Source of the DNA: Candidatus Doudnabacteria bacterium
GTDB taxonomy: Bacteria; Patescibacteriota; Doudnabacteria; UBA920
Direction: 5' to 3'
Assembly (NCBI GenBank): GCA_038230955.1
Contig: JBBRMG010000001.1
Coordinates: 18,312-82,311 of the forward strand
DNA length: 64,000 bases
Shown: positions 1 to 64,000 of the stretch, piece after piece
Layout of the letters: every line of letters begins with the position of its first letter
How positions within the stretch are numbered: position 1 is the stretch's first letter
Notes under the pieces: generated by a model
Databases searched by the model: none
Told to the model about the DNA's origin: nothing
The model's input: the letters and a program-made list of their open reading frames with translations, nothing else
Made by a program: the position numbers and the translations under genes

Positions 1-10212: not shown

Positions 10213-10854
10213 TTATTTTAAATACGTCTTCTCAATTACTGGCAAGCTTTCTTTCAATACCAACATAGTATCGGCTTTCAGCACATCAGTAATATTAAGA
10301 CTTGTAGCAAAAGCGGAATTAATCGCCTGGAGGTTACGGGAAGCACGGACTAATGATTCGTCTTTCTTCGGCAACAAGAACATCTGTTTCTTACCAAGGC
10401 CTTTCAAAGCTTTGTCAAAGCCAGCAATAATCTTGATAAATTCTTTAGTCTTTGGGGTCTCTAATTTAATCCCATCTATAATAATCAACTTACCATCTTT
10501 AGCCTTATCAGATAAAGACATAAACAAAGCTTTAGTCTTCGCTTTCTTGTTGATCTTTAGTTCCCAGTTACGATCGGATGTTGGACCAAAAGTCACACCG
10601 CCGCCACGCCACAGTGGGCTACGGATAGAACCAGCACGAGCTCGGCCAGTCCCCTTTTGCTTGTGAGGCTTTTTACCACCACCAGATACTTCACCACGGT
10701 TCTTTGTATTGGCCAAACCTTTACGAGCATTGGAAGCTTGTACGCGAACAGACTCAGCCATTAAATGAATGGACGGCTTTACTTCAAAAATCCTCGAGTT
10801 CAGTTCGATCTCGCCAATTGTTTCAGCTTTCTGATTGTAGACAGGAACTTTCAT
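10213..10854 (-). CDS. rplD: 50S ribosomal protein L4
   Basis: 213 aa, Gly/Arg-rich region (KGTGRARxGSxRSPxWRGGG) and operon position. Confidence 0.92.
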   Translation of the reverse strand: MKVPVYNQKAETIGEIELNSRIFEVKPSIHLMAESVRVQASNARKGLANTKNRGEVSGGGKKPHKQKGTGRARAGSIRSPLWRGGGVTFGPTSDRNWELKINKKAKTKALFMSLSDKAKDGKLIIIDGIKLETPKTKEFIKIIAGFDKALKGLGKKQMFLLPKKDESLVRASRNLQAINSAFATSLNITDVLKADTMLVLKESLPVIEKTYLK

Positions 10855-10860
10855 AGGAGA

Positions 10861-11556
10861 TTATTTCTTCTTTTTATCGTCTACTATTGGAGCAACAAAT
10901 AATGGTTTGATAATACCAGTGGACATAATCTTAATCATACCGCCACGAGTACCAGGAATAGCACCACGGACAGCTAATAGATGACGGGCTTCATCGATCT
11001 CTACAATCTGGAGATTCTTTACAGTAACGGCTTGAGTGCCCATGTGACCGGCCATGCGCATGCCCTTACGGACGTGCTGAGGGAAACGTTGTCCAATGGA
11101 ACCAACGCTACGAGGTTTGTCGTGACCATGGCTGGCAGGAAAACCGTGAAAACCATGGCGCTTCATAGCCCCGGCAAAGCCGCGGCCTTTCATGATACCA
11201 ACGCAATTGACTACTTCACCGACTTGGAAGATTGAGGCATCAATCTTTTTACCCAGTTCATAGTCCGCTACATCGGAAACACGAAATTCTGTTGTGGCAC
11301 CAATACCGCTACCCTTAGCAGTAGCTGATTCATTGGACTTCTTCAAATGGCCAACCATTGGCTTGTTATGAGAGCGCTTCCCAGAAACGGATGCGGACAC
11401 CCCGACCTGAACAGCAGTATAGCCATCTTTGCCGTCGGCAGTCTTAATCTGAGTAATAAACATTGGAGGCACTTTGACCATAGTAACTGGAATAACTTCA
11501 CCTAATTCAGTGAAGTGGGTAGACATATTCATTTTGGTGCCGACAATAAAGTTCAT
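10861..11556 (-). CDS. rplC: 50S ribosomal protein L3
   Basis: GxKxxMT N-terminal region, FxxGxxVDVxGxxKGKGFxGxMKRHxF motif, and operon position. Confidence 0.93.
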   Translation of the reverse strand: MNFIVGTKMNMSTHFTELGEVIPVTMVKVPPMFITQIKTADGKDGYTAVQVGVSASVSGKRSHNKPMVGHLKKSNESATAKGSGIGATTEFRVSDVADYELGKKIDASIFQVGEVVNCVGIMKGRGFAGAMKRHGFHGFPASHGHDKPRSVGSIGQRFPQHVRKGMRMAGHMGTQAVTVKNLQIVEIDEARHLLAVRGAIPGTRGGMIKIMSTGIIKPLFVAPIVDDKKKK

Positions 11557-11757
11557 CTAGATTATTTTGGGTTATTCTTGCGTTATTTTGTTACGTTTGG
11601 TTGTGTTTGGAGTATTAAAAAAAGTGGAACCTGTCCACTTACCCATAATAAAAGCTTTTTAAGCTTTACTTCGGATAAATGGTTATCTGGTGGGATTAGC
11701 TGGTTAGGCTGGCATCCGTTAAGAACTCACTTATACTTTAAATTGTGTTTAACTCAA

Positions 11758-12081
11758 TTAGCTCATCTTAATTTCCACGTCCACACCAGCCGGTAAATTG
11801 AGGTTGGTCAGTGAATCTACGGTTTTCGGAGTAGCGTCGAAGATGTCGATCATCCGTTTGTGTACCCGCATTTCAAACTGTTCTCGGCTATCCTTGAACT
11901 TGAAGGTCGCTTTGAGTACGGTGTACTTGGTCTTCTCCGTCGGCAAAGGGACTGGACCAGAAATGGTGGCTCCAGTGCGCTTGGCCGTTTCTACGATCTG
12001 TTTGGCGCTCTGGTCAATCAGTTTATGGTCGTAGGCACGGATTTTGATGCGGATTTTCGGCTTTGCAGCTTCCTTTTCCAT
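11758..12081 (-). CDS. rpsJ: 30S ribosomal protein S10
   Basis: S10 core KIRIKxxAYDHKxxDQS. The ORF also extends to a TTG at 12123, which would add 14 aa, so the start is uncertain and ATG 12081 is preferred. Confidence 0.88.
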
Positions 12082-12206
12082 GAGATTCGTTAGACTGGAA
12101 TTATAAATTTGTTCCCTGAGCAACGCTCAGAAAATACGACTAATACAAATGTATATAGCCATTAGCGGTATTTTAAATCATTATGAATTAAATGTCAACT
12201 ATTTAT

Positions 12207-12248
12207 GAAAAAGAGGGGTGGTTTTTGCTTGAGAGCAATAACCACCCC
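12207..12248 (-). terminator. rho-independent terminator on the minus strand, downstream of gene 12285-12914 and upstream of the S10 operon
   Basis: Stem ggggtggtt (12215-12223) / aaccacccc (12240-12248), with a T-run on the minus strand (aaaaa 12208-12212 on the plus strand). Confidence 0.7.
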
Positions 12249-12284
12249 ATAGAACTTCACGCATCTTCACGATTCAACGAGGAT

Positions 12285-12914
12285 TTAGAACGCCAGACTG
12301 TTTTCAAGTCCATGGTCTGGAACGGTCCAGTCCTCAGGCGTCCAATTCTTCGGCATATTCATTTTGACCTTTGTACGACGGTAAACCAAAATCCATCGTC
12401 CGTCGCCAAACGCATTAGACTTTAGAAATACCAACGTTTCAGGCGCCGCGTCCCCTTCTGGGTCCGCCAACCATTCAGCCGTAAATCCTTTGGCTTGTAA
12501 TATTGACGCATCGTTTTGCGCATCATCCAGAGGATTTGATGTAACGATTTGATAACCGGCAACAGGGTTACCCAACCTTGTCGATAGTTCGAGACGAGTA
12601 AAGTTCACAATGGTATCGTTCCGTAAAAATGCACGGTCCACTTGAGAACTGTTATCTTTCATGACCGGCACATTGCCGCCGCCATGATTATTTAAAACAG
12701 TCAGTACAGCAAGCTGCGCTTCCTTAGTCGAAGTTGCTAATATGGCACCGCCGCCATTATCCGGAAACGGTAAGAAATTGCCACCTCGGAAAAAAGTAAC
12801 GGTAGAATACACTCCTACCAACGTGAAAAGAAGAATGAACGTTTTTGGCGCAAAACTCTTAACGAGATTACTTTTGAAAGTGCTAAAGAATATGATCGCG
12901 GACTCCGACCGCAT
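12285..12914 (-). CDS. hypothetical membrane-anchored protein, possibly with LytR_C-like domains
   Basis: N-terminal TM helix and weak resemblance to the LytR C-terminal domain (VLNNHGGGNV). No firm assignment. Confidence 0.55.
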   Translation of the reverse strand: MRSESAIIFFSTFKSNLVKSFAPKTFILLFTLVGVYSTVTFFRGGNFLPFPDNGGGAILATSTKEAQLAVLTVLNNHGGGNVPVMKDNSSQVDRAFLRNDTIVNFTRLELSTRLGNPVAGYQIVTSNPLDDAQNDASILQAKGFTAEWLADPEGDAAPETLVFLKSNAFGDGRWILVYRRTKVKMNMPKNWTPEDWTVPDHGLENSLAF

Positions 12915-13446
12915 AACCGACCGAGACTACAACCAAATGGACTACCACGCCACCCACGATAACAATTGCCCAATCACCTATTGAAAACGTTATATAAAAA
13001 GCCACTGCAATTAATGCACCTAGCGTCGAGTCCAGTTGGTCGTAAGGAAACCAAGTCTGTCCCGATGGAATATCTATAGCCCGCTTAAAAAAACTTTTAA
13101 TTGCATCCCCAGCTAAGGCGCCAAAGCCGAGCAGAAACCCTAATATTAAAGGGTTGGCAGATTTATAAAACTGCGGTAATTTGTCGGCTAATGCCGGCCA
13201 CCCGGTAACCAAAGAAAATTGCAACACAGTAATAATAACCCCGACAATCACTCCAGCTATAAGCCCGCGAATGGTTTTATGATCACCTAATACACGGCGG
13301 CCACGAATTTTCGCATGAAAATCTAGTGGGTGCGACCATCTGGACAACACAGGCATTTTCGCTACTAATACCGGCGCCATATTAGCAACAATGGCTGGCA
13401 AAAATAACCAGCATAGAAATGCAAATTCTTTTAGAAAATTATTCAT
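12883..13446 (-). CDS. carS: CDP-archaeol synthase (CarS)-like CTP:lipid cytidylyltransferase
   Basis: Strong match to CarS family (DUF46) landmarks: LPAxxANxxPVL, PLDFxxxxRGRRxLGDxKTIxG, GALxGDxxxSFxKRxxxIxxG and DQLD. Confidence 0.8.
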   Translation of the reverse strand: MNNFLKEFAFLCWLFLPAIVANMAPVLVAKMPVLSRWSHPLDFHAKIRGRRVLGDHKTIRGLIAGVIVGVIITVLQFSLVTGWPALADKLPQFYKSANPLILGFLLGFGALAGDAIKSFFKRAIDIPSGQTWFPYDQLDSTLGALIAVAFYITFSIGDWAIVIVGGVVVHLVVVSVGYAVGVRDHIL

Positions 13447-14101
13447 ATGAGATTAAACCCAATCTTTTTTTCCATCTATTAATAGTAGGGTACAAATAAG
13501 CAGACAAGGGTGAATACTCCATCACTAAGTGGGCCTGCGCCAACTGCCCTAACAAATTAGTTCGAGTCGGCGGCTCCGCCAACTCTGTATACGCAGTACC
13601 CAAACCACTTTGCCCATGAGCATCACTCGAACTGGCAACAACAATATTGTACACTCGTGCAAACTCCACTGCCATATTATATTTGCCTCGACCCCACCCA
13701 CGACTATTAAACGCTTCGACAATATCTATGCCGGAGTGATGCTGTTCCAAGTCAGCCTTGTTTAAGCTGTGCCGCCCCAGCTCAAATGGATGGGGAATGT
13801 ACACCAACCCATCTTGTTCTTTAATAGAGCTAATTGTCTCCCCCACCGACAAACCCGCGGGAATTCGTTCCGATAAGTAGAGTCCAATAATTTCTCCACC
13901 TAAACTCAAAATTTCTTCACCAATAATAATCTGATCCCCAATTTTATTGCGTAGGCTCACAGCATTACGAATCTCCTCATGATCTGTAATAGCAATGTAA
14001 TTCAACTGGCCAGCCGCCAATATACTGGAATACTCAAAAGCTTGCACTCCCCCATCCTGTGATACAATTGAGTGGGTATGAAAATCTACTTTAAATGACA
14101 T
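13439..14101 (-). CDS. PHP-domain phosphoesterase
   Basis: PHP motifs VDFHTHS, TDHEE and DAHG. The ORF extends to 14185; MSFKVDFHTHS at 14101 is the expected PHP N-terminus. Confidence 0.75.
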   Translation of the reverse strand: MSFKVDFHTHSIVSQDGGVQAFEYSSILAAGQLNYIAITDHEEIRNAVSLRNKIGDQIIIGEEILSLGGEIIGLYLSERIPAGLSVGETISSIKEQDGLVYIPHPFELGRHSLNKADLEQHHSGIDIVEAFNSRGWGRGKYNMAVEFARVYNIVVASSSDAHGQSGLGTAYTELAEPPTRTNLLGQLAQAHLVMEYSPLSAYLYPTINRWKKRLGLISYE

Positions 14102-14696
14102 GTTAAAATATTTAAAACCATATACCGAATCTGCTTTGCAGAAATTGTTAAGGCATGCGCCTCGCATCAATCCGAATATTATCACGATAGCGGGCTTATT
14201 ACCACCTATCTTTTTTATGTACTTTTTAATTCAGGGTCGATACGGCTGGGCCATACTGTTTTTCTTTGGCGCTTTGCTCGATTTAATAGATGGGGCTTAT
14301 GCTCGCATGACCCATCAGGACACAAAATTTGGAGCAGTATTGGACGCCAGTCTCGACCGAATATCTGATGCAATTATTATCACTGCTTTTGGGTTTGCTG
14401 GGTTAGTTAGTTGGTGGTTATGCGTGGCATTGCTTACAGCGTCCGTCACTATTAGCTACATCAAAGCGCGGGGCGAAGTTTACGCGCCGAGAGCCAAAGC
14501 ATTATCCGTCGGACCCATTGAACGGGCCGAACGGTTGGCATTACTTGCTCTGGGCTTAATTTTATTGGCACTATTCACCAACCGAGAAGCAGGCCACACA
14601 ATTTTATACTATGATTTTGTCATTCTCATTGTACTTTCGAGCATAACAGTTATCCGACGCTTACTAGCAGCACATAAAATTCTGGCTGGGAAATAA
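14100..14696 (+). CDS. CDP-alcohol phosphatidyltransferase family protein
   Basis: Catalytic motif DxxDGxxARxx(8)GxxxDxxxD present as DLIDGAYARMTHQDTKFGAVLDASLDRISD. Multi-TM protein. Confidence 0.85.
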   Translation: MLKYLKPYTESALQKLLRHAPRINPNIITIAGLLPPIFFMYFLIQGRYGWAILFFFGALLDLIDGAYARMTHQDTKFGAVLDASLDRISDAIIITAFGFAGLVSWWLCVALLTASVTISYIKARGEVYAPRAKALSVGPIERAERLALLALGLILLALFTNREAGHTILYYDFVILIVLSSITVIRRLLAAHKILAGK

Positions 14697-14755
14697 AAAA
14701 ATGGGGCAAACAAAATTGTTCACCCCACAAAACTGCAAAAATTTTTGATTACCTG

Positions 14756-15351
14756 CTAGTTAAATCGCATTGTTGCTACGGGACTATTGTTAAAATCAAT
14801 AGCTTTACGGATCTGATACGACAACGCATTCGTTGTCAGGTCAATGACGTCATTGCCCGCCCAAACATTAATGCCTGAATTCTCTTGTGCAAGTGGCCTC
14901 CACATCATGCGCAACAAATTATTGTAAGGCCTCAATTCATCGCACAGGTCAAACACTGCTTTTTATCCGTTTTATAAAGCAGCGATACGGAATGCACTCG
15001 ATTGATAGTACGCGGCATTGAAGATTTAAGCATGTTTAGATTTCTGGCTAATGCCTCGCCCATATATGGACCCACGTCACCAGAAATTGCCACGATGCCG
15101 CCTATGTGAGCCTGAGCGATATTGCTAAAAATATTGGCCACTCTACCAGTTTCATAAATCATGACATTACAGGTCCGAAGATTGTTTTTGTATTTGACTC
15201 CCTCTTGCTCGAGCAATTTAATCATCTCTTTAGGGGCTGTTTCATTACCCAAACATGCAACCACATTTAAGTTTAAAACCAACAGCTTTCTAACTAATAG
15301 ATACAAGAACATGTCAGCCTCGTATCCAAAGATTACAACTGGATTGTTCAT
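14756..15351 (-). pseudogene. frameshifted paralog of gene 15407-16012: ORFs 14932-15351 and 14756-14956 align to consecutive parts of the intact copy
   Basis: The 139-aa ORF matches residues 10-150 of the 201-aa paralog (PVVIFGYEA...GGIVAISGDVG versus PIIIFASEA...GGIIGVVGRGG). The 66-aa ORF in another frame matches the paralog C-terminus (LAQENSGINVWAGNDVIDLTT versus LAKNSPGIAYIGSADSVDSIA). The overlap is near a T5 run at about 14961. Confidence 0.6.
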
Positions 15352-15406
15352 TGATGCACCTCCACAGAATTGTCATCCAAATTTAGAACTTAATACAGAT
15401 CCAAGA

Positions 15407-16012
15407 TTATACAGCACCGACCGTTTCGGCGTTTTTTCTTGTTATTGCCACATCGACCAAACTTGCAATGCTATCAACCGAGTCAGCGCTACCAATGTAA
15501 GCAATGCCGGGAGAGTTCTTGGCAAGACCATGCCATATGGCTTTCATTTTTGGGTTCAAAAATTGCTGGTGCGCCCTTATCTCGCCAATAATTTTTTCGC
15601 CCATCAAAGCAATAACACAGACAACAGCAATTTCGGACACGGTTTTAGGAAGCATGCCTCTGTTAAAATTGACATTATCCACCAAAGCCAATTCCGAATA
15701 GCCACCCCGACCAACCACACCTATTATGCCGCCCAGCGAAACCGGATTACCCATGTAACGGAACAACTCCTTGATTCTTTCTCTGTCAATAATGTGGGCA
15801 AATTGGATATCCAGATTACCCCCATAGGACTCCTTGTTTTCGTAGAACAAGCCGTCCAACTGAGTCTTGGCAAGCTCACTGGCCATACAAACAACGACTT
15901 GGCGATTATAGCTCAACAGCTTAACCACCAAGCAAAATAACAAATTTGTCGCCTCGCTGGCGAAAATTATAATTGGATCTTTCATCTTTTCCTCCCGAAA
16001 ATTTTTTACCAA
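15407..16012 (-). CDS. hypothetical protein, the intact member of a tandem paralog pair
   Basis: 201 aa, possibly Rossmann-like (hhhhFxSEA...GGIIGVVGRGG). No confident family. Confidence 0.6.
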   Translation of the reverse strand: MVKNFREEKMKDPIIIFASEATNLLFCLVVKLLSYNRQVVVCMASELAKTQLDGLFYENKESYGGNLDIQFAHIIDRERIKELFRYMGNPVSLGGIIGVVGRGGYSELALVDNVNFNRGMLPKTVSEIAVVCVIALMGEKIIGEIRAHQQFLNPKMKAIWHGLAKNSPGIAYIGSADSVDSIASLVDVAITRKNAETVGAV

Positions 16013-16131
16013 AATTTAAACCACCAGTCATCCTACCTCAAAACCCGAAATTAATCAAGCCTAGCAATAAAAAAAGACCCCCTTACGGAGGCCTTTTAAA
16101 TATAAGATTTACCTAGTAACTGCGAAAAGAA

Positions 16132-17319
16132 TTACTTAGTAATTTTGACTACCACGCCGGCACCAACTGTGCGGCCACCTTCGCGAATAGCAAACTTACC
16201 TTTTTCTTCCAAAGCGATCGGAGTGATCAACTTGACGGTAACAGTAACTGTATCGCCAGGCATAACCATTTCCTGACCATCAGGAAGGATGACTTCACCA
16301 GTCACGTCGGTTGTACGAACGTAGAACTGAGGTTTGTAACCTTTGAAGAATGGAGTGTGACGTCCACCTTCTTCTTTGGTCAAAACATAAATTTCAGCAT
16401 CGAATTCAGTATGAGGAGTAATAGAACCTGGCTTGGCCAAAACCTGACCACGTTCTACTTCTTCTTTCTTGATACCACGGAGCAACAAACCAGCGTTGTC
16501 ACCGGCCATACCGGAATCCAACTGCTTGTTAAACATTTCAATACCAGTCACAACAGTCTTAGTAGTTGGGCGAATACCGACGATTTCAACATCATTGTTG
16601 ATGTTAATTTCACCACGTTCAATACGACCAGTAACTACAGTACCACGACCTTCAATAGTGAAGATGTCTTCGATAGGCATGAGGAAAGGAAGATCTGTAG
16701 CACGAACTGGATCTGGAATAAATGTGTCCAAAGCATCCATTAACTTATGAATAGATGGTTCGCCCAAGTCAGATGTGTCGCCTTCCAAAGCTTTCAAAGC
16801 GGAACCACGGATAACCGGAGTATCCTTACCTGGGAATTCATACTTGGTCAAAAGATCACGAATTTCTTCTTCAACTAAATCAAGAAGTTCTGCGTCTTGC
16901 ACCATATCACACTTGTTCATGTAAACAACGATGTGAGGCACACCAACTTGCTTAGCAAGCAAGATGTGTTCACGGGTCTGAGGCATAGGACCATCAGTAG
17001 CGGAGACTACGAGGATAGCGCCATCCATTTGAGCCGCACCGGTAATCATATTCTTAATGTAGTCGGCGTGACCAGGACAGTCAACGTGAGCGTAGTGACG
17101 CTTGGCTGTTTCGTATTCTGCGTGTGAGGTATTAATCGTAATACCACGGGCCTTTTCTTCAGGGGCGTTGTCAATGCTCGAGTAATCGCGAGCTTTGGCG
17201 CCACCGGTCTTGGCCAATACCGTTGTGATAGCCGCAGTCAAAGTGGTCTTACCGTGGTCAACGTGACCAATGGTACCGACGTTAACGTGCGTCTTGGAAC
17301 GGTCAAACTTTTCTGCCAT
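16132..17319 (-). CDS. tuf: elongation factor Tu
   Basis: [18 protein letters not shown] and NKCD GTPase motifs. 395 aa. Confidence 0.97.
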
Positions 17320-17577
17320 GTGTTCGTACCTTTCTTGCTGACTACAAAGTAGCGCAGCGATTCACCCGAGATGTCCCTCTCTCCATCCCCTCTGCCGGCC
17401 ACCTTAACACATTATAGTGTCGAGTGGCATCGAGGAGGTAAAGAGAGGGTATCTCTTTTTTTCCTGCTGGAATCCAGAGTGAATAATTAATTATTGATAG
17501 ACAAAAATATGACGGCAAAATACATTGCCAGTCAAGAGTTATTATAATGAGATACCCACCAGCCGTCAAGTTTTAGG

Positions 17578-18096
17578 ATGATTCGCCCAATCCCCCGCGC
17601 CATGGTAAATTACCATAGTATGAATAATGAACCAACGACCAAAATTCTTATCGCCTACAGCACTCTAACCAATAATACGGCCGATGCCGCCACGGCTCTT
17701 CATGAGTCCTTGCGAACAGACTTTCCGGCGCGAATTTTTGAGCTACTTAATATAATCGATATAACTATTGCCCAATTCGCCAATTACGACTTGGTTATTT
17801 TTGGTTCGCCCACCTGGGACGATGGTCCGACTGGCGACACCGAAGCTCTACTCCAAAACCTCGAGGCAACAAAGCCAGATTTGTCCGGTCAAAAATTTGC
17901 CCTATTTGGCTTGGGTGATAAATCTTACGAACCATTCTTCTGCGCCTCTATCTATGAAGTGAAGAAACAATTTGAGAAATATGGCGCACATGTTTTTGCC
18001 GATGTCCATACAATTGACGGCTACCCAATTGATACATTACTAGCCGAACTCGCTCAGTGGGGCAAAACTGTTATTGCAAATATAAATAAGATATAA
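17578..18096 (+). CDS. flavodoxin
   Basis: KILIAYSTLTNNT phosphate-binding loop and the FGSPTWDDG...FGLGDKSY FMN-binding pattern. The true start may be ATG 17620. Confidence 0.8.
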   Translation: MIRPIPRAMVNYHSMNNEPTTKILIAYSTLTNNTADAATALHESLRTDFPARIFELLNIIDITIAQFANYDLVIFGSPTWDDGPTGDTEALLQNLEATKPDLSGQKFALFGLGDKSYEPFFCASIYEVKKQFEKYGAHVFADVHTIDGYPIDTLLAELAQWGKTVIANINKI

Positions 18097-18309
18097 ACTA
18101 AACTTTACTTTTTATTTAGGGGAATTTGATAGGCGTTTGTGTACCATAAATTTGCGTGGGCCAGTCGTCTAACTAGTTAGGACAGGTCCTTGTCAAAGAT
18201 CAAACCCGGGTGCAAGACCCGGCTGGTCCACCATTGACTTGACATGGTAGCAAGTCGTGCTAGAATAATAGTACTTTGACAAGGATCATGGGTATAGAAA
18301 CTTGCACCC

Positions 18310-18345
18310 AAAAAAAACAGCTCTCAGAAATGAGAGCTGTTTTTG
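18310..18345. terminator. bidirectional rho-independent terminator between the convergent flavodoxin and 18363-18698 genes
   Basis: A8 run, then stem cagctctca / tgagagctg, then a T5 run. Confidence 0.75.
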
Positions 18346-18362
18346 TATCCCTTATTATCTTT

Positions 18363-18698
18363 CTAGATATCTTCAAACTCAGTTTGAATGGCTTCGTCAT
18401 CACCGCTACCGTAATCAAAATTAGGATCCATGACTTCGGCGCGCAAATCTACCCTCTGTGGTTTTGGGCTACTAGTGTATGTGTTGGGCATGATCGGCGC
18501 TTCAGCCAACTGAGCTTCAGTAATTTGCCGATTTATACTCTCAATGTCTTCTATCTGATGTTTTAATTTACCCAACAATAAACGCTCATACTCATCAACA
18601 CCCAAAATGACTAACTTAATATCGCCAGACTCGTCCATAATGAATGTTTTGCCAGTGTCGTTCTGAACTAGTTTTATAATATCTTGTAGAGAGGTCAT
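18363..18698 (-). CDS. hypothetical protein with a Phd/YefM-like antitoxin-fold N-terminus and an acidic C-terminal tail
   Basis: The N-terminal 45 aa resemble Phd/YefM (TFIMDESGDIKLVILGVDEYERL). No adjacent toxin. Confidence 0.55.
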   Translation of the reverse strand: MTSLQDIIKLVQNDTGKTFIMDESGDIKLVILGVDEYERLLLGKLKHQIEDIESINRQITEAQLAEAPIMPNTYTSSPKPQRVDLRAEVMDPNFDYGSGDDEAIQTEFEDI

Positions 18699-18781
18699 AT
18701 ATTGACAAATGAATTAGTGTCCCCTATTATATCCTATAACCTCAGAAGGTTCAATGCAGAAAAAACGAAGGAGATATCGCA

Positions 18782-19003
18782 ATGGCAACATATTTTGTTA
18801 GTGGACAACACGTTAAATCAATTCCTGGATTTGGCAACACACCAAACCCTTCTCACTTCGAGATAATCATTGAAGGACCAATAATAAGATCCCAATCGGA
18901 CTACCAGACTCATATTCGAGACCAGGTTGTCGATAAGCTTGACCTCGATACAAGCAAGGATCTTCTGTGGATTAAAACCTGCAATGTCCTCTTTAAGACA
19001 TAG
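18782..19003 (+). CDS. hypothetical small protein
   Basis: 73-aa ORF in an intergenic gap. No motifs. Confidence 0.35.
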   Translation: MATYFVSGQHVKSIPGFGNTPNPSHFEIIIEGPIIRSQSDYQTHIRDQVVDKLDLDTSKDLLWIKTCNVLFKT

Positions 19004-19182
19004 CTATTTGCTTGTTGATTACCAAAAACGCCGCCCGGACCAAAATCCGAGCGGCATCTTTTTTTATAATATCTTGGTGAAGGTTGTAATTTTATCTATA
19101 TATCTCTCAGTATTACTTAAGAAAACCATTGGAGCAACGCGACTGGTTTTCGTAGTAATACTGAAAGATACTAATGTTAATA

Positions 19183-21309
19183 TTACTGTCCCTTACGGAC
19201 ATTAATACCAGCACGAGATTCAACGATCTTTTCAGTCACGTTGCGAGGGACTTCACCATAGTGGTCAAATTCCATAATGGAAGAGGCTTGGCCTTGGGTC
19301 ATAGACCGCAAAGTTGTGGCGTAACCAAACATTTCAGCCAACGGCACTTCAGCAGTAATAATTTTGCGATTAGTAATGTCTTCCATTTCATTAATCCGAG
19401 CACGCTTGGAATTAAGATCACCAATAACATCGCCCATGTTTGCTTCAGGGGTAGTGACAACCACTTTCATGATTGGTTCAAGCAAGATTGGTTCACCCTT
19501 CTTCACTGCTTCTTGGAAAGCCTTCGAACCGGCAATCTTGAACGCCATTTCAGAGGAATCAACTTCATGATATGAACCATCGTACAAAGTGACTTTAAAG
19601 TCGACTACGGGATAACCGGCGATAACACCGTTAGCGGCAGATTCCTGAACACCTTTGTCTACCGGCTTGATGTATTCTTTTGGAATAGCACCACCGACGA
19701 TTTCGTCGACGAACTCATAACCGGCACCGCGCTCAAGTGGGGTAACGCGCAAATATACGTGGCCATATTGACCCCGACCACCAGTTTGGCGGATGTATTT
19801 CGTTTCAGCCTGAGCTTCCTTTTTGAAAGACTCCTTGAAAGCTACTTCAGGCTTACCAACATTGGCTTCTACTTTAAATTCACGCTTCATGCGATCTACC
19901 AAAATTTCCAAATGCAATTCGCCCATACCAGCAATAATAGTTTGCTGAGTTTCTTCGTCGGAAGTAACTTTGAAAGTCGGATCTTCTTCCGCCAATTTCT
20001 GCATAGCAATACCCATTTTTTCTTGGTCAGCCTTTGTCTTCGGCTCAATCGACATAGAAATAACTGGGTCAGCAAATTTAATCTTTTCTAATTCAATGGG
20101 GTCAGATTCCGCGCAAAGGGTGTCGGCAGTAATAGTGTCTTTCGGACCTACTAAAGCACAAATATCACCGGCGTAGACTTCTTTCACTTCATCGCGCTGA
20201 TCAGCGCGCATGCGCACCATACGGCCAACGCGTTCACGGTTGCCACTGCGAGCATTTAGTACATACGAACCAGCTTCCAATTTTCCGGAATACACGCGGA
20301 AGAACACCAGACGACCAACGAATGGGTCGGTAGCGATTTTGAAAGCCAAAGCAGTAAACGGTTCGTCGTCACTTGGGTTACGAATTAGCTCTTCCCCATT
20401 GCGCGGGTTATGCCCCTTTACCGGACCCTTGTCTAACGGGCTTGGCAAGAAGTTAGTAACACCATCAAGCAATGTTCGAACAATGATACCGCGACCATCG
20501 CCGCCGAATACTGGGTAGAACTCACCGGAACGAGTCGCTTTGCGGATAGCAATCATTAATTCTTCTTCAGTCAATTCAGTACCACCAAGATACTTTTCCA
20601 TTAACTGGTCATCGAACTCGACGACCTTCTCTATTAATTCATGTCGATACTTTTCCGCCTTCTCTTTCATGTCAGCCGGTACTTCACCCACGACGAATTC
20701 TTTATCAGTAAAATCAGTGTACGTGTAGGTTTTCATCTGCACCAAATCAATTACACCATTGATTTCTTTTTCGAAACCTAACGGCAATTGGACCGGAAAA
20801 GCGTTCTTGGTTAAACGAGTGTGAATAGATTCAAGCGACTTGTAGAAGTCACCGCCAGTTTGGTTTATTTTGTTGATGAAACACATGCGAGGCACACCAT
20901 ATTTGTCAGCTTGGCGCCACACAGTTTCGCTTTGCGGCTCAACACCCATCTTCCCGTCGAATACGGTAATGGCCCCATCGAGCACACGCAAAGACCGTTC
21001 CACTTCAACGGTAAAGTCTACGTGGCCTGGGGTATCGATAATGTTAATCTTGTACTTCTTGTCTTTTCCATCAATGCTGATGTATTGCGGATTCCAGTAA
21101 CAGGTAACCGCAGCGGAGGTAATGGTAATACCGCGCTCGCGTTCCTGCTCCATCCAGTCAGTCACGGTTTCACCTTCGTGCACCGCACCAATTTTGTGGA
21201 TCATCCCCGTGTGAAAGAGAATACCCTCAGTCGTCGTGGTTTTACCCGCGTCGATGTGAGCGATAATCCCGATATTGCGGGTGTCTTCAATTGCGTAATC
21301 TCGAGGCAT
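19183..21309 (-). CDS. fusA: elongation factor G
   Basis: 708 aa with [17 protein letters not shown] and NKxD motifs. Confidence 0.97.
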
Positions 21310-21357
21310 AGTTTAATGGTTATTTATTGGGGGTTTTATAGGTTTTATTGTCATTAC

Positions 21358-21386
21358 TTGACAAATCTATTTTTTTATGCTATAGT
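21358..21386 (+). promoter_or_regulatory. consensus sigma70-type promoter (TTGACA, 17 nt, TATAGT) driving the small ORF 21409-21567
   Basis: ttgaca at 21358-21363, a 17-nt spacer, tatagt at 21381-21386, then a GGAGGA Shine-Dalgarno 9 nt before the ATG. Confidence 0.65.
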
Positions 21387-21408
21387 GCAGTTGGAGGATA
21401 TAGATTTT

Positions 21409-21567
21409 ATGAGAAACAAGACAGCGAGGGATTATGTATTCCCGATCATTTTATCTGCAATATTCGGTTTTGCTTTTGGCCTCTACAATAGAGGAACTGT
21501 GCAAGCCGGATTAGGATACGCTCTTGTCGGCGCAATCATCAGTTTTGGTATCAGACTAATGATGTAG
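21409..21567 (+). CDS. small hydrophobic protein (52 aa, two predicted TM segments)
   Basis: Near-consensus promoter, strong RBS, and a rho-independent terminator immediately downstream. Lies between fusA and rpsG on the opposite strand. Confidence 0.6.
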   Translation: MRNKTARDYVFPIILSAIFGFAFGLYNRGTVQAGLGYALVGAIISFGIRLMM

Positions 21568-21587
21568 AATTCGATGGGTTGCATGTT

Positions 21588-21623
21588 GACGGTTTGCTTT
21601 CACGAGTGAACCGTCTTTTTTTA
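21588..21623 (+). terminator. rho-independent terminator
   Basis: Stem gacggtt (21588-21594) / aaccgtc (21609-21615), then a T8 run. Confidence 0.75.
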
Positions 21624-21630
21624 TTCCCTA

Positions 21631-22143
21631 CTATTTCCGCTTGTTACCGAACCTTGCAAAGTGAGCAAACGCTTTGTTTGCTTCAGCCATACGGTGAGTA
21701 TCTTCGCGCTTCTTGAAAGCAGTTCCCTGCTTCTGAAAACCATCTAAGATTTCACCGGCCAGCTTCTGAGCCATTGGGGCGCCTTTTTTGCTGCGAGCAG
21801 CATTGATCATCCATTTCATACCTAATGCGGTACGACGAGGTTCTGGTACTTCCATCGGCACCTGGTAGTTTGAGCCACCAATACGGCGACCCTTAATTTC
21901 CATAATTGGGCTGATGTTTTTCAAAGCAGTTTCAAATATTTCGCGATTGTCTTTGTCAGCAGCGTCCGGAATATTCTTGGACTTTTCAGCAACAATATCT
22001 AAAGCTGTGTAAAAGATTTTCTGAGATACGGTCTTCTTGCCGCGTTCCATCATATAGTTGATGAACTTGGCGTACTTCACACTGCTGAACTTTGGATCCG
22101 GCAGTGGAGTGTGTTTATCGTAACTTCTTGCTCTGCGTGGCAT
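21631..22143 (-). CDS. rpsG: 30S ribosomal protein S7
   Basis: 170 aa with S7 motifs and str-operon position. Confidence 0.93.
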   Translation of the reverse strand: MPRRARSYDKHTPLPDPKFSSVKYAKFINYMMERGKKTVSQKIFYTALDIVAEKSKNIPDAADKDNREIFETALKNISPIMEIKGRRIGGSNYQVPMEVPEPRRTALGMKWMINAARSKKGAPMAQKLAGEILDGFQKQGTAFKKREDTHRMAEANKAFAHFARFGNKRK

Positions 22144-22274
22144 GTCGTCGTAAATTTAGTTCCCGGTTTCGTAGTCGAATAAATTCAACTTCTCAACCTT
22201 TCACTAAATTTCTCCTCTAAGAATTTTGCTTAACTCCCTATAGGGAGCCCAAGTAAAATTCTTTGTAATTACTG

Positions 22275-22700
22275 TTAAGCAGCCGGGGCTGGGCGCTTAG
22301 CGCCATATTTGCTGCGAGAGCGTCGACGACCTTCAACGCCTAGAGTATCTAACTTACCGCGGACAATGTGATAGCGCACACCTGGCAAATCTTTCACACG
22401 ACCACCGCGAATCATAACCACACTGTGTTCCTGCAAGTTGTGGCCAACTCCCGGGATATATGCGAGTACTTCCATACCGTTGGTCAATTTGACCTTAGCA
22501 ACCTTACGCAAAGCCGAGTTCGGCTTCTTTGGGGTGGTGGTATAAACCTTTAGACAAACGCCGCGAATAAACGGAGCGCCAGTTGGCAGGTTGATAACCT
22601 TGTTCTTGATAAGGTTCACGCGACGTTGCAGGGCCGGAGATTTGCTCTTCGACTTCAACGGATGGCGTCCCTTTCTCACAATCTGGTTGATTGTAGGCAT
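22275..22700 (-). CDS. rpsL: 30S ribosomal protein S12
   Basis: PTINQxxRKGR N-terminus and PKKPNSAxRKV. Confidence 0.96.
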
Positions 22701-22973
22701 ATCTTACTAAACCTTTCTTTACTTATGCATATAAAAAACTGACAATATAGCGTCAGCTCTATCGTTTCGCACATATGGTACTCTCGTGAAGCCATACGAG
22801 TTAATTCCCATTAAGCGAGTGTATGCAGTAATTACCTAATTAAGGTGGCTTCTTCTAAGTTGTAAACAGATTATACCAGATTGATGCAGGGTTGGTCAAA
22901 TTCAGGGTTTTTCCACGAATTTGACAATTATTAATTATTATTATATCATTAGTATAAATTAATAGTATTCTAT

Positions 22974-23216
22974 ATGTCTACCTCAATTACCAAGCAAAAA
23001 AATGAAGCTCTAAGTATTTCCCTGCCTGCCCAATTAAAGCGGGATTTATTGAAACGGGCTCAAAATGACAACGTTGCCGTTAGTCAAGTAGTAGCTGAGG
23101 CTCTCAAAAAACATTTAATTCTCAAGGAATGGCGGGATTTGCAAGACATTTTTGGACCGGCACTGTTAAAACTTGGTATTGATTCAGATGAAGCAGTTGA
23201 GGAATACTTCGGATAA
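22974..23216 (+). CDS. ribbon-helix-helix (CopG-like) antitoxin
   Basis: 80 aa. The RHH pattern is SISLPAQLKRDLLKRAQNDNVAVSQVVAEAL. Its stop lies 2 nt before the PIN gene start. Confidence 0.7.
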   Translation: MSTSITKQKNEALSISLPAQLKRDLLKRAQNDNVAVSQVVAEALKKHLILKEWRDLQDIFGPALLKLGIDSDEAVEEYFG

Positions 23217-23218
23217 TA

Positions 23219-23641
23219 ATGCGATTTGTATGTGATACAAACATATATCTGGCAGCACTTCGTCGAGGTGGTTTTTGTAATACTGTACTGGAATTGATAT
23301 TAAGCACTGACAATACTCATGAATTGTGGGTTTCTGAATTTATCATTCAAGAAACCAAGAAAAAAGCTGCAGTGTTTGCTCTAAAAAAGCTCGCGTCTCA
23401 ATATGATATTGACAGAATTCTGCAAACAATTGAATCGAGCGCTCATATTTCATTTCCTTCCCGTGAACGAATCACTAATGTCTCACGTGATCCCGACGAC
23501 AATAGAATTCTGGAATGCGCTGTGTCGGCTCAAGCCGATGTTATCGTCACTATGGATAAAGATTTATTGGTGCTAAAACAATTTCGCGGCATTGCCATAG
23601 TCCATCCCAAAACTTTCATTTACATGCAGCCCAAGGACTAA
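23219..23641 (+). CDS. PIN-domain toxin (VapC-like)
   Basis: Acidic PIN residues are present (CDTN near the N-terminus, then DPDDNRILECA and VTMDKD). Confidence 0.75.
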   Translation: MRFVCDTNIYLAALRRGGFCNTVLELILSTDNTHELWVSEFIIQETKKKAAVFALKKLASQYDIDRILQTIESSAHISFPSRERITNVSRDPDDNRILECAVSAQADVIVTMDKDLLVLKQFRGIAIVHPKTFIYMQPKD

Positions 23642-24642
23642 GCATCCTCTCTTGTTAACATTTCCTCTAGCACACTTTCTTTAATACCATAGGTATTGCC
23701 ATGATTCATCAAGCCCAAATATGACTGCAAAGTCTCGTCCATGGGACTATTGCGTAATTGCTTCATCATTCTGCGCTTGGTAGTAGTGCGTATAACAGTG
23801 TGATCAGGAAAATGCACCCAGCCAAGAAAATCTACTCCCGAAACAAAAGTTTTCAGATACAGCTTATCCGGGTGCAATGTCAAATTTAGCCTACTTTTCA
23901 AGAATTCTGAAATTTGGGCAATTTGAGAAATTAACGCTTCTCTATCGTCGGACAAAAATACAAAATCATCAGCGTATCTTATGTAGTATTTTGCGTGCAA
24001 TTTGTGTTTCACAAACTGATCAAACTCATTCATATAAATATTACAGAACAGCTGTGATGTTAAATTACCTAATGGTAACCCAACTCCCGGCAAGGTAGAA
24101 AAACTATCAATAATTTGCTCCAGTAATTGCATTAGAGGTAAGTCCGAAATATATTGAGACAGTATACCTATGAGTACTCCATGATTAATGCTGGCAAAAA
24201 ACTTTTTTATATCACACTTTAAGACCCAACATGTCCGTCTATGGTTTCTACTCACTTTATAGGCAAACGCACGGAACCTCTTTATCGCCTTGTACGTTCC
24301 CTTATCAATCCGGCATGAATAGGAATTAGCAATAAAAGTCCTATCAAAAAACGGATACAATGTCCGGTACAAAGCGTGATGCAAAATCCTGTCTCGCACA
24401 GAAGCCTTGTGAATCTGTCGCGGTTTGGGATCAGTAATGCTAAATGCGCTATAATATGAGTGCTGGTATGTGCCGCTGGCCAAATCCCTATGCAACTCAA
24501 TGAGATTGCCCATTAAATTATGTTCAAATTCTTGCACATCTTTACGCTGTCTTTTGCCCCGAACAAACTCAGTCCATGCTTCCAGTAAATTTTCTAGTGA
24601 AATAATATCTTTATAATCATGTCTGAATTGAACCTTGCTCAT
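23638..24642 (-). CDS. DGR reverse transcriptase
   Basis: YADDFVF catalytic motif. The DGR-specific motif LGNLTSQ carries SQ where other RTs have QGxxxSP. About 335 aa with no maturase or endonuclease domain. A TR/VR pair lies adjacent. The ORF continues 8 codons upstream to a TTG at 24666. Confidence 0.88.
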   Translation of the reverse strand: MSKVQFRHDYKDIISLENLLEAWTEFVRGKRQRKDVQEFEHNLMGNLIELHRDLASGTYQHSYYSAFSITDPKPRQIHKASVRDRILHHALYRTLYPFFDRTFIANSYSCRIDKGTYKAIKRFRAFAYKVSRNHRRTCWVLKCDIKKFFASINHGVLIGILSQYISDLPLMQLLEQIIDSFSTLPGVGLPLGNLTSQLFCNIYMNEFDQFVKHKLHAKYYIRYADDFVFLSDDREALISQIAQISEFLKSRLNLTLHPDKLYLKTFVSGVDFLGWVHFPDHTVIRTTTKRRMMKQLRNSPMDETLQSYLGLMNHGNTYGIKESVLEEMLTREDA

Positions 24643-25023
24643 AGTAATAATAGTACCCCCCCCCAACGGATTTTACCAGTATTGCAAAAAGTAAAAATTG
24701 CCTATTTGCTATGGTTTGATTATTACCAAATTCTGCCCAAGTTACATAGGCATTCATTAGGCCATAAAGTCGATAATTTGTTTGTCGAACTCATAGAAGC
24801 GATAGTTTCTGCCAGTTTCTTGTCCCCGCACGAAAAACTACCTTATATTAGGCTAGCCATTAAGAAAAACGACACAGTCAAAATCCTGTTGATGATGCTA
24901 TGGGAAACCCACTCCCTGGATGGCAAACAATATATTGCGCTGTCTGTAAAAATCGACGAAATCGGAAGAATGCTCGGTGGTTGGAATGGTCAAATCACAA
25001 AACAAAACTCTCCTCGAAAATAG
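24619..25023 (+). CDS. avd: DGR accessory variability determinant (Avd-like)
   Basis: The C-terminus EIGRMLGGWNGQITKQ closely resembles Bordetella phage bAvd (EVGRILGSWIARVNRK), and upstream helices align. Lies next to the TR. It is on the strand opposite to the RT. Confidence 0.7.
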   Translation: MSELNLAHSNNSTPPQRILPVLQKVKIAYLLWFDYYQILPKLHRHSLGHKVDNLFVELIEAIVSASFLSPHEKLPYIRLAIKKNDTVKILLMMLWETHSLDGKQYIALSVKIDEIGRMLGGWNGQITKQNSPRK

Positions 25024-25043
25024 GAGGAGAGAAATGAAAGAGA

Positions 25044-25175
25044 ATTGCGGACGCGAAACACAAACTCGTTGTTGCCATTCCAATGATTGTCTAGCTTGCC
25101 ATTGTTGTTGTTCAACCACGGTTCGTCGTCGTTCCGATTGACGTTGAACAGATTCGGATTGCCGTTCGGGTCAGT
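25044..25175 (-). repeat. DGR template repeat (TR)
   Basis: About 132 nt and about 80% identical to the 3' end of the target gene. Nearly all mismatches place TR adenines on the coding strand against non-A bases in the VR. AAC-rich codons (NNNNG, NGNN). Non-coding. Confidence 0.88.
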
Positions 25176-25493
25176 TTTGTATAATATGCCGTCTGCTACA
25201 CCATCCTTTGAGTGCTCTGTTAGCATTCTGGGGATTGAATCGTATTCGGCATTTAAATATGCCCTAGCATACTACACCAAGTTTCTTCATTTTTTTGAAG
25301 TGTCTGCATGCACCACTCTATTTTTAACCGTAATCAAAAATATTCCCGAGGCATGGATACTGGATTCGGTAGCAAACAACCATAATCGTTTGCGTATGCA
25401 CCTATTACCAATGGTATTATAGCAAAAATTTAGGCTGCAAAGGACAAAGATACAAAGTGCCAAGACTAGAGCAAGCTAGTCAAGCACCAAGGA

Positions 25494-27587
25494 CTATTTG
25501 CGGACGCGAAACACAAACCCGTCGCTGCCATCCCAACGATCGCCTAGCTTGCCACTGCTGCTGAGCAACCACGGCCCGTCGTCGTGCCGATAGACGTCGA
25601 ACAGACGCGGACCGCCACCCGAGCCAGTTATGGGGTCCATGGCTATTCTTAAGTATTCACCATTCGGCTGGTCAGCATATGCCAATCTCAATTCTGGCCC
25701 TGTTTGCGGCGGACACAGTTCTAAATTTAATTCTTTAACCCTGTTGAAAATAGCTTCTAGGTTAGCACCGTTAGGAAATCCTAATTGCTCGACCGTAAAT
25801 TTAACCAAATCAACGCGTTCAGACTCGGACAATGCCCGTATTTTTACCAACATGCTTTTAGCGTAGTCAGATATTCTATTTCCTGTTTTCACTAGCTCCT
25901 GCTCGTATTGCATAGGAGTTTTAGTAGACAGCTCAATAGTTTTTCTGAATATCTTTTTCTCTGGGAAAGACTCATATAAATGCTGAATATGTTCAGGCAT
26001 TGTTCGCATTATGTCCGGAGACCACTGGCCAATATATAACTTTGTAGATTCCTTTATTTCCTGCTGCCCCAGAGCGATTTCTTCAGGCTTGCAGTCTATA
26101 TTGGCCACAATGCGAATAATCTTAGCGACGTCGGTCCTAGTCATATCAGGCGTAATTTCCATCTCACCCATTTTGAGGACAAAGACATTGTCATCCGGGT
26201 TAAAATCGTGAAAATCAACTTCACCATGCTCGGTTAAAATATGGTAGTCTTTGACTTTAATATTTCCCAGTTCGCTGTCAGAAATTTTCCTAAAGTCCCG
26301 CAGTTGGCCGGTGTCCGTTTGGGTAGTGCGAAGCTGTTTCAAAGCATCGATTACATCTGCAAAGTAAGGATCCTCCGGACTTAGGTATTCATCGTCCTGC
26401 TTCTTCATTTGCTCAATAGTTTTGGTTTTAAGATTATATTCCATTGTAATAATGGGCGTATCTCGATATACCTTTTGGCTACCGTTATCAAACTTAGGAG
26501 TTACCCTGAATGACAAAATTTCAATTTCACCACGCTTCATCTGGTTGATATACGAATCGCTTGTGCCAACGCAGTGTCTCATGTATTCTGATTCTTCCTC
26601 TAAGTGCGGCATGTTCAGCATGCGAGCGACATAATATTTACCTGACTCAGTTTGAACTAGATTTTCCCACGGATTCACCGCTGCGCTGTCTCCCATTTCC
26701 GCCCGCTTTTTGCGCATCTCTGCAATTTTTTGCAAAGTTTTTTCTTGGTGAACTTCCAGTAGCCGGTGCAAGCTACCTTTATCCGTATCGATAAATTTAG
26801 GGCTTTCGATAATAGCGTCAAATAAGTCATTCAAATCTATACTTTCATTGGCCGTGAAATGACGCGCCAATTTGAGTCTCAGCACGCTCTGCTGGCGCTG
26901 ATCAAAAGCAAAGTCTTGCTGACCGGAAAGCCTGCCACTTAAAGTTTGGTACGCACCATTGATGGCACTTTCTTTTTGCGGCTTGTTGTCAGGAGAAAAT
27001 GAACCCAAGGTTTGTTGGTATCGTTGGTTGAGTTCAGTTAAATACTTGGCTTCAAAAGCTTTTTTACGTTCTTCATCAACTTGCTCTGGCGATTTATCTT
27101 CTGTCAGTGGTTTCTCGTAATAATCGACTGCGTATCCTGCCATATTGTCTGTACGAATGCGTTCAAAGCCGAATCGTTCTAGGACATGATTCAACCTATC
27201 ATTCCAGCCATGAAAATTGAGCCGCATATAACCTTGTTGTTTTGCGTATTCTATGAAAGCTGGTATCTCCCGTAAAGCGCTGCGACCAGTCTGACGGGTA
27301 GTGCCGAAATACTTTATGTAAGCTTCATGCGGAATAAATTCTTCGCAGGCAATATAGCCAGTTATTTCACCTTTATCGCCAGTAATCAATTTGTTGAGAG
27401 GATGGCCATTTTCAAGTGTGCGGATGACATCCTCTACTGCCATAGACCGAATAGCCTCATCCACTTCAGTAATGCCTTGTGTGATAGCGCGGACGCTATC
27501 TTTTTGCTCCTCATTCATAACCAAGCCCGGCTTTTCTTCCAAGCGTTCCGGTATATATACGGTTTCTGGTGTATGACCTGTTTCCAT
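25494..27587 (-). CDS. DGR target protein carrying the C-terminal VR
   Basis: 698 aa from ATG 27587. The ORF is open to 27650 but that would overlap the upstream gene. The C-terminal 44 aa are encoded by the VR (…DPITGSGGGPRLFDVYRHDDGPWLLSSSGKLGDRWDGSDGFVFRVRK). Confidence 0.8.
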   Translation of the reverse strand: METGHTPETVYIPERLEEKPGLVMNEEQKDSVRAITQGITEVDEAIRSMAVEDVIRTLENGHPLNKLITGDKGEITGYIACEEFIPHEAYIKYFGTTRQTGRSALREIPAFIEYAKQQGYMRLNFHGWNDRLNHVLERFGFERIRTDNMAGYAVDYYEKPLTEDKSPEQVDEERKKAFEAKYLTELNQRYQQTLGSFSPDNKPQKESAINGAYQTLSGRLSGQQDFAFDQRQQSVLRLKLARHFTANESIDLNDLFDAIIESPKFIDTDKGSLHRLLEVHQEKTLQKIAEMRKKRAEMGDSAAVNPWENLVQTESGKYYVARMLNMPHLEEESEYMRHCVGTSDSYINQMKRGEIEILSFRVTPKFDNGSQKVYRDTPIITMEYNLKTKTIEQMKKQDDEYLSPEDPYFADVIDALKQLRTTQTDTGQLRDFRKISDSELGNIKVKDYHILTEHGEVDFHDFNPDDNVFVLKMGEMEITPDMTRTDVAKIIRIVANIDCKPEEIALGQQEIKESTKLYIGQWSPDIMRTMPEHIQHLYESFPEKKIFRKTIELSTKTPMQYEQELVKTGNRISDYAKSMLVKIRALSESERVDLVKFTVEQLGFPNGANLEAIFNRVKELNLELCPPQTGPELRLAYADQPNGEYLRIAMDPITGSGGGPRLFDVYRHDDGPWLLSSSGKLGDRWDGSDGFVFRVRK
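25497..25628 (-). repeat. DGR variable repeat (VR) at the 3' end of the target gene
   Basis: Aligns to the TR with about 25 adenine-specific substitutions. Followed 6 nt after the stop codon by the hairpin 25457-25487. Confidence 0.88.
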
Positions 27588-27630
27588 AACTATATTATTA
27601 CAAATATTATAACTCGAGTAAATCGTGGAC

Positions 27631-28239
27631 CTATAACAACTGTACCCCAATAACCCTTGAGAACACCGATACCACCGGCAACAAAATACGTTCTAGTAAC
27701 CCCAAATACAACATTATAAACACCAGAATAAATCCGAACCGTTCCCACTCTAAAATTTTGTAAGTTAGTGCATCGGGCAGGAATGAGGCTACCACTTTGC
27801 TACCATCGAGCGGTGGGATTGGGATAAGATTGAAAGTGCCCAAAACAATGTTAAGTAGTACTATCTGAGTCAAAATTGGTAAGGAAATATAGTTAGTCAA
27901 ACCCAGCTTAATTGGAATAGCGAAGATAATAGCCAAAGCAAAATTGCTCAAGGGTCCAGCGAGGCTAACCAAAGCCATACCGAGTTTACGGGGCTGAAGT
28001 CGATTAAAATTAACGGGCACCGGCTTGGCCGCACCGAAGATTATAGGACTGCCCAGCAATAATAAAGCGGCTGGCAAAAGAATCGAGCCGAATGGGTCAA
28101 TGTGAGAAATTGGGTTTAAAGTAATGCGGCCCTGTTCTCGGGCGGTATCATCACCCAGTCGTTCGGCCATTAATCCATGACAAACTTCGTGGATAATCGC
28201 AGAAAATAAAAGGATTGCTAAAGTGATTATTATGTTCAT
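27631..28239 (-). CDS. site-2 protease family (peptidase M50) membrane metalloprotease
   Basis: HEVCHG HExxH motif in a TM segment. Polytopic. Confidence 0.8.
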   Translation of the reverse strand: MNIIITLAILLFSAIIHEVCHGLMAERLGDDTAREQGRITLNPISHIDPFGSILLPAALLLLGSPIIFGAAKPVPVNFNRLQPRKLGMALVSLAGPLSNFALAIIFAIPIKLGLTNYISLPILTQIVLLNIVLGTFNLIPIPPLDGSKVVASFLPDALTYKILEWERFGFILVFIMLYLGLLERILLPVVSVFSRVIGVQLL

Positions 28240-28285
28240 ACTTGCTAATTATAGCAGATTATGTTAAAGTTACGCAGTATTTAAC

Positions 28286-28492
28286 TTGCCAAAAACTATG
28301 CCCCGAATGTGCACGATCTGCGGAAAAACTTACTCTCGAACTATTAAGCGCTCTCATAGTATGCGCTCTTCAATTCGCCGCCTTCTACCGAACCTCCAGT
28401 GGACTATGGTTGGCAACCAGCGCGTTAAAGCTTGCACCCAGTGCATGAAGACCCAGACCAAGACTGCTCGCATGGCTAAGGCCAGCGCTTAG
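28286..28492 (+). CDS. rpmB: 50S ribosomal protein L28
   Basis: CxICGK...RSHS...RRxLPNLQ...VKACTQCMK. The start could be ATG 28307. A terminator follows. Confidence 0.85.
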   Translation: MPKTMPRMCTICGKTYSRTIKRSHSMRSSIRRLLPNLQWTMVGNQRVKACTQCMKTQTKTARMAKASA

Positions 28493-28523
28493 AACTCGCC
28501 TCTGCTTCCGCAAAATCAATCAA

Positions 28524-28562
28524 AAGTCACCTACGGCACAAAGTAATAGGTGACTTTTTTTC
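28524..28562 (+). terminator. rho-independent terminator after rpmB
   Basis: Stem agtcacct / aggtgact, then a T9 run. Confidence 0.8.
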
Positions 28563-28858
28563 CCTTTAAAAACCGAAAGACACCCATAACGAGTGTCTTT
28601 CTAATAGGAACGTGGTGTGTTCCCAATGTTGCCTAAGGCAATTTTGTTTCTACTATTCATTTTTTGGTCCGTAGTACTGAATTATCACTAAGCGTCATCA
28701 AAATTTTCTTTCTCTAATTCTTGAATTTTCTGTGCGGTGTAATCATTCACACGCATTTTTTTCTCCTTTCCCTCACTTTAACTTCTACTTATCCCTACTT
28801 GAGTTCCGGACTCACTACTAAATTACCATCTCAGTATGATATCTCCGTGAAAAAGTTA

Positions 28859-29236
28859 TTATAAAAGTTCAACGTGCTCGCCTGGCAATGGCGGATCCAT
28901 TTGATCTGGGACTTGATATCCCGCAAATAAGACAAAAATTGATGCGACACCCGTAAAGATTACGTTGCCAACATAAATATCGGACGCCCCATAAAACCAC
29001 GAGCCTACGCTAGCCAAAAATAACAAAACTAATATTATGCCAAAAGCAAAATCAAACCACCGACGCGTTCGAGGCCCTAACTCTCCGGCCATAAAAGCTA
29101 ATATCCCCATAGATAAAAGGAATCCATTGTAACCAGCGCTAGGGATGAACAGCCCAAACAAAGAGCCTTTGGCAAAACTAACCAAAGCGATAACTATGCA
29201 CAACCCACCAATAATTCTAACCATTAATTTACGCAT
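28859..29236 (-). CDS. hypothetical membrane protein (four predicted TM segments)
   Basis: 125-aa hydrophobic ORF. Confidence 0.6.
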   Translation of the reverse strand: MRKLMVRIIGGLCIVIALVSFAKGSLFGLFIPSAGYNGFLLSMGILAFMAGELGPRTRRWFDFAFGIILVLLFLASVGSWFYGASDIYVGNVIFTGVASIFVLFAGYQVPDQMDPPLPGEHVELL

Positions 29237-29339
29237 ACTTTAAGTTTAAATCTGTACAATGAGGGATAAATGAAAAGATTTTAGGTAAATTTTATCTTTT
29301 CTTTAAGGAAATTTTATCTATCCTTCTGTATAATGTATA

Positions 29340-29580
29340 CATGGCGGAGAGTTGTCTGGAGTGACAAGGACTGACAAAACCGTTATACTGTTTTTACCAT
29401 TCAGCCTAAACTCATGGTTTCAAACCCGTGGGCATGGCACAAAAACCTTTCAGAACATGCGGCTCTCCGTCCAGAGCTCTGAAAGGTCATGGCTCGAAAG
29501 GGTCATGGGTAGGTTTCCTACTTCTGGCGGGGGGCTTTATGTTTGCCCGCCCAAAGTACGAACCTCCATAGGGAGGTTTT
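29340..29580 (+). promoter_or_regulatory. candidate structured 5' leader or ncRNA of about 240 nt, ending in an RBS-sequestering hairpin before the small ORF 29581-29769
   Basis: A TATAAT-like -10 box lies at about 29326. Several stable hairpins are present (cctttcagaa...ctctgaaagg; ggcggg...cccgcc; cctccatagggagg). The last hairpin pairs the AGGGAGG Shine-Dalgarno sequence. Confidence 0.4.
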
Positions 29581-29769
29581 ATGTTTTCAGATTACGCAAA
29601 GGATCGAATTATTGAACTGGTCGCGGTCATAGAACTATCGCTTATCCTGGTAGGGGTTATGTTCTATTATCTTTTCCTTCTCCCTCAACAGCAGGAAAAA
29701 TGTCAGCGAGGCAATTCACGTGGGACCAGTGGAATCTCGCAGGAAGCAAAAATAAAAACCCAAAAATAA
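29581..29769 (+). CDS. small single-pass membrane protein (62 aa)
   Basis: AGGGAGG RBS 5 nt upstream, a TM helix, and a terminator-like palindrome downstream. Confidence 0.5.
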   Translation: MFSDYAKDRIIELVAVIELSLILVGVMFYYLFLLPQQQEKCQRGNSRGTSGISQEAKIKTQK

Positions 29770-29779
29770 ATGTACAAAA

Positions 29780-29806
29780 AACTCTCGGGATTCCCGGGAG
29801 TTTTTC
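29780..29806. terminator. bidirectional terminator-like palindrome flanked by A and T runs
   Basis: actctcgggattcccgggagt palindrome with A6 upstream and T5 downstream. Confidence 0.55.
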
Positions 29807-29810
29807 TATT

Positions 29811-30446
29811 TTAAAAGCTTCGCGATTCACCGTACGGCAACGCCGCAAACTCCACGTTGAACTTCTTACACCACATCTCGGACATATAGTAATATGGCCC
29901 GCCGTCAGTTAAAAATCCATCATGAATCGGCAGGCACACTTGTGGTTTAACAGCTGCAATATAATCCAATGTCTCAGATATCTTCTCCCATGGTGCTACT
30001 ACTGGTAACGCCAAAATTTCCACTTGCTTCGGTGGTATTGTTAGACTATCGCCCGGATGGAATAATCGGTCAGCAATGAAATAACAGGTGTTCTGAGCCA
30101 GTGGAATATCGGGGTGAATCATTGCATGGTCATTGCCAAACGCTTCTACTGTAATCCCTCTGACTTCAATTTGAGCCCCCTGTTCCAACAACTGAAAAGG
30201 GATTCCATTGTCTAACAAAAGCTGGCCTACTTCGGTGTTCGTATAGACTAATGCTTTCGAATTGTGTTTTAAAAGATTCTGCAAGTTTTCCGGAACAATG
30301 TGATCCGGATGACTATGAGTAATTAGGACTGCGTCAATGTCAGCCAAACCTTCCGGTAGTTTAGAGTAACTCCCTGGGTCAAACAAAATCCTCGCTTCTC
30401 CCTCCTCCACCAAAATACATGAATGTCCGTATTTAGTAATGTTCAT
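29811..30446 (-). CDS. MBL-fold metallo-hydrolase
   Basis: HSHPDH motif. Confidence 0.8.
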   Translation of the reverse strand: MNITKYGHSCILVEEGEARILFDPGSYSKLPEGLADIDAVLITHSHPDHIVPENLQNLLKHNSKALVYTNTEVGQLLLDNGIPFQLLEQGAQIEVRGITVEAFGNDHAMIHPDIPLAQNTCYFIADRLFHPGDSLTIPPKQVEILALPVVAPWEKISETLDYIAAVKPQVCLPIHDGFLTDGGPYYYMSEMWCKKFNVEFAALPYGESRSF

Positions 30447-31326
30447 TCAACTCGTCTTGGTTAATTTTTTCATTTGCCTGAATCGCTTCCTGATTCAGTT
30501 TCCACGCATCTTCATGGTTGCCAGATTTTAATTGAACGCGCGCCTGATCTAATAACTTACGGGCTTGATCAATATCCCCACGTTTTTTTGACTTGTTATC
30601 TTTATCGTTTAAATGAAGCAATACTTGGGATGATAGAATCGCATTATCTGTAGCATTAATCTGGCTGTTTACAGTAGTCTCGTCATTTTGGTCAGAGTGG
30701 TGTTTATCTTTATCTTTGTCACTATCTTTACCATTAGTGGACAGGTTGAGTAAGTGTTTTTGTTGGGCGGATATAGTAGAGCGGAACTTTTCACGCAAAC
30801 TCGCGGCATCCTCTTTTCGATTATCCGCTTCCAGGCTATCTACTCTTGCTTGAATGTGAGTAGCATGTTTTTGAAAATTAGTTTGTACTTCCGCTTGGGC
30901 AATGGCATCTAGCTGATTGGCTCTAGCCAATTCCTGAGCCTCGTTTAAGCTCCGAGCTGCTAGCGTCATCTCAAATTCGGCTTTCTGGTTTTGATCATGA
31001 ATTAAAGCTAACTGCACAGGTTCATTGACGTTTACTTTCCAGCCGTACAATCGTTGACCCGGTAACGATTTTTCTGCCGCCAATGCAGTGCCCGCTCCCC
31101 CAACTATAACCAAAGCAATAGCAGCTAAGACGACCGGCATAGGGCGCAAAGCAAAAGTACTGAACGCATAACGCAAGCTACCCATGAAATTATCTTTGGC
31201 AGGTAGCGCTACGGTTGGGTGTTGCTCCATGTAGCTCACCAATTGGTCACGCACAAAAGCTTTTCGAGAATAACCGAATTGCACGGATGCTTTAGCTTTA
31301 TTAAGATGTTCTGGTAAATTGTTCAT
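30433..31326 (-). CDS. putative anti-sigma factor (membrane-anchored, coiled-coil/Asp-Lys-rich)
   Basis: Immediately downstream of the ECF sigma factor. One TM segment after a roughly 60-aa cytoplasmic N-terminus. Confidence 0.5.
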   Translation of the reverse strand: MNNLPEHLNKAKASVQFGYSRKAFVRDQLVSYMEQHPTVALPAKDNFMGSLRYAFSTFALRPMPVVLAAIALVIVGGAGTALAAEKSLPGQRLYGWKVNVNEPVQLALIHDQNQKAEFEMTLAARSLNEAQELARANQLDAIAQAEVQTNFQKHATHIQARVDSLEADNRKEDAASLREKFRSTISAQQKHLLNLSTNGKDSDKDKDKHHSDQNDETTVNSQINATDNAILSSQVLLHLNDKDNKSKKRGDIDQARKLLDQARVQLKSGNHEDAWKLNQEAIQANEKINQDELNEHY

Positions 31327-31331
31327 TGCAA

Positions 31332-31835
31332 TTAGTCTTTATTCAATTCTTTTAGCGCAACTACAGCGCGTGTCAATTTAACGGATACGTGGTTAGGAGT
31401 AATCTCTAAAATTATTGCGATCTCTCGCGGTTCCAAGTCATCTACAAAGCGGTAAATTAATAACTGCTTAATATCATCGTCTAGCTGGTCCATAGATTTC
31501 AGTATTTCCTCGGCCATAATCCGATTCTCTACTTCTGTGCCATCATCGCCCATTGGTTCAGCTTGGGGGTTGTTCTCTAAAATCTGCTCTAGGCTCTCTT
31601 CGGTTTTCTTGCGCGAGTTATCAATAACCAAATTGTTAGCCACTCGGTACAGGAATGCCCGAATGTTATCTATCTGTTTGCCCTGGCGTAAGTAGTCCCA
31701 AGTCTTAGTGTATGTCTCTTGGACTAGGTCCTCAGCCTTAGCAGCAGAATAAACGCGAAAAAAGCAGTGCCGATATATTGCCTCTGAATACTGGTCATAA
31801 GCGTCTAAAAATTGCTTTTCCGCTGATGCTTTCAT
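31332..31835 (-). CDS. RNA polymerase ECF-type sigma factor
   Basis: Sigma70 region 2 (DLVQETYTKTWDYLRQ) and region 4 HTH (EPREIAIILEITPNHVSVKLTRA). The ORF extends to 31895, overlapping the upstream gene. Confidence 0.8.
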   Translation of the reverse strand: MKASAEKQFLDAYDQYSEAIYRHCFFRVYSAAKAEDLVQETYTKTWDYLRQGKQIDNIRAFLYRVANNLVIDNSRKKTEESLEQILENNPQAEPMGDDGTEVENRIMAEEILKSMDQLDDDIKQLLIYRFVDDLEPREIAIILEITPNHVSVKLTRAVVALKELNKD

Positions 31836-31873
31836 AATATATGACGGATAATAGAGGGGAGGATTACAAAAGT

Positions 31874-33652
31874 CTAACGCAGTACTCCGCCCCACTCAAC
31901 TACCACAAAACCGCGTCTTTCAGGGGTATGAATGTTATATCCTTGCACTGCAATGGGATGTTGCAAGGGCTGGAAATCCATCAATACCCGAATAATAGTA
32001 TCAGGTCTTGGAGTTACGGCCATTGGTGCGATTTGATCCATCGTCCGATTACCCATAAACGTTACAAAGTAATACGGGGCGCCTTGCATTTTTGGGGTCC
32101 AAAATTCCTTAAAATCAGCTGTCTCTTTTTCATTCAACCCTAGCAATGCCAGTTTCTTATCGAAAAAACCAGCAATTTCTGACTTTGCCACGGCGAATCC
32201 CGTTTTAGGAGTTTCGTAAATACCGCCTCGGCCTTCCCAAAACAAATACGGGTATTGTCGGTTTGTCCCAACTTCGGTCAAATTACCACTAGGATCGGCA
32301 ATAACATTCCAGCCATTATTATATGTTGGTTCAGTGTAAGTAAATCCACCTTGCGGAGCCAACTGAACATTAACTTGTTCCTTTGTTTGTGGGTATAAGT
32401 AGATTACTGGTTTGCCGCACTCTGCTTGCGGAATAAACTGATTGCTTTGAAATTCAACTGTCCGACCAAATGGGTCAATCCAGAAAAAATAAGGACGAGC
32501 TTTCACAAAATCACTGTATGCTAATTTCTGTTGGCCATCCGGCACATAATAGTTGTTGTCATATAAATCTTTTAGTAACGGATTATTGGGATCTTTCAAG
32601 AGGTAGACGATATCACCTTGTGAAGTTTTACCGGAAGCTAATAAATCGGCCATGGATAATTTGGTTGCAGGAACCGTAGCGGTGAGATTAGAGGCACCAC
32701 AACCCCCTACTGTTTTGTAAGTGTACTCTTGCGTATTTTTGCCGCCGCTAGTCCAAGCAATTGCTGGCACATTATCGACTCCGACGAAATTAACACTAAT
32801 AGCATAGGTGAATATACTACCATCGACCCCTTTTATGTAGAATCCGTTGCGGACCATGTACGCGTCATCCAACTTGGTATTGGGCTCGGCCACATTGGTA
32901 TAGACTTGCCCGAGTTTGGGATCCATAAATGCTGGTATGACATTTGCATCCAAAATAAATGGGTCATACGACGGATAGGTCAATTGCAATAATAGTTTTT
33001 GATTGGGCTGGGGGCCACTGAACATCAAGGGAAATTCCAAGTCTGTCAATCGATAGTCCTTATCTATTGCAAACTTAGCGTTAGGCCAAATCGGTTGGTC
33101 AGGATTAGTGTAAGCCGGATCTGAATATTTTCCTAAGACGGTATAGACATTTCCCAACTTGGCTACTCGAGCCATGTTCGATGTATCACCAGGACAATCA
33201 CATCCTGGCATTATAACGAGAAAGTCGGCACCCTTGTATTTACCCCCGATGAAAGTACCTACTTTATAAGCAGTGCTGAATTTCTTATCAGCGGCAGTAG
33301 CATCTGGAGCATCAAAAATTTTCACTGCCCCAATCTTCGCTGGAGTTTGAGCTTTTACGTCTCCCGAAATCTTATAATCAGCGATAGTTGGCACTGTGGG
33401 CAAAGAAGGAGTTACAGGTTGAGGGGTATTTTCTGCTGGCGGTGCAGTCTGGTCAATTGATACTGGCTTAGTATTGGCATTCAAAGGAATAGTGGGATTG
33501 AGTGTCCCATTCTGTTTCTGAGCCCAGTAATATCCTCCGGCGGCGGCTGCAATAACGATGATTAGGGCAATAATGCCACCGGCAATCCATCGAGCCCGAT
33601 TAGACTGAGGCTCGGGCATTAAACGCTGCGGATTATTTTCATCATTTTCCAT
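31874..33652 (-). CDS. hypothetical large membrane-anchored extracytoplasmic protein
   Basis: 592 aa with an N-terminal TM and no recognised domain. Confidence 0.65.
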   Translation of the reverse strand: MENDENNPQRLMPEPQSNRARWIAGGIIALIIVIAAAAGGYYWAQKQNGTLNPTIPLNANTKPVSIDQTAPPAENTPQPVTPSLPTVPTIADYKISGDVKAQTPAKIGAVKIFDAPDATAADKKFSTAYKVGTFIGGKYKGADFLVIMPGCDCPGDTSNMARVAKLGNVYTVLGKYSDPAYTNPDQPIWPNAKFAIDKDYRLTDLEFPLMFSGPQPNQKLLLQLTYPSYDPFILDANVIPAFMDPKLGQVYTNVAEPNTKLDDAYMVRNGFYIKGVDGSIFTYAISVNFVGVDNVPAIAWTSGGKNTQEYTYKTVGGCGASNLTATVPATKLSMADLLASGKTSQGDIVYLLKDPNNPLLKDLYDNNYYVPDGQQKLAYSDFVKARPYFFWIDPFGRTVEFQSNQFIPQAECGKPVIYLYPQTKEQVNVQLAPQGGFTYTEPTYNNGWNVIADPSGNLTEVGTNRQYPYLFWEGRGGIYETPKTGFAVAKSEIAGFFDKKLALLGLNEKETADFKEFWTPKMQGAPYYFVTFMGNRTMDQIAPMAVTPRPDTIIRVLMDFQPLQHPIAVQGYNIHTPERRGFVVVEWGGVLR

Positions 33653-33663
33653 GGAAATAAGGG

Positions 33664-35298
33664 TTAATTACTTGTTTCAATATGTAGCTCTTGAAAGTTT
33701 AGCTTCGCTTTTACTATATCACTGTCTGCTAATTTTAGAAATGATACAGATTGAGCATGGTATCGCATAGGAAATAAGTCATACGTAATCATTGCAGGAG
33801 TAACACTAATTCCCAAAGCCACTGAAATTTGCTCTTGCCCTAGTTGAGCGGGAATCATTTGCCCCAACCCATAGGCAATTAGTCGGTTATTGTATTTTTC
33901 TAGAGGCTGAATCTCTTGAGAACGTCCAACAACTGCTATCGCTCCAGCATCGATGAGAGCGTGGGCAATTCGTTTTTTTTCATTCGCTGCTACAGTTTGC
34001 CAATCCATGGAAATAATTAACGAGCCTGGCCTCAATGCTTTTATTTGCTCTATCATACCCGGTAATGAATCGTGGATGGCTTGCATTTTAACAATATTAA
34101 AATCTTGATTATGCTCACCTGGGACGACAGTAATAGTGGTGGAGTTAGTTCTCTCTATATCAGTCACACCGTTACGCAGAAGATCATCAATTACTTCCTG
34201 GTCCACCACAGTTCCTAATACTCTTGTCAAAGTTTGAGTACTGCCTCGAAACATTCGCAAACTGGAACCAAAAATATAATTTTGCTTAGAGTGATCTAAT
34301 AAGAGAAGGAGCTTCTTGGAACTGCGAATGTCGCCCGGGATAAATAAACTGCGGCGATTATCCATTACTCTATCCCCGGGCCCGTAATATCCTGTGATAT
34401 AACTAGTACCTCTGGTTTGTTGGAGATCGCCGGAAACAATTGAGGAGTTAGAATGATTAGAAATAGTAAATTTTTCTGTATGTCGTGACTTTACATAATT
34501 TAGTAACAAACGAATTGCAGGCTGCGAATCGACTTCTAACCGTGGGATCGCAGTATCATCTAAACTATTGAGCACTTGCTTGCTCAATAAGTCATGAAAA
34601 TCTGCCACCGCCCCGGGCAGATAATGGGAAAAGTCGACTGAAGACACCATAATGACTCTGCCAGAAGTGAAAACACCGATAGCATTATTTAAATCATCAA
34701 TCTCTGCTTTAGTTGTCTTATCTTTTAAGATTATCGGGATCACAGATGCATTAGGCATGACCTTCTTTATGAAAGCCACTATACCAGAAATGCCGTGTTC
34801 AGTTTCAAAAGGTTTTTCCTCTACACTAACATGTTCAGCCTGCAAGTGTTTGATTACGGATTGGTTCGCTGGCAGTACCCCATATGGTGTTTGCCAATCA
34901 TATAAAGACGAAATAAGATTTGCCGAGCCAGCGTTGAAATGATTGGGACTAACCAAAATAACAGTAGTCGGCTGTTCTGATGCCACCACACCTAAGGTTT
35001 CCGCTATAAAAGCTGGGGCCAATAAATGATGGTTGACTACCACCGCAGACACATCTCCTGTTGGCGCGATAGGAGTAGCAGAGGCATCGACAAATGCTTT
35101 ATCAAAAAATTGGCTTTGTGAAAAAATAGAATAATGCAGTCCATGGCGCGGTCCGGTCCCAGGAATATTATTTGTCAGCAAAGGCGCGTGCACCTGTGTG
35201 GCATGCGGCTTATGTCCGGTGCCAAAAAAATAGCCGCTCGCAACGGCGAGTGATGACAGCAGTCCAACGATTATAATAAATTTTTTATTACGCTTCAT
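33664..35298 (-). CDS. fusion protein: N-terminal MEMO1/AmmeMemoRadiSam-B-like domain and C-terminal CapA (PGA-capsule metallophosphatase)-like domain
   Basis: N-terminal VVNHHLLAP...VILVSPNHF...VDFSHY (MEMO1 family). C-terminal DWQTV...ALIDAGAIAVVGRSQEIQPLEKYNNRLIAYGLGQ (CapA-like). Signal/TM at the N-terminus. Confidence 0.6.
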   Translation of the reverse strand: MKRNKKFIIIVGLLSSLAVASGYFFGTGHKPHATQVHAPLLTNNIPGTGPRHGLHYSIFSQSQFFDKAFVDASATPIAPTGDVSAVVVNHHLLAPAFIAETLGVVASEQPTTVILVSPNHFNAGSANLISSLYDWQTPYGVLPANQSVIKHLQAEHVSVEEKPFETEHGISGIVAFIKKVMPNASVIPIILKDKTTKAEIDDLNNAIGVFTSGRVIMVSSVDFSHYLPGAVADFHDLLSKQVLNSLDDTAIPRLEVDSQPAIRLLLNYVKSRHTEKFTISNHSNSSIVSGDLQQTRGTSYITGYYGPGDRVMDNRRSLFIPGDIRSSKKLLLLLDHSKQNYIFGSSLRMFRGSTQTLTRVLGTVVDQEVIDDLLRNGVTDIERTNSTTITVVPGEHNQDFNIVKMQAIHDSLPGMIEQIKALRPGSLIISMDWQTVAANEKKRIAHALIDAGAIAVVGRSQEIQPLEKYNNRLIAYGLGQMIPAQLGQEQISVALGISVTPAMITYDLFPMRYHAQSVSFLKLADSDIVKAKLNFQELHIETSN

Positions 35299-35300
35299 AC

Positions 35301-36518
35301 CTACTTAGCCATTGCTTCGCTTTGACGACTTGGAAATGTTTTTACCCGAAAGAATAATAGAACTACAACTCCCAGCAAGAAAGCAAAGCCATACGGATAG
35401 ATGACATTATATTTTAAAATTATCGCAGCGGTAAAAATGAGTGGGATATCCAGTATGCTTTTTAGTAAGTTCGTCAACGACAGCGTAGTCGCCCTATTGT
35501 AAGACAAGCTTCTCTTATTAAATAATTCTGAATATAGTGGCCAGCGCGTCATTTCAGCCAAGACCAGTAAGCCATAAATTAACAACAGTACGTAAGGGCT
35601 TGGCAACCAAAACCAAGCAACTATAAACAGGCCAACAAAGCCCGTATATAATCCATTCAGCACGTTAATTCGAACCGATACTGATTTTTCAGGAAGGAAC
35701 CACTGGATATTGCGAATAAGCAGAAAGCTAGCCGTATTATACACTGCCCAAAACAACCCTAACTTCACAATAGAAATACCCATGTTAATGAATGATACCT
35801 GGTGATATCGCCACAGGATTAAGGCCGAAGTAAATATCACTGTCCGACTCAAAATTGCATAAATAATTCGTCGCTCTGACCGAATAAGATGCCATGCATC
35901 ATGTAATGCTCCCCGCTCTTGTTGTTCCACATCCATGTAGTGATGCGGTTCAATAATACGTAGGCAGATTATTATGGCAGCTATTACTGCCACCGAATCC
36001 AAGCTCAGCAACAACACGAACTGTGACTCAGACAAACTGTGGGCAATCAGGGCACCAATCAAAGGGGTGGCAATTTTAAACAGACGATCTGCCGCATAGT
36101 AACGTGATAACTCTCGTAAAGTCGTTTTTTCTTCGCCTAATTCCTTGGCTGTATCATAAACTAACGCATCATCCGTACCAGTGAAGCAGGCATAGGACGC
36201 AGCAATGCAGATAAACCCGACGATTATGGGCCAAAACCCATGTCCGATAATCCAAACGACCAATCCGGCCAGATAAATCAGCAACCCCAACACGAGAGTC
36301 GGCTTGCGCCCCCAGCGGTCTGCAAGATAACTTGACGGTACTTCCAAAACCAAGTTGACCACAGCAAATACAATACCGGTATATAAAACTTGGGACAAAG
36401 TTAACCCGCGTCGCAAATAAAACAAAGTACTTACGACGTTAATCAGCTTAACATTAAGCAACGCCTGCACCCAAAACATGTGGCTAAAATTTTTACGCAA
36501 CCCGGCAATACGATCCAT
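35301..36518 (-). CDS. MFS transporter
   Basis: 405 aa, about 12 TM segments, with the MFS motif DRWGRKP. Confidence 0.8.
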   Translation of the reverse strand: MDRIAGLRKNFSHMFWVQALLNVKLINVVSTLFYLRRGLTLSQVLYTGIVFAVVNLVLEVPSSYLADRWGRKPTLVLGLLIYLAGLVVWIIGHGFWPIIVGFICIAASYACFTGTDDALVYDTAKELGEEKTTLRELSRYYAADRLFKIATPLIGALIAHSLSESQFVLLLSLDSVAVIAAIIICLRIIEPHHYMDVEQQERGALHDAWHLIRSERRIIYAILSRTVIFTSALILWRYHQVSFINMGISIVKLGLFWAVYNTASFLLIRNIQWFLPEKSVSVRINVLNGLYTGFVGLFIVAWFWLPSPYVLLLIYGLLVLAEMTRWPLYSELFNKRSLSYNRATTLSLTNLLKSILDIPLIFTAAIILKYNVIYPYGFAFLLGVVVLLFFRVKTFPSRQSEAMAK

Positions 36519-36564
36519 ATGATTAAAACCCCTGCGGGGTTCGGTAATAATAAATAAATTTTTG

Positions 36565-36638
36565 TGGTCGGGCTGCCGGGAATCGAACCCGGACTACATC
36601 CACCCCATGGACGCGTACTACCACTATACTACAGCCCG
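36565..36638 (-). tRNA. tRNA-Pro (anticodon GGG)
   Basis: 74-nt cloverleaf folded by hand: acceptor CGGGCTG/CAGCCCG, anticodon loop AUGGGGU, T-loop TTCGATT, CCA encoded. Confidence 0.85.
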
Positions 36639-36650
36639 GCATCGCATTAC

Positions 36651-37748
36651 CTAGACGACGAAGAAGTCAGATTTACCCGAACCGGCTTCTTCAGCCATTT
36701 TGTGCACTAGTTCGTCCAGCTCTTCATCACTGAAAAAATCTATTGTAATGCGCCCGCCTCGGCCTTGGCGCTGAATTTTCACTTGTGTCCCCAATTTACT
36801 GCGCAATTCGGTTTCCAAAGCCATCAGTTTTGGGTCGGGAGCGGCGGCATCCATTGTGCGCTTAGCTGACAATTCGCGAACCCTTGCTTCCACCTGACGG
36901 ACATTTAAGCCTTGGTCTTGTACCAATTGATACATTGCTAACTGTTTTTCTATATCGGCCAGTCCCAGAATTGCTCTCGCATGCCCTTCGCTAATCTTTC
37001 CTTCAATAACACCTCGTTGAATTTCAGCAGGCAAATTTAATAACCGCAAAGTGTTGGTCACAGTCGGTCGACTCTTGCCCACTTTCTGAGCCACTTGTTC
37101 CTGAGTCAAATGAAATGCTTTGATTAACCTGTCATAGGCTTGAGCTTCCTCAATAGCATTTAACTCTTGGCGCTGAATATTTTCAATTAAGGCGACCTCT
37201 AATTTAGTTTGGTCTTCCATCGTCTTTTTGACAATGGCTGGCACGGTTAGCATTCCTGCTAACTGCGATGCCCGAAAACGACGTTCTCCCACCACCAACT
37301 CATAGCCGTTTGCGGTTTCAGTAACGACTAGCGGCTGGATAACTCCGTGCTCCCGAATAGAATTAGCTAACTCTTGTAATGCTTCTTGATTAAAAATTTT
37401 GCGGGGCTGGTACGGATTGGGCACAACACGGCCGAGTTCTATTTCTTGGATTTGGGCATCAGTATAAGACAGTCGTGATGATTCTGCTGGCGGAGTCTGT
37501 AATGTTTGTGCCGACGGTTGCGGGGGCAGTTGCGCTGCTGGTTGTGCCGACGGTTGCGGGGGCAGTTGCGCAGGTACGGGAGCAGATGCCTGCGGTGCAT
37601 CAGCCACAATCAAAGAAGCCTCAGGCTGATATTGTTCTACCGACTGCTCAGGCATCTTTTCAGGCTGTATAGGCACAGGAGACGGAGTCGAATTTGAACC
37701 CGGTGCGGGTTCGTGACTAATATTTATTTGTGGAGCTAACTGGTCCAA
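36651..37748 (-). CDS. parB: ParB/Spo0J partition protein with a Pro/Gln-rich repetitive N-terminus
   Basis: ParB box GERRxRA (VGERRFRAS) and HTH. The N-terminus contains the tandem repeat AQLPPQPSAQ. Confidence 0.85.
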   Translation of the reverse strand: MDQLAPQINISHEPAPGSNSTPSPVPIQPEKMPEQSVEQYQPEASLIVADAPQASAPVPAQLPPQPSAQPAAQLPPQPSAQTLQTPPAESSRLSYTDAQIQEIELGRVVPNPYQPRKIFNQEALQELANSIREHGVIQPLVVTETANGYELVVGERRFRASQLAGMLTVPAIVKKTMEDQTKLEVALIENIQRQELNAIEEAQAYDRLIKAFHLTQEQVAQKVGKSRPTVTNTLRLLNLPAEIQRGVIEGKISEGHARAILGLADIEKQLAMYQLVQDQGLNVRQVEARVRELSAKRTMDAAAPDPKLMALETELRSKLGTQVKIQRQGRGGRITIDFFSDEELDELVHKMAEEAGSGKSDFFVV

Positions 37749-37769
37749 GAAAATTTTTTAAATTTGAAA

Positions 37770-37855
37770 TGGTGCCGGTGGTGGGAGTCGAACCCACATG
37801 CCCTTACGGACAATGGTTTTTGAAACCATCACGTATGCCATTCCGTCACACCGGC
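37770..37855 (-). tRNA. tRNA-Leu (anticodon CAA)
   Basis: 86 nt with a long variable arm, anticodon loop UUCAAAA, T-loop TTCGACT, CCA encoded. Confidence 0.85.
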
Positions 37856-37891
37856 ATGAATCTGTCAACAAACTGTACCTATTTTATCAGT

Positions 37892-38422
37892 TTATCGACC
37901 CACCGTAAAGAGAAGTGAATACCCAAAATAGTAGATAAATATCGCTCCAATAATACCAATGGCTACCCCAGCGGCCACATCAGTGGCATAGTGATACCCT
38001 ACCACCACTCGAGCCCAACCAGCCATTACACTGACTCCTAAAATAACAGCTCCCGATATTGGATGAAAGAACATAAGCATTACACCAATGCTCGTTAGGC
38101 TCGCCACGTGCTTTGACGGAAATGAGTTGAGCTTCTCAGTGCGCCGGCTAAACCATCTGCTAGTTCTGGGTTCAAAATTATACCGCTGATAAGGTCGTTG
38201 ACGATGATATAGTTGAGCAACAATATTACAGAGTATGCCGCGGCTAAATCCAAATGCGGCCACACATAACAACAACTCGGCCCGTCCGTTGCGGGTGTAA
38301 AGTAGTAATGCCATTGGCATTAAAAGAAAAATAGAATAAATCGACCAAAACAGCCAAAACTGTCGAAACAGGCCAGACTGGGCTAGCTTCTGTTGTTGAT
38401 GACGATAGTACTGTTCTTTCAT
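37892..38422 (-). CDS. PAP2-family phosphatase (BcrC/PgpB-like)
   Basis: PAP2 motifs PSKH and SRxxxGYHYxTD. Confidence 0.8.
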   Translation of the reverse strand: MKEQYYRHQQQKLAQSGLFRQFWLFWSIYSIFLLMPMALLLYTRNGRAELLLCVAAFGFSRGILCNIVAQLYHRQRPYQRYNFEPRTSRWFSRRTEKLNSFPSKHVASLTSIGVMLMFFHPISGAVILGVSVMAGWARVVVGYHYATDVAAGVAIGIIGAIFIYYFGYSLLFTVGR

Positions 38423-38429
38423 GCTTTAT

Positions 38430-39677
38430 TTATTCAATGCCCGGAACAGGGAAACGCAACGCTAAAGAAATAACTTCATCCTTAATTTTAGCCAACGCTT
38501 GTATATTTTCCCGCTCGGTAATAGTGCGCACAAACAAATCAGCCAAAGTCCCCATGTCAGTTTCTGTCATGCCGCGAGTTGTAACTGCGGGTGTGCCTAA
38601 ACGAATACCCGACGGATCCATTGGTTTCCGAGGGTCATAGGGAATCATGTTTTTGTTGACCGATATCCCGACGCTTTCCAAAGCATGCTCGGCTTCTTTC
38701 CCCGTCGCACCCATGCTGCCAAATACATCGACTAACATTAAGTGGTTATCGGTACCTCCAGACACAATACGCAGACCTTTATCTTGCAATGCCGTTGCCA
38801 AAGCTCGAGCATTAGCAATAACTTGGGCGCTATAGGTTTGGAATTCCGGCCGCAGGGCTTCCAGGAAAGATACCGCCTTAGCTGCGTTAATATGATCGTG
38901 TGGTCCGCCTTGAAGACCCGGAAACACCGCCTTGTCTATGGCTGCGGCGAACTCTTGTTTACACATGATAATCGCTCCGCGTGGACCACGTAAAGTTTTA
39001 TGAGTGGTGGTGGTAACAACATCACAGTATGGAATTGGATTTTCTAACTGCTTGCCCGCAATCAAGCCGGCAATATGAGCAATATCTGCAAACAAATATG
39101 CACCGCACTTATCGGCGATTTCTCGAAACCGTTTCCAATCTAAATTACGGCTGTAAGCGCTGAACCCAGCAATAATCATTTTTGGTTTTTCACGCATAGC
39201 AATCTCTTCCACTTCATCCATGTCAATAATTTCTGTGTCCTTCTTAGTAAAGTACGGAATAATAGTGTAGAGCTTACCGGAAAAATTTAAAGGGTGCCCA
39301 TGGGATAAATGCCCGCCTTGATCTAAAGAAAAACCTAGCACTTTGTCCCCTGGCTGTAGCAAGCCCATGTATACGGCCATGTTAGCTGGGCTACCAGACA
39401 GCGGCTGGACATTAACGTGCTCGGCTCCAAATAATTGTTTCGCTCGATTGATAGCCAGTGTTTCCATATCATCCACCACCTCGTTGCCGCCATAATACCG
39501 TTTGCCGCTATAACCTTCTGAATATTTATTAGTAAAAACGCTACCCATGGCCTCCATAACCGCGGGGGTAACGTAATTCTCGGAAGCGATTAACTCAATC
39601 CCCTCTTTCTGGCGTTTTTCTTCCCGCTTTAACAGGTCGTAAACTTCTTGATCTTCGGGTAAATATTGGTAGTTCAT
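38430..39677 (-). CDS. glyA: serine hydroxymethyltransferase
   Basis: 415 aa with the PLP-lysine region TTTTHKTLRGPRG. Confidence 0.95.
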   Translation of the reverse strand: MNYQYLPEDQEVYDLLKREEKRQKEGIELIASENYVTPAVMEAMGSVFTNKYSEGYSGKRYYGGNEVVDDMETLAINRAKQLFGAEHVNVQPLSGSPANMAVYMGLLQPGDKVLGFSLDQGGHLSHGHPLNFSGKLYTIIPYFTKKDTEIIDMDEVEEIAMREKPKMIIAGFSAYSRNLDWKRFREIADKCGAYLFADIAHIAGLIAGKQLENPIPYCDVVTTTTHKTLRGPRGAIIMCKQEFAAAIDKAVFPGLQGGPHDHINAAKAVSFLEALRPEFQTYSAQVIANARALATALQDKGLRIVSGGTDNHLMLVDVFGSMGATGKEAEHALESVGISVNKNMIPYDPRKPMDPSGIRLGTPAVTTRGMTETDMGTLADLFVRTITERENIQALAKIKDEVISLALRFPVPGIE

Positions 39678-39711
39678 GGATTAATTCTATCGCATTATGC
39701 GACTTCGGACA

Positions 39712-39758
39712 AATAAAAAAGAGACAGGCTAGGTATGTGCGTACCTTAATCCTGTCTA
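39712..39758 (-). terminator. rho-independent terminator on the minus strand between the small ORF 39849-40013 and glyA
   Basis: Stem gagacagg / cctgtct with a T7 run on the minus strand. Confidence 0.65.
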
Positions 39759-39848
39759 TTCTCCTGAGGGAAACGTTACGTCTATAGATGTTCACCGCCA
39801 CAAATGAGCGGCCTCTACTGTAGTTTTGAATTAAGCTCTTCCAGCAGG

Positions 39849-40013
39849 TCAATGAGAAACCTCTCTAAAGCTTCTAGTCTGGCGGGAGATACCTTTTTCC
39901 CCCCTTCTGATATCATCCAAAGTTCGTTTAGTCTTCTTTACCTTTGCTTCATCCTTCACGGCAGCGATCCCTCTTAGGATGGAGTCATTACGACCTGATC
40001 GTTTATTATGCAT
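39849..40013 (-). CDS. small basic protein (54 aa)
   Basis: GGGAGG RBS 10 nt upstream of ATG 40013 and its own terminator. Lys/Arg-rich. Confidence 0.45.
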   Translation of the reverse strand: MHNKRSGRNDSILRGIAAVKDEAKVKKTKRTLDDIRRGEKGISRQTRSFREVSH

Positions 40014-40121
40014 CTTTGCAATTCCTCCCAATTTGTTTTTATACTGTCCGACTTCACTATGAAATGACTGTACAATAAAAAAGGTGTATTGTCAAGAGGA
40101 CGGGAATAAACGCTGCCTTAT

Positions 40122-40712
40122 TTATAAAGAGTATTGCTTTAGAGTATCCTTAAACCTCTCAAAAGTGGTATATATTTCGGCATTCATGCCAAATTGTTCG
40201 GCACTGTAGACATTCTCTTCTGAGTCATCAAAGAACAAGGCCTCGGTTTTTTCAATGCCCAGATCTTCAATTACTTTGGTATAAAATTCTGCGTTTGGTT
40301 TTTTATAGCCGATATGGGCAGATGCATATAATTTATCAAAACTTTTAGCAAAGTTCATTTTTTCTAACATATATTCAGCTCGATGCTTTTCCTGATTCGT
40401 TGCCACTACGCAAATAATCCCTTTAGCTCTTAACTCCTGAACAAACTGAATAAGTTTTTCGTCTATAATATGCTCTGACTTAAACCAATAATCTAAAAAC
40501 GCGTCCACTCCCTTATCCCAACCCCATTCGATTAGGTACGGTTGAATGACTTCTTTCAAATCTGCGTTACCGAGGCGACATTCCTTAAATGGCCCATCAA
40601 AAAAGCGATTTGTTTGCTCTTTCGAAATGCCATGCTCTACTGCTAATCTATCACTAAACATCACGGAATGAATGAGCACACCAACTGCATCAAATAGAAT
40701 TGCCTTTATCAT
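40122..40712 (-). CDS. HAD-family hydrolase
   Basis: DxD motif ILFDAVGVL and HAD motifs. Confidence 0.8.
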   Translation of the reverse strand: MIKAILFDAVGVLIHSVMFSDRLAVEHGISKEQTNRFFDGPFKECRLGNADLKEVIQPYLIEWGWDKGVDAFLDYWFKSEHIIDEKLIQFVQELRAKGIICVVATNQEKHRAEYMLEKMNFAKSFDKLYASAHIGYKKPNAEFYTKVIEDLGIEKTEALFFDDSEENVYSAEQFGMNAEIYTTFERFKDTLKQYSL

Positions 40713-40722
40713 AGACGCAAAT

Positions 40723-41868
40723 TTAAATTAACATATACAACAACGAGAACACTCCCGCTGTAATAAATAAGGCGGCAAAACTACCGGTCATAGTGAATAC
40801 GATAATCCCAATTACACACGCCATAAATTTACCAAACGCTAACGCCTGCTCAAACCCCACTACATATGACAAAATGTCTGTGCTTTCCGCCCGTTCATAG
40901 GTTACGGTCGCTAGTGGAATAAATATTAAATCTTTGCTGGTGCGCGAAAGTGCATCGACAATAAAGGCGCCATAAGAGGTGCTCACGACTAATCGAGCCA
41001 ACCAAACCAAGGCATAAATAAATGAGCCTGACCGCAACAACGCTATTTTGTTATTCCTGTCGGTAATCTTGCCAATATATAACGCTAAAGCAGTGGAGAC
41101 TAAGGTCGCTACCGTTACCACAACACCAGTACCCGCGTAGTTACTCACTACTAAATAAATAAATATCGGCCAAATAGTTAGTACTAATAGTTCTTCGCCA
41201 AATCCAAAGTAGCCTAAAAATTTCATCGGGTATTGTTTATACAACTCCCATGTATCATGAAAATGATAATCCTTAGTTGTAAAAGAACTGTGACTCCACA
41301 ACAAAGGAATAAAGGAACAGAAGTAAATGGCGGCGGCGACTGTAAACGCTACATTAAAACCATACCGCTGAACTAATAAACCACCGGCCAATGGCCCAGC
41401 GATATGCACTAAATTGATTATCGCATAAAGGGCCGAAAACTCTCGTCCGGTTTGACCAGGCCTGGCAAAGCGGGCGACGATTGAATGAAATGACGGCCAA
41501 TACAAAGATTTCTCTATAGCATAGGCCAATGGCGCAAAATAAATAAACCAGCGCACATCAGCCGAACCAAACAACAAAAACCAATACGCAATCATAAACG
41601 GAATACTAAAAAATATTCCCCGATCATATCCATACCGACTGACAATTTTGGCCCCAAACGGTAAAATTAAAATATAAAGCCCATAGACACTGGCAAAAAA
41701 CAACAATACTTCTGGGACGCTATAACGAATAACGGTGTACAAAAAAATTGGTTCGTACAGCAAAATAATGGCAATGCCGAGGTCGGCTATGCCAGTGGAA
41801 AGAAATAGCTCTCCCATCTGTTTTTGAATAGCATTGCTGAAATAGTGAGGTAAATGAGATTTTGACAT
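40723..41868 (-). CDS. MFS-type membrane transporter
   Basis: 381 aa, polytopic. Confidence 0.65.
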   Translation of the reverse strand: MSKSHLPHYFSNAIQKQMGELFLSTGIADLGIAIILLYEPIFLYTVIRYSVPEVLLFFASVYGLYILILPFGAKIVSRYGYDRGIFFSIPFMIAYWFLLFGSADVRWFIYFAPLAYAIEKSLYWPSFHSIVARFARPGQTGREFSALYAIINLVHIAGPLAGGLLVQRYGFNVAFTVAAAIYFCSFIPLLWSHSSFTTKDYHFHDTWELYKQYPMKFLGYFGFGEELLVLTIWPIFIYLVVSNYAGTGVVVTVATLVSTALALYIGKITDRNNKIALLRSGSFIYALVWLARLVVSTSYGAFIVDALSRTSKDLIFIPLATVTYERAESTDILSYVVGFEQALAFGKFMACVIGIIVFTMTGSFAALFITAGVFSLLYMLI

Positions 41869-41890
41869 TATGCAGTTATTATACCATCTA

Positions 41891-44299
41891 TCAAATTACT
41901 ATATTGACTAATCTTCCCGGAACAACAATAACACGCTTGGGTTCGACTCCTTGCAAGGCCGCCTGCACTTTATCTAGACTGAGTGCTATAGTTTTAATAT
42001 CATCTTCTGTCGCATCGAGCGGTGCTTGTAGTTTGTCTTTAGTCTTGCCATTAATCTGCACAACAATATCGGCCTGACTTTCTGATGCTAACTCAGCATT
42101 ATACTGCGGCCAATCCGAATGTTGCACTGATTGAACGCCACCTAATATTTCATTCAGTTCTTCAGTAATATGGGGAGCGAAAGGGTAAAGTAAGATTATA
42201 AAAGTTTGCAGGGTCTGCTTGCTAACAGATTCCCCTTTAACATTGTTATAAAATTTCATAAACGCTGATATGGCTGTGTTGAAATTAAACGACTGGATGT
42301 CATTGGTAATCTTTTTTGTGAGCTTATGCAATTCTCGGCTAACAAGTTCAGAGTCAACCGCAGTGCTCTGTTTATTATCATTTACCCAGACCCAAACTCG
42401 CTCCAAAAACCGCTTCAGGCCAATTAAACCATTGGTGTTCCACGGTTTGGAATCCTCTAACGGACCCATAAACATTTCGTACATGCGCAAAGAGTCTGCC
42501 CCGAACTCTTTTATAATATCATCAGGATTAATGACATTCCCTCTACTCTTGCTCATTTTTTCGCCATCGGGCCCTAAAATTAATCCTTGGTTGCGCAATT
42601 TTACAAAAGGCTCTTCAAAATCAATCAGCTTCAAGTCAAACAATACTTTGGTAAAAAAACGAGAATACAGCAAATGCAGCACTGCATGCTCCGCACCACC
42701 GACATATGTATCTACCGGTAACCAAGTGTTAATTTTATCTTTACCTGCAAACTCCTTGTCATTGTTTGAGTCAGTATAGCGGAAATAATACCAAGATGAA
42801 TCTACAAACGTATCCATAGTGTCGGAGTCGCGGCGAGCTGGGCCAGCGCACTTTGGACAATTGACTTCATGAAATGTTTTGGAGCGAGTTAACGGCGACT
42901 CCCCCGTTGGCACAAAATCTACATCAGTCGGCAAATTCACTGGGAGATCAGGTTCTGCCACAGGTTGCATACCGCAAGCGTCGCAATAAATTATTGGGAT
43001 AGGCGCACCCCAATACCGCTGACGGGAGATCAACCAATCACGCAACTTATAAGTAACATGCCGTTTAGCAAACCCTTCCTGCTCCATCCAATCGAGCATT
43101 TCTTCGATTAAAGCTTTGTCTATATTACGCCCAGTGAACGAGCCGGAGTCTTTTAGTACGCCGCTATTATCGTGGGCATTAACCGGCTCTGATTCATTGG
43201 TTCGATCAACCACTTCATGCAATTCAATGCCGTACTTCTGGGCAAACTCAAAGTCACGAGGATCATGAGCACTACAGCGGATAATACCCGTACCAAAATC
43301 CATCAATGCAAAGTTGGCAACCCAGATTGGCATTTCTAACCCAGAAAAAGGATCAATCGCGTAGCGTCCAGTGAATACGCCTTTCTTCTCAAACTTATCT
43401 TGGTTTCGTTCGTCAGCCGTAATTAATTTGGTCTCTTCAATAAACGCTTGAACTGCTGGTTCATTACCAGTGCCCTCTACTAATTGTGTGACTAAAGGAT
43501 GTTCAGGTGCAATGACAATAAAAGTATCAGCGAATAACCAAGCCGGGAAGGCACTAAATGTTTCCAGTTTGAGACCTAAATCTTTTACCCTGTGTTCAAT
43601 GATCACACCCTCTTTGCGGCCAATCCAATTTCGTTGCATAGCTTTAATTGGGTTTGGCCAATCTAAAGCGTCTAAGTCATTCAGCAACCTTTCTGTGTAA
43701 TCAGTAATTTTTAAAAACCATTGCGATAATAATTTTTGTTCGACTTGGGTGCCGCATCGTTCACAATGCCCATTTACTACTTGTTCGTTGGCTAAAACAG
43801 TATTGTCTTTGGGGCACCAGTTTACTTTAGCTTCTTTTTTGTAAGCCAGCCCGTTTTTGTACATCAGTAAAAACAACCAGTGCGTCCATTTATAATAGTT
43901 GGGGTCAGATGTGTTGACCTCGCGACTCCAATCATACGACAAACCAATGGCTTTAATTTGCTCGCGGAATCGCGTAATATTCTTGGCCGTAGTCTCGTCT
44001 GGTGGCACGCCCATTTTAATCGCATAATTTTCAGCCGGCAAACCAAATGCATCCCAACCCATGGGGTGCAAAACGCTATAGCCATTCATTCGCAGAAAGC
44101 GAGTTAAAATATCGGTAGCTGTATAACCTTCTGGGTGGCCAACATGCAGACCAGCTCCGGATGGATACGGGAACATATCTAAAATGTATTGCTTCTTGGT
44201 CGGTTTCTCAGACGTCTTGAAAGTACCGTGCTCTTCCCAGTAAGCTTGCCACTTCTTTTCAATTTTTGCCGGATTATACTTTTGCATATTAATTCCCAA
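41891..44299 (-). CDS. leuS: leucyl-tRNA synthetase
   Basis: HVGH (HIGH) and KMSKS motifs. 802 aa. Confidence 0.95.
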   Translation of the reverse strand: MGINMQKYNPAKIEKKWQAYWEEHGTFKTSEKPTKKQYILDMFPYPSGAGLHVGHPEGYTATDILTRFLRMNGYSVLHPMGWDAFGLPAENYAIKMGVPPDETTAKNITRFREQIKAIGLSYDWSREVNTSDPNYYKWTHWLFLLMYKNGLAYKKEAKVNWCPKDNTVLANEQVVNGHCERCGTQVEQKLLSQWFLKITDYTERLLNDLDALDWPNPIKAMQRNWIGRKEGVIIEHRVKDLGLKLETFSAFPAWLFADTFIVIAPEHPLVTQLVEGTGNEPAVQAFIEETKLITADERNQDKFEKKGVFTGRYAIDPFSGLEMPIWVANFALMDFGTGIIRCSAHDPRDFEFAQKYGIELHEVVDRTNESEPVNAHDNSGVLKDSGSFTGRNIDKALIEEMLDWMEQEGFAKRHVTYKLRDWLISRQRYWGAPIPIIYCDACGMQPVAEPDLPVNLPTDVDFVPTGESPLTRSKTFHEVNCPKCAGPARRDSDTMDTFVDSSWYYFRYTDSNNDKEFAGKDKINTWLPVDTYVGGAEHAVLHLLYSRFFTKVLFDLKLIDFEEPFVKLRNQGLILGPDGEKMSKSRGNVINPDDIIKEFGADSLRMYEMFMGPLEDSKPWNTNGLIGLKRFLERVWVWVNDNKQSTAVDSELVSRELHKLTKKITNDIQSFNFNTAISAFMKFYNNVKGESVSKQTLQTFIILLYPFAPHITEELNEILGGVQSVQHSDWPQYNAELASESQADIVVQINGKTKDKLQAPLDATEDDIKTIALSLDKVQAALQGVEPKRVIVVPGRLVNIVI

Positions 44300-44846
44300 A
44301 TAATTCCTGCTCTTTACTACGAATCAAAATGACCAAGTCATCGAAATAACTTTCAACTTCTGGCGATGTTTTCACCTTCGAAGTTTTTTGATCAATCAAC
44401 ATTTGCAAGGTAACCCCTTCCTTCTGCCACGTTCTGCCATTATCCAAAGCGTATACAAATTTACTCTCTCCGTCCAATCGCTGTTCATAATTGTGAATGA
44501 GCCTATGGAGCTCTGGGAATTCTTCAAATTCTCTTTGCAATTGCGTTGCTGTTTTGGCTTCCCTATCCCCTTTACTGTTCAAAAACGATTTGTCCTTCTC
44601 ATAAATATAAGTATCGCCAGCGTATACTTCCACTAAATCGTGGAGCAATGCATATTTTGCGGCCAAAGTACTATCTAACTCCAGTTTCTGTGAGTCGATA
44701 AGATACCACGACAACAATGCGAGCTGATAACTATGCTCAACATCATTTTCATACCGGTCTTCATTCCTCACTAAAACCCGCCGGGCCACCGCCTGAAAAT
44801 CATTAGTCAGCTTAACAAACTTTAAAATAGAACCCAGAGTATCCAT
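44289..44846 (-). CDS. HD-domain phosphohydrolase (YfbR-like)
   Basis: H...HDxxE (LLHDLVEVYAGD). Confidence 0.75.
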   Translation of the reverse strand: MDTLGSILKFVKLTNDFQAVARRVLVRNEDRYENDVEHSYQLALLSWYLIDSQKLELDSTLAAKYALLHDLVEVYAGDTYIYEKDKSFLNSKGDREAKTATQLQREFEEFPELHRLIHNYEQRLDGESKFVYALDNGRTWQKEGVTLQMLIDQKTSKVKTSPEVESYFDDLVILIRSKEQELFGN

Positions 44847-44847
44847 A

Positions 44848-45438
44848 TTAACTTTTTTTAAAAATGTTAATGCCGAATTTTTTCAATCCCTGCGCCAACT
44901 CAGCTATAGGTAACCCAATGGCGCCAGAGTAATTGCCTTCTACTTTGGAAATCAGTATCCCGCCCAGTTCATGAATTGCATAGGCACCGGCTTTATCCAT
45001 AGGCTCACCCGTAGCAATGTAGCCATTAATGTCGGCAAGTGAAAGCTTTTTGAAATAAACCAGCGTTTCTGAGAGTGCCAAAAATTGCTTACGGCCGCCG
45101 CTTTGAATTATCGCCAGTCCAGTCAAAATGGAATGCTTGGTTCCACTGAGTTTGCGTAACATGGTCGCGCCCTGTTGTTTACTTTTCGGTTTGCCCATAA
45201 CTTCCTTACCTAACACAACGATTGTATCAGCAGAAATAATTATCGCGCCTGGATGTTGCTTAGCAATTGACTGTGCTTTACCCATGGCTAAAGTCATCAC
45301 CAATTTTTTTGGTGACATTTTCATAGTCATATCCTCTTCGTAGTCAGGTGATAAAGCTTTAAACTTTAAGCCTGTTTTAGCCATTAGCTCTCTCCGCCGT
45401 GGCGAAGTTGATGCTAAAATTATTTTTTTGAGTTTCAT
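44848..45438 (-). CDS. maf: Maf-like nucleoside triphosphate pyrophosphatase
   Basis: ILASTSPRRRELM N-terminus. Confidence 0.85.
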   Translation of the reverse strand: MKLKKIILASTSPRRRELMAKTGLKFKALSPDYEEDMTMKMSPKKLVMTLAMGKAQSIAKQHPGAIIISADTIVVLGKEVMGKPKSKQQGATMLRKLSGTKHSILTGLAIIQSGGRKQFLALSETLVYFKKLSLADINGYIATGEPMDKAGAYAIHELGGILISKVEGNYSGAIGLPIAELAQGLKKFGINIFKKS

Positions 45439-46292
45439 ATATTAAATAATTTCTTTGCGTTAGCTGTGGTGACAGTCTCTACCTCTTCTAATGGTACTTG
45501 TTTCCGTTCAGCAATCTTCTCGGCCACCAGCCCAACATACGCCGGTTCATTGCGCTTACCACGATGTGGGGTTGGGGTTAAATATGGCGCGTCAGTTTCT
45601 AAGACAATGCTACTCAGGGGAACACCTTTTACTACTTCCTCACTACGCCCAGTTTTATCAAAAGTAATAATCCCATTCATACCTATAAACGCGCCAATAT
45701 CCACAAACTTTAAAGCCGTCACTAAATCGCCAGTATAACAATGAATTTCAAATCGCAAATTCGGTGTTAGCTGTTTGGCCTCTTTTAAAATTCCCAAAAT
45801 ATCTTCATAGGCATCCATAGTGCCCACGCTGGGCCGGCAATGAATACATAACGCTTTATCCAATTCTTGGGCCAACTTTAATTGCTTCAAAAATGCGGTG
45901 CGTTGAAGTTGTTTGATTTCATTATGATCTCGAGTTTCAGGCAAGCGATAATAATCTAACCCGCACTCCCCAATTCCCACCACTCTAGGTCTGTCCGCTA
46001 ATTCTTTGTAAATCTCGTAATCAAATCCCTCCTCGCGAGTTTTAAATTTTACTTCCTCGTCGTCGTAATAATCGTGCATAAATGTATGCACCGGGTGCAA
46101 ACCGACCACAGCGAAAACGTGTTCTGGAAATTGATCAAGCAAAGCGACCGCCTGGCGACTGGTGTCTATTTGCGTGCCGACATTAACCACAGCTACACCG
46201 GCTTGATGCGCTCGCTTAATAGTGTCTGCGCCATCCTCGCTAAACGCCCGCAAATTAATATGGCAATGGGTGTCTATTAATTTCATAATCAT
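45435..46292 (-). CDS. tatD: TatD-family hydrolase
   Basis: DTHCHI N-terminus and TIM-barrel metal ligands. Confidence 0.85.
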   Translation of the reverse strand: MIMKLIDTHCHINLRAFSEDGADTIKRAHQAGVAVVNVGTQIDTSRQAVALLDQFPEHVFAVVGLHPVHTFMHDYYDDEEVKFKTREEGFDYEIYKELADRPRVVGIGECGLDYYRLPETRDHNEIKQLQRTAFLKQLKLAQELDKALCIHCRPSVGTMDAYEDILGILKEAKQLTPNLRFEIHCYTGDLVTALKFVDIGAFIGMNGIITFDKTGRSEEVVKGVPLSSIVLETDAPYLTPTPHRGKRNEPAYVGLVAEKIAERKQVPLEEVETVTTANAKKLFNI

Positions 46293-47758
46293 TCAATCCG
46301 CGGGAATAAATGCGGAATATTTCCAGATGATAAATTTTCCAAAGCTTTCAATATTTCATCGCTTGTATGGGTCATAAAAGGATTAAGCAGTAGCCCAATA
46401 TGATGCAGTTCACCCAACAAATGCTGAATTTGTTTTTCAGCTGCTTCGTGATCCACTTTAATTAATTTAAATGGTTCGTGTTTCTGAATATAAGAATCGC
46501 AATCAGAAATAATTTCCCAAATTACATCACTGGCTTGATGTAATTTATATCCTGCCATTAAAGTCTTATACGATTCATCTCCGTTGTCATCATTCCATTT
46601 TAATGGTACAACATTATTACTAGTCGCCATCTTCAAAATCCGGCTAGTTAGATTCCCAATACCGTTGGCTAAATTAGCATTGTAACTGTCCTTAAACCGC
46701 TCCCAAGTAAAATCACTGTCTTCGAAAGTAGAAATTTCACGCGCCAAATAGTAGCGTAACGAATCAGTGGCCTGTTCTGGCGTCAGACCGAGCTCTTGCA
46801 ACCTCGCTAGCAATTCATACGGATCCACCACATTGCCCAAAGATTTGCTCATCTTTTGACCACCACTATTTATGAATCCATGGATCATGATTTGCTTGGA
46901 ATTGGGCAGACCGGCGGACATAAGCATTGCTTGCCACATCGCACTTTGTTGACGCAAATTATCTTTCCCAGCAACTTGAATTGCGTTGCGTTTGTCGTCA
47001 GTACCCCAAAAATCAACAAAAGTTTTTTCGTCCTCCGGCCACCCTAGCGTTGACACGTAATTAACCAGAGCATCAAACCAAACATACATAACTTGGTTAT
47101 CGTCATTAGGTACAGGAACCCCCCAAGGCATTTTCGTTTTCAGTCGCGAAACACTAAAATCTTGCAGCCCATCTTTCACGAATTGTTTAATTTCATTAAA
47201 ACGGAAGTCAGGCACTACGAAATCTGGATTTGCTGCGTAAAAGTCTAACAACGGTTGTTGGTACTTAGACCAACGGAAAAAATAATTCTCTTCATCTATC
47301 AATTCTATTACTAAATTGGGGTGCAAAATGCAATGACCGTTTTCTAACTCCGAATCTGTTTTCTCTAACTCACAACCGACACAATATTTCACCTGATATG
47401 TTTTTTTGTAAATATCGCCGGCAGCTAAACATTTTTCCCAAAACGCTTGAGCTGCTAACTTATGATGCGCGTCTGTTGTGCGAACAAACCTGTTGTAACT
47501 CAAATTGAGCGCTAACTTGAGCTGGTCAAATTTGGCGGCGTACTCATCCACATAAGCCTGCGTAGTCTTTCCAGCCGTTTCAGCAGAGCGATGAATTTTC
47601 AAACCATGCTCATCCGTTCCGGTGTTAAATATTACTTCTTTCCCTAACAGCCCCTCATAGCGACAAATAATATCGGCTTGGACCATTTCCAAAGCAAACC
47701 CAATATGTGGGCTTGCGTTTACGTAAGGCAAGGTTGTAGTTAAATAAAATTTTTCCAT
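46289..47758 (-). CDS. metG: methionyl-tRNA synthetase
   Basis: PYVNASPHIGF (HIGH) and KMSKS. Confidence 0.93.
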   Translation of the reverse strand: MEKFYLTTTLPYVNASPHIGFALEMVQADIICRYEGLLGKEVIFNTGTDEHGLKIHRSAETAGKTTQAYVDEYAAKFDQLKLALNLSYNRFVRTTDAHHKLAAQAFWEKCLAAGDIYKKTYQVKYCVGCELEKTDSELENGHCILHPNLVIELIDEENYFFRWSKYQQPLLDFYAANPDFVVPDFRFNEIKQFVKDGLQDFSVSRLKTKMPWGVPVPNDDNQVMYVWFDALVNYVSTLGWPEDEKTFVDFWGTDDKRNAIQVAGKDNLRQQSAMWQAMLMSAGLPNSKQIMIHGFINSGGQKMSKSLGNVVDPYELLARLQELGLTPEQATDSLRYYLAREISTFEDSDFTWERFKDSYNANLANGIGNLTSRILKMATSNNVVPLKWNDDNGDESYKTLMAGYKLHQASDVIWEIISDCDSYIQKHEPFKLIKVDHEAAEKQIQHLLGELHHIGLLLNPFMTHTSDEILKALENLSSGNIPHLFPRIE

Positions 47759-47760
47759 AG

Positions 47761-48801
47761 CTACATAATGGACTCAGTCTGAGTATCTAATGATTTTTGC
47801 ATGGCCTGATTAGCTGTTAATTCAGTAACGACAAGAGTGATGGCACCAACCAATGGCACGGCCAAGAGCAACCCAAATATCCCTGCTAGCTTAAACCCAA
47901 CCAGCAAAGCCAATAACACCAATAAAGGGGAGGTGCCGACAGTCTTCTGCATAATCTTTGGAACCAAGAAATATCCTTCTGTCTTTTGCACTAACACATA
48001 AAGCACAGCAACGGCCACGGCTAATGCGGGACTCTGAATTAAGGCAAAGAAAATTGCCGGAATAGCAGAAACAAAAGGCCCAATATACGGTACCACCTCT
48101 AGCAGTCCGGCTAGCAACGCCAAAAATAAAGCGTACTTAACGCCTAACAATGTTAATCCAATGTATGACATAGCAAAAATGGTCAGGCTAAGAATGAGCT
48201 GCCCTATGACCCATAATCCCATTCGTCGCTGAATTTTGCGCACCAAGCTCATAGTGAACGCTTGTTGCTTTGGCGGCACTACGGAATTAATGAAGTCTAT
48301 CATTGCTTGCTGCTGAGCTACTAAATAGAAGGACACTACTAACACCGTAATCAGAGCAAACAACCCATTGAAAATACCAATCGTTCTGGTAATCAACGCG
48401 TGGCCACCAGTGGCTTCATTAAATACGCTATTAAAAGTATCACCCAAATTCGCATTTCCTAATACTAGATGCAAATTCGGGAATCGATCAAATAACTGCT
48501 GTGTGTAAAATGGCAGGTTTTGAGCCAGTACAGTAAATTGGCTGGCCACAATTGGCACAATCAGGGATATGACCAATCCAGCTAATCCTAATAAAATTAT
48601 ATAGACAGCTAAAACAGTCACTACTCTGGGGACTTTGCGAATATTTAAATACCCTACCAATGGCTCCATGGCCGACGCCAGGATAATTGCCAATAGCAAA
48701 ATCATGATAATGTCGCGGATCAACCACAAAAACACTAACGCCAAAACGATTAGCACTACCTTAAATATGGTTTTTGTAGATGGTTCAATATACCAGGGCA
48801 T
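47761..48801 (-). CDS. AI-2E family (PerM-like) transporter
   Basis: 346 aa, about 8 TM segments, typical AI-2E topology. Confidence 0.7.
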   Translation of the reverse strand: MPWYIEPSTKTIFKVVLIVLALVFLWLIRDIIMILLLAIILASAMEPLVGYLNIRKVPRVVTVLAVYIILLGLAGLVISLIVPIVASQFTVLAQNLPFYTQQLFDRFPNLHLVLGNANLGDTFNSVFNEATGGHALITRTIGIFNGLFALITVLVVSFYLVAQQQAMIDFINSVVPPKQQAFTMSLVRKIQRRMGLWVIGQLILSLTIFAMSYIGLTLLGVKYALFLALLAGLLEVVPYIGPFVSAIPAIFFALIQSPALAVAVAVLYVLVQKTEGYFLVPKIMQKTVGTSPLLVLLALLVGFKLAGIFGLLLAVPLVGAITLVVTELTANQAMQKSLDTQTESIM

Positions 48802-48820
48802 ATGCGTTTATTATAGCGGA

Positions 48821-48853
48821 AAACAAAAAATCCGGCGACTTAGCCGGATTTTT
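48821..48853 (-). terminator. rho-independent terminator
   Basis: Stem atccggc / gccggat flanked by A6 and T4 runs. Confidence 0.7.
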
Positions 48854-48869
48854 AATCGATCGTAATAAT

Positions 48870-49073
48870 TTACGAATTCTCTAATGTTTGCTGCGCTCGC
48901 GCAATCTGATCATCAGCAATTTTTATACCTTCAAGACAGTAAGCCCTGATTTGTTCTCGCAGGAAATCGGTAAGACCTTCTGCTTGCAAATCGCGAATCA
49001 GGATGTCTTTAATGGTCTGGTCGAGTTCAGATTTTTGAATTAAATGGATAATATCTTGAATTTGATCTGTCAT
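48870..49073 (-). CDS. hypothetical small protein
   Basis: 67-aa ORF with a terminator downstream. Confidence 0.45.
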   Translation of the reverse strand: MTDQIQDIIHLIQKSELDQTIKDILIRDLQAEGLTDFLREQIRAYCLEGIKIADDQIARAQQTLENS

Positions 49074-49250
49074 AAACTATATTAATTTGCTGCGGAAAGT
49101 TTTTGTTCCAATTCCTGAAACGTCGCTTTACCCTCTTCAGGGTCAATAAAATGGTCGCCGCCTACAAGCTTCATCTCTGGAAAACGGTTCATTTCTTGCT
49201 CCTGCGGGTTAAACCCAGTTTCTACTCCCATTGGCGTATGTAAATTAATT

Positions 49251-50144
49251 TTATTTCCAAGCTTTATTTCGCAAAGCCTTAAGCTTTTTGATGTCTGCCA
49301 CTACTTTATCATGCTCAGTTTCCAAAATCAAGGGGATGTCAAGACTGCGAGACTTGAGGAATCCGAGAATAGCCTCAAACCCTTTAACTCCAATTTCTCC
49401 GTCACCAATATGCTCATGGCGATCTCGGTGCGAACCTAGTTCAACTTTAGAATCATTGGCGTGCATCATGCAAAGCTTATCGAGTCCGACAACTTTTTCA
49501 AACTGAGCGAAAGTATCGGCAGCTGCTTTCGACGTGCGCAGGTCATAACCAGAACCGAACGCATGTTGAGTGTCAAAACAAATTCCACCAAACCCTTTGT
49601 GCTTTTTTATCTTGCTCATTATGAAGGCAATTTCTTCGAATGTGTCTCCTACTACACTACCTGCACCAGCGGAGATTTCAATTAACAACTTTGTTGTCCC
49701 TTTATAGCCATCGAGCACTTCTGCTAATCCGTCTCGTACTTGCTTCAGTCCATTCTGCTCGTTGTCTTTCAGGCTACCAGGGTGGAACATGAGGTACTTG
49801 GCCCCCAGCATAGTTCCTCGCTCCAGCTCTGTGCGAATAATAGACACGGAACCATTATAAGTTTTAGGATTAATGGACCCAAAGTTGATGATGTACGGCG
49901 CGTGAATAACAAAGTCGGTAAACCCATGCTCATCCATGGCGGCTCGGAATTTTTCGATAGTCTCTTCGGTAATTGGCGCAACTGGGCCACCATGGGGACT
50001 GCGCGAAAATATCTGGAACGTTTCGCATCCTAAATCTGCCGCGTTTTGCGGCGCGTTCCAAAGCCCGCCAGCAATAGATACGTGACATCCAATTTTGGCC
50101 ATGCTTTTTGGGGTTGTTTTTACATTAAGTTTTTTCGGCATCAT
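49251..50144 (-). CDS. nfo: endonuclease IV (AP endonuclease family 2)
   Basis: HxSIAGG N-terminus, a TIM-barrel zinc enzyme. Confidence 0.85.
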   Translation of the reverse strand: MMPKKLNVKTTPKSMAKIGCHVSIAGGLWNAPQNAADLGCETFQIFSRSPHGGPVAPITEETIEKFRAAMDEHGFTDFVIHAPYIINFGSINPKTYNGSVSIIRTELERGTMLGAKYLMFHPGSLKDNEQNGLKQVRDGLAEVLDGYKGTTKLLIEISAGAGSVVGDTFEEIAFIMSKIKKHKGFGGICFDTQHAFGSGYDLRTSKAAADTFAQFEKVVGLDKLCMMHANDSKVELGSHRDRHEHIGDGEIGVKGFEAILGFLKSRSLDIPLILETEHDKVVADIKKLKALRNKAWK

Positions 50145-51412
50145 TAAATCTTTAATAGCTTTTTAAATTTCTTGTCCTGTTTGTACGGCCCAATAATTGC
50201 TAGGTTCATTTTATTTGAGCTAAATAAAAACTTAGCCAGCTTCATCACGTCAGCGGCCGTGACCTTATCTATTTCAGCAAACAACTGAGCAGGTTGTTGA
50301 ATTTTATCATGAAACGCTTCTTGCTCTAAAAACCAATCAAGCCTTGTCTGACTGTCTTCTAGTGCCAAAGTTGTACGGCCTTTTAAATAAGCTTTCGCTT
50401 TTTTTAACTCCCGTGGCTCCAGCGGTATAGTTTTTATTTTTTGCAATTCTTCTAATATAACTTTAATGGCTTCTTCCGCTTTATCGATTTGCACCCCAGC
50501 ATTAACGTGAAAAGCTCCGGTATCTTGATAATTACTAGAGCTGCTATATATATAGTAAGCCAAACCCCGTCGCTCCCGAATTTCATAAAACAACCGCGAA
50601 CTCATTCCTCCACCTAAAACAGCGCTTAACACCGAACCGGCGGCATTACGCTTATCATTCACATGCAGACCTCGAAAGGCCAAAGACATATGGGCTTGCT
50701 CTGTGACTTTATACCTAACAGCTAAGCCCGGGCGTTTTTGCGTGCTTGTCGCCCGCTTCCACTTTGACATTGGTTGTTTTTCCAGAGGTGCCCAATACCG
50801 TTTAATCATTTTGTCTACATCAGTTTGTTTAAACTTACCAGAAATTCCAATAATAATATTGGTGGTTTTATAATGCTTTTTCAAATAATCCAAAAACATT
50901 TTTTGCGTCAAACCCATAATAGTCTGCTTGGTGCCAATGATATCACGGCCTAAAGGTTGGTCTGGCCACATCAATTGTTCCACCACGTTATCAATTTCAT
51001 ATCGCGGCGAATCCTTATACATATTTAGCTCTTCAATGATCACGCCCTTTTCTCGTTCTAGCTCGTCTTTGTCTAGGAGCGGTTGTTGCAACATATCTGT
51101 TAACACTTCAAATATCATTGGCAAGTGATCATTGTGGGCTTTAATGTAATACTGCGTGTGCTCACGACCAGTGTTAGCGTTCATCTCTCCGCCAATGGAA
51201 TCTATCATTTCAGTAATCATCAACGACGAAGGATATTTTTTTGTCCCTTTAAATAAAAAGTGTTCCAAGAAATGAGAGATGCCACTTTCCTGAGCCACTT
51301 CGGAGCGTGATCCGGTTTTTACAAATAGATCTACCACAACGCTCTGCGCGTCGGCGCTAGGAACAGTAATAATAGTTAATCCGTTGGGCAATACTGTGCG
51401 CTTGTATTTCAT
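50144..51412 (-). CDS. M16-family zinc peptidase (insulinase-like)
   Basis: Inverted zinc motif HFLEH. Confidence 0.85.
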   Translation of the reverse strand: MKYKRTVLPNGLTIITVPSADAQSVVVDLFVKTGSRSEVAQESGISHFLEHFLFKGTKKYPSSLMITEMIDSIGGEMNANTGREHTQYYIKAHNDHLPMIFEVLTDMLQQPLLDKDELEREKGVIIEELNMYKDSPRYEIDNVVEQLMWPDQPLGRDIIGTKQTIMGLTQKMFLDYLKKHYKTTNIIIGISGKFKQTDVDKMIKRYWAPLEKQPMSKWKRATSTQKRPGLAVRYKVTEQAHMSLAFRGLHVNDKRNAAGSVLSAVLGGGMSSRLFYEIRERRGLAYYIYSSSSNYQDTGAFHVNAGVQIDKAEEAIKVILEELQKIKTIPLEPRELKKAKAYLKGRTTLALEDSQTRLDWFLEQEAFHDKIQQPAQLFAEIDKVTAADVMKLAKFLFSSNKMNLAIIGPYKQDKKFKKLLKI

Positions 51413-52449
51413 AAAATAATATTACTTTTTAAGGCTGTGTCTACCATGGCCAATCTATGCGCTCTACCATTATCTAAATACACTAAATCCTCAATGCGCA
51501 CGCCGCCCGTTTTTGGTTGATAGACACCAGGTTCAATGCTAAATACCATTCCGTCAGATAATACATTGTCTGCTTGAGGGCCAACAAAAGGCAATTCATG
51601 TACTTCCAACCCCGTACCATGTCCAAGCGAGTGAATGAAATATTTTTCCAATTTAACGTGCTTTAAGTAAGCGCGAGCAATTGCATCTAGCTCTCCCCCG
51701 GTCATGCCACTTTGAGCAGTCTGGAGTGATTCCAAATAGGCCGCTTCCACATGATTATAAACTTGCCTCATTTTTGAAGACGCAGATTTTAAAAACACTG
51801 TTCGCGTAAAATCACTGCAATATCCATTTAACTTAAACCCGAAGTCTAATACAATCGGTTCACCCGATTTTATTATTTGCTCTGTTGGATGATGATGCGG
51901 CACTGCCGAATTTTTTCCTGTCGCGACAATTGGATCAAAGCTGACATCGTCGGCGCCCAGTTCTAATCCCCAAACACGAATATAGCGGGCCAACCCAATT
52001 TCCGTCCATCGCTGAGATTTCAATTTGCGTTTCATAATATCAAAAACGGCGGCAGTCAGTTGCGCTACCTCTTGTAGATTAGCAATTTCTTCAGCTGACT
52101 TAATTTCTCGCATCATGCTTACTGGGCTTATAACTGCTTTACAGGTAACCCCTTTCAACATTTTCTTGATGTGTTCAAACTCTTTTACGGAAGTGAACGA
52201 CTCTATCCCTAACGATTTAAACGGCTTAACGTACTTAGCCATTTCGTGGAATGCACCAAACTTTAAACCTCTTGGCGATTCCAAAGCAAAACCCAAAAAT
52301 ATTGGTGGTTTTCTACTAGACTTTGGGTAAACTAAAAGACTGCCATCAATAAAGCTGTGGCCGGTTAAATATATTAAATGCTCCTTTTTGGTTACCAATA
52401 GAGGGGCTGTTAGCATTGTGGCTAACAGGTCAATCCGATGTTGCAACAT
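51409..52449 (-). CDS. M24-family Xaa-Pro aminopeptidase
   Basis: HSLGHGTGLEVHE metal ligands. Confidence 0.85.
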   Translation of the reverse strand: MLQHRIDLLATMLTAPLLVTKKEHLIYLTGHSFIDGSLLVYPKSSRKPPIFLGFALESPRGLKFGAFHEMAKYVKPFKSLGIESFTSVKEFEHIKKMLKGVTCKAVISPVSMMREIKSAEEIANLQEVAQLTAAVFDIMKRKLKSQRWTEIGLARYIRVWGLELGADDVSFDPIVATGKNSAVPHHHPTEQIIKSGEPIVLDFGFKLNGYCSDFTRTVFLKSASSKMRQVYNHVEAAYLESLQTAQSGMTGGELDAIARAYLKHVKLEKYFIHSLGHGTGLEVHELPFVGPQADNVLSDGMVFSIEPGVYQPKTGGVRIEDLVYLDNGRAHRLAMVDTALKSNIIL

Positions 52450-52451
52450 AA

Positions 52452-53849
52452 TTAAAGTTTCTCTGCTATATATTTCTCAACATCAGCAATACTAATTCGC
52501 TCCTGATCAGTAGTGTCCCGGTTCCGAATCGTTACTGTATCATCTTCTAGCGATTGAAAATCAACGGTCACACAAAACGGTGTTCCAATTTCATCCTGAC
52601 TGTAATAGCGTTTCCCTACGTTACCCCGTTCATCCCAGGCCGTAGTGAATTTCATTTTCAATGCGTCAAAAATGCCGCGTGCTTTTTCTACCAGCTCCGG
52701 CTTGTTCGCCAGTAACGGAAATACTGCCACTTTATAAGGAGCGAGGGCTGGCGGCAACTGCAAATAAATCCGCTTGTTGTCATTCTCTCCTTCTTCCCGA
52801 TAAGAATTCAAAAGCACCATGGCCATTAGTCGATTAATGCCCACGGCCGGCTCTATCACATGTGGGACAAATTTTCGATTGGTATGTGGATCGGCGTATT
52901 GCAAATCAACACCCGAGTGCTTCATGTGTTGCTGCAAATCATAGTCAGTTCGGTAGGCCAAGCCCCACAGCTCTTTGAAACCGAACGGAAAGTTGTATTC
53001 CATATCTTCTGTTCGCTTGCTGTAAAAACTACGCTCCTGATCATCATGCTCACGCCAACGCAAATCTTCTGGGGTAATATTCAAAATTTCAGTAACAAAT
53101 TGCCACATGTCTTTTTTCCATTGTTCAAATAATTCTTCCCACTTAGCTGCTTCTGGGTCAAAGAAGTATTCAATCTCAGCTAGTTCAAATTCTAGAGTGC
53201 GGAAAATAAAATTGCCTTTAGTGATTTCGTTGCGGAAACTCTTACCGACTTGGCCGACCCCGAATGGCAAGCGCACCCGTGTTGAGTCCAATATATTTTT
53301 AAACGATACAAAAATCCCTTGTGCAGTTTCACCGCGCAAATAGGCTTTAGATTGGGCTTCCGGTACAATCCCAATATTGGTTTCAAACAGTAAATTAAAC
53401 CGACGAACGGGGGTCCAATCAAACTTTTTGCAACTAGGGCAAGCAATTTTATTTTCCTGAATAACTGCATCGAGCTCAGAGTCGGTCTTGCCTTCCACTA
53501 AGATACTTTCCCCTTTCGCTGTAAAAAAATCTTCAATCAAATGATCTGCGCGGGTGCGGTGTTGGCAATTTTTGCAATCAATCAACGCGTCAGCAAAACC
53601 GGCCACGTGACCACTGGCTTCCCAGACTTTGGGATGCAATATGATAGATGAGTCCAGTCCCACCATGTCGGGCCTGGAACGAACAAAAAACTGCCACCAT
53701 GCATCTATAATATTCTTTTTTAATTCCACACCGGTTGGCCCATACTCATAGCTATTTGCTAGGCCGCCATAGATTTCACTACCAGGAAAAACAAAACCAC
53801 GTCGCTTGCACAGCGCTACAATTTTATCCATCATATCTGGGTTTTTCAT
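52452..53849 (-). CDS. glyQS: glycyl-tRNA synthetase (dimeric class II type)
   Basis: 465 aa with class II aaRS motifs, GlyRS-like. Confidence 0.85.
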   Translation of the reverse strand: MKNPDMMDKIVALCKRRGFVFPGSEIYGGLANSYEYGPTGVELKKNIIDAWWQFFVRSRPDMVGLDSSIILHPKVWEASGHVAGFADALIDCKNCQHRTRADHLIEDFFTAKGESILVEGKTDSELDAVIQENKIACPSCKKFDWTPVRRFNLLFETNIGIVPEAQSKAYLRGETAQGIFVSFKNILDSTRVRLPFGVGQVGKSFRNEITKGNFIFRTLEFELAEIEYFFDPEAAKWEELFEQWKKDMWQFVTEILNITPEDLRWREHDDQERSFYSKRTEDMEYNFPFGFKELWGLAYRTDYDLQQHMKHSGVDLQYADPHTNRKFVPHVIEPAVGINRLMAMVLLNSYREEGENDNKRIYLQLPPALAPYKVAVFPLLANKPELVEKARGIFDALKMKFTTAWDERGNVGKRYYSQDEIGTPFCVTVDFQSLEDDTVTIRNRDTTDQERISIADVEKYIAEKL

Positions 53850-53894
53850 GCCCTAAGTATAGCAAAAGCCAGCCTGAGCGACAACGAGCCTATT

Positions 53895-54392
53895 TCATTC
53901 GCTCAACATCAAAGCGCCCTTTATTTTCCCCATATCCTTCTCTAGTTTGACGATGCGCACGGCTGCATTACCGCCCGCCTCCAACTTTCCAATTCGACCA
54001 TTCATGGAGTCCAATCGAATGCCAATCTCTTGGAAACGTACATCCACTTGTTGGAACCGAATTTCAATTTTATCAAATCGCTTATCAATTTGAATAAACC
54101 TAGCGTCAATCTGCTCGAAACGCTTATCTATTTGAATGAAACGTTCGTCAATCTGTTCGAAACGTTCATCCATCTTATCGAAACGCTCGTCAATCTGCTC
54201 AAATTTGAGATCCATTTTCTGGAAGCGCTCTTCCATGGGATTGGCAATTGTTTCGGCAATAATGCTTGCTAGCTCGTCAATGGCGTTCTGAACATCCTGC
54301 TTAGTTGCCATATTTGCCAAGTCATATTTAACGGCAAAGTTGTCTAGTGTTTTATCAAGATGCTGTTCGAAGTATTCTTTTGTTAGTTCCAT
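53895..54392 (-). CDS. hypothetical protein with about nine tandem 7-aa repeats RFxQIDx
   Basis: ERFEQIDERFIQIDKRFEQIDARFIQIDKRFDKIEIRFQQVDVRFQEIGIRL. The DNA is 21-bp periodic across 54000-54250. Confidence 0.65.
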   Translation of the reverse strand: MELTKEYFEQHLDKTLDNFAVKYDLANMATKQDVQNAIDELASIIAETIANPMEERFQKMDLKFEQIDERFDKMDERFEQIDERFIQIDKRFEQIDARFIQIDKRFDKIEIRFQQVDVRFQEIGIRLDSMNGRIGKLEAGGNAAVRIVKLEKDMGKIKGALMLSE

Positions 54393-54497
54393 AGTGCTTT
54401 GATTTTAATCGTATTTGCACTATAACAGAGCAGTGTTCAAGATAAGTTAAAGAAATTCTAAAGTCTTGCTAAAATAAACACACTACTGACTTTTAAT

Positions 54498-55706
54498 CTA
54501 AGGTGTGTTTGATGTTTGATGTCGCAAATATCGGGAAGCAGAACGAGGATTATCAGAAATCTCTCGATAATTAAACAAAATTTCATCAAAATAGTCATAT
54601 TGAATGGCGGTGCGAATTTTTTCCATCAAATTTAAGTAAAATCGCAAATTGTGCATAGTGGCTAACCGCGTGCCCAATATTTCTCCACTAGCCAATAAGT
54701 GCCGCAAGTAAGCGCGGGTATGGTTTAAGCATAAATAACAGTTACAGCTCGTATCGACTGGCGTAAAATCTTCTTTGTACTTTTCTAGTCGTACATCCAT
54801 GGTTTCGTAGCCCTCTTTACCCTCATCATCACGGGCCGCAATATATAGGCGCCCATGGCGAGCTTCGCGAGTTGGAATTACACAATCAAAAGTATCACAG
54901 CCCCGAGACACGCCTTGGACTATGTCATAAGGAGTACCAACGCCAAGTAAATGCTTCGGCGCATTCTCCGGTAAATATGGAATTGAATACTCAACAGCGC
55001 GCATCATTTCTTCATGTGGCTCACCCACCGCTACACCACCAATGGCGAACCCAGGAAAACCAAGCTTAGCCATTCCTTTAGCGCTTTGCTCACGCAAATC
55101 TGAGAAGCTTGCACCTTGCACAATCCCCCACAGCTTTTGTCCTGGGTTAATAGGGTCAGCAGATGCCATAATTCTATCGTACTCACGAATAGCTCGTTCA
55201 GCCCATCGCTCAGTTAATTCAATAGATTCTTTACTGCGAGCATGTTCAAATGGATAGCCAGGAAAATCATCCAAAATTAAGGCTACATCACTGCCCAGAT
55301 TAGCCTGAATATCTACAGATTTTTCTGGTGATAAAATTTCTTGCTTACCGTCTAAATCAAACTGAAACAGCACGCCGGCTTCCATAACTTTACGGAACTT
55401 GGCCAATGAAAAAACTTGGAACCCACCCGAGTCAGTGAAAATCGGCCCTTTCCAGTTCATGAACTTGTGCAGTCCCCCAGCTTTATAAATTAACCCATCG
55501 CCGGGTCGCTGCCACAAATGATAGGTATTAGCCAAGACCATGGTCGCACCCCAAAATTTAATTTCCTCACTGGTCACTGTTTTAACAGTACCTTTGGTAC
55601 CTATAGGCAAAAACTGCGGTGTTAAAACATCGCCATGTTCAGTATGAATTATGCCGTTGCGGGCCAACGACTTACCATCTTTTTTCAGTATTTCGAAGTA
55701 GTCCAT
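54498..55706 (-). CDS. tgt: queuine tRNA-ribosyltransferase
   Basis: TIM-barrel TGT motifs and the zinc site CxCxxC...H (CNCYLCLNHTRAYLRH). Confidence 0.9.
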   Translation of the reverse strand: MDYFEILKKDGKSLARNGIIHTEHGDVLTPQFLPIGTKGTVKTVTSEEIKFWGATMVLANTYHLWQRPGDGLIYKAGGLHKFMNWKGPIFTDSGGFQVFSLAKFRKVMEAGVLFQFDLDGKQEILSPEKSVDIQANLGSDVALILDDFPGYPFEHARSKESIELTERWAERAIREYDRIMASADPINPGQKLWGIVQGASFSDLREQSAKGMAKLGFPGFAIGGVAVGEPHEEMMRAVEYSIPYLPENAPKHLLGVGTPYDIVQGVSRGCDTFDCVIPTREARHGRLYIAARDDEGKEGYETMDVRLEKYKEDFTPVDTSCNCYLCLNHTRAYLRHLLASGEILGTRLATMHNLRFYLNLMEKIRTAIQYDYFDEILFNYREISDNPRSASRYLRHQTSNTP

Positions 55707-55719
55707 ATGTATATATTAA

Positions 55720-55825
55720 ATACTGGGGGTTACCGTATCGAAACTAGGTTGCCTAGGAGCTGCGCTCACTAAGTGAGCTAGCTCCTGACGGCGCCAATAG
55801 TTTCTCTAACGGCAACTCCCAGTAT
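55720..55825. repeat. nested palindromic intergenic repeat, copy 4, in inverted orientation, between pnp and tgt
   Basis: Outer inverted repeat atactgggggttaccgt / acggcaactcccagtat. Core 55740-55804 is gaaactaggttgcctagg...gcgccaatagtttc. Confidence 0.8.
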
Positions 55826-55846
55826 CAAAGTATTGCAATAGTAATT

Positions 55847-58099
55847 TTAACGTGAAGACCGACCGCGGTCATTCCCACCGCTGCGACGGAACCCGCCGCC
55901 GCCACTGCCGCCAGAAGATGGTCGCCGCTCAAAACTCCCTGCACTTGCAGCACTTGCGGCTAACTGTTCTGGGGTGGCTTCCGGCGCAAATGGTTTGTGA
56001 GTTAAGTTAATCCGGCCTTGGTCATCAATTTCTTGAACTTTTACTTTCAAGATATCACCAACCTTCACCACGTCCTCAACTTTAGTCACCCGGTAATTTG
56101 CTAATTGAGAAATATGAACCATTCCGTCTTTGCCAGGAAGAATTTCAACGAATGCACCGAAGTCCATAAGTTTTACAACTTTGCCGTCGAACACTTCACC
56201 CGGTTCAACTTCACGCACAATATCTTTTATCATTTGCAAAGCTTTATCAGAAGCGGCGGCATCGACAGAGGTCACCATGACTAAACCACTGTCTTCAATA
56301 TCAATTTTTACGCCTGGGCATTCAGCAATAATTCCGTTGATAACTTTACCACCAGCCCCAATAACTTCGCGAATCTTTTCTGGATCAATCATGAAAGAGG
56401 TAATGCGTGGAGCATACTTGGAAAGATCGGCACGAGGTGCATCCAACGCTTCTTTCATCTTACTAATAATATGCATGCGAGCAGGCTTTGCTTGTTCCAA
56501 GGCTTGAGCCAAAATTTCTGCGGTTAGCCCCTTTACCTTAATGTCCAACTGAAGTGCACTAACACCTTTTTCGCTACCAGTAACTTTAAAGTCCATGTGA
56601 CCGTTAAAATCTTCAATCCCGGCAATGTCAGTTAAAACTTTGAAATGGTTTGTATTCGATTCATCCATAACCAGGCCCATAGCTACGCCACCAATAATAT
56701 CTGTAATCGGTACACCAGCATCCATTAGTGCTAAAGTTGAACCACAAGTACTGGCCATAGAAGTAGAGCCGTTAGAGGACATGGTTTCAGAAACAAGGCG
56801 CATAGTGTATGGAAAATCTTCTTGCTTTGGTAAAACAATTTCAACAGCCCGTTCTGCTAATGCCCCATGGCCAATTTCTCGACGACCAGCACCGCGTAAA
56901 GGCTGGACTTCACCGACACTGTATCCAGGGAAGTTATAATGATGAATATAGCGCTTGGAACGCCCTTCGGTTGGATCCTGCATGCCGTCGAGCAACTGTT
57001 CATCGCCTTTGCTCCCTAATGTCACAATGGTTAAAACCTGAGTTTCACCACGAGTAAACAAAGCCGAACCATGAGTGCGCGGTAAAATACCAACTTCTGC
57101 TGAAATTTTCCGAGTTTCAGTTAAAGCACGGCCATCAACCCGTCGATCTTTTTCAAGAATCTGATGTTGCTGGTACTTTTTAAGCACCTTATCAATGGCA
57201 TCATTAGCGTCCTGAGAAACTTTCACTCCTTCAATTTCACCCAGAGCGGACTGAGTCCCTTCAATAACTTCTAAAATTAAAGCGTTCATATTTATTTCTC
57301 GCTGGGCTTTATCTGACACATAAACGGCCGCTTCTATCTTCGCGTCAGTCAATAAAGCTTTAACTTGCTCGACTACCTGCGGGTTTAATTCATGAATTGA
57401 TGGTGTCACTTTGTCATGACCGACTTCAGTTTGGAACTTAACCTGTGTTTCAGCCAACGCTTTCAAGTGAATCTGGGCGAATTTAATGCCCTCTACTATT
57501 TCTTCTTCCGATACCAAGCTAGCCCCAGCTTCTACCATAATAATATGTTCGGCAGTACCACAAACAATTAAATCTAACGGGCTTTGATCGCGCTGTTCAT
57601 GAGTAGGATTAACAACATACTGACCGTCTACCTTACCCACGCGCACGCCACCAACAGGACCGTCAAATGGAATGTTGGAAATATGTAAAGCCATGGCAGC
57701 AGCATTCACTGCTAACATATCAGGATCATTTTCGCCATCGAAAGACAATACAGTGACAACCACTTGCACGTCATTGCGCATTCCATAAGGGAACATTGGG
57801 CGCAGAGTACGATCAATAACACGGCCGGTTAAAATAGCATCATCCGTAGCGCGACCTTCACGCTTGACCCAACGACTACCCTTAATTTTACCCGCAGCGT
57901 ACAAACGTTCTTCGTAATCTACTAGCAGTGGGAAATAATCGATATTATCTCGCGGTGTTTTCTTCAACACAACAGTGGCCAGAACGACTGTGTCGCCTAA
58001 CCGAGCTACCACTGCGCCATTAGCTTGCTGAGCCAGTTTACCTGTCTCAAAGCTAATGTTCCCGTCACCAATCGGTACGGAGATCTTTTTTTCTTCCAT
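55847..58099 (-). CDS. pnp: polynucleotide phosphorylase
   Basis: Two RNase PH domains, a KH domain, an S1 domain and a Gly/Arg-rich tail. The ORF extends to 58168; MEEKKISVPIGDG at 58099 has an RBS. Confidence 0.93.
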   Translation of the reverse strand: MEEKKISVPIGDGNISFETGKLAQQANGAVVARLGDTVVLATVVLKKTPRDNIDYFPLLVDYEERLYAAGKIKGSRWVKREGRATDDAILTGRVIDRTLRPMFPYGMRNDVQVVVTVLSFDGENDPDMLAVNAAAMALHISNIPFDGPVGGVRVGKVDGQYVVNPTHEQRDQSPLDLIVCGTAEHIIMVEAGASLVSEEEIVEGIKFAQIHLKALAETQVKFQTEVGHDKVTPSIHELNPQVVEQVKALLTDAKIEAAVYVSDKAQREINMNALILEVIEGTQSALGEIEGVKVSQDANDAIDKVLKKYQQHQILEKDRRVDGRALTETRKISAEVGILPRTHGSALFTRGETQVLTIVTLGSKGDEQLLDGMQDPTEGRSKRYIHHYNFPGYSVGEVQPLRGAGRREIGHGALAERAVEIVLPKQEDFPYTMRLVSETMSSNGSTSMASTCGSTLALMDAGVPITDIIGGVAMGLVMDESNTNHFKVLTDIAGIEDFNGHMDFKVTGSEKGVSALQLDIKVKGLTAEILAQALEQAKPARMHIISKMKEALDAPRADLSKYAPRITSFMIDPEKIREVIGAGGKVINGIIAECPGVKIDIEDSGLVMVTSVDAAASDKALQMIKDIVREVEPGEVFDGKVVKLMDFGAFVEILPGKDGMVHISQLANYRVTKVEDVVKVGDILKVKVQEIDDQGRINLTHKPFAPEATPEQLAASAASAGSFERRPSSGGSGGGGFRRSGGNDRGRSSR

Positions 58100-58220
58100 A
58101 GTCTTATTCCTTCCGGTGTATCTATGCAGGAGCGGAAAGAAATTCCAAACATCAGAGTTTAATACCAATGTTTAAGCTATAATGCTTGGAATCTGCCTCT
58201 ACAATTTACACCAAATTAAT

Positions 58221-58601
58221 TTAACTGTCGTTCAGATCGAAATCTCTTAAAAACAATTCCGGATCTGGGGTACTGCCATAAAGAAAATGGCTAACATTTT
58301 CTTCAAACAAGTTCGCTGGCTTTGCTCGCAAGCGACCACGCTGCTCTTGCCACACTTCCCACCTCTTCATAAACTCTCTATAAGAGTCTGTTCCCGGGGC
58401 ACCGTATCGGGCTTCAATTAGCTCCGACTTAATCTTATCTGCGATTACAATAAACTGGCTTTTCTCATCCCAGCCGACTCCGCCCACAGTGCGCACGGCA
58501 ACTTTAATCTCTTGAATTTTCGGGTCAGCAAAAATTCGATTAACCACTTCCTCGGCTAATCCTATCCACTCACGCTCAAACTGATCAAGATCAACATTCA
58601 T
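58221..58601 (-). CDS. hypothetical protein
   Basis: 126-aa ORF downstream of rpsO. Confidence 0.55.
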   Translation of the reverse strand: MNVDLDQFEREWIGLAEEVVNRIFADPKIQEIKVAVRTVGGVGWDEKSQFIVIADKIKSELIEARYGAPGTDSYREFMKRWEVWQEQRGRLRAKPANLFEENVSHFLYGSTPDPELFLRDFDLNDS

Positions 58602-58879
58602 TAGCTACTAGTATCTTTTTTCAATTTCAACTTGTCAGCAATTTTTTCGTAGCGCTTTTGGTCCTCACCTTTGAGGTATCGAAGCAAACGGCGGCGATTG
58701 CCTACCATCTTCAACAAACCGCGGCGGGAATGATTATCCTTGCGATGAATTTTCAAATGCTCGCTAACCTGATCAATCTCTTTGGTTAGAATAGCAATTT
58801 GCACTTCCGGGCTACCGGTATCGTCTTTATGCGTCTGAAATTTCTTTATCAGAGCATCTTTCTCTTTTTTACTTAACAT
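58601..58879 (-). CDS. rpsO: 30S ribosomal protein S15
   Basis: [16 protein letters not shown]...HxKDxHSRRGLLxMVxxRRxLLxYL. The ORF extends to 58903; MLSKKEK at 58879 matches the canonical length. Confidence 0.9.
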
Positions 58880-58987
58880 AAGGTCTCTGCCTTTCGTCTG
58901 CACGTGGCAGGCAGTAAAAGAAATCCTGCCCGTGGTAACTAATTAATAACTGTCCACATTATAAAGAAAAAACTGTTTTTTGGCAAA

Positions 58988-59764
58988 CTAGAGCTTTTTT
59001 TCGAATCGACAGCGTAGTAAACCGGGTAAATTTTTCATTTGATTGAACGAGCTAATCACTATCCCTATTCCACCACCTGGCATTTTTTTAATCAACGGGT
59101 TTACATCCATATTATTTAAAGCCGACTTCTTGATAACATAATGGTCATTAATCGTACCGGGCTGATCAGCGTTCACCATACTAACTTCAGAATACTGACC
59201 AGGGTGTAACTGATAATGTTTATATTCCTCTCGTGATCGCTCAGTCGCAAAATCAAAACCGTTCTTAAGTAGCCACTCAGATACTGGTGGCTGGGAACTA
59301 GCCGCTATTATAGCGTCCTCATTCACTAGACCCAACTGATGAATTAATTGTAGATATTGTTCAGTTTTTTCCCAAAACTCTGTCCCCGTAATACCTAACC
59401 CCTTAGTGTTAATTAATCGATGCTCCATATCCCATCGATGTAAATATGAATTTAAGTGACGGGCTACAATAATCTCCCCCATCTTGGGATCCCCGTCTTT
59501 AGCCTGTAGGCTAAAACTAACAAATTCATCTCCGGAAGACCGAATATCACGATCTATATAATATGCATAATCACCCCACTGTTTCTTGTAAGCCCGTTTT
59601 ATCAGCGATTTATCATCTTGTTTAATAGTAAACCTGGAAGCGGTCCAATTATCTTCCACTTCTTTAGGGTCAAACGGCTCTAAAAAGGCCGCCTTAACGT
59701 CGAGCTTATTCTCGCCCGCATGCATATTATCCAAAAATTCAGGGTTTTGTTGTTCTGGGTTCAT
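58988..59764 (-). CDS. hypothetical protein
   Basis: 258-aa ORF with no recognised motifs. Confidence 0.55.
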   Translation of the reverse strand: MNPEQQNPEFLDNMHAGENKLDVKAAFLEPFDPKEVEDNWTASRFTIKQDDKSLIKRAYKKQWGDYAYYIDRDIRSSGDEFVSFSLQAKDGDPKMGEIIVARHLNSYLHRWDMEHRLINTKGLGITGTEFWEKTEQYLQLIHQLGLVNEDAIIAASSQPPVSEWLLKNGFDFATERSREEYKHYQLHPGQYSEVSMVNADQPGTINDHYVIKKSALNNMDVNPLIKKMPGGGIGIVISSFNQMKNLPGLLRCRFEKKL

Positions 59765-59812
59765 ATATATCTATTATACTAAATTCCACTAGAAGCGGTA
59801 TAATGAATTTAT

Positions 59813-60805
59813 ATGATCCAATCAGAAACCAAAACCAAAGTCCGAGCTAACTCCCCTTTAAATGACTACATCACCGATTTCTTAGAATACTGTGAAATTG
59901 AGCGGAACCGGAGCCAGCTAACTATTCAAGCTTATGACCATTACTTACGACGGTTTGCAGAGTTTGCCCGCGAGCAAGGAATTAATACCCCAGAAAATAT
60001 TACGCTCGATACTATTCGGGCCTTTCGGCTGTATTTAAATCGTCTCCCCGCCAGAGATGGACGAAATTTGAAATTAGTCACTCAGCAATACCACATTATT
60101 GCGATCCGGGCATTTCTGAAATATTTAATTAAGCGTGACGTAAAAACTTTTGCTCCAGAAAAAATTGAGTTAGCTAAAAACCCGTCGCGTGAAGTCAGTG
60201 TGCTGACCAACGACGAGATTAAACGATTGCTCCAAGCAATTGCACAGGAGCCCTCAGAAATGCTCCAACTACGAGACCGGGCTATTCTGATAACTTTGTT
60301 TTCCAGCGGTCTGCGTATTTCTGAATTAGTCAGCTTAAAAAAGGATGGGCTGAACTTAAAGCTCGGTGAATTTACTGTTCGCGGTAAAGGTGACAAATTG
60401 CGCTTGTCTTTTTTGTCTCCCGATGCCATAGTCGCCATCAATGCGTATTTAAAAAAACGGGTTGATAATCATCCGTCATTATTCATAAGCCATAGTAAAG
60501 TTGGCGAATCTGTCACTAAACAAATGGAGGCGCAGGGCTCTAAGGGTAAAGTGATCGGGCTAACACCGCGGAGCATTCAGAGACTCGTAAAAAAATACTG
60601 TAAGATAGCGGGTATTATGCACCAAGTTAGCCCTCATACTTTCAGGCATTCCTTCGCCACAGACTTACTCCAAAATGGCGCCGACATTCGCAGCGTGCAA
60701 TCCCTACTCGGCCACGCCTCTATTACCACTACGCAGATATACACTCACATAACTAATCAGGGTCTCAGGGATATACATAAAAAATTCCATAGCGCTGCGG
60801 AGTAG
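59813..60805 (+). CDS. tyrosine site-specific recombinase, XerC/XerD family
   Basis: N-terminal SAM-like domain and the catalytic region R...HTFRHSFAT...LLGHASITTTQIYTH with the nucleophilic Tyr. Confidence 0.85.
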   Translation: MIQSETKTKVRANSPLNDYITDFLEYCEIERNRSQLTIQAYDHYLRRFAEFAREQGINTPENITLDTIRAFRLYLNRLPARDGRNLKLVTQQYHIIAIRAFLKYLIKRDVKTFAPEKIELAKNPSREVSVLTNDEIKRLLQAIAQEPSEMLQLRDRAILITLFSSGLRISELVSLKKDGLNLKLGEFTVRGKGDKLRLSFLSPDAIVAINAYLKKRVDNHPSLFISHSKVGESVTKQMEAQGSKGKVIGLTPRSIQRLVKKYCKIAGIMHQVSPHTFRHSFATDLLQNGADIRSVQSLLGHASITTTQIYTHITNQGLRDIHKKFHSAAE

Positions 60806-60817
60806 CATCAAAGAAAA

Positions 60818-60920
60818 TAAGCCTCTCATTGCAACGAAACTAGGTCGCCTAGGAGCTGCACTCACTTCCGTGAGTTGGCTCCTAACGGCTCCAATAGTTT
60901 CTCCTGCAACGAGAGGCTTA
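60818..60920. repeat. nested palindromic intergenic repeat, copy 5, in inverted orientation, between the recombinase gene and tRNA-Arg
   Basis: Outer inverted repeat taagcctctcattgcaacg / tgcaacgagaggctta. Core 60836-60901 is gaaactaggtcgcctagg...ggctccaatagtttc. Confidence 0.8.
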
Positions 60921-61017
60921 CTAATTTGCGTTACTCGCAGCTCTGTGACAATAGATTTTACCTTGCTTAAAGTCCAGTCATGTGGTATAGTTTGTGAGTT
61001 ATTTCTGAAATACATAT

Positions 61018-61094
61018 GGCCCCGTAGCTCAGATGGATAGAGCGTCAGCTTGCGGAGCTGAAGGTCGCACGTTCGAATCGTGCCGGGGTCACCA
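61018..61094 (+). tRNA. tRNA-Arg (anticodon GCG)
   Basis: 77-nt cloverleaf: acceptor GGCCCCG/CGGGGTC, D-arm GCTCAGATGGATAGAGC, anticodon loop UUGCGGA, CCA encoded. Confidence 0.8.
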
Positions 61095-61202
61095 TCAAAA
61101 AAATTATTATGTTCACTATAAAACTTTACAACTCAATTTTACCCGTACCCACCCCGACTCAATGAGACGTGGTTAATTAAAGTTGTGCGCAAACAAATTT
61201 AC

Positions 61203-61228
61203 CCGTCTCATATGAGGCGGTTTTTTGT
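61203..61228 (+). terminator. rho-independent terminator after tRNA-Arg
   Basis: Stem ccgtctca / tgaggcgg (one G.U pair), then a T6 run. Confidence 0.6.
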
Positions 61229-61318
61229 TTGTCTTCGCCCTATTAGATTCTCACGAAAATAACAGGGCGGTAGTAAATAAGGCCGGACCTTATATCTAAA
61301 TCAGAATCGGAGGATATT

Positions 61319-62128
61319 ATGAAAGAACAAAGAATTGTGATTATTGGTAGTGGTGGAAACATGGGAGAAATATTTGTTAACCGCCTTTTGGCAAGCGGAT
61401 ACCCCTCGGAACAAATCATTGGCTCAACCCGAACCAAACCAACCCAAAATCGCATGAAAGCCAACTATGGAATAGAGGTATTCCGTGACAATATAAAAGC
61501 TGTTTCCCAAGGAAACATCGTTATTCTGGCAATTAAGCCTGACGTTGTGCCAGTGGTATTGCCTACGCTACGTGATCATATTAGAAAAGACGCAATGATC
61601 ATATCAATTGCCGCAGGGAAAACTCTCGAAACCATAACCGAACTAAGTGGTTGTCCCAATGTAGTCCGCGCTATGCCCACTATTTTGGGTATAATAGGAG
61701 CCAGTCTCACGTATTGGACCAACTCAAGGGATTTACCCTCAATGCAAAAAGCTGACGCGGTAAAAATCCTGAAGACGTTGGGTAAAACGATTAACACCGT
61801 CAATGAGCAGGACATTACCAAGGCTACTATTTCTATTGCCAGCGGCATTAGTACTGTCCTCTACATTTTGGAAGCTTACGAGGATGCTTGTGTGCGTCTC
61901 GGACATCCGAGAAATGAAGCCAAAATAATCACGGAGGAAACTTTCTTGGCTACTATTTTATTTGCCAAGAAAAATACTGGTTCTCATTTGGCAGCTCTAA
62001 GGAACAGGGTGACTTCGGCTGGGGGCACTTCGGCCGAAATCCTTAGCGTGCTGGATAAAGCAGGAACTCGTGGAATTATCGGCGATGCATTAATGGCAGG
62101 TTATAATCGCGCATTAAAGCTGGGCTGA
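61319..62128 (+). CDS. proC: pyrroline-5-carboxylate reductase
   Basis: N-terminal Rossmann IVIIGSGGNMG and a C-terminal P5CR dimerisation domain. Confidence 0.85.
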   Translation: MKEQRIVIIGSGGNMGEIFVNRLLASGYPSEQIIGSTRTKPTQNRMKANYGIEVFRDNIKAVSQGNIVILAIKPDVVPVVLPTLRDHIRKDAMIISIAAGKTLETITELSGCPNVVRAMPTILGIIGASLTYWTNSRDLPSMQKADAVKILKTLGKTINTVNEQDITKATISIASGISTVLYILEAYEDACVRLGHPRNEAKIITEETFLATILFAKKNTGSHLAALRNRVTSAGGTSAEILSVLDKAGTRGIIGDALMAGYNRALKLG

Positions 62129-62139
62129 TAAATAAAAAT

Positions 62140-62189
62140 GCCGCTAATAGAAAATGTAACTATACATACTATTAGCGGCTATTATTTTA
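62140..62189. terminator. bidirectional terminator between the convergent proC and purF
   Basis: Stem gccgctaatag / ctattagcggc with an A-rich upstream flank and a T-rich downstream flank. Confidence 0.65.
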
Positions 62190-62202
62190 GACCAACTGCG
62201 GG

Positions 62203-63612
62203 TTAAGCCCTTACCGATTCTGCCCGTTCATGTAGGTCAATTGGATAGACCCCTGTAAAACAGGAGGTGGAGAACATACCCTCCGGCAAACCTGTAGCCT
62301 CCATCAATCCGTTCAGGGATAGATAGTGCAACGAGGTCGTCCCAATGTAATTCCTCACCTGTTCCACCGACATGTTAGCGGCAATCAAGTGCTCCTTGTT
62401 GGGAGTATCAATACCGTAATAGTCCGGGTACATTATGGGAGGCGAGCAAACCAACATGTGGATCTCTCGTGCTCCCGCATTACGCACCAACTGAACCAAT
62501 TCCTTGGAAGTGGTACCCCTGACAATGGAGTCATCAATTAAGACCACTCGTTTGTCATTTACGATGTGCGGCAACGCCACTAGCTTCCGCTTGACCCCTA
62601 ACCTGCGAGCATTCTGATCCGGTTGAATAAATGTTCGATGAACATACCGATTCTTTATAAACCCCTCTCGCGTAGGAATACGCAGTGTCCAACCATAAGC
62701 GGCGGCGGCGTGAGTGGCGGTTAAAGGAACAGGCACGACTACATCAGCTTCAACCGGACATTCTTGCGCTAAGATACGACCGCAATTATAGCGGACATCT
62801 TCCACAACCTTCCCGTACATAACACTATCCGGTCGGGCGAAATAGACGAACTCGAAAATATCGAGCTTGGGATTACTAGGCATCACCTGAAAAGATCGAA
62901 CACCTTTCGCGTCTACAGTGACCAGTTCGCCCGGGTTAATTTCCCGCACGAATTTGGCACCGATGACATTCAAAGCACAAGTCTCAGAAGCAAATACTGT
63001 AGCACCATTAAGCGATCCCATAACTAGCGGCCGAATGCCGCATTGATCACGAAAAGCAAACAACTGGGTCTTGGTCATCGCTACCACTGAGAATGCTCCA
63101 GTAAACAATGGGTATGCATTAATAATGGCTTGTTCATAAGACATGCCAAAGTCCTTGTACCATTGTATGGCATAGGCCATCAGTTCAGAGTCTGACTGAC
63201 CGATAATATCTTGGCCTTTTTGGCGAAGAAAATCTTCCAGAGCCACCACTGACGGCAAATTACCGTTATGAGCCAACGCAAACTCCCCTTTCACCAAAAC
63301 AGGCTGGGCATGATGTAGTCCCCCTCCCTTGGAGGTAGAATAACGGTTATGACCAACAGCAATGTCACCCCTCATGCCGCGAATTACCCACTCGTTATAG
63401 ACACTCAAAACCAAACCTTCTCCTGTGAAATGGGAAATTGCTTCCCCGTCCGAAACAGCCATGCCGCTGGCCTCTTGACCGCGGTGCTGCAAACCGAGCA
63501 AACCATCGTACGTCACCTGACTTACGTTTGACCCGGGGCCATAGACACCAAATACTCCGCATTTCTCTCGTAGTTCATCCATGAATTTGTCCTCCGTCAA
63601 TCTGACTACCAA
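62203..63612 (-). CDS. purF: amidophosphoribosyltransferase
   Basis: Ntn-hydrolase CGVFGV after a short propeptide, and a PRTase motif. Confidence 0.9.
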   Translation of the reverse strand: MVVRLTEDKFMDELREKCGVFGVYGPGSNVSQVTYDGLLGLQHRGQEASGMAVSDGEAISHFTGEGLVLSVYNEWVIRGMRGDIAVGHNRYSTSKGGGLHHAQPVLVKGEFALAHNGNLPSVVALEDFLRQKGQDIIGQSDSELMAYAIQWYKDFGMSYEQAIINAYPLFTGAFSVVAMTKTQLFAFRDQCGIRPLVMGSLNGATVFASETCALNVIGAKFVREINPGELVTVDAKGVRSFQVMPSNPKLDIFEFVYFARPDSVMYGKVVEDVRYNCGRILAQECPVEADVVVPVPLTATHAAAAYGWTLRIPTREGFIKNRYVHRTFIQPDQNARRLGVKRKLVALPHIVNDKRVVLIDDSIVRGTTSKELVQLVRNAGAREIHMLVCSPPIMYPDYYGIDTPNKEHLIAANMSVEQVRNYIGTTSLHYLSLNGLMEATGLPEGMFSTSCFTGVYPIDLHERAESVRA

Positions 63613-63776
63613 CTTACTACCAAAATAACAGTTCTGGATGAGAAAAGCGAATACTCTAAATTTTTGTTAATTATAAAAGGGTCAAACGACCCATAAAGAA
63701 AATTTTTCTATTGTAATAAAACATTTTCAATTTCTATCCTGTGCAAGTAATCCTGAATCAATTAAAGCAATCTTAG

Positions 63777-63851
63777 TGGTGCCCCCGCGAGGAATCGAAC
63801 CTCGAACAGCGGATTAGAAGCCCGCGGTTATATCCATTTAACTACAGGGGC
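63777..63851 (-). tRNA. tRNA-Arg (anticodon TCT)
   Basis: 75-nt cloverleaf: acceptor GCCCCTG/CGGGGGC, anticodon loop CUUCUAA, T-loop TTCGATT, CCA encoded. Confidence 0.85.
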
Positions 63852-64000
63852 TTGCTTCTACCCCAATATTTTAACTGAATATAGGTTCTCCGTCTATGGC
63901 AATTTGCGCATCTCACATCACATTTTTTTATTTCACTCTTAATAGTTTTCCATGAATAATGTCCAGAAAGTAGTTTGCCCACTTCTTTAAATTTATTTCC

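Follow-up and report, generated by a model that had tools for sequence, protein, structure and literature searches.

Three genes at positions 12883–14696 of the window (by which we mean the whole 64,000-nucleotide stretch of DNA analysed) encode a CarS-family cytidylyltransferase, a PHP-fold phosphoesterase, and a CDP-alcohol phosphatidyltransferase. We propose, with a probability of roughly 0.55, that they make up a phosphatidylinositol (PI) headgroup-remodelling operon in a lipid-scavenging Patescibacterium, leading from diacylglycerol (DAG) or phosphatidate (PA) by way of CDP-DAG and phosphatidylinositol phosphate (PIP) to PI. Here, phosphatidate would come from the host, or arise from scavenged diacylglycerol through the action of a YegS/Rv2252-type lipid kinase, and the CarS-family enzyme would convert it with CTP to CDP-diacylglycerol, in place of the bacterial CdsA. 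The PIP-synthase-type transferase would then join CDP-DAG with L-myo-inositol-1-phosphate to give PIP, from which the PHP metallophosphatase, as a partner translationally coupled to CarS, would take off the headgroup phosphate to leave PI. The first-pass annotation had read the three genes as activating a lipid, transferring a headgroup, and dephosphorylating the product, and this logic holds, with all three families confirmed; it is sharpened here to inositol phosphate, with the substrates at each step being those we predict.

Layout and conservation of the module

The CarS-family CTP:lipid-phosphate cytidylyltransferase (187 aa) is encoded at 12883–13446 on the minus strand, the PHP-fold metal-dependent phosphoesterase (220 aa), our candidate PIP phosphatase, at 13439–14101 on the same strand, and the CDP-alcohol phosphatidyltransferase of the PIP/AIP-synthase type (198 aa) at 14100–14696 on the plus strand. 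The three open reading frames extend over 12883–13446 (−), 13439–14185 (−), and 14100–14696 (+), and, as had been described in the first-pass annotation, the opposite-strand starts of the PHP and transferase genes have in common a CATG (14099–14102), which we read directly in the sequence and which leaves no intergenic DNA between these two genes. The PHP frame is open up to a GTG at 14185, but the homologs align instead from the ATG at 14101, and no other start codon of the transferase preserves its conserved P25 and T29; the homolog alignments favour these starts at the CATG. Likewise, the gaps in divergent PHP/transferase pairs of other genomes (longest-ORF calls) are near zero. At its other end, the PHP stop overlaps the CarS start by 8 nt (ATGAATAA; 13439–13446, minus strand), which suggests that PHP and CarS are translationally coupled. 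An identical 8-nt overlap is found in three further loci (L001, L003, and L004, by provider gene calls), and 32 of 44 directly adjacent pairs would allow a PHP/CarS overlap of 4–14 nt. Past the transferase stop codon by 5 nt, there is a terminator-like, G+C-rich hairpin with a T-run (14701–14728; 12-pair stem with 5 G-C pairs), whose tail on the minus strand is TTTTTTATTT, and this would form the module boundary on the transferase side. A promoter scan gave sites no more numerous than in shuffled sequence, and we assign no promoter to the divergent pair with its zero spacer.

The CarS-like gene is present in at least 581 GTDB species genomes, and linkage was counted in the best 80 of these carriers, which are independent species genomes, nearly all labelled Patescibacteria, with neighbours taken from flanks of ±8 kb. 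In these best 80 of at least 581, PHP directly precedes CarS on a shared strand in 58, no adjacent PHP was found in 22, the transferase lies within 3 kb of CarS in 66, and an adjacent PHP together with a nearby transferase is seen in 56. Moreover, when all neighbours were clustered without bias, just these three families proved to be strongly co-conserved, and their association is far beyond chance. Across the GTDB species genomes, the operon is commonest in those labelled Saccharibacteria; the best match of the CarS-like protein among the GTDB representatives has 50% identity. The first-pass annotation had considered the module unusual for a bacterium thought to make few lipids of its own, a view that we could not uphold, as it is instead a standard feature of Patescibacteria, the ultrasmall bacteria also called CPR, found in at least 581 species genomes.

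Several other genes accompany the module in some genomes. Among the same best 80 of at least 581, 14 loci have a YegS/Rv2252/BmrU-family lipid kinase encoded between PHP and CarS, 7 have a second DAGK_cat family close by, and in 6 more the kinase position is held by a 320-aa protein that is not detectably DAGK-like and matches no Pfam or NCBIfam family. In mycobacteria, the Rv2252 DAG kinase feeds PIM synthesis. Inositol-3-phosphate synthase (MIPS; 482 bits) is encoded within 8 kb in 9 of these best 80 loci, a PIG-L/MshB-family deacetylase and a phosphoglucose isomerase lie near the module in some loci, and separate PgsA/ClsA-like paralogs are near CarS in several genomes. The YegS/Rv2252-type kinase was thus observed inside the operon of other lineages and not in this window. 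In fact, even at E ≤ 10 with purpose-built profiles, the 64-kb window gave no MIPS, lipid kinase, or second CAPT; the missing MIPS and kinase, along with MIPS being near only 9 of the 80 loci, count against the PI reading. The window also holds a PAP2 phosphatase (37892–38422), the best matches of which are undecaprenyl-diphosphatases.

The CarS-family enzyme and its probable substrate

The placement of the 187-aa protein in the archaeal CDP-archaeol synthase family was borne out by profile search, with 95.8 bits for Pfam PF01864 (cut-off 22), and both NCBI and JGI annotate its gene as ‘CDP-archaeol synthase’. With NCBIfam NF003114 (CDP-archaeol synthase), it scored 119.8 bits, under the equivalog cut-off of 148, which places it inside the Pfam family yet outside the curated archaeal equivalog. 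In sequence and fold alike, its top match in the PDB is A. pernix CarS (PDB ID: 5GUF), aligned full-length by sequence (E 1.3e-11). The AF2 model (pLDDT 89.6) has the CarS fold, for which our reference was a small membrane protein of about five TM segments with a polar cytoplasmic cavity, as in 5GUF, and a Foldseek search with this model returned 5GUF as the sole PDB match at E < 1e-3 (E 5e-5, TM 0.59/0.68, 32% identity), the fold match to TmCdsA being much weaker. Moreover, the motif G-D114-xxx-S-F-x-K121-R122...D136-Q-x-D139 aligns to the same motif in 5GUF; among 24 CarS-like homologs, D114, S118, K121, R122, and D139 are invariant and D136 is at least 90% conserved, and these residues may serve a CTP/metal site. 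The activating enzyme is CarS-type rather than CdsA-type, and the difference from CdsA that had been pointed out is a real one, with just 24 bits for PF01148. When E. coli CdsA was used as the query, only CarS-like ORFs were matched, both across the window and within ±8 kb of the 80 loci, and Pfam searches with 20 other genes of the window gave no pls, cds, or isoprenoid-lipid genes; CdsA itself would appear to be absent.

The enzyme had also been called archaeal-type, which stands as to the CarS family but not as to a branching within archaeal CarS. An NJ tree, distance-based and with archaea sampled only to a limited extent, was built from 23 Patescibacterial sequences, 17 named archaeal ones, and 10 without names; no named archaeal sequence fell inside the Patescibacterial CarS-like clade in 50 of 50 bootstraps, and the identity is 49% inside this clade versus 31% with archaeal CarS. 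The term should be read as meaning neither an archaeal substrate nor a recent transfer. In particular, we rejected, on the evidence so far, the idea that an archaeal operon had been transferred, since three archaeal CarS loci have neither a CAPT nor a PHP neighbour. We consider that the CarS-like enzyme probably activates acyl phosphatidate, not archaeol, because its neighbours include lipid kinases and PgsA but no isoprenoid-ether genes, and because the lipids of a CPR-dominated fraction are acylglycerols. In Dojkabacteria, the CarS-like gene adjoins a canonical bacterial PgsA that scores above the cut-off (130 bits), and in Collierbacteria it adjoins a PgsA that scores close to the cut-off (105 bits); its recurrent annotated neighbour clusters include no UbiA, GGGPS/DGGGPS, or prenyl-synthase family. 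In the CPR-dominated cell-size fraction, 72 of 72 intact polar lipids were acylglycerols (PMC7242380). This acyl reading is weakened, however, by the behaviour of archaeal CarS where it has been characterised, which shows a strong preference for DGGGP over phosphatidate and fails to complement E. coli cdsA (PMC9385802).

A pathway of the archaeal kind would have CDP-archaeol formed from an isoprenoid ether lipid, either self-made or from an archaeal host, and then acted on by an AIP synthase and the PHP phosphatase. Both membrane enzymes indeed score highest with archaeal NCBIfam models (119.8 and 139.8 bits), A. pernix CarS is the closest structure, and Patescibacteria are reported as parasites of methanogenic archaea. 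Nonetheless, we hold such a pathway to be very improbable, given that the CarS-like protein and the transferase are both under the archaeal equivalog cut-offs, that the Patescibacterial clade is a separate one, that the annotated neighbours are a DAG-kinase-family kinase and canonical PgsA in place of GGGPS, DGGGPS, or a prenyl synthase, that three archaeal CarS loci have no such operon, and that the lipids of the CPR-dominated fraction are all acylglycerols; moreover, the Saccharibacteria-labelled genomes in which the operon is commonest belong to a group whose cultivated members are reported to grow on Actinobacteria. Even less credence can be given to the CarS-like protein being a CTP-dependent lipid kinase and not a CDP-lipid synthase. 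The CTP-transferase superfamily, to which its 24-bit match with PF01148 relates it, includes CTP-dependent kinases such as yeast Dgk1 and dolichol kinase, but the match to CarS is specific and full-length by sequence and fold, the gene often has a dedicated ATP-type lipid kinase for a neighbour, and the adjacent transferases require a CDP-activated donor, for which the window and flanks offer no other synthase candidate.

The phosphatidyltransferase and the PHP phosphoesterase

The first-pass annotation had recognised a transferase with a full CDP-alcohol motif, and this was confirmed by 68 bits for Pfam CDP-OH_P_transf and a complete CAPT motif (D61xxD64G65xxA68R69x8G78xxxD82xxxD86), whose D61, D64, G65, A68, G78, D82, and D86 are at least 99% conserved in 67 homologs and R69 91%. 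With the NCBIfam models, the score was 139.8 bits for archaetidylinositol-phosphate (AIP) synthase (cut-off 180) and 99.3 bits for PIP synthase (cut-off 170), but only 32 bits for pgsA and 51 bits for the BT_1523-type model; that AIP synthase outscores PIP synthase, with both below cut-off, counts against the PI reading. The profile of the transferase family matches M. tuberculosis PIPS (PDB ID: 6H53) full-length with 102 bits, and the PDB matches are PIP synthases, PgsA being absent from the list. All four of the inositol-phosphate residues of MtPIPS (S132, K135, R155, and R195) are present in the window protein as S119, K122, R145, and R187, of which S119, R145, and R187 are at least 99% conserved in the 67 homologs, with K122 not kept family-wide. 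The acyl-stacking proline of MtPIPS (P153) is missing, its place being taken by A143, and this too counts against the PI reading. Our prediction for the headgroup is inositol phosphate. A part in DIP-osmolyte synthesis (IPCT/DIPPS) was considered and rejected, with a weaker score (57 versus 102 bits), a partner that is a membrane lipid enzyme, and no nucleotidyltransferase domain among the window proteins.

The PHP-domain assignment for the middle gene was also sustained. By sequence the match is a weak one, with 27.4 bits for PHP_C (PF13263; cut-off 21.3), 18.6 bits for PF02811 (below its cut-off of 26.4), and 40 bits for CehA/McbA. The AF2 model (pLDDT 94.4) has the PHP barrel fold, and its top Foldseek matches are the PHP phosphoesterases 3E38 and 2ANU (E 5e-10 to 1e-9, TM about 0.67) and RNase AM (PDB ID: 7UG9). 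Residues H8, H10, D40, H41, E62/E63, H104, D160, and H162, which we take to be the canonical PHP metal ligands (HxH, DH, E, H, and DxH), are invariant in 30 homologs, and the family forms a distinct subfamily of about 217 aa with high conservation (44–64% identity). The nearest solved relatives are either uncharacterised or act on nucleotides or RNA and so give no substrate-level assignment, which, together with the 22 of 80 loci having no PHP beside CarS, counts against the PI reading. An amphipathic membrane anchor at the C-terminus was considered and rejected, since the hydrophobic moment of the basic C-terminal helix is not outstanding. Because its place in the operon, between the PIP-synthase-type gene and CarS, is conserved, the PHP protein is our candidate for dephosphorylating PIP-DAG to PI. 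A PIP pathway needs a phosphatase, for which the known example is only in Bacteroides and of the PgpA family (PMC9246714), and in the mycobacterial and archaeal pathways the PIP phosphatase is without an assigned enzyme. In Pfam and NCBIfam, all matches of the PHP protein are PHP-type and none is to a PgpA family; if a PIP phosphatase, it would therefore be an analogue rather than a PgpA-family member.

The same chemistry, in which CDP-DAG meets a phospho-alcohol and the product is dephosphorylated, would also make phosphatidylglycerol, were the transferase a divergent PgsA producing PGP and the PHP protein a PGP phosphatase. MIPS was, after all, not found in the 64-kb window, and the transferase does match pgsA and ClsA weakly. 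Set against this are the 32 bits for pgsA versus 140 and 99 for the AIP and PIP synthases, PDB matches to PIP synthases and not PgsA, the family-wide conservation of the S/R/R residues, the 9 loci with linked MIPS (in the best 80 of at least 581), and the separate PgsA/ClsA-like paralogs near CarS, all of which make a phosphatidylglycerol pathway improbable. Alternatively, the first two steps may hold with the PHP protein being no lipid phosphatase, but a nucleotide or RNA phosphoesterase (RNase AM/pAp-phosphatase type) or by-product hydrolase that is co-transcribed for other reasons, the phosphate of PIP then being removed by a different enzyme, for instance the PAP2 protein of the window. 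The characterised structural relatives (7UG9, 9ETK, and 2YB1) do act on nucleotides or RNA, the PHP protein lacks TM segments and makes a weak case for a membrane-binding helix, and PHP is not beside CarS in 22 of the best 80 loci. However, an unrelated function is hard to square with PHP lying between transferase and CarS with start/stop overlap in 56 of these 80, the subfamily is a distinct one, and the PAP2 protein is closest to undecaprenyl-diphosphatases; we regard this alternative as unlikely.

Relation to known pathways and significance

The proposed PI operon resembles the actinobacterial or mycobacterial pathway (CdsA, then PgsA1/PIP synthase, then PIP phosphatase) in the two-step making of PI via PIP from CDP-DAG and Ins-1-P, in the full-length alignment with MtPIPS that includes the CAPT motif and S/R/R residues, and in the Rv2252-family lipid kinase linked in some Patescibacterial genomes. 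In contrast, the activator is of the CarS family and not CdsA, the operon includes a PHP protein, while no enzyme has been assigned as the mycobacterial phosphatase, and the transferase lacks P153 and is under the PIP-synthase cut-off. With BT_1522–1526 of B. thetaiotaomicron (MIPS, PIPS, and PgpA-family PIP phosphatase; PMC9246714), there is the common feature of a PIP synthase clustered with a phosphatase, and with MIPS in some Patescibacteria, but the PHP fold is unrelated to PgpA-family BT_1525, and the Patescibacterial cluster has a CDP-lipid synthase and no sphingolipid genes. The archaeal pathway from CarS to AIP synthase uses the same two enzyme families, with archaeal NCBIfam models best and the 5GUF fold shared, but differs in that the Patescibacterial clade is apart (31% identity, below cut-offs), that three archaeal loci have no CAPT/PHP neighbour, and that the Patescibacterial substrate is likely acyl.

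A route from scavenged PA through CDP-DAG to PI in a Saccharibacterium has been proposed previously. For ‘T. rhizospherense’, whose genome is without fatty-acid synthesis, scavenged 1,2-diacyl-sn-glycerol-3-P was suggested to lead to CDP-DAG, by a putative phosphatidate cytidylyltransferase, and on to PI and PIMs (Starr et al., 2018; PMC6031116). In the available part of that source, this is an annotation-level mapping of one genome, and there is no mention of an operon, a CarS identity, a PIP intermediate, or a PHP phosphatase. Our literature search on CDP-archaeol synthase and CPR/Patescibacteria found no paper linking the two, and in Coleman et al. (2019), CDP-archaeol, CdsA, and CPR are all unmentioned.

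According to a 2024 perspective, Patescibacteria are without lipid biosynthesis, and no mechanism of lipid uptake or breakdown has been identified in them (PMC11665869). Here, the conserved operon offers a concrete route for an acquired lipid, by re-activation and then an inositol headgroup. More tentatively, and at somewhat less than even odds, we suggest that the CarS-family enzyme carries out Patescibacterial CDP-DAG synthesis on acyl lipids, tied to an inositol-phosphate transferase and to a PHP protein as a new, non-homologous PIP phosphatase, and that the operon is the core by which lipid-auxotrophic epibionts build PI-based membrane and glycolipid anchors of their own from host lipid. 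If true, a CarS-family enzyme would be working on acyl lipids, which bears on lipid-divide arguments, and the ‘CDP-archaeol synthase’ database label would be corrected in hundreds of bacterial genomes. Moreover, prokaryotes would then have a second class of PIP phosphatase, with an unrelated structure; this is the enzyme that is missing from the mycobacterial and archaeal pathways.

Gene layout in the window

Both the listed ORFs and the sequence itself, when read directly, place the three genes of the lipid module where the first-pass annotation had put them. These are the CarS-like gene (12883-13446, minus strand, 187 aa), the PHP gene (ORF 13439-14185, minus strand, 220 aa from its best-supported start at ATG 14101, as judged from the ORF listing, sequence, and homologs), and the CDP-alcohol phosphatidyltransferase gene (14100-14696, plus strand, 198 aa). 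Here, sequence reading also bore out that the tetranucleotide CATG (14099-14102) is common to the divergent start codons of the PHP and transferase genes, so that there is zero intergenic DNA between them, and revealed that the end of the PHP gene, with its stop codon, overlaps the beginning of the CarS gene by 8 nt (ATGAATAA, 13439-13446). The choice of ATG 14101 is supported by the PHP homologs, whose alignments to the 220-aa protein begin at its residues 1-5; the NCBI call for this protein (P0122) has 202 aa, starts about 18 codons late, and loses the HxH metal-binding motif. Just beyond the transferase gene there is a strong hairpin with a T-run (14701-14728), and downstream of the module a near-consensus S10-operon promoter-like site (12198-12170), and thus we regard the module as a separate unit between tuf (16132-17319) and rpsJ (11758-12123).

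The module is embedded in the conserved str/S10 ribosomal gene region (11758-22700), in which a flavodoxin gene (17578-18096) and small ORFs lie between fusA and tuf. In related genomes, it is found in other genomic contexts. Between tuf and the module sits a pair of paralogous minus-strand ORFs of 139 and 201 aa (14932-15351 and 15407-16012; mutual E of about 1e-13), which matched neither Pfam nor NCBIfam models and had no relatives among 80 related loci. Likewise, a putative minus-strand gene of 209 aa with a hydrophobic N-terminus (12285-12914), which shares 32 nt with the 3' end of the CarS-like gene, gave no family match and was not found close to CarS in any of the other 80 loci. Elsewhere in the window, a cassette resembling a diversity-generating retroelement (DGR; 23638-27650) combines a reverse transcriptase (RVT_1, 23638-24666, minus strand), a template-like repeat, and a 718-aa gene (25494-27650, minus strand) with a weak PcfJ-like match. 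The 135-nt repeat (25045-25179) matches 25498-25632 at the 3' end of the 718-aa gene, and the copies differ at 27 positions, 25 of which are T in the first copy, i.e., A on the coding strand. This mismatch bias is the adenine-specific DGR pattern.

Protein families and active sites

Assignment of the 187-aa protein to the CarS family, as originally proposed, was upheld by PF01864 (95.8 bits) and by a full-length match to the NCBIfam CDP-archaeol synthase model (119.8 bits, under the trusted cut-off of 148), as against only 24 bits for the CdsA-type PF01148. In fact, CarS from A. pernix (PDB ID: 5GUF) was both its single sequence match in the PDB (E of 1.3e-11) and the sole significant fold match of its AlphaFold model (pLDDT 89.6), with TmCdsA far weaker. 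Moreover, the motif GD114xxxSFxK121R122...D136QxD139 is invariant or nearly so in 24 homologs. Databases already name the gene 'CDP-archaeol synthase'. As for its relation to archaeal CarS, 17 named archaeal CarS proteins were collected by an A. pernix-seeded search (Thermoproteota, Thermococci, Methanobacteriaceae, Methanomethylicia, Marsarchaeota, MSBL1, and others). In a neighbour-joining tree, a distance method that is coarse and here of limited sampling, 23 Patescibacterial proteins formed one clade with all named archaeal sequences outside it (50/50 bootstraps), identity being 49% within the Patescibacterial clade and 31% between clades. No transferase or PHP neighbours were found at the three archaeal CarS loci examined. 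Given the separate clade and these loci, the 'archaeal-type' description of the activating enzyme holds for family, whereas there is no support for an archaeal-type function or for an archaeal operon acquired by recent transfer.

The 198-aa protein is a class I CDP-alcohol phosphatidyltransferase whose signature is complete, as the first reading had it. Its best models were archaetidylinositol-phosphate synthase (139.8 bits) and phosphatidylinositol phosphate (PIP) synthase (99.3 bits), each under its cut-off, with 32 bits for pgsA. The family profile aligned over its full length with the PIP synthase of M. tuberculosis (MtPIPS; 102 bits), in which mutagenesis has assigned inositol-phosphate binding to S132, K135, R155, and R195 (PMC4634129). 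By alignment, these correspond to S119, K122, R145, and R187 in the window transferase, and the S/R/R triad is at least 99% conserved in 67 Patescibacterial homologs. For the PHP protein, assignment was weak by sequence (Pfam); its model (pLDDT 94.4) matched PHP phosphoesterases at E of 5e-10 to 1e-9, and across 30 homologs the HxH, DH, E, H, and DxH ligands do not vary. A PAP2-family membrane phosphatase in the window (37892-38422, minus strand), with best matches to undecaprenyl-diphosphatases, is an alternative lipid phosphatase candidate.

Conservation of the operon and its accessory genes

The module had been called unusual for a bacterium thought to have minimal lipid biosynthesis, yet this was not borne out, as our scan of one genome per GTDB species recovered a CarS-like relative in no fewer than 581 genomes, making the module ordinary for the lineage rather than peculiar to this genome. 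The best 80 of these loci are labelled Patescibacteria nearly throughout, and include Saccharibacteria, Levy-, Roizman-, Dojka-, Doudna-, and Collierbacteria, and Microgenomates. Searching them with purpose-built profiles placed PHP directly upstream of CarS and in the same orientation in 58/80, a PIP-synthase-type gene within 3 kb in 66/80, and both together in 56/80. When about 1,250 ORFs from around these loci were clustered against one another in an unbiased way, only these three families showed strong co-conservation (75, 61, and 55 loci). Of the 44 pairs in which PHP and CarS are direct neighbours, 32 allow the stop of the one to overlap the start of the other by 4-14 nt. From the linkage, clustering, and overlaps, the grouping is a real, lineage-wide operon. 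The transferase is divergent in 30 loci, with very small spacers, and co-directional in 36. Several MAGs with the typical operon (L008, L010, L012, L023, L028, L048, and L050) bear record titles naming 'uncultured Gammaproteobacteria', 'Chloroflexia', or 'Limnocylindrales'; mislabelling of bins or contamination probably accounts for these, as opposed to genuine occurrences outside Patescibacteria.

As for accessory genes, 14 loci encode a lipid kinase of the YegS/Rv2252/BmrU family (DAGK_cat) between PHP and CarS, and a second DAGK_cat family is close by in 7 further loci. In 9 loci, a gene for inositol-3-phosphate synthase (482 bits) is found no more than 8 kb away, often accompanied by a LysR regulator; other recurrent neighbours are a PIG-L/MshB-family deacetylase and phosphoglucose isomerase. 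Dojkabacteria lack the PIP synthase/PHP pair at the CarS-like locus, and one of them has a canonical PgsA about 2.5 kb upstream (L025:5473-6045; TIGR00560, 130 bits, over the cut-off of 109.1), while in Collierbacteria a PgsA adjoins the CarS-like gene in place of the pair (L064:4754-5305; 105 bits, just under the cut-off). Several Saccharibacteria carry an additional PgsA/ClsA-like paralog close to CarS. No UbiA, GGGPS, or prenyl-synthase families were found among the annotated recurrent neighbour clusters. Together, this pattern points to the CarS-like protein as a general supplier of CDP-diacylglycerol to bacterial-type headgroup transferases, fed by diacylglycerol phosphorylation. In six loci (L035:7022-7984 and five others), the PHP-CarS slot used elsewhere by the YegS-type kinase is filled by a protein of about 320 aa that gave no hit in Pfam or NCBIfam and shows no detectable similarity to that kinase.

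A proposed route to phosphatidylinositol

In the pathway we propose, diacylglycerol or phosphatidate would be scavenged, the former being converted to phosphatidate by the lipid kinase in some lineages. The CarS-like enzyme would then form CDP-diacylglycerol from phosphatidate and CTP, the PIP-synthase-type transferase would form PIP with inositol-1-phosphate, and the PHP protein, as candidate phosphatase, would release phosphatidylinositol (PI), which may proceed to glycosylated anchors. Every substrate here we infer; the families, folds, active-site conservation, and gene linkage are observed. We put the probability of the overall pathway at about 0.55, and place less confidence in the PHP step taken alone. 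On whether the lipid is acyl, a published analysis of a size fraction dominated by CPR cells reported 72 intact polar lipids, every one of them an acylglycerol (PMC7242380). Against the pathway, characterised archaeal CarS discriminates against phosphatidate, and E. coli cdsA is not complemented by AfCarS (PMC9385802). Moreover, the transferase is slightly closer to the archaeal archaetidylinositol-phosphate synthase model than to the bacterial one, and MtPIPS P153 is absent. The main counter-evidence also includes that neither inositol-3-phosphate synthase nor lipid kinase was found within the 64-kb window, and that the nearest solved relatives of the PHP protein are uncharacterised or nucleotide-acting. 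Overall, then, what the first-pass annotation observed is confirmed, and its interpretation is supported in part.

Synthesis of PI by way of PIP is established for Actinobacteria and for Bacteroides, and only in the latter has a PIP phosphatase been identified, a PgpA-family enzyme (PMC9246714); that of other bacteria and archaea is still termed 'unidentified' in the literature. Starr et al. (2018; PMC6031116) gave an annotation-based route from scavenged phosphatidate through CDP-diacylglycerol and PI to PIM for one Saccharibacterium, and a 2024 perspective (PMC11665869) describes Patescibacteria with missing lipid pathways and unidentified uptake mechanisms. Our targeted full-text literature search, of incomplete coverage, returned no discussion of CarS in CPR/Patescibacteria, of the operon, or of a PHP-type PIP phosphatase. 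Compared with the bacterial PIP-dependent PI pathway, a CarS-family protein apparently replaces CdsA and a PHP protein the PgpA-type phosphatase, both being non-orthologous, and the module is a new variant of that pathway.

Follow-up and report, generated by a model that had tools for sequence, protein, structure and literature searches.

A candidate small membrane protein gene in a recurrent antisense slot between rpsG and fusA of soil Saccharibacteria

We analysed a stretch of bacterial DNA of 64,000 nucleotides (the window) and found, in the spacer between rpsG (S7) and fusA (EF-G), a short unit on the opposite strand that is probably a genuine, independently transcribed small gene; on this reading, a clade of soil Saccharibacteria would keep an antisense slot at a fixed position in its str operon, and the gene would be the cargo specific to this lineage. 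The ordered succession of promoter, Shine–Dalgarno (SD) sequence, ATG, open reading frame (ORF) and terminator exactly fills the spacer and, together with its recurrence in relatives, constitutes strong sequence-level evidence that the arrangement goes beyond chance. Taken alone, the 52-aa ORF would be one more unannotated orphan small membrane protein, of use mainly as a reminder that genes of this kind escape notice in Saccharibacteria and the rest of the candidate phyla radiation (CPR). More interest attaches to the comparison with relatives: across a broad clade, a junction in one of the most conserved operons of bacteria is found either empty or carrying a unit that runs backwards. Such a slot could serve as a compact natural system in which to follow how small proteins turn over, or arise de novo, while the expression signal stays fixed, and as a testable example of an essential operon and an accessory gene transcribed towards each other. 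It could also supply candidate membrane effectors of epibiotic bacteria, whose genes for host interaction and defence are little characterised. In a full-text search of the literature we found no account of a slot for antisense small genes between rpsG and fusA, and nothing pertinent on small proteins or type I toxins of Saccharibacteria.

Expression signals and coding potential in the rpsG–fusA spacer

The junction and the unit within it consist of the following features, with positions counted from the first letter of the window and L numbers denoting related loci.

19183–21309, − strand: fusA (EF-G), with its start codon 49 nt from the −35 hexamer of the + strand promoter
21310–21630: rpsG–fusA spacer, 321 nt, between two − strand genes
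21310–21333, − strand: fusA-proximal leader block CCAATAAATAACCATTAAACT, before the fusA ATG and without SD, conserved in the window and in L082, L163 and L164
21358–21363, + strand: −35 hexamer TTGACA, invariant as TTGACAA in the six closest filled lineages
21378–21386, + strand: extended −10 element TGcTATAGT (TG at 21378–21379, TATAGT at 21381–21386), with a 17-nt spacer between the −35 hexamer and TATAGT
21393–21398, + strand: SD sequence GGAGGA, 10 nt before the ATG at 21409
21409–21567, + strand: ORF of 52 codons plus TAG (stop at 21565–21567), ending 20 nt before the hairpin
21588–21622, + strand: intrinsic terminator, hairpin 21588–21615 and T7 run 21616–21622, ending 8 nt before the rpsG stop codon
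21631–22143, − strand: rpsG (S7); RNA reading through from it would be antisense along the entire cassette
22870–22899, − strand: probable str operon promoter upstream of rpsL, from the promoter scan (TTGACC, 18 nt, TATAAT with TG)

An earlier, sequence-only reading of this DNA had described a self-contained + strand transcription unit made of TTGACA, a 17-nt spacer, TATAGT, GGAGGA, an ATG, a 52-codon ORF and a hairpin. We found each of these signals where it had been placed; the T8 run given for the terminator is a T7 run, and the TG of the extended −10 element had gone unmentioned. The same reading had ranked the promoter and ribosome-binding signals as the strongest of the window, which holds for their combination and not for the hexamers. 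The latter score 11/12 at 17-nt spacing, a value reached by eight sites in the 64-kb window, three of them with TG. On the other hand, no other 11/12 site has GGAGGA and an ATG in the next 25 nt, and the cassette is the sole match in the window to the extended pattern TTGACA-N14-TGNTATANT even when one mismatch is allowed. By chance, 0.16 matches to that pattern are expected per window, and 16 of 100 shuffles contained at least one.

The SD sequence lies ~7 nt after the −10 element and would thus be at, or adjoin, the 5′ end of the transcript, giving a predicted leader of ~16 nt; it is unpaired in both the MFE and the centroid fold of the predicted mRNA. The terminator hairpin has 12 pairs (5 G–C) and a loop of 4, with a predicted energy of −14.8 kcal/mol, and contains the most stem pairs among the 13 terminator-like sites found in a 9-kb scan (17000–26000). 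The predicted unit is compact, ~230 nt, and carries no leftover pseudogene sequence. GC skew is positive over 21300–21600 only and negative in the surrounding region, a sign switch that is expected for a + strand unit among − strand genes. An Rfam search of 21250–21700 identified no structured RNA (best match 17.7 bits vs. the 58.7-bit threshold), and the spacers of the relatives gave no Rfam matches. We also considered a mobile element (IS, MITE or integrated cassette) and rejected it: the region 21200–21750 has only short chance-level repeats, none of them bracketing the cassette, and no integrase or recombinase, tRNA, TIR or TSD, and no second copy of the cassette or paralogue of the ORF was found in the 64-kb window.

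The ORF encodes the peptide MRNKTARDYVFPIILSAIFGFAFGLYNRGTVQAGLGYALVGAIISFGIRLMM, which has a basic N-terminus (MRNKTAR) and two hydrophobic segments joined by NRGTVQAG, and includes the stretch MRNKTARDYVFPIILSAIFGFAFGLYNR. AlphaFold2, run with no alignment, gave helices at residues 2–26 and 31–51 with a mean pLDDT of 84.6, and the maximum 17-residue hydropathy is 2.09; the product is accordingly predicted to be a two-helix hydrophobic hairpin, as the sequence-only reading had supposed from its two transmembrane (TM) helices. The hydrophobicity alone is weak evidence and only mildly unusual for a T-rich strand, being matched by 11–19% of random ORFs of the spacer's composition (38% T on the + strand). 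For the same composition, the probability of a frame staying open for at least 52 codons after an ATG is ~0.03. Among the six frames, that of the ORF fits the codon usage of the window best, with purine-rich first and T-rich second positions. Its codon score of −0.04 bits per codon falls between those of coding windows (0.26 ± 0.12) and off-frame windows (−0.73 ± 0.36), exceeding 99% of the off-frame windows yet staying below 99% of the true in-frame windows. The GC content of the ORF is 42%, vs. 43% for its genome. As noted earlier, the frame is open far upstream into fusA, spanning 248 codons at 20821–21567, which follows from its being antisense to fusA; the earlier restriction of plausible coding sequence to the final 52 codons also stands, since the upstream frame overlaps the promoter and fusA. 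An 83-codon version starting from the ATG at 21316 was rejected, as it has no SD, begins 7 nt from the fusA start and contains the promoter.

Searches with the 52-aa peptide gave no match in Pfam, NCBIfam, PADLOC or PHROGs, even at E = 1–10, no candidate in a word-indexed search of 5.8 billion proteins and no record in an exact-sequence look-up. An exhaustive phmmer search against 1.84 billion representatives returned only two marginal hits (E = 4e-4 and 1e-3); these are long unrelated proteins whose similarity we judged compositional, and they were rejected as homologues. We took the G-x3-G-like pattern of the peptide to resemble GlsB/YeaQ/YmgE (PF04226), and rejected this and other glycine-rich small membrane families, having no Pfam or NCBIfam match at E up to 10. 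With tblastn, nothing was found in IMG/VR, phage genomes or plasmids, and the 160+ related loci contained only an identical copy (L081). This copy comes from a Logan assembly in which the whole junction is identical to that of the window and no gene is called between rpsG and fusA; protein databases are thus blind to such ORFs, and their silence is weak evidence. An exact look-up of rpsL for near-identical strains gave no record.

On the − strand, the promoter scan found no promoter-like sites of at least 9/12 within 21300–22870, and the site before rpsL (22870–22899) is the sole promoter-like site upstream of fusA. A weak divergent candidate (TTGTCA, 18 nt, TATAAA), overlapping the −35 hexamer on the opposite strand, may act as a fusA promoter. 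The terminator scan found no terminator-like site on the − strand between rpsG and fusA, and a role of the hairpin as a bidirectional terminator of rpsG was rejected, the − strand sequence after it being AACAUGCAACCC, without a U-run. Because rpsG lacks a terminator downstream and fusA a recognisable promoter of its own, read-through from the promoter before rpsL is the most likely way in which fusA is transcribed.

Several other features surround the str genes. The tuf gene (16132–17319, Pfam-confirmed) and the gap of ~1.9 kb that separates it from fusA together span 16132–19182. Within the gap are a + strand flavodoxin gene (17578–18096), a + strand tRNA (18158–18230) and an ORF of 111 aa on the − strand, so that this genome no longer has the str operon in its classical, unbroken form. 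A second opposite-strand unit is located just downstream of fusA and convergent with it (18702–19003, + strand), with TTGACA, 17 nt, TATTAT (11/12), AGGAG and a 73-aa ORF that has no Pfam family. An opposite-strand small gene directly follows fusA in L163 (7211–7414) and L164 (7182–7529) as well, which raises the possibility of a second variable antisense slot in the str region. Just upstream of the str promoter (22974–24666), an 80-aa ORF and a PIN-domain protein (PF13470, E = 4e-15) look like a VapBC-like pair and are followed by a convergent 342-aa reverse transcriptase (PF00078, E = 4e-22); in L164, too, a PIN gene and its partner of 79 aa precede rpsL. Farther away (29403–29766), a LOOT RNA (RF03000, 73 bits; 29403–29522, + strand) lies ~60 nt before an SD-led ORF whose 62-aa product has a single strongly hydrophobic segment and matches no Pfam family.

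The junction in related lineages

By its S7 protein, the window groups with Saccharibacteria of soil and rhizosphere: the protein is 67% identical to that of the best GTDB genome and 82–93% identical to those of metagenomic contigs. The samples in which this organism occurs include SRR19962015 and related rhizosphere runs. Within this clade, the length of the rpsG–fusA spacer ranges from 13 to 983 nt, vs. 18–67 nt in unrelated bacteria from the same scans. Seven lineages have an empty junction, with an AT-rich spacer of 13–48 nt and no SD before fusA. They include L162 (30 nt), which at 93% S7 identity is the closest relative with the junction, as well as L083 (16 nt, 84%) and L088 (13 nt, 78%), the others being L095, L097, L100 and L109. 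The 13–30-nt spacers of the close relatives L162, L083 and L088 fit the earlier description of the unit as inserted.

At least 15 Saccharibacteria lineages have a filled junction, with a unit on the strand opposite rpsG and fusA. The layout is shared: a −35-like hexamer, 17 nt, an extended −10 element (TGnTAnnnT), a GGAGG-type SD and an ORF, followed in most units by a hairpin and T-run. The hairpin and T-run abut the rpsG stop codon in L082, L084, L086, L089, L093, L163, L164, L168 and L169. For the six closest filled lineages (the window, L082, L163, L164, L168 and L169; 82–88% S7 identity), we compared the promoters in an alignment (A3). In all six, the terminator abuts the rpsG stop and the promoter is located 25–55 nt from the fusA start, as in the window, and the ACTTGACAA and T-TG-nTAnAnT columns are invariant while neighbouring positions vary. 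A distant subgroup has a version with a pyrimidine-rich promoter spacer, CTCTCTCTTTGnTATnnT; among the fetched loci, this motif is found at this junction only, with the one exception of L127, where it is downstream of fusA.

In a more distant subgroup, the opposite-strand units of L002, L111, L117, L122, L123, L125, L126 and L130 share the transcript start TGTCC(A)ACA, and in most members of this subgroup GGAC occurs at or next to the SD. In L123/L126, the stem shows an apparently compensatory difference, CCGAC/GTCGG versus CCGGC/GCCGG. The leader of this subgroup could be SD-masking; it is absent from the unit of the window.

All the nearest filled relatives (82–88% S7 identity) encode small multi-TM proteins of 75–134 aa in the slot:

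L169: 75 aa, small multi-TM cargo
L168: 87 and 83 aa, small multi-TM cargo
L163: 106 aa (4586–4906), small multi-TM cargo
L164: 112 aa, small multi-TM cargo
L082: 134 aa, small multi-TM cargo, itself an orphan

No similarity was detectable among the cargos of these nearest relatives or between them and the 52-aa peptide of the window, and the lack of mutual homology among the membrane cargos of L082, L163 and L164 meant that no profile could be built. In other lineages, the cargo is a hydrophilic ORF of 65–145 aa or a 234-aa ORF, none of them with a Pfam family. Over the slot as a whole, cargo lengths span 41–234 aa, and both hydrophobic and hydrophilic products occur. An all-against-all comparison of 17 opposite-strand ORFs revealed a single homologous pair, L002/L113 (32% identity, E = 6e-13), whose protein-level conservation indicates that the slot can encode genuine proteins. 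In 10 cassettes the frame led by the SD remains open, with a joint probability of ~1e-20 under composition alone, which argues that translation through the unit is maintained across the class. In the eight of these cassettes with a T-run of at least five, the ORF ends 36–100 nt before the run. The cargo of L163 has a GC content of 61%, vs. 46–49% in its flanks, which suggests a foreign origin or a strong compositional bias.

The sequence-only reading had proposed looking for the ORF at the rpsG–fusA junction of related genomes. Conservation of the ORF sequence was found in no relative, an outcome that counts against that reading by its own terms; what recurs is the slot, in which a promoter and a terminator on the opposite strand enclose an open frame led by a strong SD. 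Since homologues of the ORF are lacking and the closest relative, L162, does not carry it, purifying selection on this peptide cannot be shown. Descent from the 134-aa protein of L082 was examined separately and rejected as unsupported: by eye the C-terminal helix GTVQAGLGYALVGAIISFG resembles GTQIAFVGFALVAMAGAIATF, the BLASTP E value is 2.3, and the DNA of the window and L082 aligns over the promoter only. In L124, a 983-nt spacer (5615–6599) is filled by two paralogous same-strand ORFs of 139 and 148 aa, with no opposite-strand unit in their place; the two share a 'GxDPKTGLF' motif and have no Pfam family.

Proposed mechanism and competing explanations

Under the interpretation that we favour, a small gene in a conserved slot, a sigma-70-type RNA polymerase would start at ~21393 from the near-consensus extended −10 promoter, and the mRNA, beginning almost at the SD, would be translated into the 52-residue helical hairpin. 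Hydropathy and the positive-inside rule predict that the MRNKTAR N-terminus stays in the cytoplasm and that the two helices insert with an N-in/C-in topology. Transcription should end at the hairpin and T7 run, and as this is 8 nt short of the rpsG stop codon, rpsG would not be read antisense. The read-through RNA of the str operon would match the small mRNA as a perfect complement over its full ~230 nt, and polymerases coming from the two promoters would collide, a part of the model that we purely infer. Complementarity and collision together predict reciprocal expression, the peptide being low under heavy str transcription and rising at its shut-down. Over longer times, selection would maintain the slot, with the promoter beside fusA, the SD, the open frame and the terminator beside rpsG, and the cargo would be replaced, or diverge beyond recognition, between lineages. 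The exchange of cargo could possibly occur by recombination, with the highly conserved rpsG and fusA as homology arms.

A far-reaching extension of this model, which we hold to be a long shot, is a 'sentinel slot' in which the conserved antisense promoter drives hypervariable small membrane proteins whose mRNAs are silenced by str read-through. Collapse of ribosomal-operon transcription, through phage shut-off, starvation or loss of the host, would then unleash a membrane-active effector, and the cargo would diversify under an arms race. If true, the mRNA of an essential operon would act as the antitoxin, in a scheme like that of type I toxins or of abortive infection.

The conservation of the promoter core and of the terminator position, with 17 or more cargo ORFs unrelated except for one pair, would also be expected if antisense transcription itself were selected and the peptide sequence were irrelevant. 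The outward promoter would then oppose the read-through from rpsG to fusA and tune or uncouple EF-G from S12 and S7, either by transcriptional interference or by RNA duplex formation, and the ORF would be translated, for example, to protect the RNA or to prevent premature termination. The breadth of the cargo in length and hydropathy (41–234 aa, hydrophobic to hydrophilic) is consistent with this, and the hydrophobicity of the window's ORF is largely explained by strand composition. On the other hand, the unit is missing from seven lineages including the closest relative and is thus not needed for the function of the str operon, and every cassette has a strong SD and an ORF open far beyond chance. 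The multi-TM nature of all the nearest filled relatives, one of them with a GC-rich cargo that T-richness cannot explain, and the protein-level conservation of the L002/L113 pair likewise speak against it. We consider it unlikely that antisense transcription alone accounts for the slot.

Some of the same observations bear on the possibility of a type I toxin-like module, in which the 52-aa peptide would damage the membrane, its mRNA being neutralised by the abundant antisense str read-through RNA, until starvation or phage shut-off lets the toxin arrest or kill the cell. A small, hydrophobic, orphan peptide with its own strong promoter and a predicted fully complementary antisense transcript is what such a module would look like. 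Among the relatives, several units encode one-TM peptides of 41–51 aa, three with a basic amphipathic tail (L001, L122 and L130) and also L092, and the subgroup with the conserved leader (TGTCC...GGAC) could mask its SD. The window itself points the other way: no dedicated antitoxin promoter of at least 9/12 is present on the − strand of 21300–22870, the leader is only ~16 nt with the SD unpaired, no paralogous copies occur in the window, and the peptide has no similarity to any toxin family or PADLOC model. Many cargos of the same slot are, moreover, hydrophilic or proteins of 100–230 aa. Taken together, a toxin module seems quite unlikely.

Finally, the slot may formerly have contained a larger membrane-protein gene like those of L082, L163 and L164, in which case the window would retain a remnant in decay, with a 52-codon frame that is due to chance or degradation and makes no useful product. 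We regard this as very unlikely: against a length two to three times below that of the cargo in the nearest relatives, an intermediate codon score, an open-frame probability of just 0.03 by itself and the lack of conservation, there stand a perfect GGAGGA 10 nt before the first ATG after the predicted transcript start, an ORF ending 20 nt before the hairpin in a compact 230-nt unit without pseudogene debris, a promoter that is still near-consensus and no DNA similarity to the L082 cargo beyond that promoter.

Comparison with known systems

Type I toxins such as Hok, TisB, Ldr, Ibs, Fst and AapA1 are hydrophobic helical peptides of <60 aa, encoded in intergenic regions under their own promoter and opposed by a complementary cis-antisense RNA (PMC2887945, PMC8309996). 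The peptide of the window is likewise <60 aa, hydrophobic, helical and intergenic with its own promoter; its sequence is orphan and fast-evolving, and a perfectly complementary cis-antisense RNA is predicted. In contrast, the window has no dedicated antitoxin sRNA gene, and the only source of antisense RNA would be the read-through of an essential operon. The mRNAs of known type I toxins have long structured leaders, whereas the leader here is predicted to be very short and unstructured, with an exposed SD. The peptide has two predicted TM helices rather than one, shows no homology to known families and is known here from sequence alone, and in other lineages the same slot holds hydrophilic and larger cargos.

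Small regulatory membrane proteins of the AcrZ, MgtS, KdpF and MgrB class have been reviewed elsewhere (PMC12648545). The unit resembles them in size range, in the helical TM architecture, and in being a stand-alone short gene of a kind often missed by annotation pipelines. Members of that class are conserved within lineages and usually linked to the operon or regulon of their partner, whereas the ORF of the window is an orphan for which no partner could be identified, and it runs antisense to the ribosomal-protein and EF-G genes of the operon around it. In form, the unit is like both type I toxins and small regulatory membrane proteins, yet on the properties that can be tested it belongs to no named family; in its predicted working it is akin to a small-ORF cis-antisense cassette.

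The arrangement of the transcripts recalls the excludons of Listeria, oppositely oriented units with overlapping transcripts and mutually exclusive expression. Here, too, two units are opposed and their transcripts are predicted to overlap completely; unlike in Listeria, the long transcript would be the constitutive mRNA of the str operon and the short one the mRNA of a small ORF, both known from sequence alone.

The pattern across lineages recalls that of flexible genomic islets or replacement hot spots, in which variable cargo is flanked by conserved core genes. As in these, the junction is empty in some lineages and holds unrelated cargo in others, its flanks are among the most conserved genes, and one cargo (L163) has a deviant GC content (0.61 vs. 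0.46–0.49). The slot differs in being tiny, with one or two small genes that are always on the opposite strand, in having no integrase, tRNA, repeat or TSD, and in keeping a conserved promoter and terminator while the cargo changes. Judged from these sequence comparisons, the locus appears to behave like a miniature replacement hot spot between core genes.

Follow-up and report, generated by a model that had tools for sequence, protein, structure and literature searches.

A probably complete diversity-generating retroelement of the CPR type with a structured RNA upstream of its template repeat in Candidatus Doudnabacteria

A 64,000-nt stretch of a Candidatus Doudnabacteria genome (the window) carries a reverse transcriptase (RT) gene close to two similar repeats, one of which forms the 3' end of a large gene. 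The locus raises the question of whether these parts constitute a complete diversity-generating retroelement (DGR), as a first-pass annotation proposed, and what lies between the repeats. [quoted passage not shown] We put the probability that the element is an intact, complete DGR of the CPR (Patescibacteria) lineage, with the mechanism proposed below, at roughly 0.88. Its core parts, in the order target/VR, TR RNA gene, inverted avd and RT, are as follows.

25494-27587, minus strand: target gene, 697 aa from the ATG at 27587
25498-25632, minus strand: VR, the last 44 codons of the target gene
25045-25179, minus strand: TR, 135 nt (45 of them A); read in the VR frame, it has 14 AAY codons
24619-25023, plus strand: avd, 134 aa, on the strand opposite TR, RT and target
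23638-24642, minus strand: DGR RT, 334 aa from the ATG at 24642

Identification of the retroelement

The RT, whose ORF can begin further out at a TTG (24666), matches Pfam RVT_1 (E = 3.6e-22) and phrog_1423, annotated 'Reverse transcriptase' (E = 1.8e-108). The DGR-specific motif LGNLTSQ and the YADD motif, both reported earlier, were found, and the equivalents of R74 and Q187 of Bordetella phage bRT are conserved, with L in place of I181. The best PDB match is bRT itself (8ub7; E = 1.3e-45, 159 bits), followed at 1e-16 and at most 64 bits by group II intron-type RTs, one of them deposited as 'retron-type'; the kinship check suggested in the first-pass annotation thus points to the DGR RTs. 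The Avd-like protein said to adjoin the TR is likewise supported, by Pfam PF22296 bAvd (42.7 bits; cutoff 40) and phrog_3206, 'Avd protein of DGR' (E = 4e-14), with NCBIfam NF033474 DivGenRetAVD matching below the model's 80-bit cutoff (E = 3.8e-14, 52.9 bits). What had gone unmentioned is its inversion relative to RT, TR and target, the 5' ends of avd and the RT gene overlapping head to head. The same inverted placement occurs at about 20 related genome loci and at most of 120 metagenome loci. The arrangement (TR 25179-25045, minus; avd 24619-25023, plus; RT 24642-23638, minus) corresponds to architecture B3, written TR-(avd)-RT for its reversed avd, a layout typical of CPR bacteria (Wu et al. 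2018, PMC5758913).

TR and VR form a direct repeat of 135 nt with 80% identity, as had been estimated; the earlier boundaries (25044-25175 and 25497-25628) were right in place, with exact ends off by 1-4 nt. On the coding (minus) strand, 25 of the 27 mismatches fall at TR adenines, a bias already noticed and now quantified by a hypergeometric P of 6.9e-13 (45 A in the 135-nt TR), and the VR bases opposite the mutated adenines are 19 G, 3 T and 3 C. TR reads ...LNNNNGKLDNHWNGNNEF... and VR ...LLSSSGKLGDRWDGSDGF..., so that the example peptides given earlier for the two repeats were essentially right. Codon positions 1 or 2 hold 42 of the 45 TR adenines and almost all of the mismatches at adenines. 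In the VR, 24 codons can be diversified, for a theoretical total of about 10^24 variants. The other two mismatches are C to T, lie close to the 5' end (TR 25169 and 25164) and show some ordinary drift after the last homing event. No second VR is present within the whole window.

The 3'-terminal 21 nt of the TR (25065-25045, GTTTGTGTTTCGCGTCCGCAA) form an IMH-like GC-rich end and are identical in VR, so that no IMH/IMH* difference is visible within the repeat; TR and VR part company only past ...CGCAA. In some DGRs IMH equals IMH*, and recognition must then reach downstream (Wu et al. 2018, PMC5758913).

An alternative origin would be a diverged duplication of the gene 3' end accompanied by a retron, group II intron or defence RT. 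The best NCBIfam match of the RT is indeed a group II intron RT/maturase model, at 134.8 bits far under its 300-bit cutoff, and many DRT models from PADLOC match with weaker scores. However, neutral divergence is incompatible with the mismatch spectrum (P = 7e-13), the RT matches the Bordetella DGR RT better (159 bits) than group II and retron RTs (at most 64), an Avd gene adjoins, and neither intron RNA, retron ncRNA nor other Rfam families were found in the region. An A-biased TR/VR pair moreover recurs at 20 related loci. Mismatch spectrum, RT kinship and recurrence reject this origin at the sequence level, leaving it a negligible probability.

Target protein

27093-27515, minus strand: GNAT fold (aa ~25-165)
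aa ~167-296 of the target: helical region
26394-26765, minus strand: PcfJ-like domain (aa ~275-398); its conserved H-C-V-G motif includes an invariant C-x-G
25497-26099, minus strand: C-terminal module (aa ~497-697), ending in a divergent C-type-lectin fold with the VR

The target had been described as a 698-aa protein with no recognisable N-terminal domain. It is 697 aa long from the ATG at 27587, and it has both a GNAT acetyltransferase fold at its N-terminus and a PcfJ-like domain downstream. No Pfam acetyltransferase family matched the target at E <= 0.01. The site of the acetyl-CoA pyrophosphate motif reads R-Q-T-G-R-S in the target, versus the canonical Q/R-x-x-G-x-G/A, and in the family it has G in 47 of 57 sequences and N at the last position in 49 of 57 (consensus G-R-N); the cofactor motif of the GNAT fold is, as far as can be judged from these residues, atypical.

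The PcfJ-like domain matches PF14284 over profile positions 26-134 of 147 (32.4 bits; gathering threshold 25). In the H-C-V-G-T-S-D-S-Y stretch of the target family, C339, G341 and Y346 are invariant and the other positions are at least 90% conserved. To our knowledge, PcfJ itself has no tested function. Compared with PcfJ-like proteins (PF14284), the target is extended on both sides of the domain, by the GNAT fold at its N-terminus and by a hypervariable lectin-fold module at its C-terminus. PcfJ-like DGR targets are already listed as category g (Wu et al. 2018, PMC5758913).

At the C-terminus, where a C-type-lectin or Ig-like fold had been expected, a divergent C-type-lectin-like fold carries the VR. 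Similarity of the target to TvpA was undetectable, and Pfam FGE-sulfatase and DUF1566 are absent at E <= 0.01; TvpA is a surface lipoprotein, whereas the target has no export signal. With neither a signal peptide nor a membrane segment found, the target is soluble and apparently cytoplasmic, and CPR DGR targets are in general without membrane or secretion signals (Roux et al. 2021, PMC8144416).

The RNA around the template repeat

25416-25424, minus strand: extended -10-like box, TGCTATAAT (family consensus TTTGGTATAAT)
25180-25409, minus strand: structured leader RNA, directly 5' of the TR
25402-25385 with 25380-25368, minus strand: leader helix P1
25354-25348 with 25314-25308, minus strand: leader helix P2
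25342-25333 with 25328-25319, minus strand: leader helix P3
25291-25284, minus strand: A-rich strand of the leader
25277-25265 with 25191-25179, minus strand: leader helix P4, terminating on the first TR base
25262-25259 with 25252-25249, minus strand: leader helix P5
25235-25232 with 25206-25203, minus strand: leader helix P6
25034-25041, minus strand: U-rich strand just past the TR; predicted partner, the A-rich strand of the leader (25284-25291)
24998-25031, minus strand: hairpin 3' of the TR, an 8-bp stem (25031-25024 / 25015-25008) followed by the run TTTTGTTTTG

The 318 nt that separate VR and TR are no junk sequence: a -10-like box is followed there by a structured leader of about 230 nt that adjoins the TR. 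RNAalifold recovered 44 pairs in the leader, 33 of them with compensatory changes, and 96.3% of the cells in the leader alignment are paired, versus 37-45% when the alignment is slid, with the observed values reached by 0 of 500 shuffles. A covariance model of the leader 3' domain found 7 cassettes outside its training set, each abutting a TR, and the window copy scores 87 bits, inside the range of the other copies. The value for 97 distinct metagenome sequences is 94.4% paired cells, versus 30-52% when slid. An Rfam scan of the whole window left the leader/TR region without a hit that passes the gathering threshold, and a scan of 24900-25700 gave none at E <= 1; RT-associated motifs (Weinberg et al. 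2017) are covered by these scans only if they are in Rfam.

The A-rich strand of the leader and the U-rich strand beyond the TR are predicted to form a duplex that brackets helix P4 and the TR. In RNAalifold analysis of 14 full-length RNAs, each position is paired in 12-14 of the 14 and shows up to 4 types of pair, a support that is moderate because the segment is A/U-rich. The hairpin, 13 nt past the TR, matches in a terminator scan, has a fold z of -2.9 and contains the avd stop codon in its loop; it was present in 16 of 16 cassettes examined, with differing stem sequences. It is terminator-like, and by analogy its position would be that of the Avd-binding stem-loop of Handa et al., who report that 207 of 278 Avd-containing DGRs have a stem-loop immediately downstream of the TR (Handa et al. 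2024). Upstream of the leader, the -10-like box, at least as a recognisable variant, lies at the same position in most of 16 aligned cassettes and may be the promoter of the TR RNA; a sigma-70 scan made no call there because there is no -35.

These features could also be read as a cis-regulatory leader, riboswitch-like or protein-binding, that sets TR RNA abundance, or as a structured 3' UTR of the target, in either case outside the RNP. A -10-like box before the leader and a terminator-like hairpin after the TR do have the look of a regulated small transcription unit, and the tie of the leader to RT or Avd rests on sequence comparison. On the other hand, P4 extends to the first base of the TR and stops there, and the predicted long-range duplex brackets the TR, matching the logic of the upstream:downstream RNA duplex that is necessary in Bordetella (Handa et al. 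2024). Furthermore, more than 120 cassettes, differing in their targets, have the leader beside Avd and RT; it travels with these genes and not with any single target family, and its two subtypes follow Avd similarity (57-64% versus about 33% identity). We therefore regard a place outside the RNP as rather unlikely, and participation of the leader in the DGR RNP is preferred.

Family and activity

The target family comprises at least 223 proteins, mostly full-length (~700 aa); its named members are CPR, and it is so far known from CPR genomes and metagenomes. In clusters at 90% identity, variation is concentrated at the C-terminal end: the last 50 residues hold, for instance, 24 of 24, 20 of 42 and 20 of 38 variable columns. 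This pattern points to ongoing diversification at the level of the family, in which the cassette recurs with an A-biased TR/VR pair at 20 related loci, about 18 of them distinct, the window locus being represented by one recorded sequence.

The element might instead be a fossil, once active and marked by the A-to-N signature, with a VR no longer diversified and a target that is now an ordinary gene. The single recorded sequence would fit such a history, as would the ordinary drift in the two non-A mismatches. Target-family members without an adjacent DGR exist, and one of them is nearly invariant, with two full-length variants, on 12 contigs together, separated by a single substitution. Many genomic DGRs are inactivated, a warning given by Wu et al. 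2018 (PMC5758913). Against this, none of the three ORFs (RT, Avd and target) is interrupted, and the RT retains its catalytic YADD. The RNA parts are likewise preserved, with every leader helix, the TR and the hairpin intact, the 87 bits of the RNA model lying within the range of other copies. In addition, TR and VR differ at only 2 of 90 non-A positions, indicating a recent homing event. Inactivation is thus considered improbable, and an intact DGR remains the favoured reading.

Relation to known systems

The DGR type is already known from CPR bacteria: the Patescibacteria-restricted 'DGR clade 2' corresponds to B3 CPR-type DGRs (Roux et al. 2021, PMC8144416). The window element resembles these in host group, PcfJ-like target motif and missing export signals; nothing essential sets it apart, and it is a further member. 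In the accessible CPR-DGR literature we found no account of three of its features: the GNAT fold at the N-terminus of the target, the structured leader preceding the TR and the CTTTG repeats described below. Nor did we find this conserved structured RNA around the TR described elsewhere.

The element was also compared with the Bordetella BPP-1 DGR (mtd-avd-TR-brt) and the bRT-Avd-RNA structure 8ub7 (Handa et al. 2018, 2020, 2024). Both have a homologous RT (E = 1e-45) with the SQ motif, YADD and an R74 equivalent, an Avd protein, adenine-specific TR/VR differences, a GC-rich repeat 3' end, a stem-loop directly 3' of the TR, a duplex of TR-upstream and TR-downstream sequences (predicted here) and a C-type-lectin fold displaying the VR. 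They differ in that avd lies upstream of the TR in Bordetella but downstream and inverted in the window, and in that the structured non-template RNA is the Sp (~140 nt) 3' of the TR in Bordetella but the leader (~230 nt) 5' of the TR here. Unlike that of Bordetella, the window RNA appears to end at the hairpin and U-run, 13-47 nt past the TR. Finally, the Bordetella target is a phage tail fibre, whereas the window target is an apparently cytoplasmic multidomain protein.

Proposed mechanism

A minus-strand RNA of about 410 nt, containing the leader, the 135-nt TR and the hairpin with its U-run, would be transcribed from the -10-like box (25424-25416). RT and Avd would assemble on this TR RNA, the post-TR hairpin occupying, by analogy, the position of the Avd-binding stem-loop of Bordetella, and the leader helices together with the A-rich:U-rich duplex bracketing the TR may position the template. 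Synthesis of cDNA would begin near the GC-rich 3' end of the TR, with C, G and U copied faithfully and misincorporation opposite A, and would stop at the start of helix P4, which is the 5' limit of TR/VR homology (25179). The cDNA would then replace the VR by homology, a process consistent with the observed TR/VR pattern, so that up to 24 codons could be recoded on the surface of the C-type-lectin fold (~10^24 possible variants). Most likely, the VR would serve as a variable ligand-recognition module through which a conserved part of the protein, enzymatic or adaptor, is directed to partners that change.

Minor elements between the variable repeat and the promoter-like box

25457-25487, minus strand: imperfect hairpin after the VR, 6 nt past the target stop codon
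25434-25453, minus strand: three CTTTG motifs, 7-8 nt apart, in the interval from the VR to the -10-like box

The post-VR hairpin lies 6 nt past the stop codon, as first noted, but it is weak (z = -2.0; 8 of 200 shuffles fold equally well), and by inspection a comparable hairpin was not consistently seen among related cassettes. GC-rich inverted repeats downstream of the VR occur in only 34% of DGRs (Wu et al. 2018, PMC5758913). The CTTTG motifs recur across 16 cassettes, with 34 copies versus 3.2 expected and a spacing of 8 nt in 12 of 20 cases.

A diversity-generating retroelement of a catalogued type

The diversity-generating retroelement (DGR) comprises the following parts:

23638-24642, minus strand: reverse transcriptase (RT)
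24619-25023, plus strand: accessory variability determinant (Avd)
25045-25179, minus strand: template repeat (TR)
25180-25409, minus strand: structured leader RNA with helices P1-P6, directly 5' of TR
25498-25632, minus strand: variable repeat (VR)
25494-27587, minus strand: target gene, 697 aa

The repeat search found one long direct repeat in the region, 25045-25179 against 25498-25632 (135 nt, 80% identity). On the coding (minus) strand, TR and VR differ at 27 positions, 25 of which set a TR adenine against a non-A base in VR (19 G, 3 T and 3 C), the remaining two being C-to-T mismatches close to the 5' end. With 45 adenines in the 135 nt of TR, at least 25 of 27 mismatches would fall on A by chance with P = 6.9e-13, and the A-specific relation between the two repeats is thereby established by computation. 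The first-pass annotation, which had proposed this count, placed the repeats 1-4 nt off; the pair itself is real and the rest of its description is accurate. In the reading frame of VR, 42 of the 45 TR adenines occupy codon positions 1 or 2, and TR holds 14 AAY codons; the 24 diversifiable codons correspond to ~10^24 theoretical protein variants. TR and VR are identical over their 3'-terminal 21 nt (GTTTGTGTTTCGCGTCCGCAA), and divergence starts directly after. No second VR was found in a scan of the whole 64-kb window.

The RT matches Pfam RVT_1 and phrog_1423 (E = 1.8e-108). Its closest PDB sequence is the Bordetella phage DGR RT (8ub7; E = 1.3e-45, 159 bits, residues 19-319), followed at 1e-16 by RTs of the group II intron type, one of which carries the deposition label 'retron-type', in agreement with the earlier assignment to DGR RTs. 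In the motif alignment, GLPLGNLTSQ and YADD of the window RT correspond to GIPIGSLTSQ and YMDD of the Bordetella RT (bRT), and of the two bRT residues implicated in adenine mutagenesis (Handa et al.), the equivalent of R74 is kept and I181 is conservatively replaced by L. The best NCBIfam model is a group II intron RT/maturase (134.8 bits, under its 300-bit cutoff), and no DGR RT model is among the NCBIfam matches. The Avd predicted in the first-pass annotation is borne out by a score above the Pfam bAvd cutoff, a match to a PHROG family described as 'Avd protein of DGR', and 52.9 bits against NCBIfam DivGenRetAVD, under that model's 80-bit cutoff. The nearest similarity of the RT to the Bordetella DGR RT, the Avd and the intactness of the ORFs are thus established by computation; the DGR is real, and its original interpretation is right.

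The layout 'TR-(avd)-RT' is architecture B3, and a target category (g) of the same study includes a 'PcfJ-like protein' motif upstream of VR (Wu et al. 2018, PMC5758913). A Patescibacteria-restricted DGR clade, with targets usually without transmembrane or other recognisable domains, has also been described (Roux et al. 2021, PMC8144416). With this layout, this target category and such a clade already published, the window DGR belongs to a known type, catalogued since 2017, and illustrates it in textbook fashion.

Avd is encoded on the plus strand, against minus for all other parts of the DGR. At the locus of the closest homolog (L001), whose target is 68% identical, the order target(+), avd(-), RT(+) is as in the window. 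The avd and RT starts abut there (8971/8972) and overlap head to head in the window (24619 and 24642), so that each promoter would lie inside the coding sequence of the other gene, unless transcription of the TR RNA reads through into RT. Among the 51 genome loci examined that encode target relatives, RT and Avd are present in the window's arrangement in ~20 (two inverted as a block), and a TR/VR pair was found in 20 loci (~18 distinct), with 75-100% of mismatches at TR adenines. One contig (L015) carries a single TR and two VRs in two target genes (2565-2694, 5413-5542, 5865-5994), with 19/19 and 22/25 mismatches at A. The CPR-type (candidate phyla radiation) target or cassette also occurs in MAGs titled Gammaproteobacteria, Bdellovibrionales or Pseudomonadales (L008, L018, L029, L035, L037, L038, L046, L049), labels that are probably a binning or classification artefact.

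A covarying leader RNA upstream of TR

The consensus structure of 14 leaders (RNAalifold) contains 44 pairs, of which 33 show compensatory double changes. Paired cells amount to 96.3%, compared with 37-45% after sliding the partners by 1-3 columns, and both-side changes occur at 33 pairs, compared with 8-16 after sliding; in 500 column shuffles, the observed values were never reached. Helix P4 pairs 25277-25265 with 25191-25179, its terminal base being the start of the TR/VR homology. When the whole RNA is folded, an A-rich leader strand (25291-25284) is additionally predicted to pair with a U-rich stretch just 3' of TR (25041-25034), and the resulting duplex brackets P4 and TR. An 8-bp hairpin followed by TTTTGTTTTG lies 13 nt after TR and is called by the terminator scan; this hairpin is present in 16 of 16 cassettes with differing stem sequences, and in the window its loop contains the avd stop codon.

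Rfam gave no match to the leader region, either at the gathering threshold or with the limit relaxed to E <= 1. Built from 14 loci, a covariance model of the leader 3' domain finds the leader in seven further loci outside its building set and nothing in DGR-less loci, and its matches adjoin TR on the cassette strand wherever TR was mapped. A DNA pattern restricted to invariant unpaired or loop positions retrieved at least 120 metagenome stretches. Over 97 distinct sequences, in an alignment fitted to the model, paired cells reach 94.4% (30-52% slid) and the covariation score is 0.63 (0.08-0.17 slid). The leader family appears to be new, in that no description of it was found in the part of the CPR DGR literature covered.

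In Avd-containing DGRs, analysed from 40 nt before TR to 100 nt after it, a putative Avd-binding stem-loop just 3' of TR was reported for 207 of 278 systems, CPR included, together with an upstream:downstream 'stop' duplex (Handa et al. 2024). The hairpin after the window TR and the bracketing duplex fit these two elements; the large leader falls outside the region analysed. In Bordetella, the large structured RNA that envelops RT (Sp) lies 3' of TR; in the window, the leader lies 5' of it.

The spacer between VR and TR

The spacer separating VR from TR varies little in length, at 293-382 nt over 16 cassettes, and its sequence is kept across loci with targets only ~50% identical. Within the spacer lies an extended -10-like box (consensus TTTGGTATAAT; TGCTATAAT at 25424-25416 in the window), followed in the 5' to 3' direction by the ~230-nt leader running into TR. 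The box was not called by the sigma-70 scan because there is no -35. Two spacer ORFs of 58 and 111 aa were rejected as genes, their conservation being base-pair covariation and not codon-like. CTTTG motifs, mostly 8 nt apart, occupy the interval from the VR stop to the -10-like box (25434-25453, minus strand, in the window; same position in L001-L054), with 34 copies in 16 cassettes compared with 3.2 expected; they also follow some family members without an adjacent DGR (L003, L019, L025, L026). One locus with a target relative and no RT or Avd within 4 kb (L007) keeps the TTTGGTATAAT box ~80 nt after the target stop, together with the first leader bases, and has neither an RNA-model match nor a TR; it may be a decayed cassette.

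One RT/Avd/RNA unit beside many targets

In the metagenome matches listed, the RNA is followed by Avd(-) at +137 to +237 and by RT(+) at +513 to +691, and the order RNA-Avd-RT holds in 82 of the 91 listed stretches with at least 1.5 kb downstream. Together with the covariation, this linkage of a conserved leader structure to RT and Avd is established by computation. The upstream targets among these matches differ: only one is a full-length PcfJ-family member, in 38 the similarity is confined to the C-terminal ~70-240 residues (mostly ~150-200), and many are proteins of ~200 aa that carry other VR scaffolds. Since the RNA is followed by Avd and RT while the upstream targets vary, it goes with the RT/Avd unit rather than with any one target. 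In the metagenome loci (L056-L175), at least five or six different VR scaffolds occur beside this unit, with endings such as ...CRFAAVRK, ...FAFxVSQVS, ...WVFxRPRK and ...PSAVLAS, which makes the unit modular. Pfam gave no match for three other large targets of the lineage. Separately, nine metagenome loci carry the leader motif although their downstream sequence, 1.5 kb or longer, shows no similarity to RT or Avd (L075, L077, L081, L098, L131, L143, L160, L167 and one more), and one contig (L089) holds two RNA copies ~8 kb apart (1957-2062, 9964-10069).

Domain architecture and diversification of the target

The target gene carries VR at its C-terminus, as the first-pass annotation had stated, and encodes 697 aa, not 698. 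The annotation had seen no recognisable N-terminal domain; instead, a GNAT fold and a PcfJ-like domain (PF14284; 32.4 bits, cutoff 25, residues ~275-398) were found. An AlphaFold2 model of the whole protein, with 57 homologs as input, has a mean pLDDT of 85.7. Because fold searches with this model were swamped by GNAT matches, the C-terminal 298 residues were modelled separately, revealing a divergent C-type-lectin fold, one of the two classes that had been expected there. These fold classes are established by computation. The GNAT cofactor-loop motif is atypical (R-Q-T-G-R-S in the window, G-R-N in the family consensus). The PcfJ-like domain contains the stretch H-C-V-G-T-S-D-S-Y, in which C339, G341 and Y346 do not vary among 57 sequences and every other position is conserved to at least 90%. 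The N-terminus is acidic and the protein has no hydrophobic segment (maximum 19-residue Kyte-Doolittle mean 0.57); from its sequence, the target is predicted to be soluble and cytoplasmic. A profile search with the family against PDB sequences gave nothing meaningful, and the target has no match in PADLOC or PHROGs.

A search of the protein database gives 223 relatives (E <= 0.001). Of the 120 listed, most are full length (~700 aa), and the few named ones belong to Uhrbacteria, Falkowbacteria, Berkelbacteria, Shapirobacteria and Nomurabacteria. The assignment to CPR is based on how the records of homologous loci are titled. The first 520 positions of the family have a mean column identity of 45% with many invariant residues, and in the last ~45 residues only a scaffold is kept (GLW.L...P...W...FVF.R.RK). 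In clusters at 90% identity, 24/24, 20/42, 20/39, 16/26 and 20/38 of the variable columns fall in the last 50 of ~700 positions, so that in these relatives of the window locus the variation lies largely in VR, ~7% of the length. VR hypervariability is thus established at the family level. Of the genome loci with sufficient flank, about half have neither RT nor Avd within 6 kb. Two full-length variants of one such unlinked member, from Falkowbacteria (12 contigs in all), differ by a single substitution, inside VR. Such members may have been targets in the past, or may be diversified in trans.

A possible self-contained TR RNA and intracellular target

By analogy with the Bordetella paradigm and from the anatomy of the cassette, an RNA of ~410 nt would be transcribed from ~25409 to ~24998, and RT and Avd would assemble on it. 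cDNA synthesis would then initiate near the TR 3' end with misincorporation at adenines and terminate at P4, followed by homology-driven replacement of VR.

On the most far-reaching reading of the results, with a probability of about 45%, TR in this large CPR DGR lineage would be carried on a self-contained ~410-nt non-coding RNA with its own promoter and terminator. A covarying P1-P6 scaffold of ~230 nt would lie 5' of TR, permuted relative to Bordetella with its RT/Avd-binding spacer 3' of TR, and this family, absent from Rfam, would be common to cassettes with many unrelated targets. Among these targets, the one in the window would be an intracellular GNAT/PcfJ protein with a specificity module that the DGR reprograms.

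If correct, this reading bears on the question left open by Roux et al. 2021 (PMC8144416) of whether CPR DGR targets are really non-membrane. For the commonest CPR architecture, the analysis gives a concrete and testable definition of the RNA that serves the DGR (-10-like box, ~230-nt leader with six covarying helices, TR, hairpin and U-run). It also describes, at the level of domains, a family of CPR targets with at least 223 members (GNAT fold, PcfJ-like domain and divergent C-type-lectin fold, without export signals), which supports the view that some CPR DGRs diversify cytoplasmic proteins. The leader RNA family, the domain architecture of the cytoplasmic target and the use of one RT/Avd/RNA unit for many targets may be useful to specialists.

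Genomic context

The cassette adjoins an rpsL-rpsG-fusA operon (S12, S7 and EF-G; 19183-22700, minus strand), assigned by reading the translations and not by a family scan, and a site-2 (M50) protease gene lies on its other side (27631-28239). This context is chromosomal and not obviously that of a phage or plasmid; related cassettes sit in unrelated genomic contexts. At 22974-23641 (plus strand), an 80-aa ORF without a Pfam match precedes a PIN_3-domain protein (E = 3.7e-15) in what looks like a toxin-antitoxin pair, convergent with RT and overlapping its end by 4 nt (23638-23641). About 1.8 kb beyond the target gene, the Rfam LOOT RNA (RF03000) matches at 29403-29522 on the plus strand with 73.3 bits (gathering score 46.4, E = 7e-12).

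Follow-up and report, generated by a model that had tools for sequence, protein, structure and literature searches.

A Patescibacteria diversity-generating retroelement with overlapping divergent starts of avd and reverse transcriptase and a repeat tract that may switch avd on and off

In the canonical layout of a diversity-generating retroelement (DGR), the accessory variability determinant gene (avd) shares a strand with the template repeat and the reverse transcriptase (RT) gene. How should one read a locus in which avd runs against all the other parts and begins inside the RT gene? This question is raised by the window analysed here, 64,000 nucleotides of a contig (JBBRMG010000001.1) from a Candidatus Doudnabacteria bacterium. 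A reading of the letters and open reading frames alone (the sequence-only reading) had offered two answers, a rare architecture or the misassignment of one of the two start codons. The main parts of the element are the following.

23638-24642, minus strand: DGR reverse transcriptase, 334 aa from the ATG at 24642; RVT_1 79.5 bits
24619-25023, plus strand: avd, 134 aa, on the opposite strand from the rest of the DGR
25045-25179, minus strand: template repeat (TR), 45 A in 135 nt
25498-25632, minus strand: variable repeat (VR), a 135-nt direct repeat of the TR with 80% identity
25494-27650, minus strand: DGR target gene, a 718-aa ORF whose true start is uncertain, which encodes a PcfJ-like domain and, at the C-terminus, a variable region

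The ORFs and the repeat comparison gave the order target gene with VR, TR, reversed avd and RT along the minus strand. Within the target gene the VR is 3'-terminal, ending 2 nt short of the stop codon of the 718-aa ORF. The TR and the VR differ at 27 positions, and 25 of these mismatches fall at TR adenines. The RT ORF ends at 23638 and can begin at a TTG (24666) or an ATG (24642), and its motif LGNLTSQ fits [I/L]GxxxSQ, which we take to be the DGR signature. The exact 334-aa RT sequence was found in a public protein collection, from which the 134-aa Avd of the window is absent. A profile search upheld the proposed identity of this 134-aa protein. It scored 42.7 bits against Pfam PF22296 bAvd (gathering cut-off 40; residues 31-123) and 52.9 bits against NCBIfam NF033474 DivGenRetAVD (E 3.8e-14; under the equivalog cut-off of 80), the alignments beginning only at residue 31 (Pfam) or 19 (NCBIfam). 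Its 438 homologues come from Patescibacteria, and the best is ~70% identical. An AlphaFold2 model (mean pLDDT 69) placed helices at residues 18-38, 41-66 and 70-100 and a weak helix at 112-129. Foldseek with this model against the PDB returned 4dwl (bAvd) at ranks 3 and 6 with a non-significant E of ~1, and a PDB sequence search with the Avd profile gave no match at E up to 1. Given the adenine-specific differences between TR and VR and the RVT_1 and bAvd profile matches, the region was identified as a DGR. The target gene matched Pfam PF14284 PcfJ (32.4 bits, residues 296-419), and domains resembling PcfJ are on record for the targets of CPR DGRs (Wu et al. 2018, PMC5758913).

Specifically, the region is a chromosomal Patescibacteria (CPR) DGR with the B3 layout. 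In the window and in its relatives, avd lies between the TR and the RT on the strand opposite both. The relatives are the 160 best-scoring tblastn matches, a sampling that favours in-frame avd N-termini, and all informative loci among these 160 related Patescibacteria loci have the B3 layout. The divergent avd/RT pair was present in 77 of 80 genome loci, which rules out an ORF that arose by chance. In 130 of the 153 relatives with enough flank, a TR is found immediately beyond the avd stop codon, and at least 80% of the mismatches fall at TR adenines in 126 of these 130. In the CPR DGR set of Wu et al. (2018, NAR, PMC5758913), architecture B3, written TR-(avd)-RT, has a share of 90%. The layout was assigned on the basis of the divergent pairs, the TR position and this share of the CPR set. 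The placement of avd on the plus strand, against RT, TR and VR on the minus strand, therefore stands as it had been described. The suggestion that the architecture is rare does not, because the reversed avd orientation is already catalogued and is ordinary in this lineage.

The second proposed answer, a misassigned start, concerns the junction of the two genes, where two further features are located.

24619-24642, both strands: head-to-head overlap of 24 nt between avd codons 1-8 and RT codons 1-8, sequence ATGTCTGAATTGAACCTTGCTCAT
24656-24664, plus strand: C9 simple-sequence tract in avd codons 13-16 (T-P-P-Q), the proposed slippage switch

Each ATG is the reverse complement of the CAT that encodes His-8 of the other gene. 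The avd ATG had been noted inside the first RT codons, and homologous cassettes, proposed as one means of fixing the start codons, retain the arrangement: the strands are the same, and in 115 of the 130 analysable loci the two genes overlap, from ATG to ATG, by either 24 nt (74 loci) or 21 nt (41 loci). Residue 1 of the RT aligns with the ATG of the relatives' RTs. In addition, the avd ATG is in frame with the conserved Avd core in 15 of the 16 loci that have no repeat tract. After the tract, no conserved start codon was found; Leu-19 is a mix of TTG, TTA, CTA, CTG and ATA, alike in loci whose avd ATG is in frame with the core (ON) and in those in which it is out of frame (OFF). Because the overlap recurs in this form and the post-tract start codon is unconserved, we accepted both starts, and neither the avd ATG at 24619 nor the RT ATG at 24642 appears to be misassigned. 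Other candidate starts were considered and rejected. For avd, these were TTG 24628, TTG 24682 and ATT 24670, whose homologous codons are mostly non-start codons in relatives, with ON and OFF loci alike; the codon at 24682 (Leu-22), for example, is TTA, CTT or TTG. For the RT, TTG 24666 lies inside the variable tract and is unconserved, whereas the ATG aligns across loci.

With such an overlap, the sequence-only reading had reasoned, the avd promoter must fall inside the RT coding sequence, and a candidate element does lie there.

24606-24611, plus strand: -10-like hexamer TATCTT (TAnnnT), 7 nt before the avd ATG (-13 to -8), inside RT codons 11-13

The motif TAnnnT occurs at -13 of avd in 96 of 103 unique junctions. 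The RT codon opposite the box encodes D, Y, H or N, yet it is NAT in 91 of 92 cases, compared with 63% of such codons elsewhere in RT genes (p = 3.5e-17, an optimistic value since the loci share phylogeny). This bias suggests a DNA-level constraint on the RT wobble base opposite the -10-like box. We propose that avd is transcribed from this box, buried in RT codons 11-13. From the position of the box, the transcript would start at or beside the ATG, and the avd mRNA would therefore be leaderless. The candidate box overlaps conserved RT codons. A generic sigma-70 scan found no site at the avd/RT junction; it returned one promoter-like site inside avd (24820-24849, plus strand), fewer than in shuffled sequences. 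A leaderless RT mRNA was also considered and rejected, as the position of TAnnnT upstream of the RT ATG is inconsistent (-13 in 29, -7 in 24 and -10 in 11 junctions; n = 103).

The sequence-only reading did not mention the C9 tract at this junction, which is the longest homopolymer of the 64-kb window; the runner-up is a C6. In nearly every related locus, a simple-sequence repeat separates the avd ATG from the conserved core of Avd. The tract is poly-C in 88 loci, and the tracts of other loci are (CAAC)n, also written (CCAA)n, (GCCA)n, (CA)n, (CAAT)n, (GA)n, (ACGA)n or 7-mers. Poly-C/G runs of at least 8 were found 73 times in junctions and twice elsewhere in 903 kb, and longer-unit repeats 15 times in junctions and once elsewhere in the same 903 kb. 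Among related loci, the (GCCA) tract is 37, 41 or 45 nt long. Homopolymer lengths can be miscalled in assemblies, which cannot account for the tetranucleotide or heptanucleotide tracts. When the window avd was translated with tracts of different lengths, C9 and C12 gave full Avd, and C7, C8, C10 and C11 gave truncated products of 24-33 aa. The tract is also upstream of the RT ATG, at a distance of 14 nt in the window and of 14-16 nt across all loci, and may act on the RT besides, or in place of, avd.

We compared the reading frames of loci with and without a tract after duplicates were removed. The tract-bearing loci were 42 in frame and 50 out of frame (frames 0, 1 and 2: 42, 28 and 22), whereas of the tract-free loci 15 were in frame and a single one was not (Fisher p = 2.7e-4, optimistic because the loci are related). 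In the tract-free in-frame loci, the distance from the ATG to the core is 66, 69 or 75 nt, all multiples of 3. Tract length also differs between loci with 100% identical flanks of 200 nt on both sides. This was the case for L090 (C8, ON) against L046 and L118 (C9, OFF), and for L081 (C9, ON) against L154 (C10, OFF). In all 56 OFF loci the Avd core is still intact over 109 codons or more, and the median length of the RT ORF, 334 codons, equals that in the ON loci. The family thus displays the marks of a contingency locus, namely a slippage-prone tract in the 5' coding region, a tract length that differs while the flanks are identical, OFF genes that are intact and a frame that is fixed where the tract is absent.

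On these results, avd most likely undergoes phase variation and thereby gates mutagenesis by the DGR. If replication slipped by one base, the ATG would lose its frame with the predicted four-helix Avd core and a peptide of about 25-33 aa would be made; another slip would bring the frame back. The Bordetella DGR needs Avd as well as the RT for cDNA synthesis, and for this reason the tract would work as a heritable switch that turns adenine mutagenesis of the target ON or OFF reversibly. The C9 allele of the window is ON. We infer that switching takes place within populations and that OFF alleles produce no Avd. OFF alleles might nevertheless yield Avd through transcriptional or ribosomal slippage or from a non-canonical start. 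As an explanation of the locus as a whole, a B3 DGR with real overlapping starts and an avd tract that serves as an ON/OFF switch is probable. We also lean, with more reserve, towards a general form of this explanation, in which the targeted hypermutation of Patescibacteria DGRs is itself under a hypermutable switch, a slippage-prone repeat being selected at a single site, a few codons into the leaderless avd and in the divergent RT leader, so that Avd, and with it adenine mutagenesis, is stochastically on or off.

An explanation that we consider unlikely is that the tract acts on the RT, as a poly-G leader or promoter spacer whose length tunes RT expression. Translation of Avd would then begin downstream of the tract from a codon other than ATG, and the avd ATG before the tract would be no more than the antisense of RT His-8. 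The near-constant distance of the tract from the RT ATG in all loci would fit such a role, as would the presence of neither a Shine-Dalgarno sequence nor a consistent -10 box between the two. Some public gene calls begin Avd at MP[LV]LQK, after the tract, and the public protein collection that holds the RT of the window without its 134-aa Avd points the same way. However, a promoter spacing would forbid the variation in distance among the tract-free loci, which keep the avd frame at 15 to 1. The post-tract start codon is unconserved, and start-capable codons are not enriched there in OFF loci. Moreover, non-G tracts such as (TTGG)n and (TG)n cannot serve as a Shine-Dalgarno sequence, and the -10 box is placed for a transcript from the upstream avd ATG.

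It is quite unlikely that the tract is a rheostat, in which RNA-polymerase slippage or ribosomal frameshifting rescues some Avd so that every allele expresses it and only the levels differ. Homopolymers of 9 or more are known transcriptional slippage sites, and the intact Avd core in every out-of-frame locus agrees with continued expression. However, reversible switching at the DNA level predicts intact cores equally, and in other lineages the same site carries tetra-, di- and heptanucleotide tracts, which are substrates of DNA slippage and not typical of transcriptional slippage. Finally, it is very improbable that the overlap is an annotation artefact, with avd starting at TTG 24682 or the RT at TTG 24666, a neutral tract and length differences that are assembly errors, since the TTG codons available in the avd frame (24628 and 24682) and in the RT frame (24666) and the late beginning of the Avd profile alignments are set against an RT TTG that lies in the variable tract, an ATG that aligns across loci, a Leu-22 codon that varies among relatives, the enrichment of tracts at a single site (73 against 2), the several repeat unit types that share this one position and the frame that is kept in tract-free loci.

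At the other end of avd, where the gene meets the TR, three further features overlap or adjoin its stop codon.

25032-25044, minus strand: linker between the TR end and the hairpin, TTCTCTTTCATTT in the window, family consensus CTCTCTTCATTT
25008-25031, minus strand: hairpin CTCTCCTC / loop / GAGGAGAG, directly 3' of the TR, a terminator-like match
25000-25007, minus strand: U-run TTTTGTTT, directly after the hairpin, antisense of the Avd codons for K-Q-N

The linker columns are nearly invariant in our alignment (A2), whether they code for Avd or not. The hairpin was found in ~130 unique loci, and its loop contains the TAG (25021-25023) with which avd ends. Among the aligned cells of the stem, 93.7% are paired, and 7 of the 8 pairs have changed on both sides. 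None of 500 shuffles was as good, and slid controls reached 35-68%. In the U-run, G and TTTT are invariant in 88 of 88 aligned sequences. On the antisense strand, the Avd tail KQNSP..GEK corresponds to the U-run and the stem arms. The order of a G+C-rich hairpin and then a U-run on the transcribed strand is that of an intrinsic terminator. We propose that linker, hairpin and U-run form a 3' structural element of the TR RNA that overlaps the avd stop. The hairpin may bind Avd, like the Bordetella stem-loop, may act as a terminator or may do both, the binding role being equally possible. RNAalifold on antisense avd (114 sequences) returned this post-TR hairpin only, with no further conserved Sp-like structure, and Rfam gave no match within 23400-27800. 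A cPRT-stop-like duplex, GUUUUGU past the hairpin of the window with ACAAAAC at the TR 5' edge, was also considered; the partner was present in 6 of 122 loci, and the pairing was taken as chance. Dual coding in this element would be extreme, with a candidate avd promoter in RT codons, a 3' hairpin of the TR RNA in avd codons and start codons that are mutually antisense.

To our knowledge, how cells control DGR activity is poorly understood. One review holds that hypermutation in cellular DGRs may be stress-induced. Were Avd phase-variable, the Patescibacteria, which are very rich in DGRs, would be hedging their DGR activity across each population, and populations would always hold diversifying and frozen lineages together. 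Such bet-hedging would explain how episymbionts with tiny genomes can afford a mutagenic retroelement. For annotation, gene callers give avd a wrong start or miss it in such cassettes, and OFF alleles will pass for pseudogenes. A literature search that did not extend to Paul et al. 2017 (Nat Microbiol), the principal paper on CPR DGRs, found no work linking DGRs or Avd with repeats or phase variation. Keyword searches within parts of Wu et al. 2018 (PMC5758913) did not retrieve the conserved ATG/ATG overlap, the avd repeat tract or the -10 box. Within this literature, we found no earlier description of the putative hypermutable-switch principle for DGRs.

The closest known system is the CPR B3 set, paired with DGR clade 2 of Roux et al. 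2021. In order, orientation and host group (Patescibacteria) the window matches this set (Wu et al. 2018, PMC5758913) and is a member of it. The DGR of the Bordetella phage BPP-1 (mtd-avd-TR-brt) shares with the window an RT and an Avd, adenine-specific differences between TR and VR, a 3'-terminal VR in the target gene and a stem-loop 3' of the TR. In BPP-1 this stem-loop binds the Avd pentamer, and 207 of 278 Avd-containing DGRs, CPR included, are reported to have putative counterparts of it (bioRxiv 10.1101/2023.10.23.563531). Unlike in BPP-1, avd in the window is inverted between TR and RT, the RNA 3' of the TR is antisense avd with no dedicated spacer, an invariant U-run comes after the hairpin, a repeat tract is present in avd and the element is chromosomal instead of phage-borne. 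Like the Bordetella stem-loop Sp 3-33 (Handa et al., bioRxiv 10.1101/2023.10.23.563531), the hairpin of the window is directly downstream of the TR and belongs with stems of 8-12 bp. It differs in being followed directly by GUUUUGUUU, which is intrinsic-terminator-like, and in being encoded antisense of the avd stop region.

The contingency loci of Haemophilus, Neisseria and Campylobacter (reviewed in PMC11868660) resemble the family of the window in several respects. The repeat lies a few codons after the ATG, in-frame and out-of-frame alleles occur, tract length varies between otherwise identical sequences and tracts of this kind hardly occur in the rest of the genome. The differences are that the hosts are uncultivated Patescibacteria, that the switching is here a prediction from sequence, that the tract also lies in a divergent RT leader and that the controlled gene is the cofactor of a mutagenic retroelement and not a surface or restriction-modification gene.

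We located the diversity-generating retroelement (DGR) parts and the genes beside them in the window; the ORFs were taken from the ORF list and the sequence, and the ribosomal and EF-G-like translations were read by eye.

24619 to 25023, plus strand: avd (accessory variability determinant) ORF, 134 aa, ATG to TAG
24606-24611, plus strand: -10-like TATCTT, the window's TAnnnT, before the avd ATG
24656-24664, plus strand: C9 tract within avd
24642 to 23638, minus strand: reverse transcriptase (RT) ORF, ATG at 24642, in-frame TTG upstream at 24666
25179..25045, minus strand: template repeat (TR), a 135-nt direct repeat with mismatches at adenines
25498-25632, minus strand: variable repeat (VR), the other copy, at the 3' end of a 718-aa target ORF
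25031..25008, then TTTTGTTT, minus strand: terminator-like hairpin spanning the avd stop
22700..22275, minus strand: S12-like
22143..21631, minus strand: S7-like
21309..19183, minus strand: EF-G-like

The plus-strand protein was identified as Avd, as the sequence-only reading had proposed: its 42.7 bits against the Pfam family bAvd (PF22296) exceeded the gathering score of 40, and it matched NCBIfam DivGenRetAVD with an E of 3.8e-14 (52.9 bits, below the equivalog cut-off of 80). The RT matched RVT_1 with 79.5 bits and contained LGNLTSQ, which fits the DGR RT signature. The two copies of the direct repeat (25045-25179 and 25498-25632) were 80% identical, and 25 of their 27 minus-strand differences fell at adenines of 25179..25045, which is therefore the TR. 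The repeats are a true TR/VR pair, and the VR closes a target ORF with a PcfJ-like domain. The ORF list, the sequence and the TR/VR pair all placed avd on the strand opposite the RT, TR and VR, giving the minus-strand order target/VR, TR, reversed avd, RT. As had been noticed, the 5' ends of the two genes overlap; from ATG to ATG the overlap is 24 nt (ATGTCTGAATTGAACCTTGCTCAT), and in each gene the eighth codon, His CAT, is the reverse complement of the opposite ATG. We are nearly certain that this is a DGR with B3 anatomy. The 318-nt spacer between VR and TR (25180-25497, minus strand) is non-coding and of similar length in relatives (about 450 nt from TR start to VR start); it could be the site of the TR RNA promoter. 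At 25024-25141 (plus strand), a GGAGGAG motif precedes an ATG at 25035 that opens a Cys-rich ORF (MKENCGRETQTRCCHS...); this ORF simply reads the hairpin arm and TR in antisense and is probably not a gene.

The DGR adjoins ORFs at 19183-22700 (minus strand) that, by their translations, look like a str operon. Some DGR cassettes of Patescibacteria (CPR) contain ribosomal protein genes, according to Wu et al. 2018. Next to the RT, an 80-aa ORF is followed by a PIN-domain protein (22974-23641, plus strand; PF13470, E 3.7e-15), and the pair looks like a VapBC-type toxin-antitoxin. The PIN-domain gene is convergent with the RT, their stops (23641/23638) overlapping by 4 nt.

The sequence-only reading had called the layout either rare or the result of a misassigned start. 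A search returned 438 Avd homologues; identity reached about 70% in the best, and the named ones came from Patescibacteria. We compared 80 loci from genomes and 80 from metagenomes, taken as the top tblastn matches and hence biased toward in-frame N-termini. The RT was immediately divergent from avd in 77 of the 80 genome loci. The TR started just beyond the avd stop in 130/153 loci with enough flank, with the VR about 450 nt further on the same strand, and in 126 of these 130 at least 80% of the TR/VR mismatches were at TR adenines. This inverted-avd layout is defined as architecture B3, TR-(avd)-RT, by Wu et al. 2018; it is therefore known and typical of the lineage. The window is thus an ordinary DGR and an ordinary B3 member, so that the observation held and its reading as a rarity did not.

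Misassignment found no support either. Of the 130 loci that allowed both starts to be placed, 74 had a 24-nt overlap and 41 had one of 21 nt (115/130 together), and the RT start at 24642 aligned with those of the relatives. The exact 334-aa RT from 24642 was found in a public protein collection. A start at TTG 24666 was rejected because it lies within the variable repeat tract. Both ATGs are very probably the true starts. In a sub-family of five loci (L065, L121, L124, L129 and L155), the two ATGs share a CATG palindrome with a 2-nt overlap, and a poly-C run begins two codons past the avd ATG. The exact 134-aa Avd was absent from a 15-billion-protein collection in which the RT and EF-G of the same NCBI contig were present; presumably the public annotation starts avd elsewhere or leaves it out. 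Identity to the window was about 62-75% for Avd across many named Patescibacteria lineages and about 56-68% for the RT in most loci. The high Avd conservation may stem from dual coding with the opposite strand or from horizontal spread of the cassette.

Each promoter had been supposed to lie within the other gene. For avd, a candidate box fits this: TAnnnT occupied -13..-8 on the avd strand, inside the RT gene, in 96 of 103 unique junctions. Since the region encodes the conserved RT N-terminus, RT coding constraint alone could explain this conservation. However, the RT codon opposite -12..-10 is free to specify D, Y, H or N and yet was NAT in 91/92; codons of this kind in the rest of these RT genes were NAT in 63% (p = 3.5e-17). 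This argues against coding constraint alone. The wobble base under constraint corresponds to the A at hexamer position 2. With a -10 box that ends 7 nt ahead of the ATG, transcription would begin at or beside the ATG, and the avd mRNA would be leaderless; the absent Shine-Dalgarno and strict ATG use fit this. For the RT, neither a consistent -10 box nor a ribosome-binding site was found in the unique junctions, and a generic promoter scan of the window returned nothing at the junction.

We aligned the junctions with the Avd core as anchor. Nearly every locus had a conserved ATG, a few variable codons, a simple-sequence repeat and, directly after it, the core R-[IL]-L-P-[VL]-L-Q-K. The tract was poly-C (C7-C12) in 88/130 loci; other lineages carried (CAAC)n, (GCCA)n, (CA)n, (CAAT)n, (GA)n, (ACGA)n or a 7-nt unit at the same position, up to 78 nt long. 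The C9 of avd is the longest homopolymer in the 64-kb window, followed by a C6. In 903 kb of related loci, 73 poly-C/G runs of at least 8 nt lay in the junction of about 70 nt and 2 elsewhere; the figures for longer-unit repeats were 15 and 1.

The avd ATG was present in about nine-tenths of the loci in which both starts could be examined and was in some of them out of frame with the core. For the frame count we used 108 non-identical junctions and defined a tract as at least 7 nt; the loci are phylogenetically related. Of the tract loci, 42 were in frame and 50 were not (frames 0, 1, 2 = 42, 28, 22). Of the tract-free loci, which form roughly nine sequence groups, 15 were in frame and 1 was not (Fisher p = 2.7e-4 against tract loci, a comparison with the same selection bias; p = 8e-7 against a one-third expectation). 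The ATG-to-core distance in the in-frame tract-free loci was 66, 69 or 75 nt, whole-codon steps that fit a reading-frame constraint and not promoter spacing. The 108 junctions contained no conserved start codon past the tract, and the Leu-19 codon was a similar mix of TTG/TTA/CTA/CTG/ATA in in-frame and out-of-frame loci. The loci with avd out of frame are not in decay: 56/56 retained an Avd core ORF of 109 codons or more, and the median RT ORF was 334 codons, as in in-frame loci.

Tract length was the sole difference between some alleles. L090 (C8, in frame) differed from L046 and L118 (C9, out), and L081 (C9, in) from L154 (C10, out), with both 200-nt flanks 100% identical, homopolymer lengths in assemblies being open to error. 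Tracts of the (GCCA) family were 37, 41 and 45 nt long. In silico, C9 gave the window's 134-aa Avd; C7, C8, C10 and C11 gave 24-33 aa, and C12 restored the frame.

On comparative grounds, this is the signature of a contingency locus, because an early slippage-prone tract, in-frame and out-of-frame alleles, intact out-of-frame genes and a frame locked after tract loss occur together. The tract, being also 14 nt upstream of the RT ATG, could affect the RT. We nevertheless lean toward true phase variation of Avd, in which slippage at the tract would switch this DGR cofactor and, with it, mutagenesis. Such a slippage switch on a DGR cofactor is probably a new regulatory variant. The full-text literature search found no report linking DGRs or Avd to phase variation, simple-sequence repeats, homopolymers, frameshifts or contingency loci, and an earlier description may exist in Paul et al. 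2017. Keyword searches of Wu 2018 and Roux 2021 turned up no repeat or phase-variation terms, and the CPR and Avd passages of a 2021 RT review held nothing on repeats. What is new here is the conserved avd repeat tract and the putatively phase-variable Avd and mutagenesis.

Every one of about 130 unique relatives had the hairpin at the avd 3' end. In an 88-sequence MAFFT alignment, 93.7% of alignment cells in the stem were paired, with both-side changes in 7/8 pairs; 0/500 shuffles were as good, and slid controls reached 35-68%. The G and TTTT after the stem were invariant, a U-run that also fits an intrinsic terminator for the TR RNA. Read as codons, the arms and U-run specify the conserved Avd tail KQNSP...GEK (25000-25031 in the window; likewise in the 160 relatives). 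Where avd stops within the loop, the 3' arm and linker are non-coding and yet remain conserved. The sequence is thus constrained as nucleic acid, and the strong conservation of the tail, antisense to the U-run and stem arms, likely reflects RNA/DNA constraint. An apparent duplex partner of the hairpin region in the window was not conserved in relatives. RNAalifold detected no additional conserved structure in antisense avd, the expected place of a Bordetella-like spacer RNA. The closest known element to the window's post-TR hairpin is the Avd-binding stem-loop of the Bordetella DGR, an 11-bp structure directly 3' of the TR that binds the Avd pentamer and has putative equivalents in 207/278 Avd-containing DGRs, CPR included (bioRxiv 10.1101/2023.10.23.563531).

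Follow-up and report, generated by a model that had tools for sequence, protein, structure and literature searches.

A non-triplet repeat in the avd leader of Patescibacteria DGRs as a probable phase-variation switch of mutagenic retrohoming

The diversity-generating retroelement (DGR) described here carries a run of nine C residues (C9) within the 5' leader of its avd gene, and we regard this tract as probably being a hypermutable contingency locus, through which avd, and with it mutagenic retrohoming, would undergo phase variation by slipped-strand mispairing. In the proposed switch, translation of avd would begin at the ATG at 24619, which lies 24 nt within RT, the divergent gene encoded on the opposite strand. 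The ribosome would then pass a 13-nt spacer, read the tract as Pro-Pro, and enter the four-helix Avd core. Slipped-strand mispairing in replication would add or remove C's, with C9 or C12 giving an Avd of 134/135 aa (ON), and C8, C10, or C11 giving a stop after 24-33 codons (OFF). In the OFF state, RT without Avd would make no adenine-mutagenised cDNA from the template repeat (TR), and the variable repeat (VR) of the PcfJ-like target would be frozen until the tract slips back, a condition that would be both heritable and reversible. The tract, the reading frames around it, the conservation of the repeat in the clade, and its length polymorphism, with one OFF/ON pair among relatives, were observed directly. 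The length changes probably arise by replication slippage, at rates that would be high and reversible. By analogy with Bordetella phage BPP-1, where Avd in complex with RT is reportedly required for cDNA synthesis and retrohoming, we infer that loss of full-length Avd stops retrohoming.

The window (the whole 64-kb stretch of DNA that was analysed) contains a complete DGR of architecture B3, and all of the sequence-level features listed as defining such an element are present (Table 1). The gene order is target(VR)-TR-(avd)-RT, with avd on the + strand between TR and RT, both of which are on the minus strand. Among the mismatches between TR and VR, 25/27 fall at TR adenines, which is the DGR signature. 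According to Wu et al. (PMC5758913), architecture B3, TR-(avd)-RT, makes up 90% of their CPR DGR set, and PcfJ-like targets are listed among CPR DGRs. The RT start was placed at ATG 24642, as alignments to homologs begin at residues 1-3 and the NCBI annotation is that of the 334-aa form; a database protein (P0001) is 100% identical to the window RT over 334 aa. Because RT starts at this ATG, the two genes overlap head to head by 24 nt. Each start codon is the antisense of a His8 codon, that of RT in the case of the avd ATG and that of avd in the case of the RT ATG, and the N-termini across the overlap read, in codon register, MSELNLAH for avd and MSKVQFRH for RT. The head-to-head overlap is kept in most relatives, which implies that the promoter of each gene lies inside the coding region of the other. 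The avd product matched Pfam bAvd at 42.7 bits (cut-off 40), with residues 31-123 corresponding to profile positions 13-104. Since residue 31 aligns with profile position 13, the Avd fold would begin at about residue 18, just past the tract. A predicted terminator-like hairpin sits directly downstream of TR, with the avd stop codon partly inside it. Termination at this hairpin may keep the TR transcript from running antisense into avd, and RT would then need its own promoter.

Table 1. Features of the DGR, in window coordinates.
Feature	Coordinates	Strand	Basis
DGR reverse transcriptase (RT), 334 aa from ATG 24642	23638..24642	-	Pfam RVT_1, E=3.6e-22
avd ORF, 134 aa in ON frame	24619..25023	+	ORF; Pfam bAvd match
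avd leader, residues 1-17: 8 codons antisense to RT codons 1-8, 13-nt spacer, tract			
avd/RT head-to-head overlap, 24 nt	24619..24642	both	ORF coordinates
Spacer between RT start and tract, 13 nt	24643..24655	+	Open in avd ATG frame only
C9 tract (G9 on RT strand)	24656..24664	+	Read directly from window sequence
Predicted terminator-like hairpin (8 pairs) and T run	25008..25031	-	Consensus scan
Template repeat (TR), 135 nt	25045..25179	-	Direct repeat pair with VR, 80% identity
Variable repeat (VR)	25498..25632	-	3' end of target gene
DGR target gene, 718 aa, PcfJ-like domain, VR at C-terminus	25494..27650	-	

On the + strand, the tract and its context read CATAGTAATAATAGTA-CCCCCCCCC-AACGGATTTTACC. 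The preliminary description correctly reported nine consecutive C's but placed them at 24653-24661, 3 nt away from their actual position, although the wider span that it gave (24653-24664) does cover the run. It also located the tract exactly between the divergent avd and RT starts. This does not hold, as the two genes overlap and the tract lies inside avd, 13 nt upstream of the RT ATG. Within avd, the run codes for Thr13(acC)-Pro14-Pro15-Gln16(Caa), codons 13-16 (T-P-P-Q), and is a non-triplet repeat inside a coding region in which a change of length shifts the frame. Changed in silico, the window gives a product of 24 aa with C8, 134 aa with C9, 33 aa with C10, and 135 aa with C12. We read the window as ON because its C9 yields the 134-aa Avd. 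The assignment of the tract to the class of contingency loci is supported, in relatives, at the level of sequence and of populations.

The C9 run is the only G/C homopolymer of at least 7 in the 64 kb window, the next in length being two C6 and one G6. Dinucleotide-preserving shuffles of the window contained a C9/G9 run 0.15 times on average, and 11/100 shuffles had at least one. Taken alone, C9 in the window is not significant and constitutes weak evidence, and a chance homopolymer, or an assembly artefact, without function could account for it. It is the position of the tract and its conservation across related loci that mark it as non-random. Related loci were collected by a scan of one genome per species and a scan of JGI/ENA metagenomes, with 80 loci from each and RTs 58-66% identical to that of the window. 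Almost all came from Patescibacteria/CPR assemblies, and nearly all had a divergent avd beside RT. RT homologs at 58-69% identity number in the hundreds in Patescibacteria, each adjoining avd and a TR/VR pair. No relative of the window RT exceeded 66% identity in the genome and metagenome scans or 69% in the protein database, and no further contig turned up when the window RT (from the ATG or from the TTG), Avd, and P0001 were looked up as exact proteins.

The junction between avd and RT was surveyed in the 144 related loci with enough upstream DNA, and a simple repeat was present in 135 of them. In 125 it was a poly-G on the RT strand, 7-14 residues long with a mode of 9-10, in five a (GT)n, in two a (CT)n, and in two a (CTGG)n. 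The remaining one was a composite T8G8 (L102, 2964-2979), consisting of two adjoining homopolymers, both of which could slip. The repeat was absent or decayed at six further junctions, and three loci had no divergent avd. Repeat units were 1, 2, or 4 nt long and never 3, and in all 125 poly-G loci the G's were on the RT strand. Altogether, 125 G/C runs of at least 7 fell within the 132-nt junctions of the 144 loci, compared to 15 in 1.08 Mb of flanking DNA, an enrichment of approximately 475-fold. The chance or artefact explanation becomes negligible in view of this enrichment and of the repeat at the same junction in 135/144 assemblies, which were made independently of one another in many studies and with many assemblers. 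Tract lengths were also reproducible over independent assemblies of one strain, which argues against assembly noise.

Since repeats other than poly-G are scattered among poly-G relatives, at least five independent replacements of the repeat must have occurred. For example, the nearest RT relative (L060, 84% identical) of one locus with (CTGG)n (L088) carries G9. On this comparison, the conserved feature is a slippage-prone non-triplet repeat at the junction, of no particular sequence, which is the classic footprint of selection for mutability. A place that is conserved without its sequence speaks against both a sequence-specific signal, in RNA or in DNA, and a role as a G-rich ribosome-binding site. 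We therefore consider it highly improbable that the tract is a sequence-specific nucleic-acid element, such as a signal for priming or pausing or a segment of the DGR RNA to which RT-Avd binds, with its length variation being tolerated noise. The constant orientation of poly-G and its constant position beside RT would fit such an element, and functional importance has been reported for the RNA immediately upstream of brt in BPP-1. However, unrelated repeats stand in for poly-G in at least five lineages, some loci without a repeat keep avd and RT intact, and an Rfam search returned no match. The terminator-like hairpin lies between TR and the tract region, and the hairpin adjoining the tract is weak.

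This adjoining hairpin is formed by an inverted repeat, TTTTGC-N7-GCAAAA, found at 24667-24705 in the window and at homologous sites in relatives, where it codes for the conserved Avd motif LLPVLQK. The post-tract hairpin was slightly more stable than synonymous recodings (z=-0.48 in the avd sense and -0.20 in the RT sense), and the minimum-energy fold of the window is a different one. Considered as a strand-specific RNA element, the inverted repeat shows this marginal gain in stability and a weak preference for the RT sense (76 vs 55 loci, p=0.05), and we regard it as mostly a by-product of the LLPVLQK codons.

The distance between tract and RT start in relatives has a mode of 13 nt and ranges from 0 to >90 nt. 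In two loci (L010, ~5901-5994, and L017, ~5865-5994), an insert of ~100-130 nt separates the repeat from the RT start. The inverted repeat CCCCGTTAGAAA...TTTCTAACGGGG flanks the insert, which may represent a small element, mobile or structured, that parts avd from RT. In another locus (L008), two further G10 runs were seen downstream of RT, at 3404-3413 and 5253-5262. The first of these has a context like that of an avd/RT junction, ttgccaaaacgctc-G10-tataataatagaATG, and may thus belong to a second cassette with a switch, arranged in tandem.

For the tract to act as a switch, avd would have to be read from a start upstream of it. As the test start, we used the ATG formed in antisense by the conserved RT His7/His8 codon (CAT), picked from the RT alignment alone and blind to frame; it sits ~34-42 nt upstream of the repeat on the avd strand. 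The frame of this ATG was free of stops up to the repeat in 123/126 loci, compared to 26/126 and 27/126 for the other two frames. In the spacer from the RT start to the repeat, stops occurred in the ATG frame in only 3/77 loci, and in the others in 12/77 and 54/77; the window spacer, read in another frame, is TAG TAA TAA TAG. Codons that would be stops in antisense were rare among the first RT codons. For Leu, TTA and CTA were used in 1/33 cases, compared to 27.6% elsewhere in RT (p=6e-4), and for Ser, TCA was used in 1/38, compared to 18.5% elsewhere (p=0.009). Because the frame, spacer, and codon-avoidance tests agree, the avd frame is taken to run from the His-antisense ATG into the repeat, and these comparative frame statistics place the probable avd start in the window at ATG 24619. 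An internal TTG at 24682, which is common in relatives, could serve as an Avd start that bypasses the tract, whatever its length. The list of downstream starts is unreliable where the Avd alignment begins upstream of the tract, and it was left out of our conclusions.

Among the 135 loci with a repeat, the His-antisense ATG was in frame with the Avd core in 32, while 46 needed an additional nucleotide (+1) and 57 one fewer (-1). The ORF of the Avd core was intact throughout, OFF loci included. Where the repeat was absent or interrupted, 5/7 loci were in frame, versus 32/135 (24%) with a repeat (Fisher p=0.013), and these five (L023, L070, L117, L126, and L194) encode an Avd of 137-150 aa. As a side observation, gene callers often miss or truncate avd (L161-L189, L191-L193), and RT is sometimes run through the tract (P0104, 355 aa). 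Such calls, for avd and RT alike, appear to be a systematic artefact of annotation to which the repeat gives rise in this DGR clade.

These tests also bear on whether the tract controls RT, be it through -35/-10 promoter spacing, a G-rich ribosome-binding site or 5' UTR, or the frame of a TTG-initiated extension. In the window, the G run is 13 nt upstream of the RT ATG, as it is in a similar way in many relatives, the spacer holds no other Shine-Dalgarno-like sequence, and a TTG at 24666 is in frame with RT. The preliminary description was thus right that an in-frame, TTG-initiated extension containing the tract exists in the window, but the extension is not conserved in relatives. It was open, with a start at or before the repeat, in 44/135 loci, which is about chance, and a stop lay between in 29. 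RT homologs align from ATG 24642, and the NCBI call begins at the ATG, so the suggested shift of the RT-extension frame is not supported. The alternative suggestion of altered promoter spacing fares no better, as a sigma-70 consensus scan of 24640-24700 on both strands, made for a phylum whose promoters are poorly known, found no promoter-like site that spans the tract. Moreover, the variable distance from the repeat to the RT start does not fit control of RT, (GT)n, (CT)n, and (CTGG)n are unfit as a G-rich ribosome-binding site, and the frame-specific selection is on the avd strand, not on the RT strand. Control of RT by the tract is consequently very unlikely, and the comparative frames indicate that the gene with a tract-controlled frame is avd, not RT.

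If the repeat is prone to slippage, its length should differ between close relatives. Four near-identical pairs of loci had the repeat as the sole site of an indel. One pair (L161/L162, 99.8% identical over 3990 nt) and another (L175/L178, 99.3% over 2706 nt) differ there by 1 nt, and a third (L025/L105, 99.1% over 4176 nt) by 10 nt in a (GT)n repeat. In the fourth (L078/L142, 99.8% over 2042 nt) the difference is 3 nt, G11 vs G8, and the frame is unchanged. A less similar pair (L099/L104, 97.8%) has a 2-nt difference at the repeat along with two other indels, and a more distant pair (L088/L157) differs by two CTGG units. Contigs that code for an identical RT protein were then compared by group (P0004, P0093, P0076, and P0009). 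By assembly consensus, which is what all ON/OFF calls refer to and in which homopolymer lengths carry some error, above all in long-read assemblies, P0004 has G9 in eight contigs, with a 30-aa product (OFF), and G10 in one (L178), with a 137-aa Avd (ON). In P0004, then, OFF and ON occur as a natural pair whose RT proteins are identical. The P0093 group has G11 in four contigs and G10 in one, both of which are OFF, while P0076 (G7 in nine contigs) and P0009 (G10 in six) are OFF and uniform in length. A further group, P0104, is uninformative, as its gene call spans the tract and identical proteins therefore force identical lengths. Consensus lengths were mostly stable across samples of one strain, which suggests that majorities do not flip often.

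The core idea of the preliminary description, a slipped-strand switch of retrohoming, is strongly supported by this comparison. The place of the repeat is kept while its length varies, some lineages have a different non-triplet repeat there, no indel lies outside the repeat in the four near-identical pairs, and a natural G9/G10 OFF/ON pair exists. Compared across related assemblies, tract length is not uniform at the level of the family.

Diversification of the VR provides a view of DGR activity that can be set beside these states. Samples of the P0093 lineage have a VR that varies at many positions and a TR that is almost unchanged. Between two contigs with an identical RT (L161 and L164), for example, the VR (493-618, L161 coordinates) differs at ~20 positions and the TR at 2. 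VR differences with a stable TR point to recent DGR activity in this lineage, where the consensus avd (G11) is out of frame. More generally, ~76% of the consensus sequences are OFF, yet VRs still diversify. A VR that changes under an OFF consensus requires an ON minority or else a degree of decoding across the tract.

Decoding of this kind is the basis of a rival view, in which what happens at the poly-C is recoding, by RNA polymerase stutter or a ribosome shift (+1/-1 on CCC-C, tRNA-Pro), and not DNA switching. Pro-Pro-Pro stalling may help, and a small set fraction of full-length Avd would be made at any DNA length, with DGR activity remaining low. DNA slippage and RNA-level or ribosomal slippage cannot be told apart in static sequences, and some of our observations suit recoding. 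About three quarters of consensus sequences (the ~76% above) are out of frame, while Avd cores are intact and VRs diversify in an OFF-consensus lineage. Polymerase slippage is known on A/T runs, and the tract lengths of 9-14 fall within the range in which it occurs. In addition, there is a weak hairpin after the tract when it is read in the avd sense (z=-0.48 vs synonymous recoding, p=3e-5). However, a programmed frameshift should have a uniform offset, and the offsets found (32 in frame, 46 needing +1, and 57 needing -1) are not uniform. The (GT)n, (CT)n, and (CTGG)n repeats at the site in nine loci are classic DNA-slippage repeats and not known recoding signals, and loci without a repeat are simply in frame. 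The DNA length itself differs between near-identical strains, and the hairpin is mostly a by-product of the LLPVLQK codons. On balance, we think recoding in place of DNA switching unlikely. It may also act alongside DNA phase variation, adding leak expression.

A combination of this sort could amount to control at two levels, in which DNA slippage would set the avd frame, with most populations OFF at consensus, and rare polymerase or ribosome slips on the poly-C/Pro-Pro-Pro run would give trace Avd in OFF cells. We hold this to be distinctly doubtful. If true, two gates, one stochastic and one set by translational state (tRNA-Pro/EF-P), would act on DGR mutagenesis in an entire clade of Patescibacteria, and the tract would be a combined genetic and physiological rheostat on targeted hypermutation.

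The switch that we favor, slippage of the DNA within avd, has counterparts in well-characterized systems. Poly-G/poly-C contingency genes of Neisseria, Haemophilus, and Campylobacter (e.g., hmbR/hpuAB of N. meningitidis; PMC3786947, PMC5084427) likewise have a G/C run of ~8-14 in the 5' part of the ORF, where a change of +/-1 nt truncates the protein, and the position is conserved while the length varies among close strains. They differ in that their hosts are host-adapted pathogens, whereas the hosts here are Patescibacteria (CPR), and in that they encode surface or restriction genes, whereas the controlled gene here is an accessory factor of targeted mutagenesis. The repeat described here also lies in a leader that overlaps the divergent RT gene. 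Phasevarions (phase-variable mod genes) and the coding homopolymers of the mismatch-repair genes MSH6/MSH3 (PMC11250277) are similar as second-order switches on the mutability or regulation of other sites. Their effect is a genome-wide change in methylation or mutation rate, in contrast to the one considered here, which would be confined to one VR of one target through adenine-specific retrohoming. The contingency loci of T2/T4 phages (PMC12633550) share reversible polymerase-slippage frameshifts, bet-hedging, and an occurrence outside classical bacterial pathogens. They hit structural or host-range genes directly, while the switch here would gate the diversifier of a target gene. In promoter-spacer SSR switches (Neisseria porA/opc, H. 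influenzae hif), the repeat is between -35 and -10, a feature that the consensus scan did not find here.

Among DGRs, that of BPP-1 (mtd-avd-TR-brt) has in common with the window element an RT of the DGR clade, a four-helix Avd, an adenine-specific TR/VR pair, and a VR at the C-terminus of the target. Unlike in BPP-1, avd is here inverted and overlaps RT head to head, an arrangement, architecture B3, that is typical of CPR DGRs according to PMC5758913, and its leader holds a simple repeat. The full-text literature searched, which included a DGR review and large surveys and had most subscription papers outside its scope, contained no report of a repeat in avd or of repeat-based control of a DGR. 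The mechanism itself matches known translational phase variation by poly-G/C; the novelty is its link to the avd of a DGR, for which an earlier description may exist. We know of no description of repeat-based control for BPP-1 or any other studied DGR.

Uncontrolled retrohoming is a risk to the target gene, and to our knowledge little is known about cellular control of DGR activity. Our analysis suggests that the main DGR lineage of Patescibacteria, TR-(avd)-RT, has a built-in stochastic master switch. A hypermutable repeat would gate a hypermutation machine, and cells could toggle targeted hypermutation at random. If so, the ON or OFF state could be read from sequence in thousands of environmental DGRs, as tract length modulo 3 relative to the defined ATG, and compared with VR diversity in metagenomes. 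Such a switch would also explain the frequent annotations that lack avd or cut it short, and the occasional ones that extend RT too far. Contingency loci would be extended to the candidate phyla radiation, and the repeat would offer a simple handle for engineering switchable DGRs.

On the other side of RT, the window contains a PIN-domain toxin gene (23219-23641, Pfam PIN_3) and a small partner ORF upstream of it (22974-23216), which are convergent with RT. The stop of the PIN gene overlaps the RT stop by 4 nt, and rpsL, rpsG, and fusA lie just beyond.
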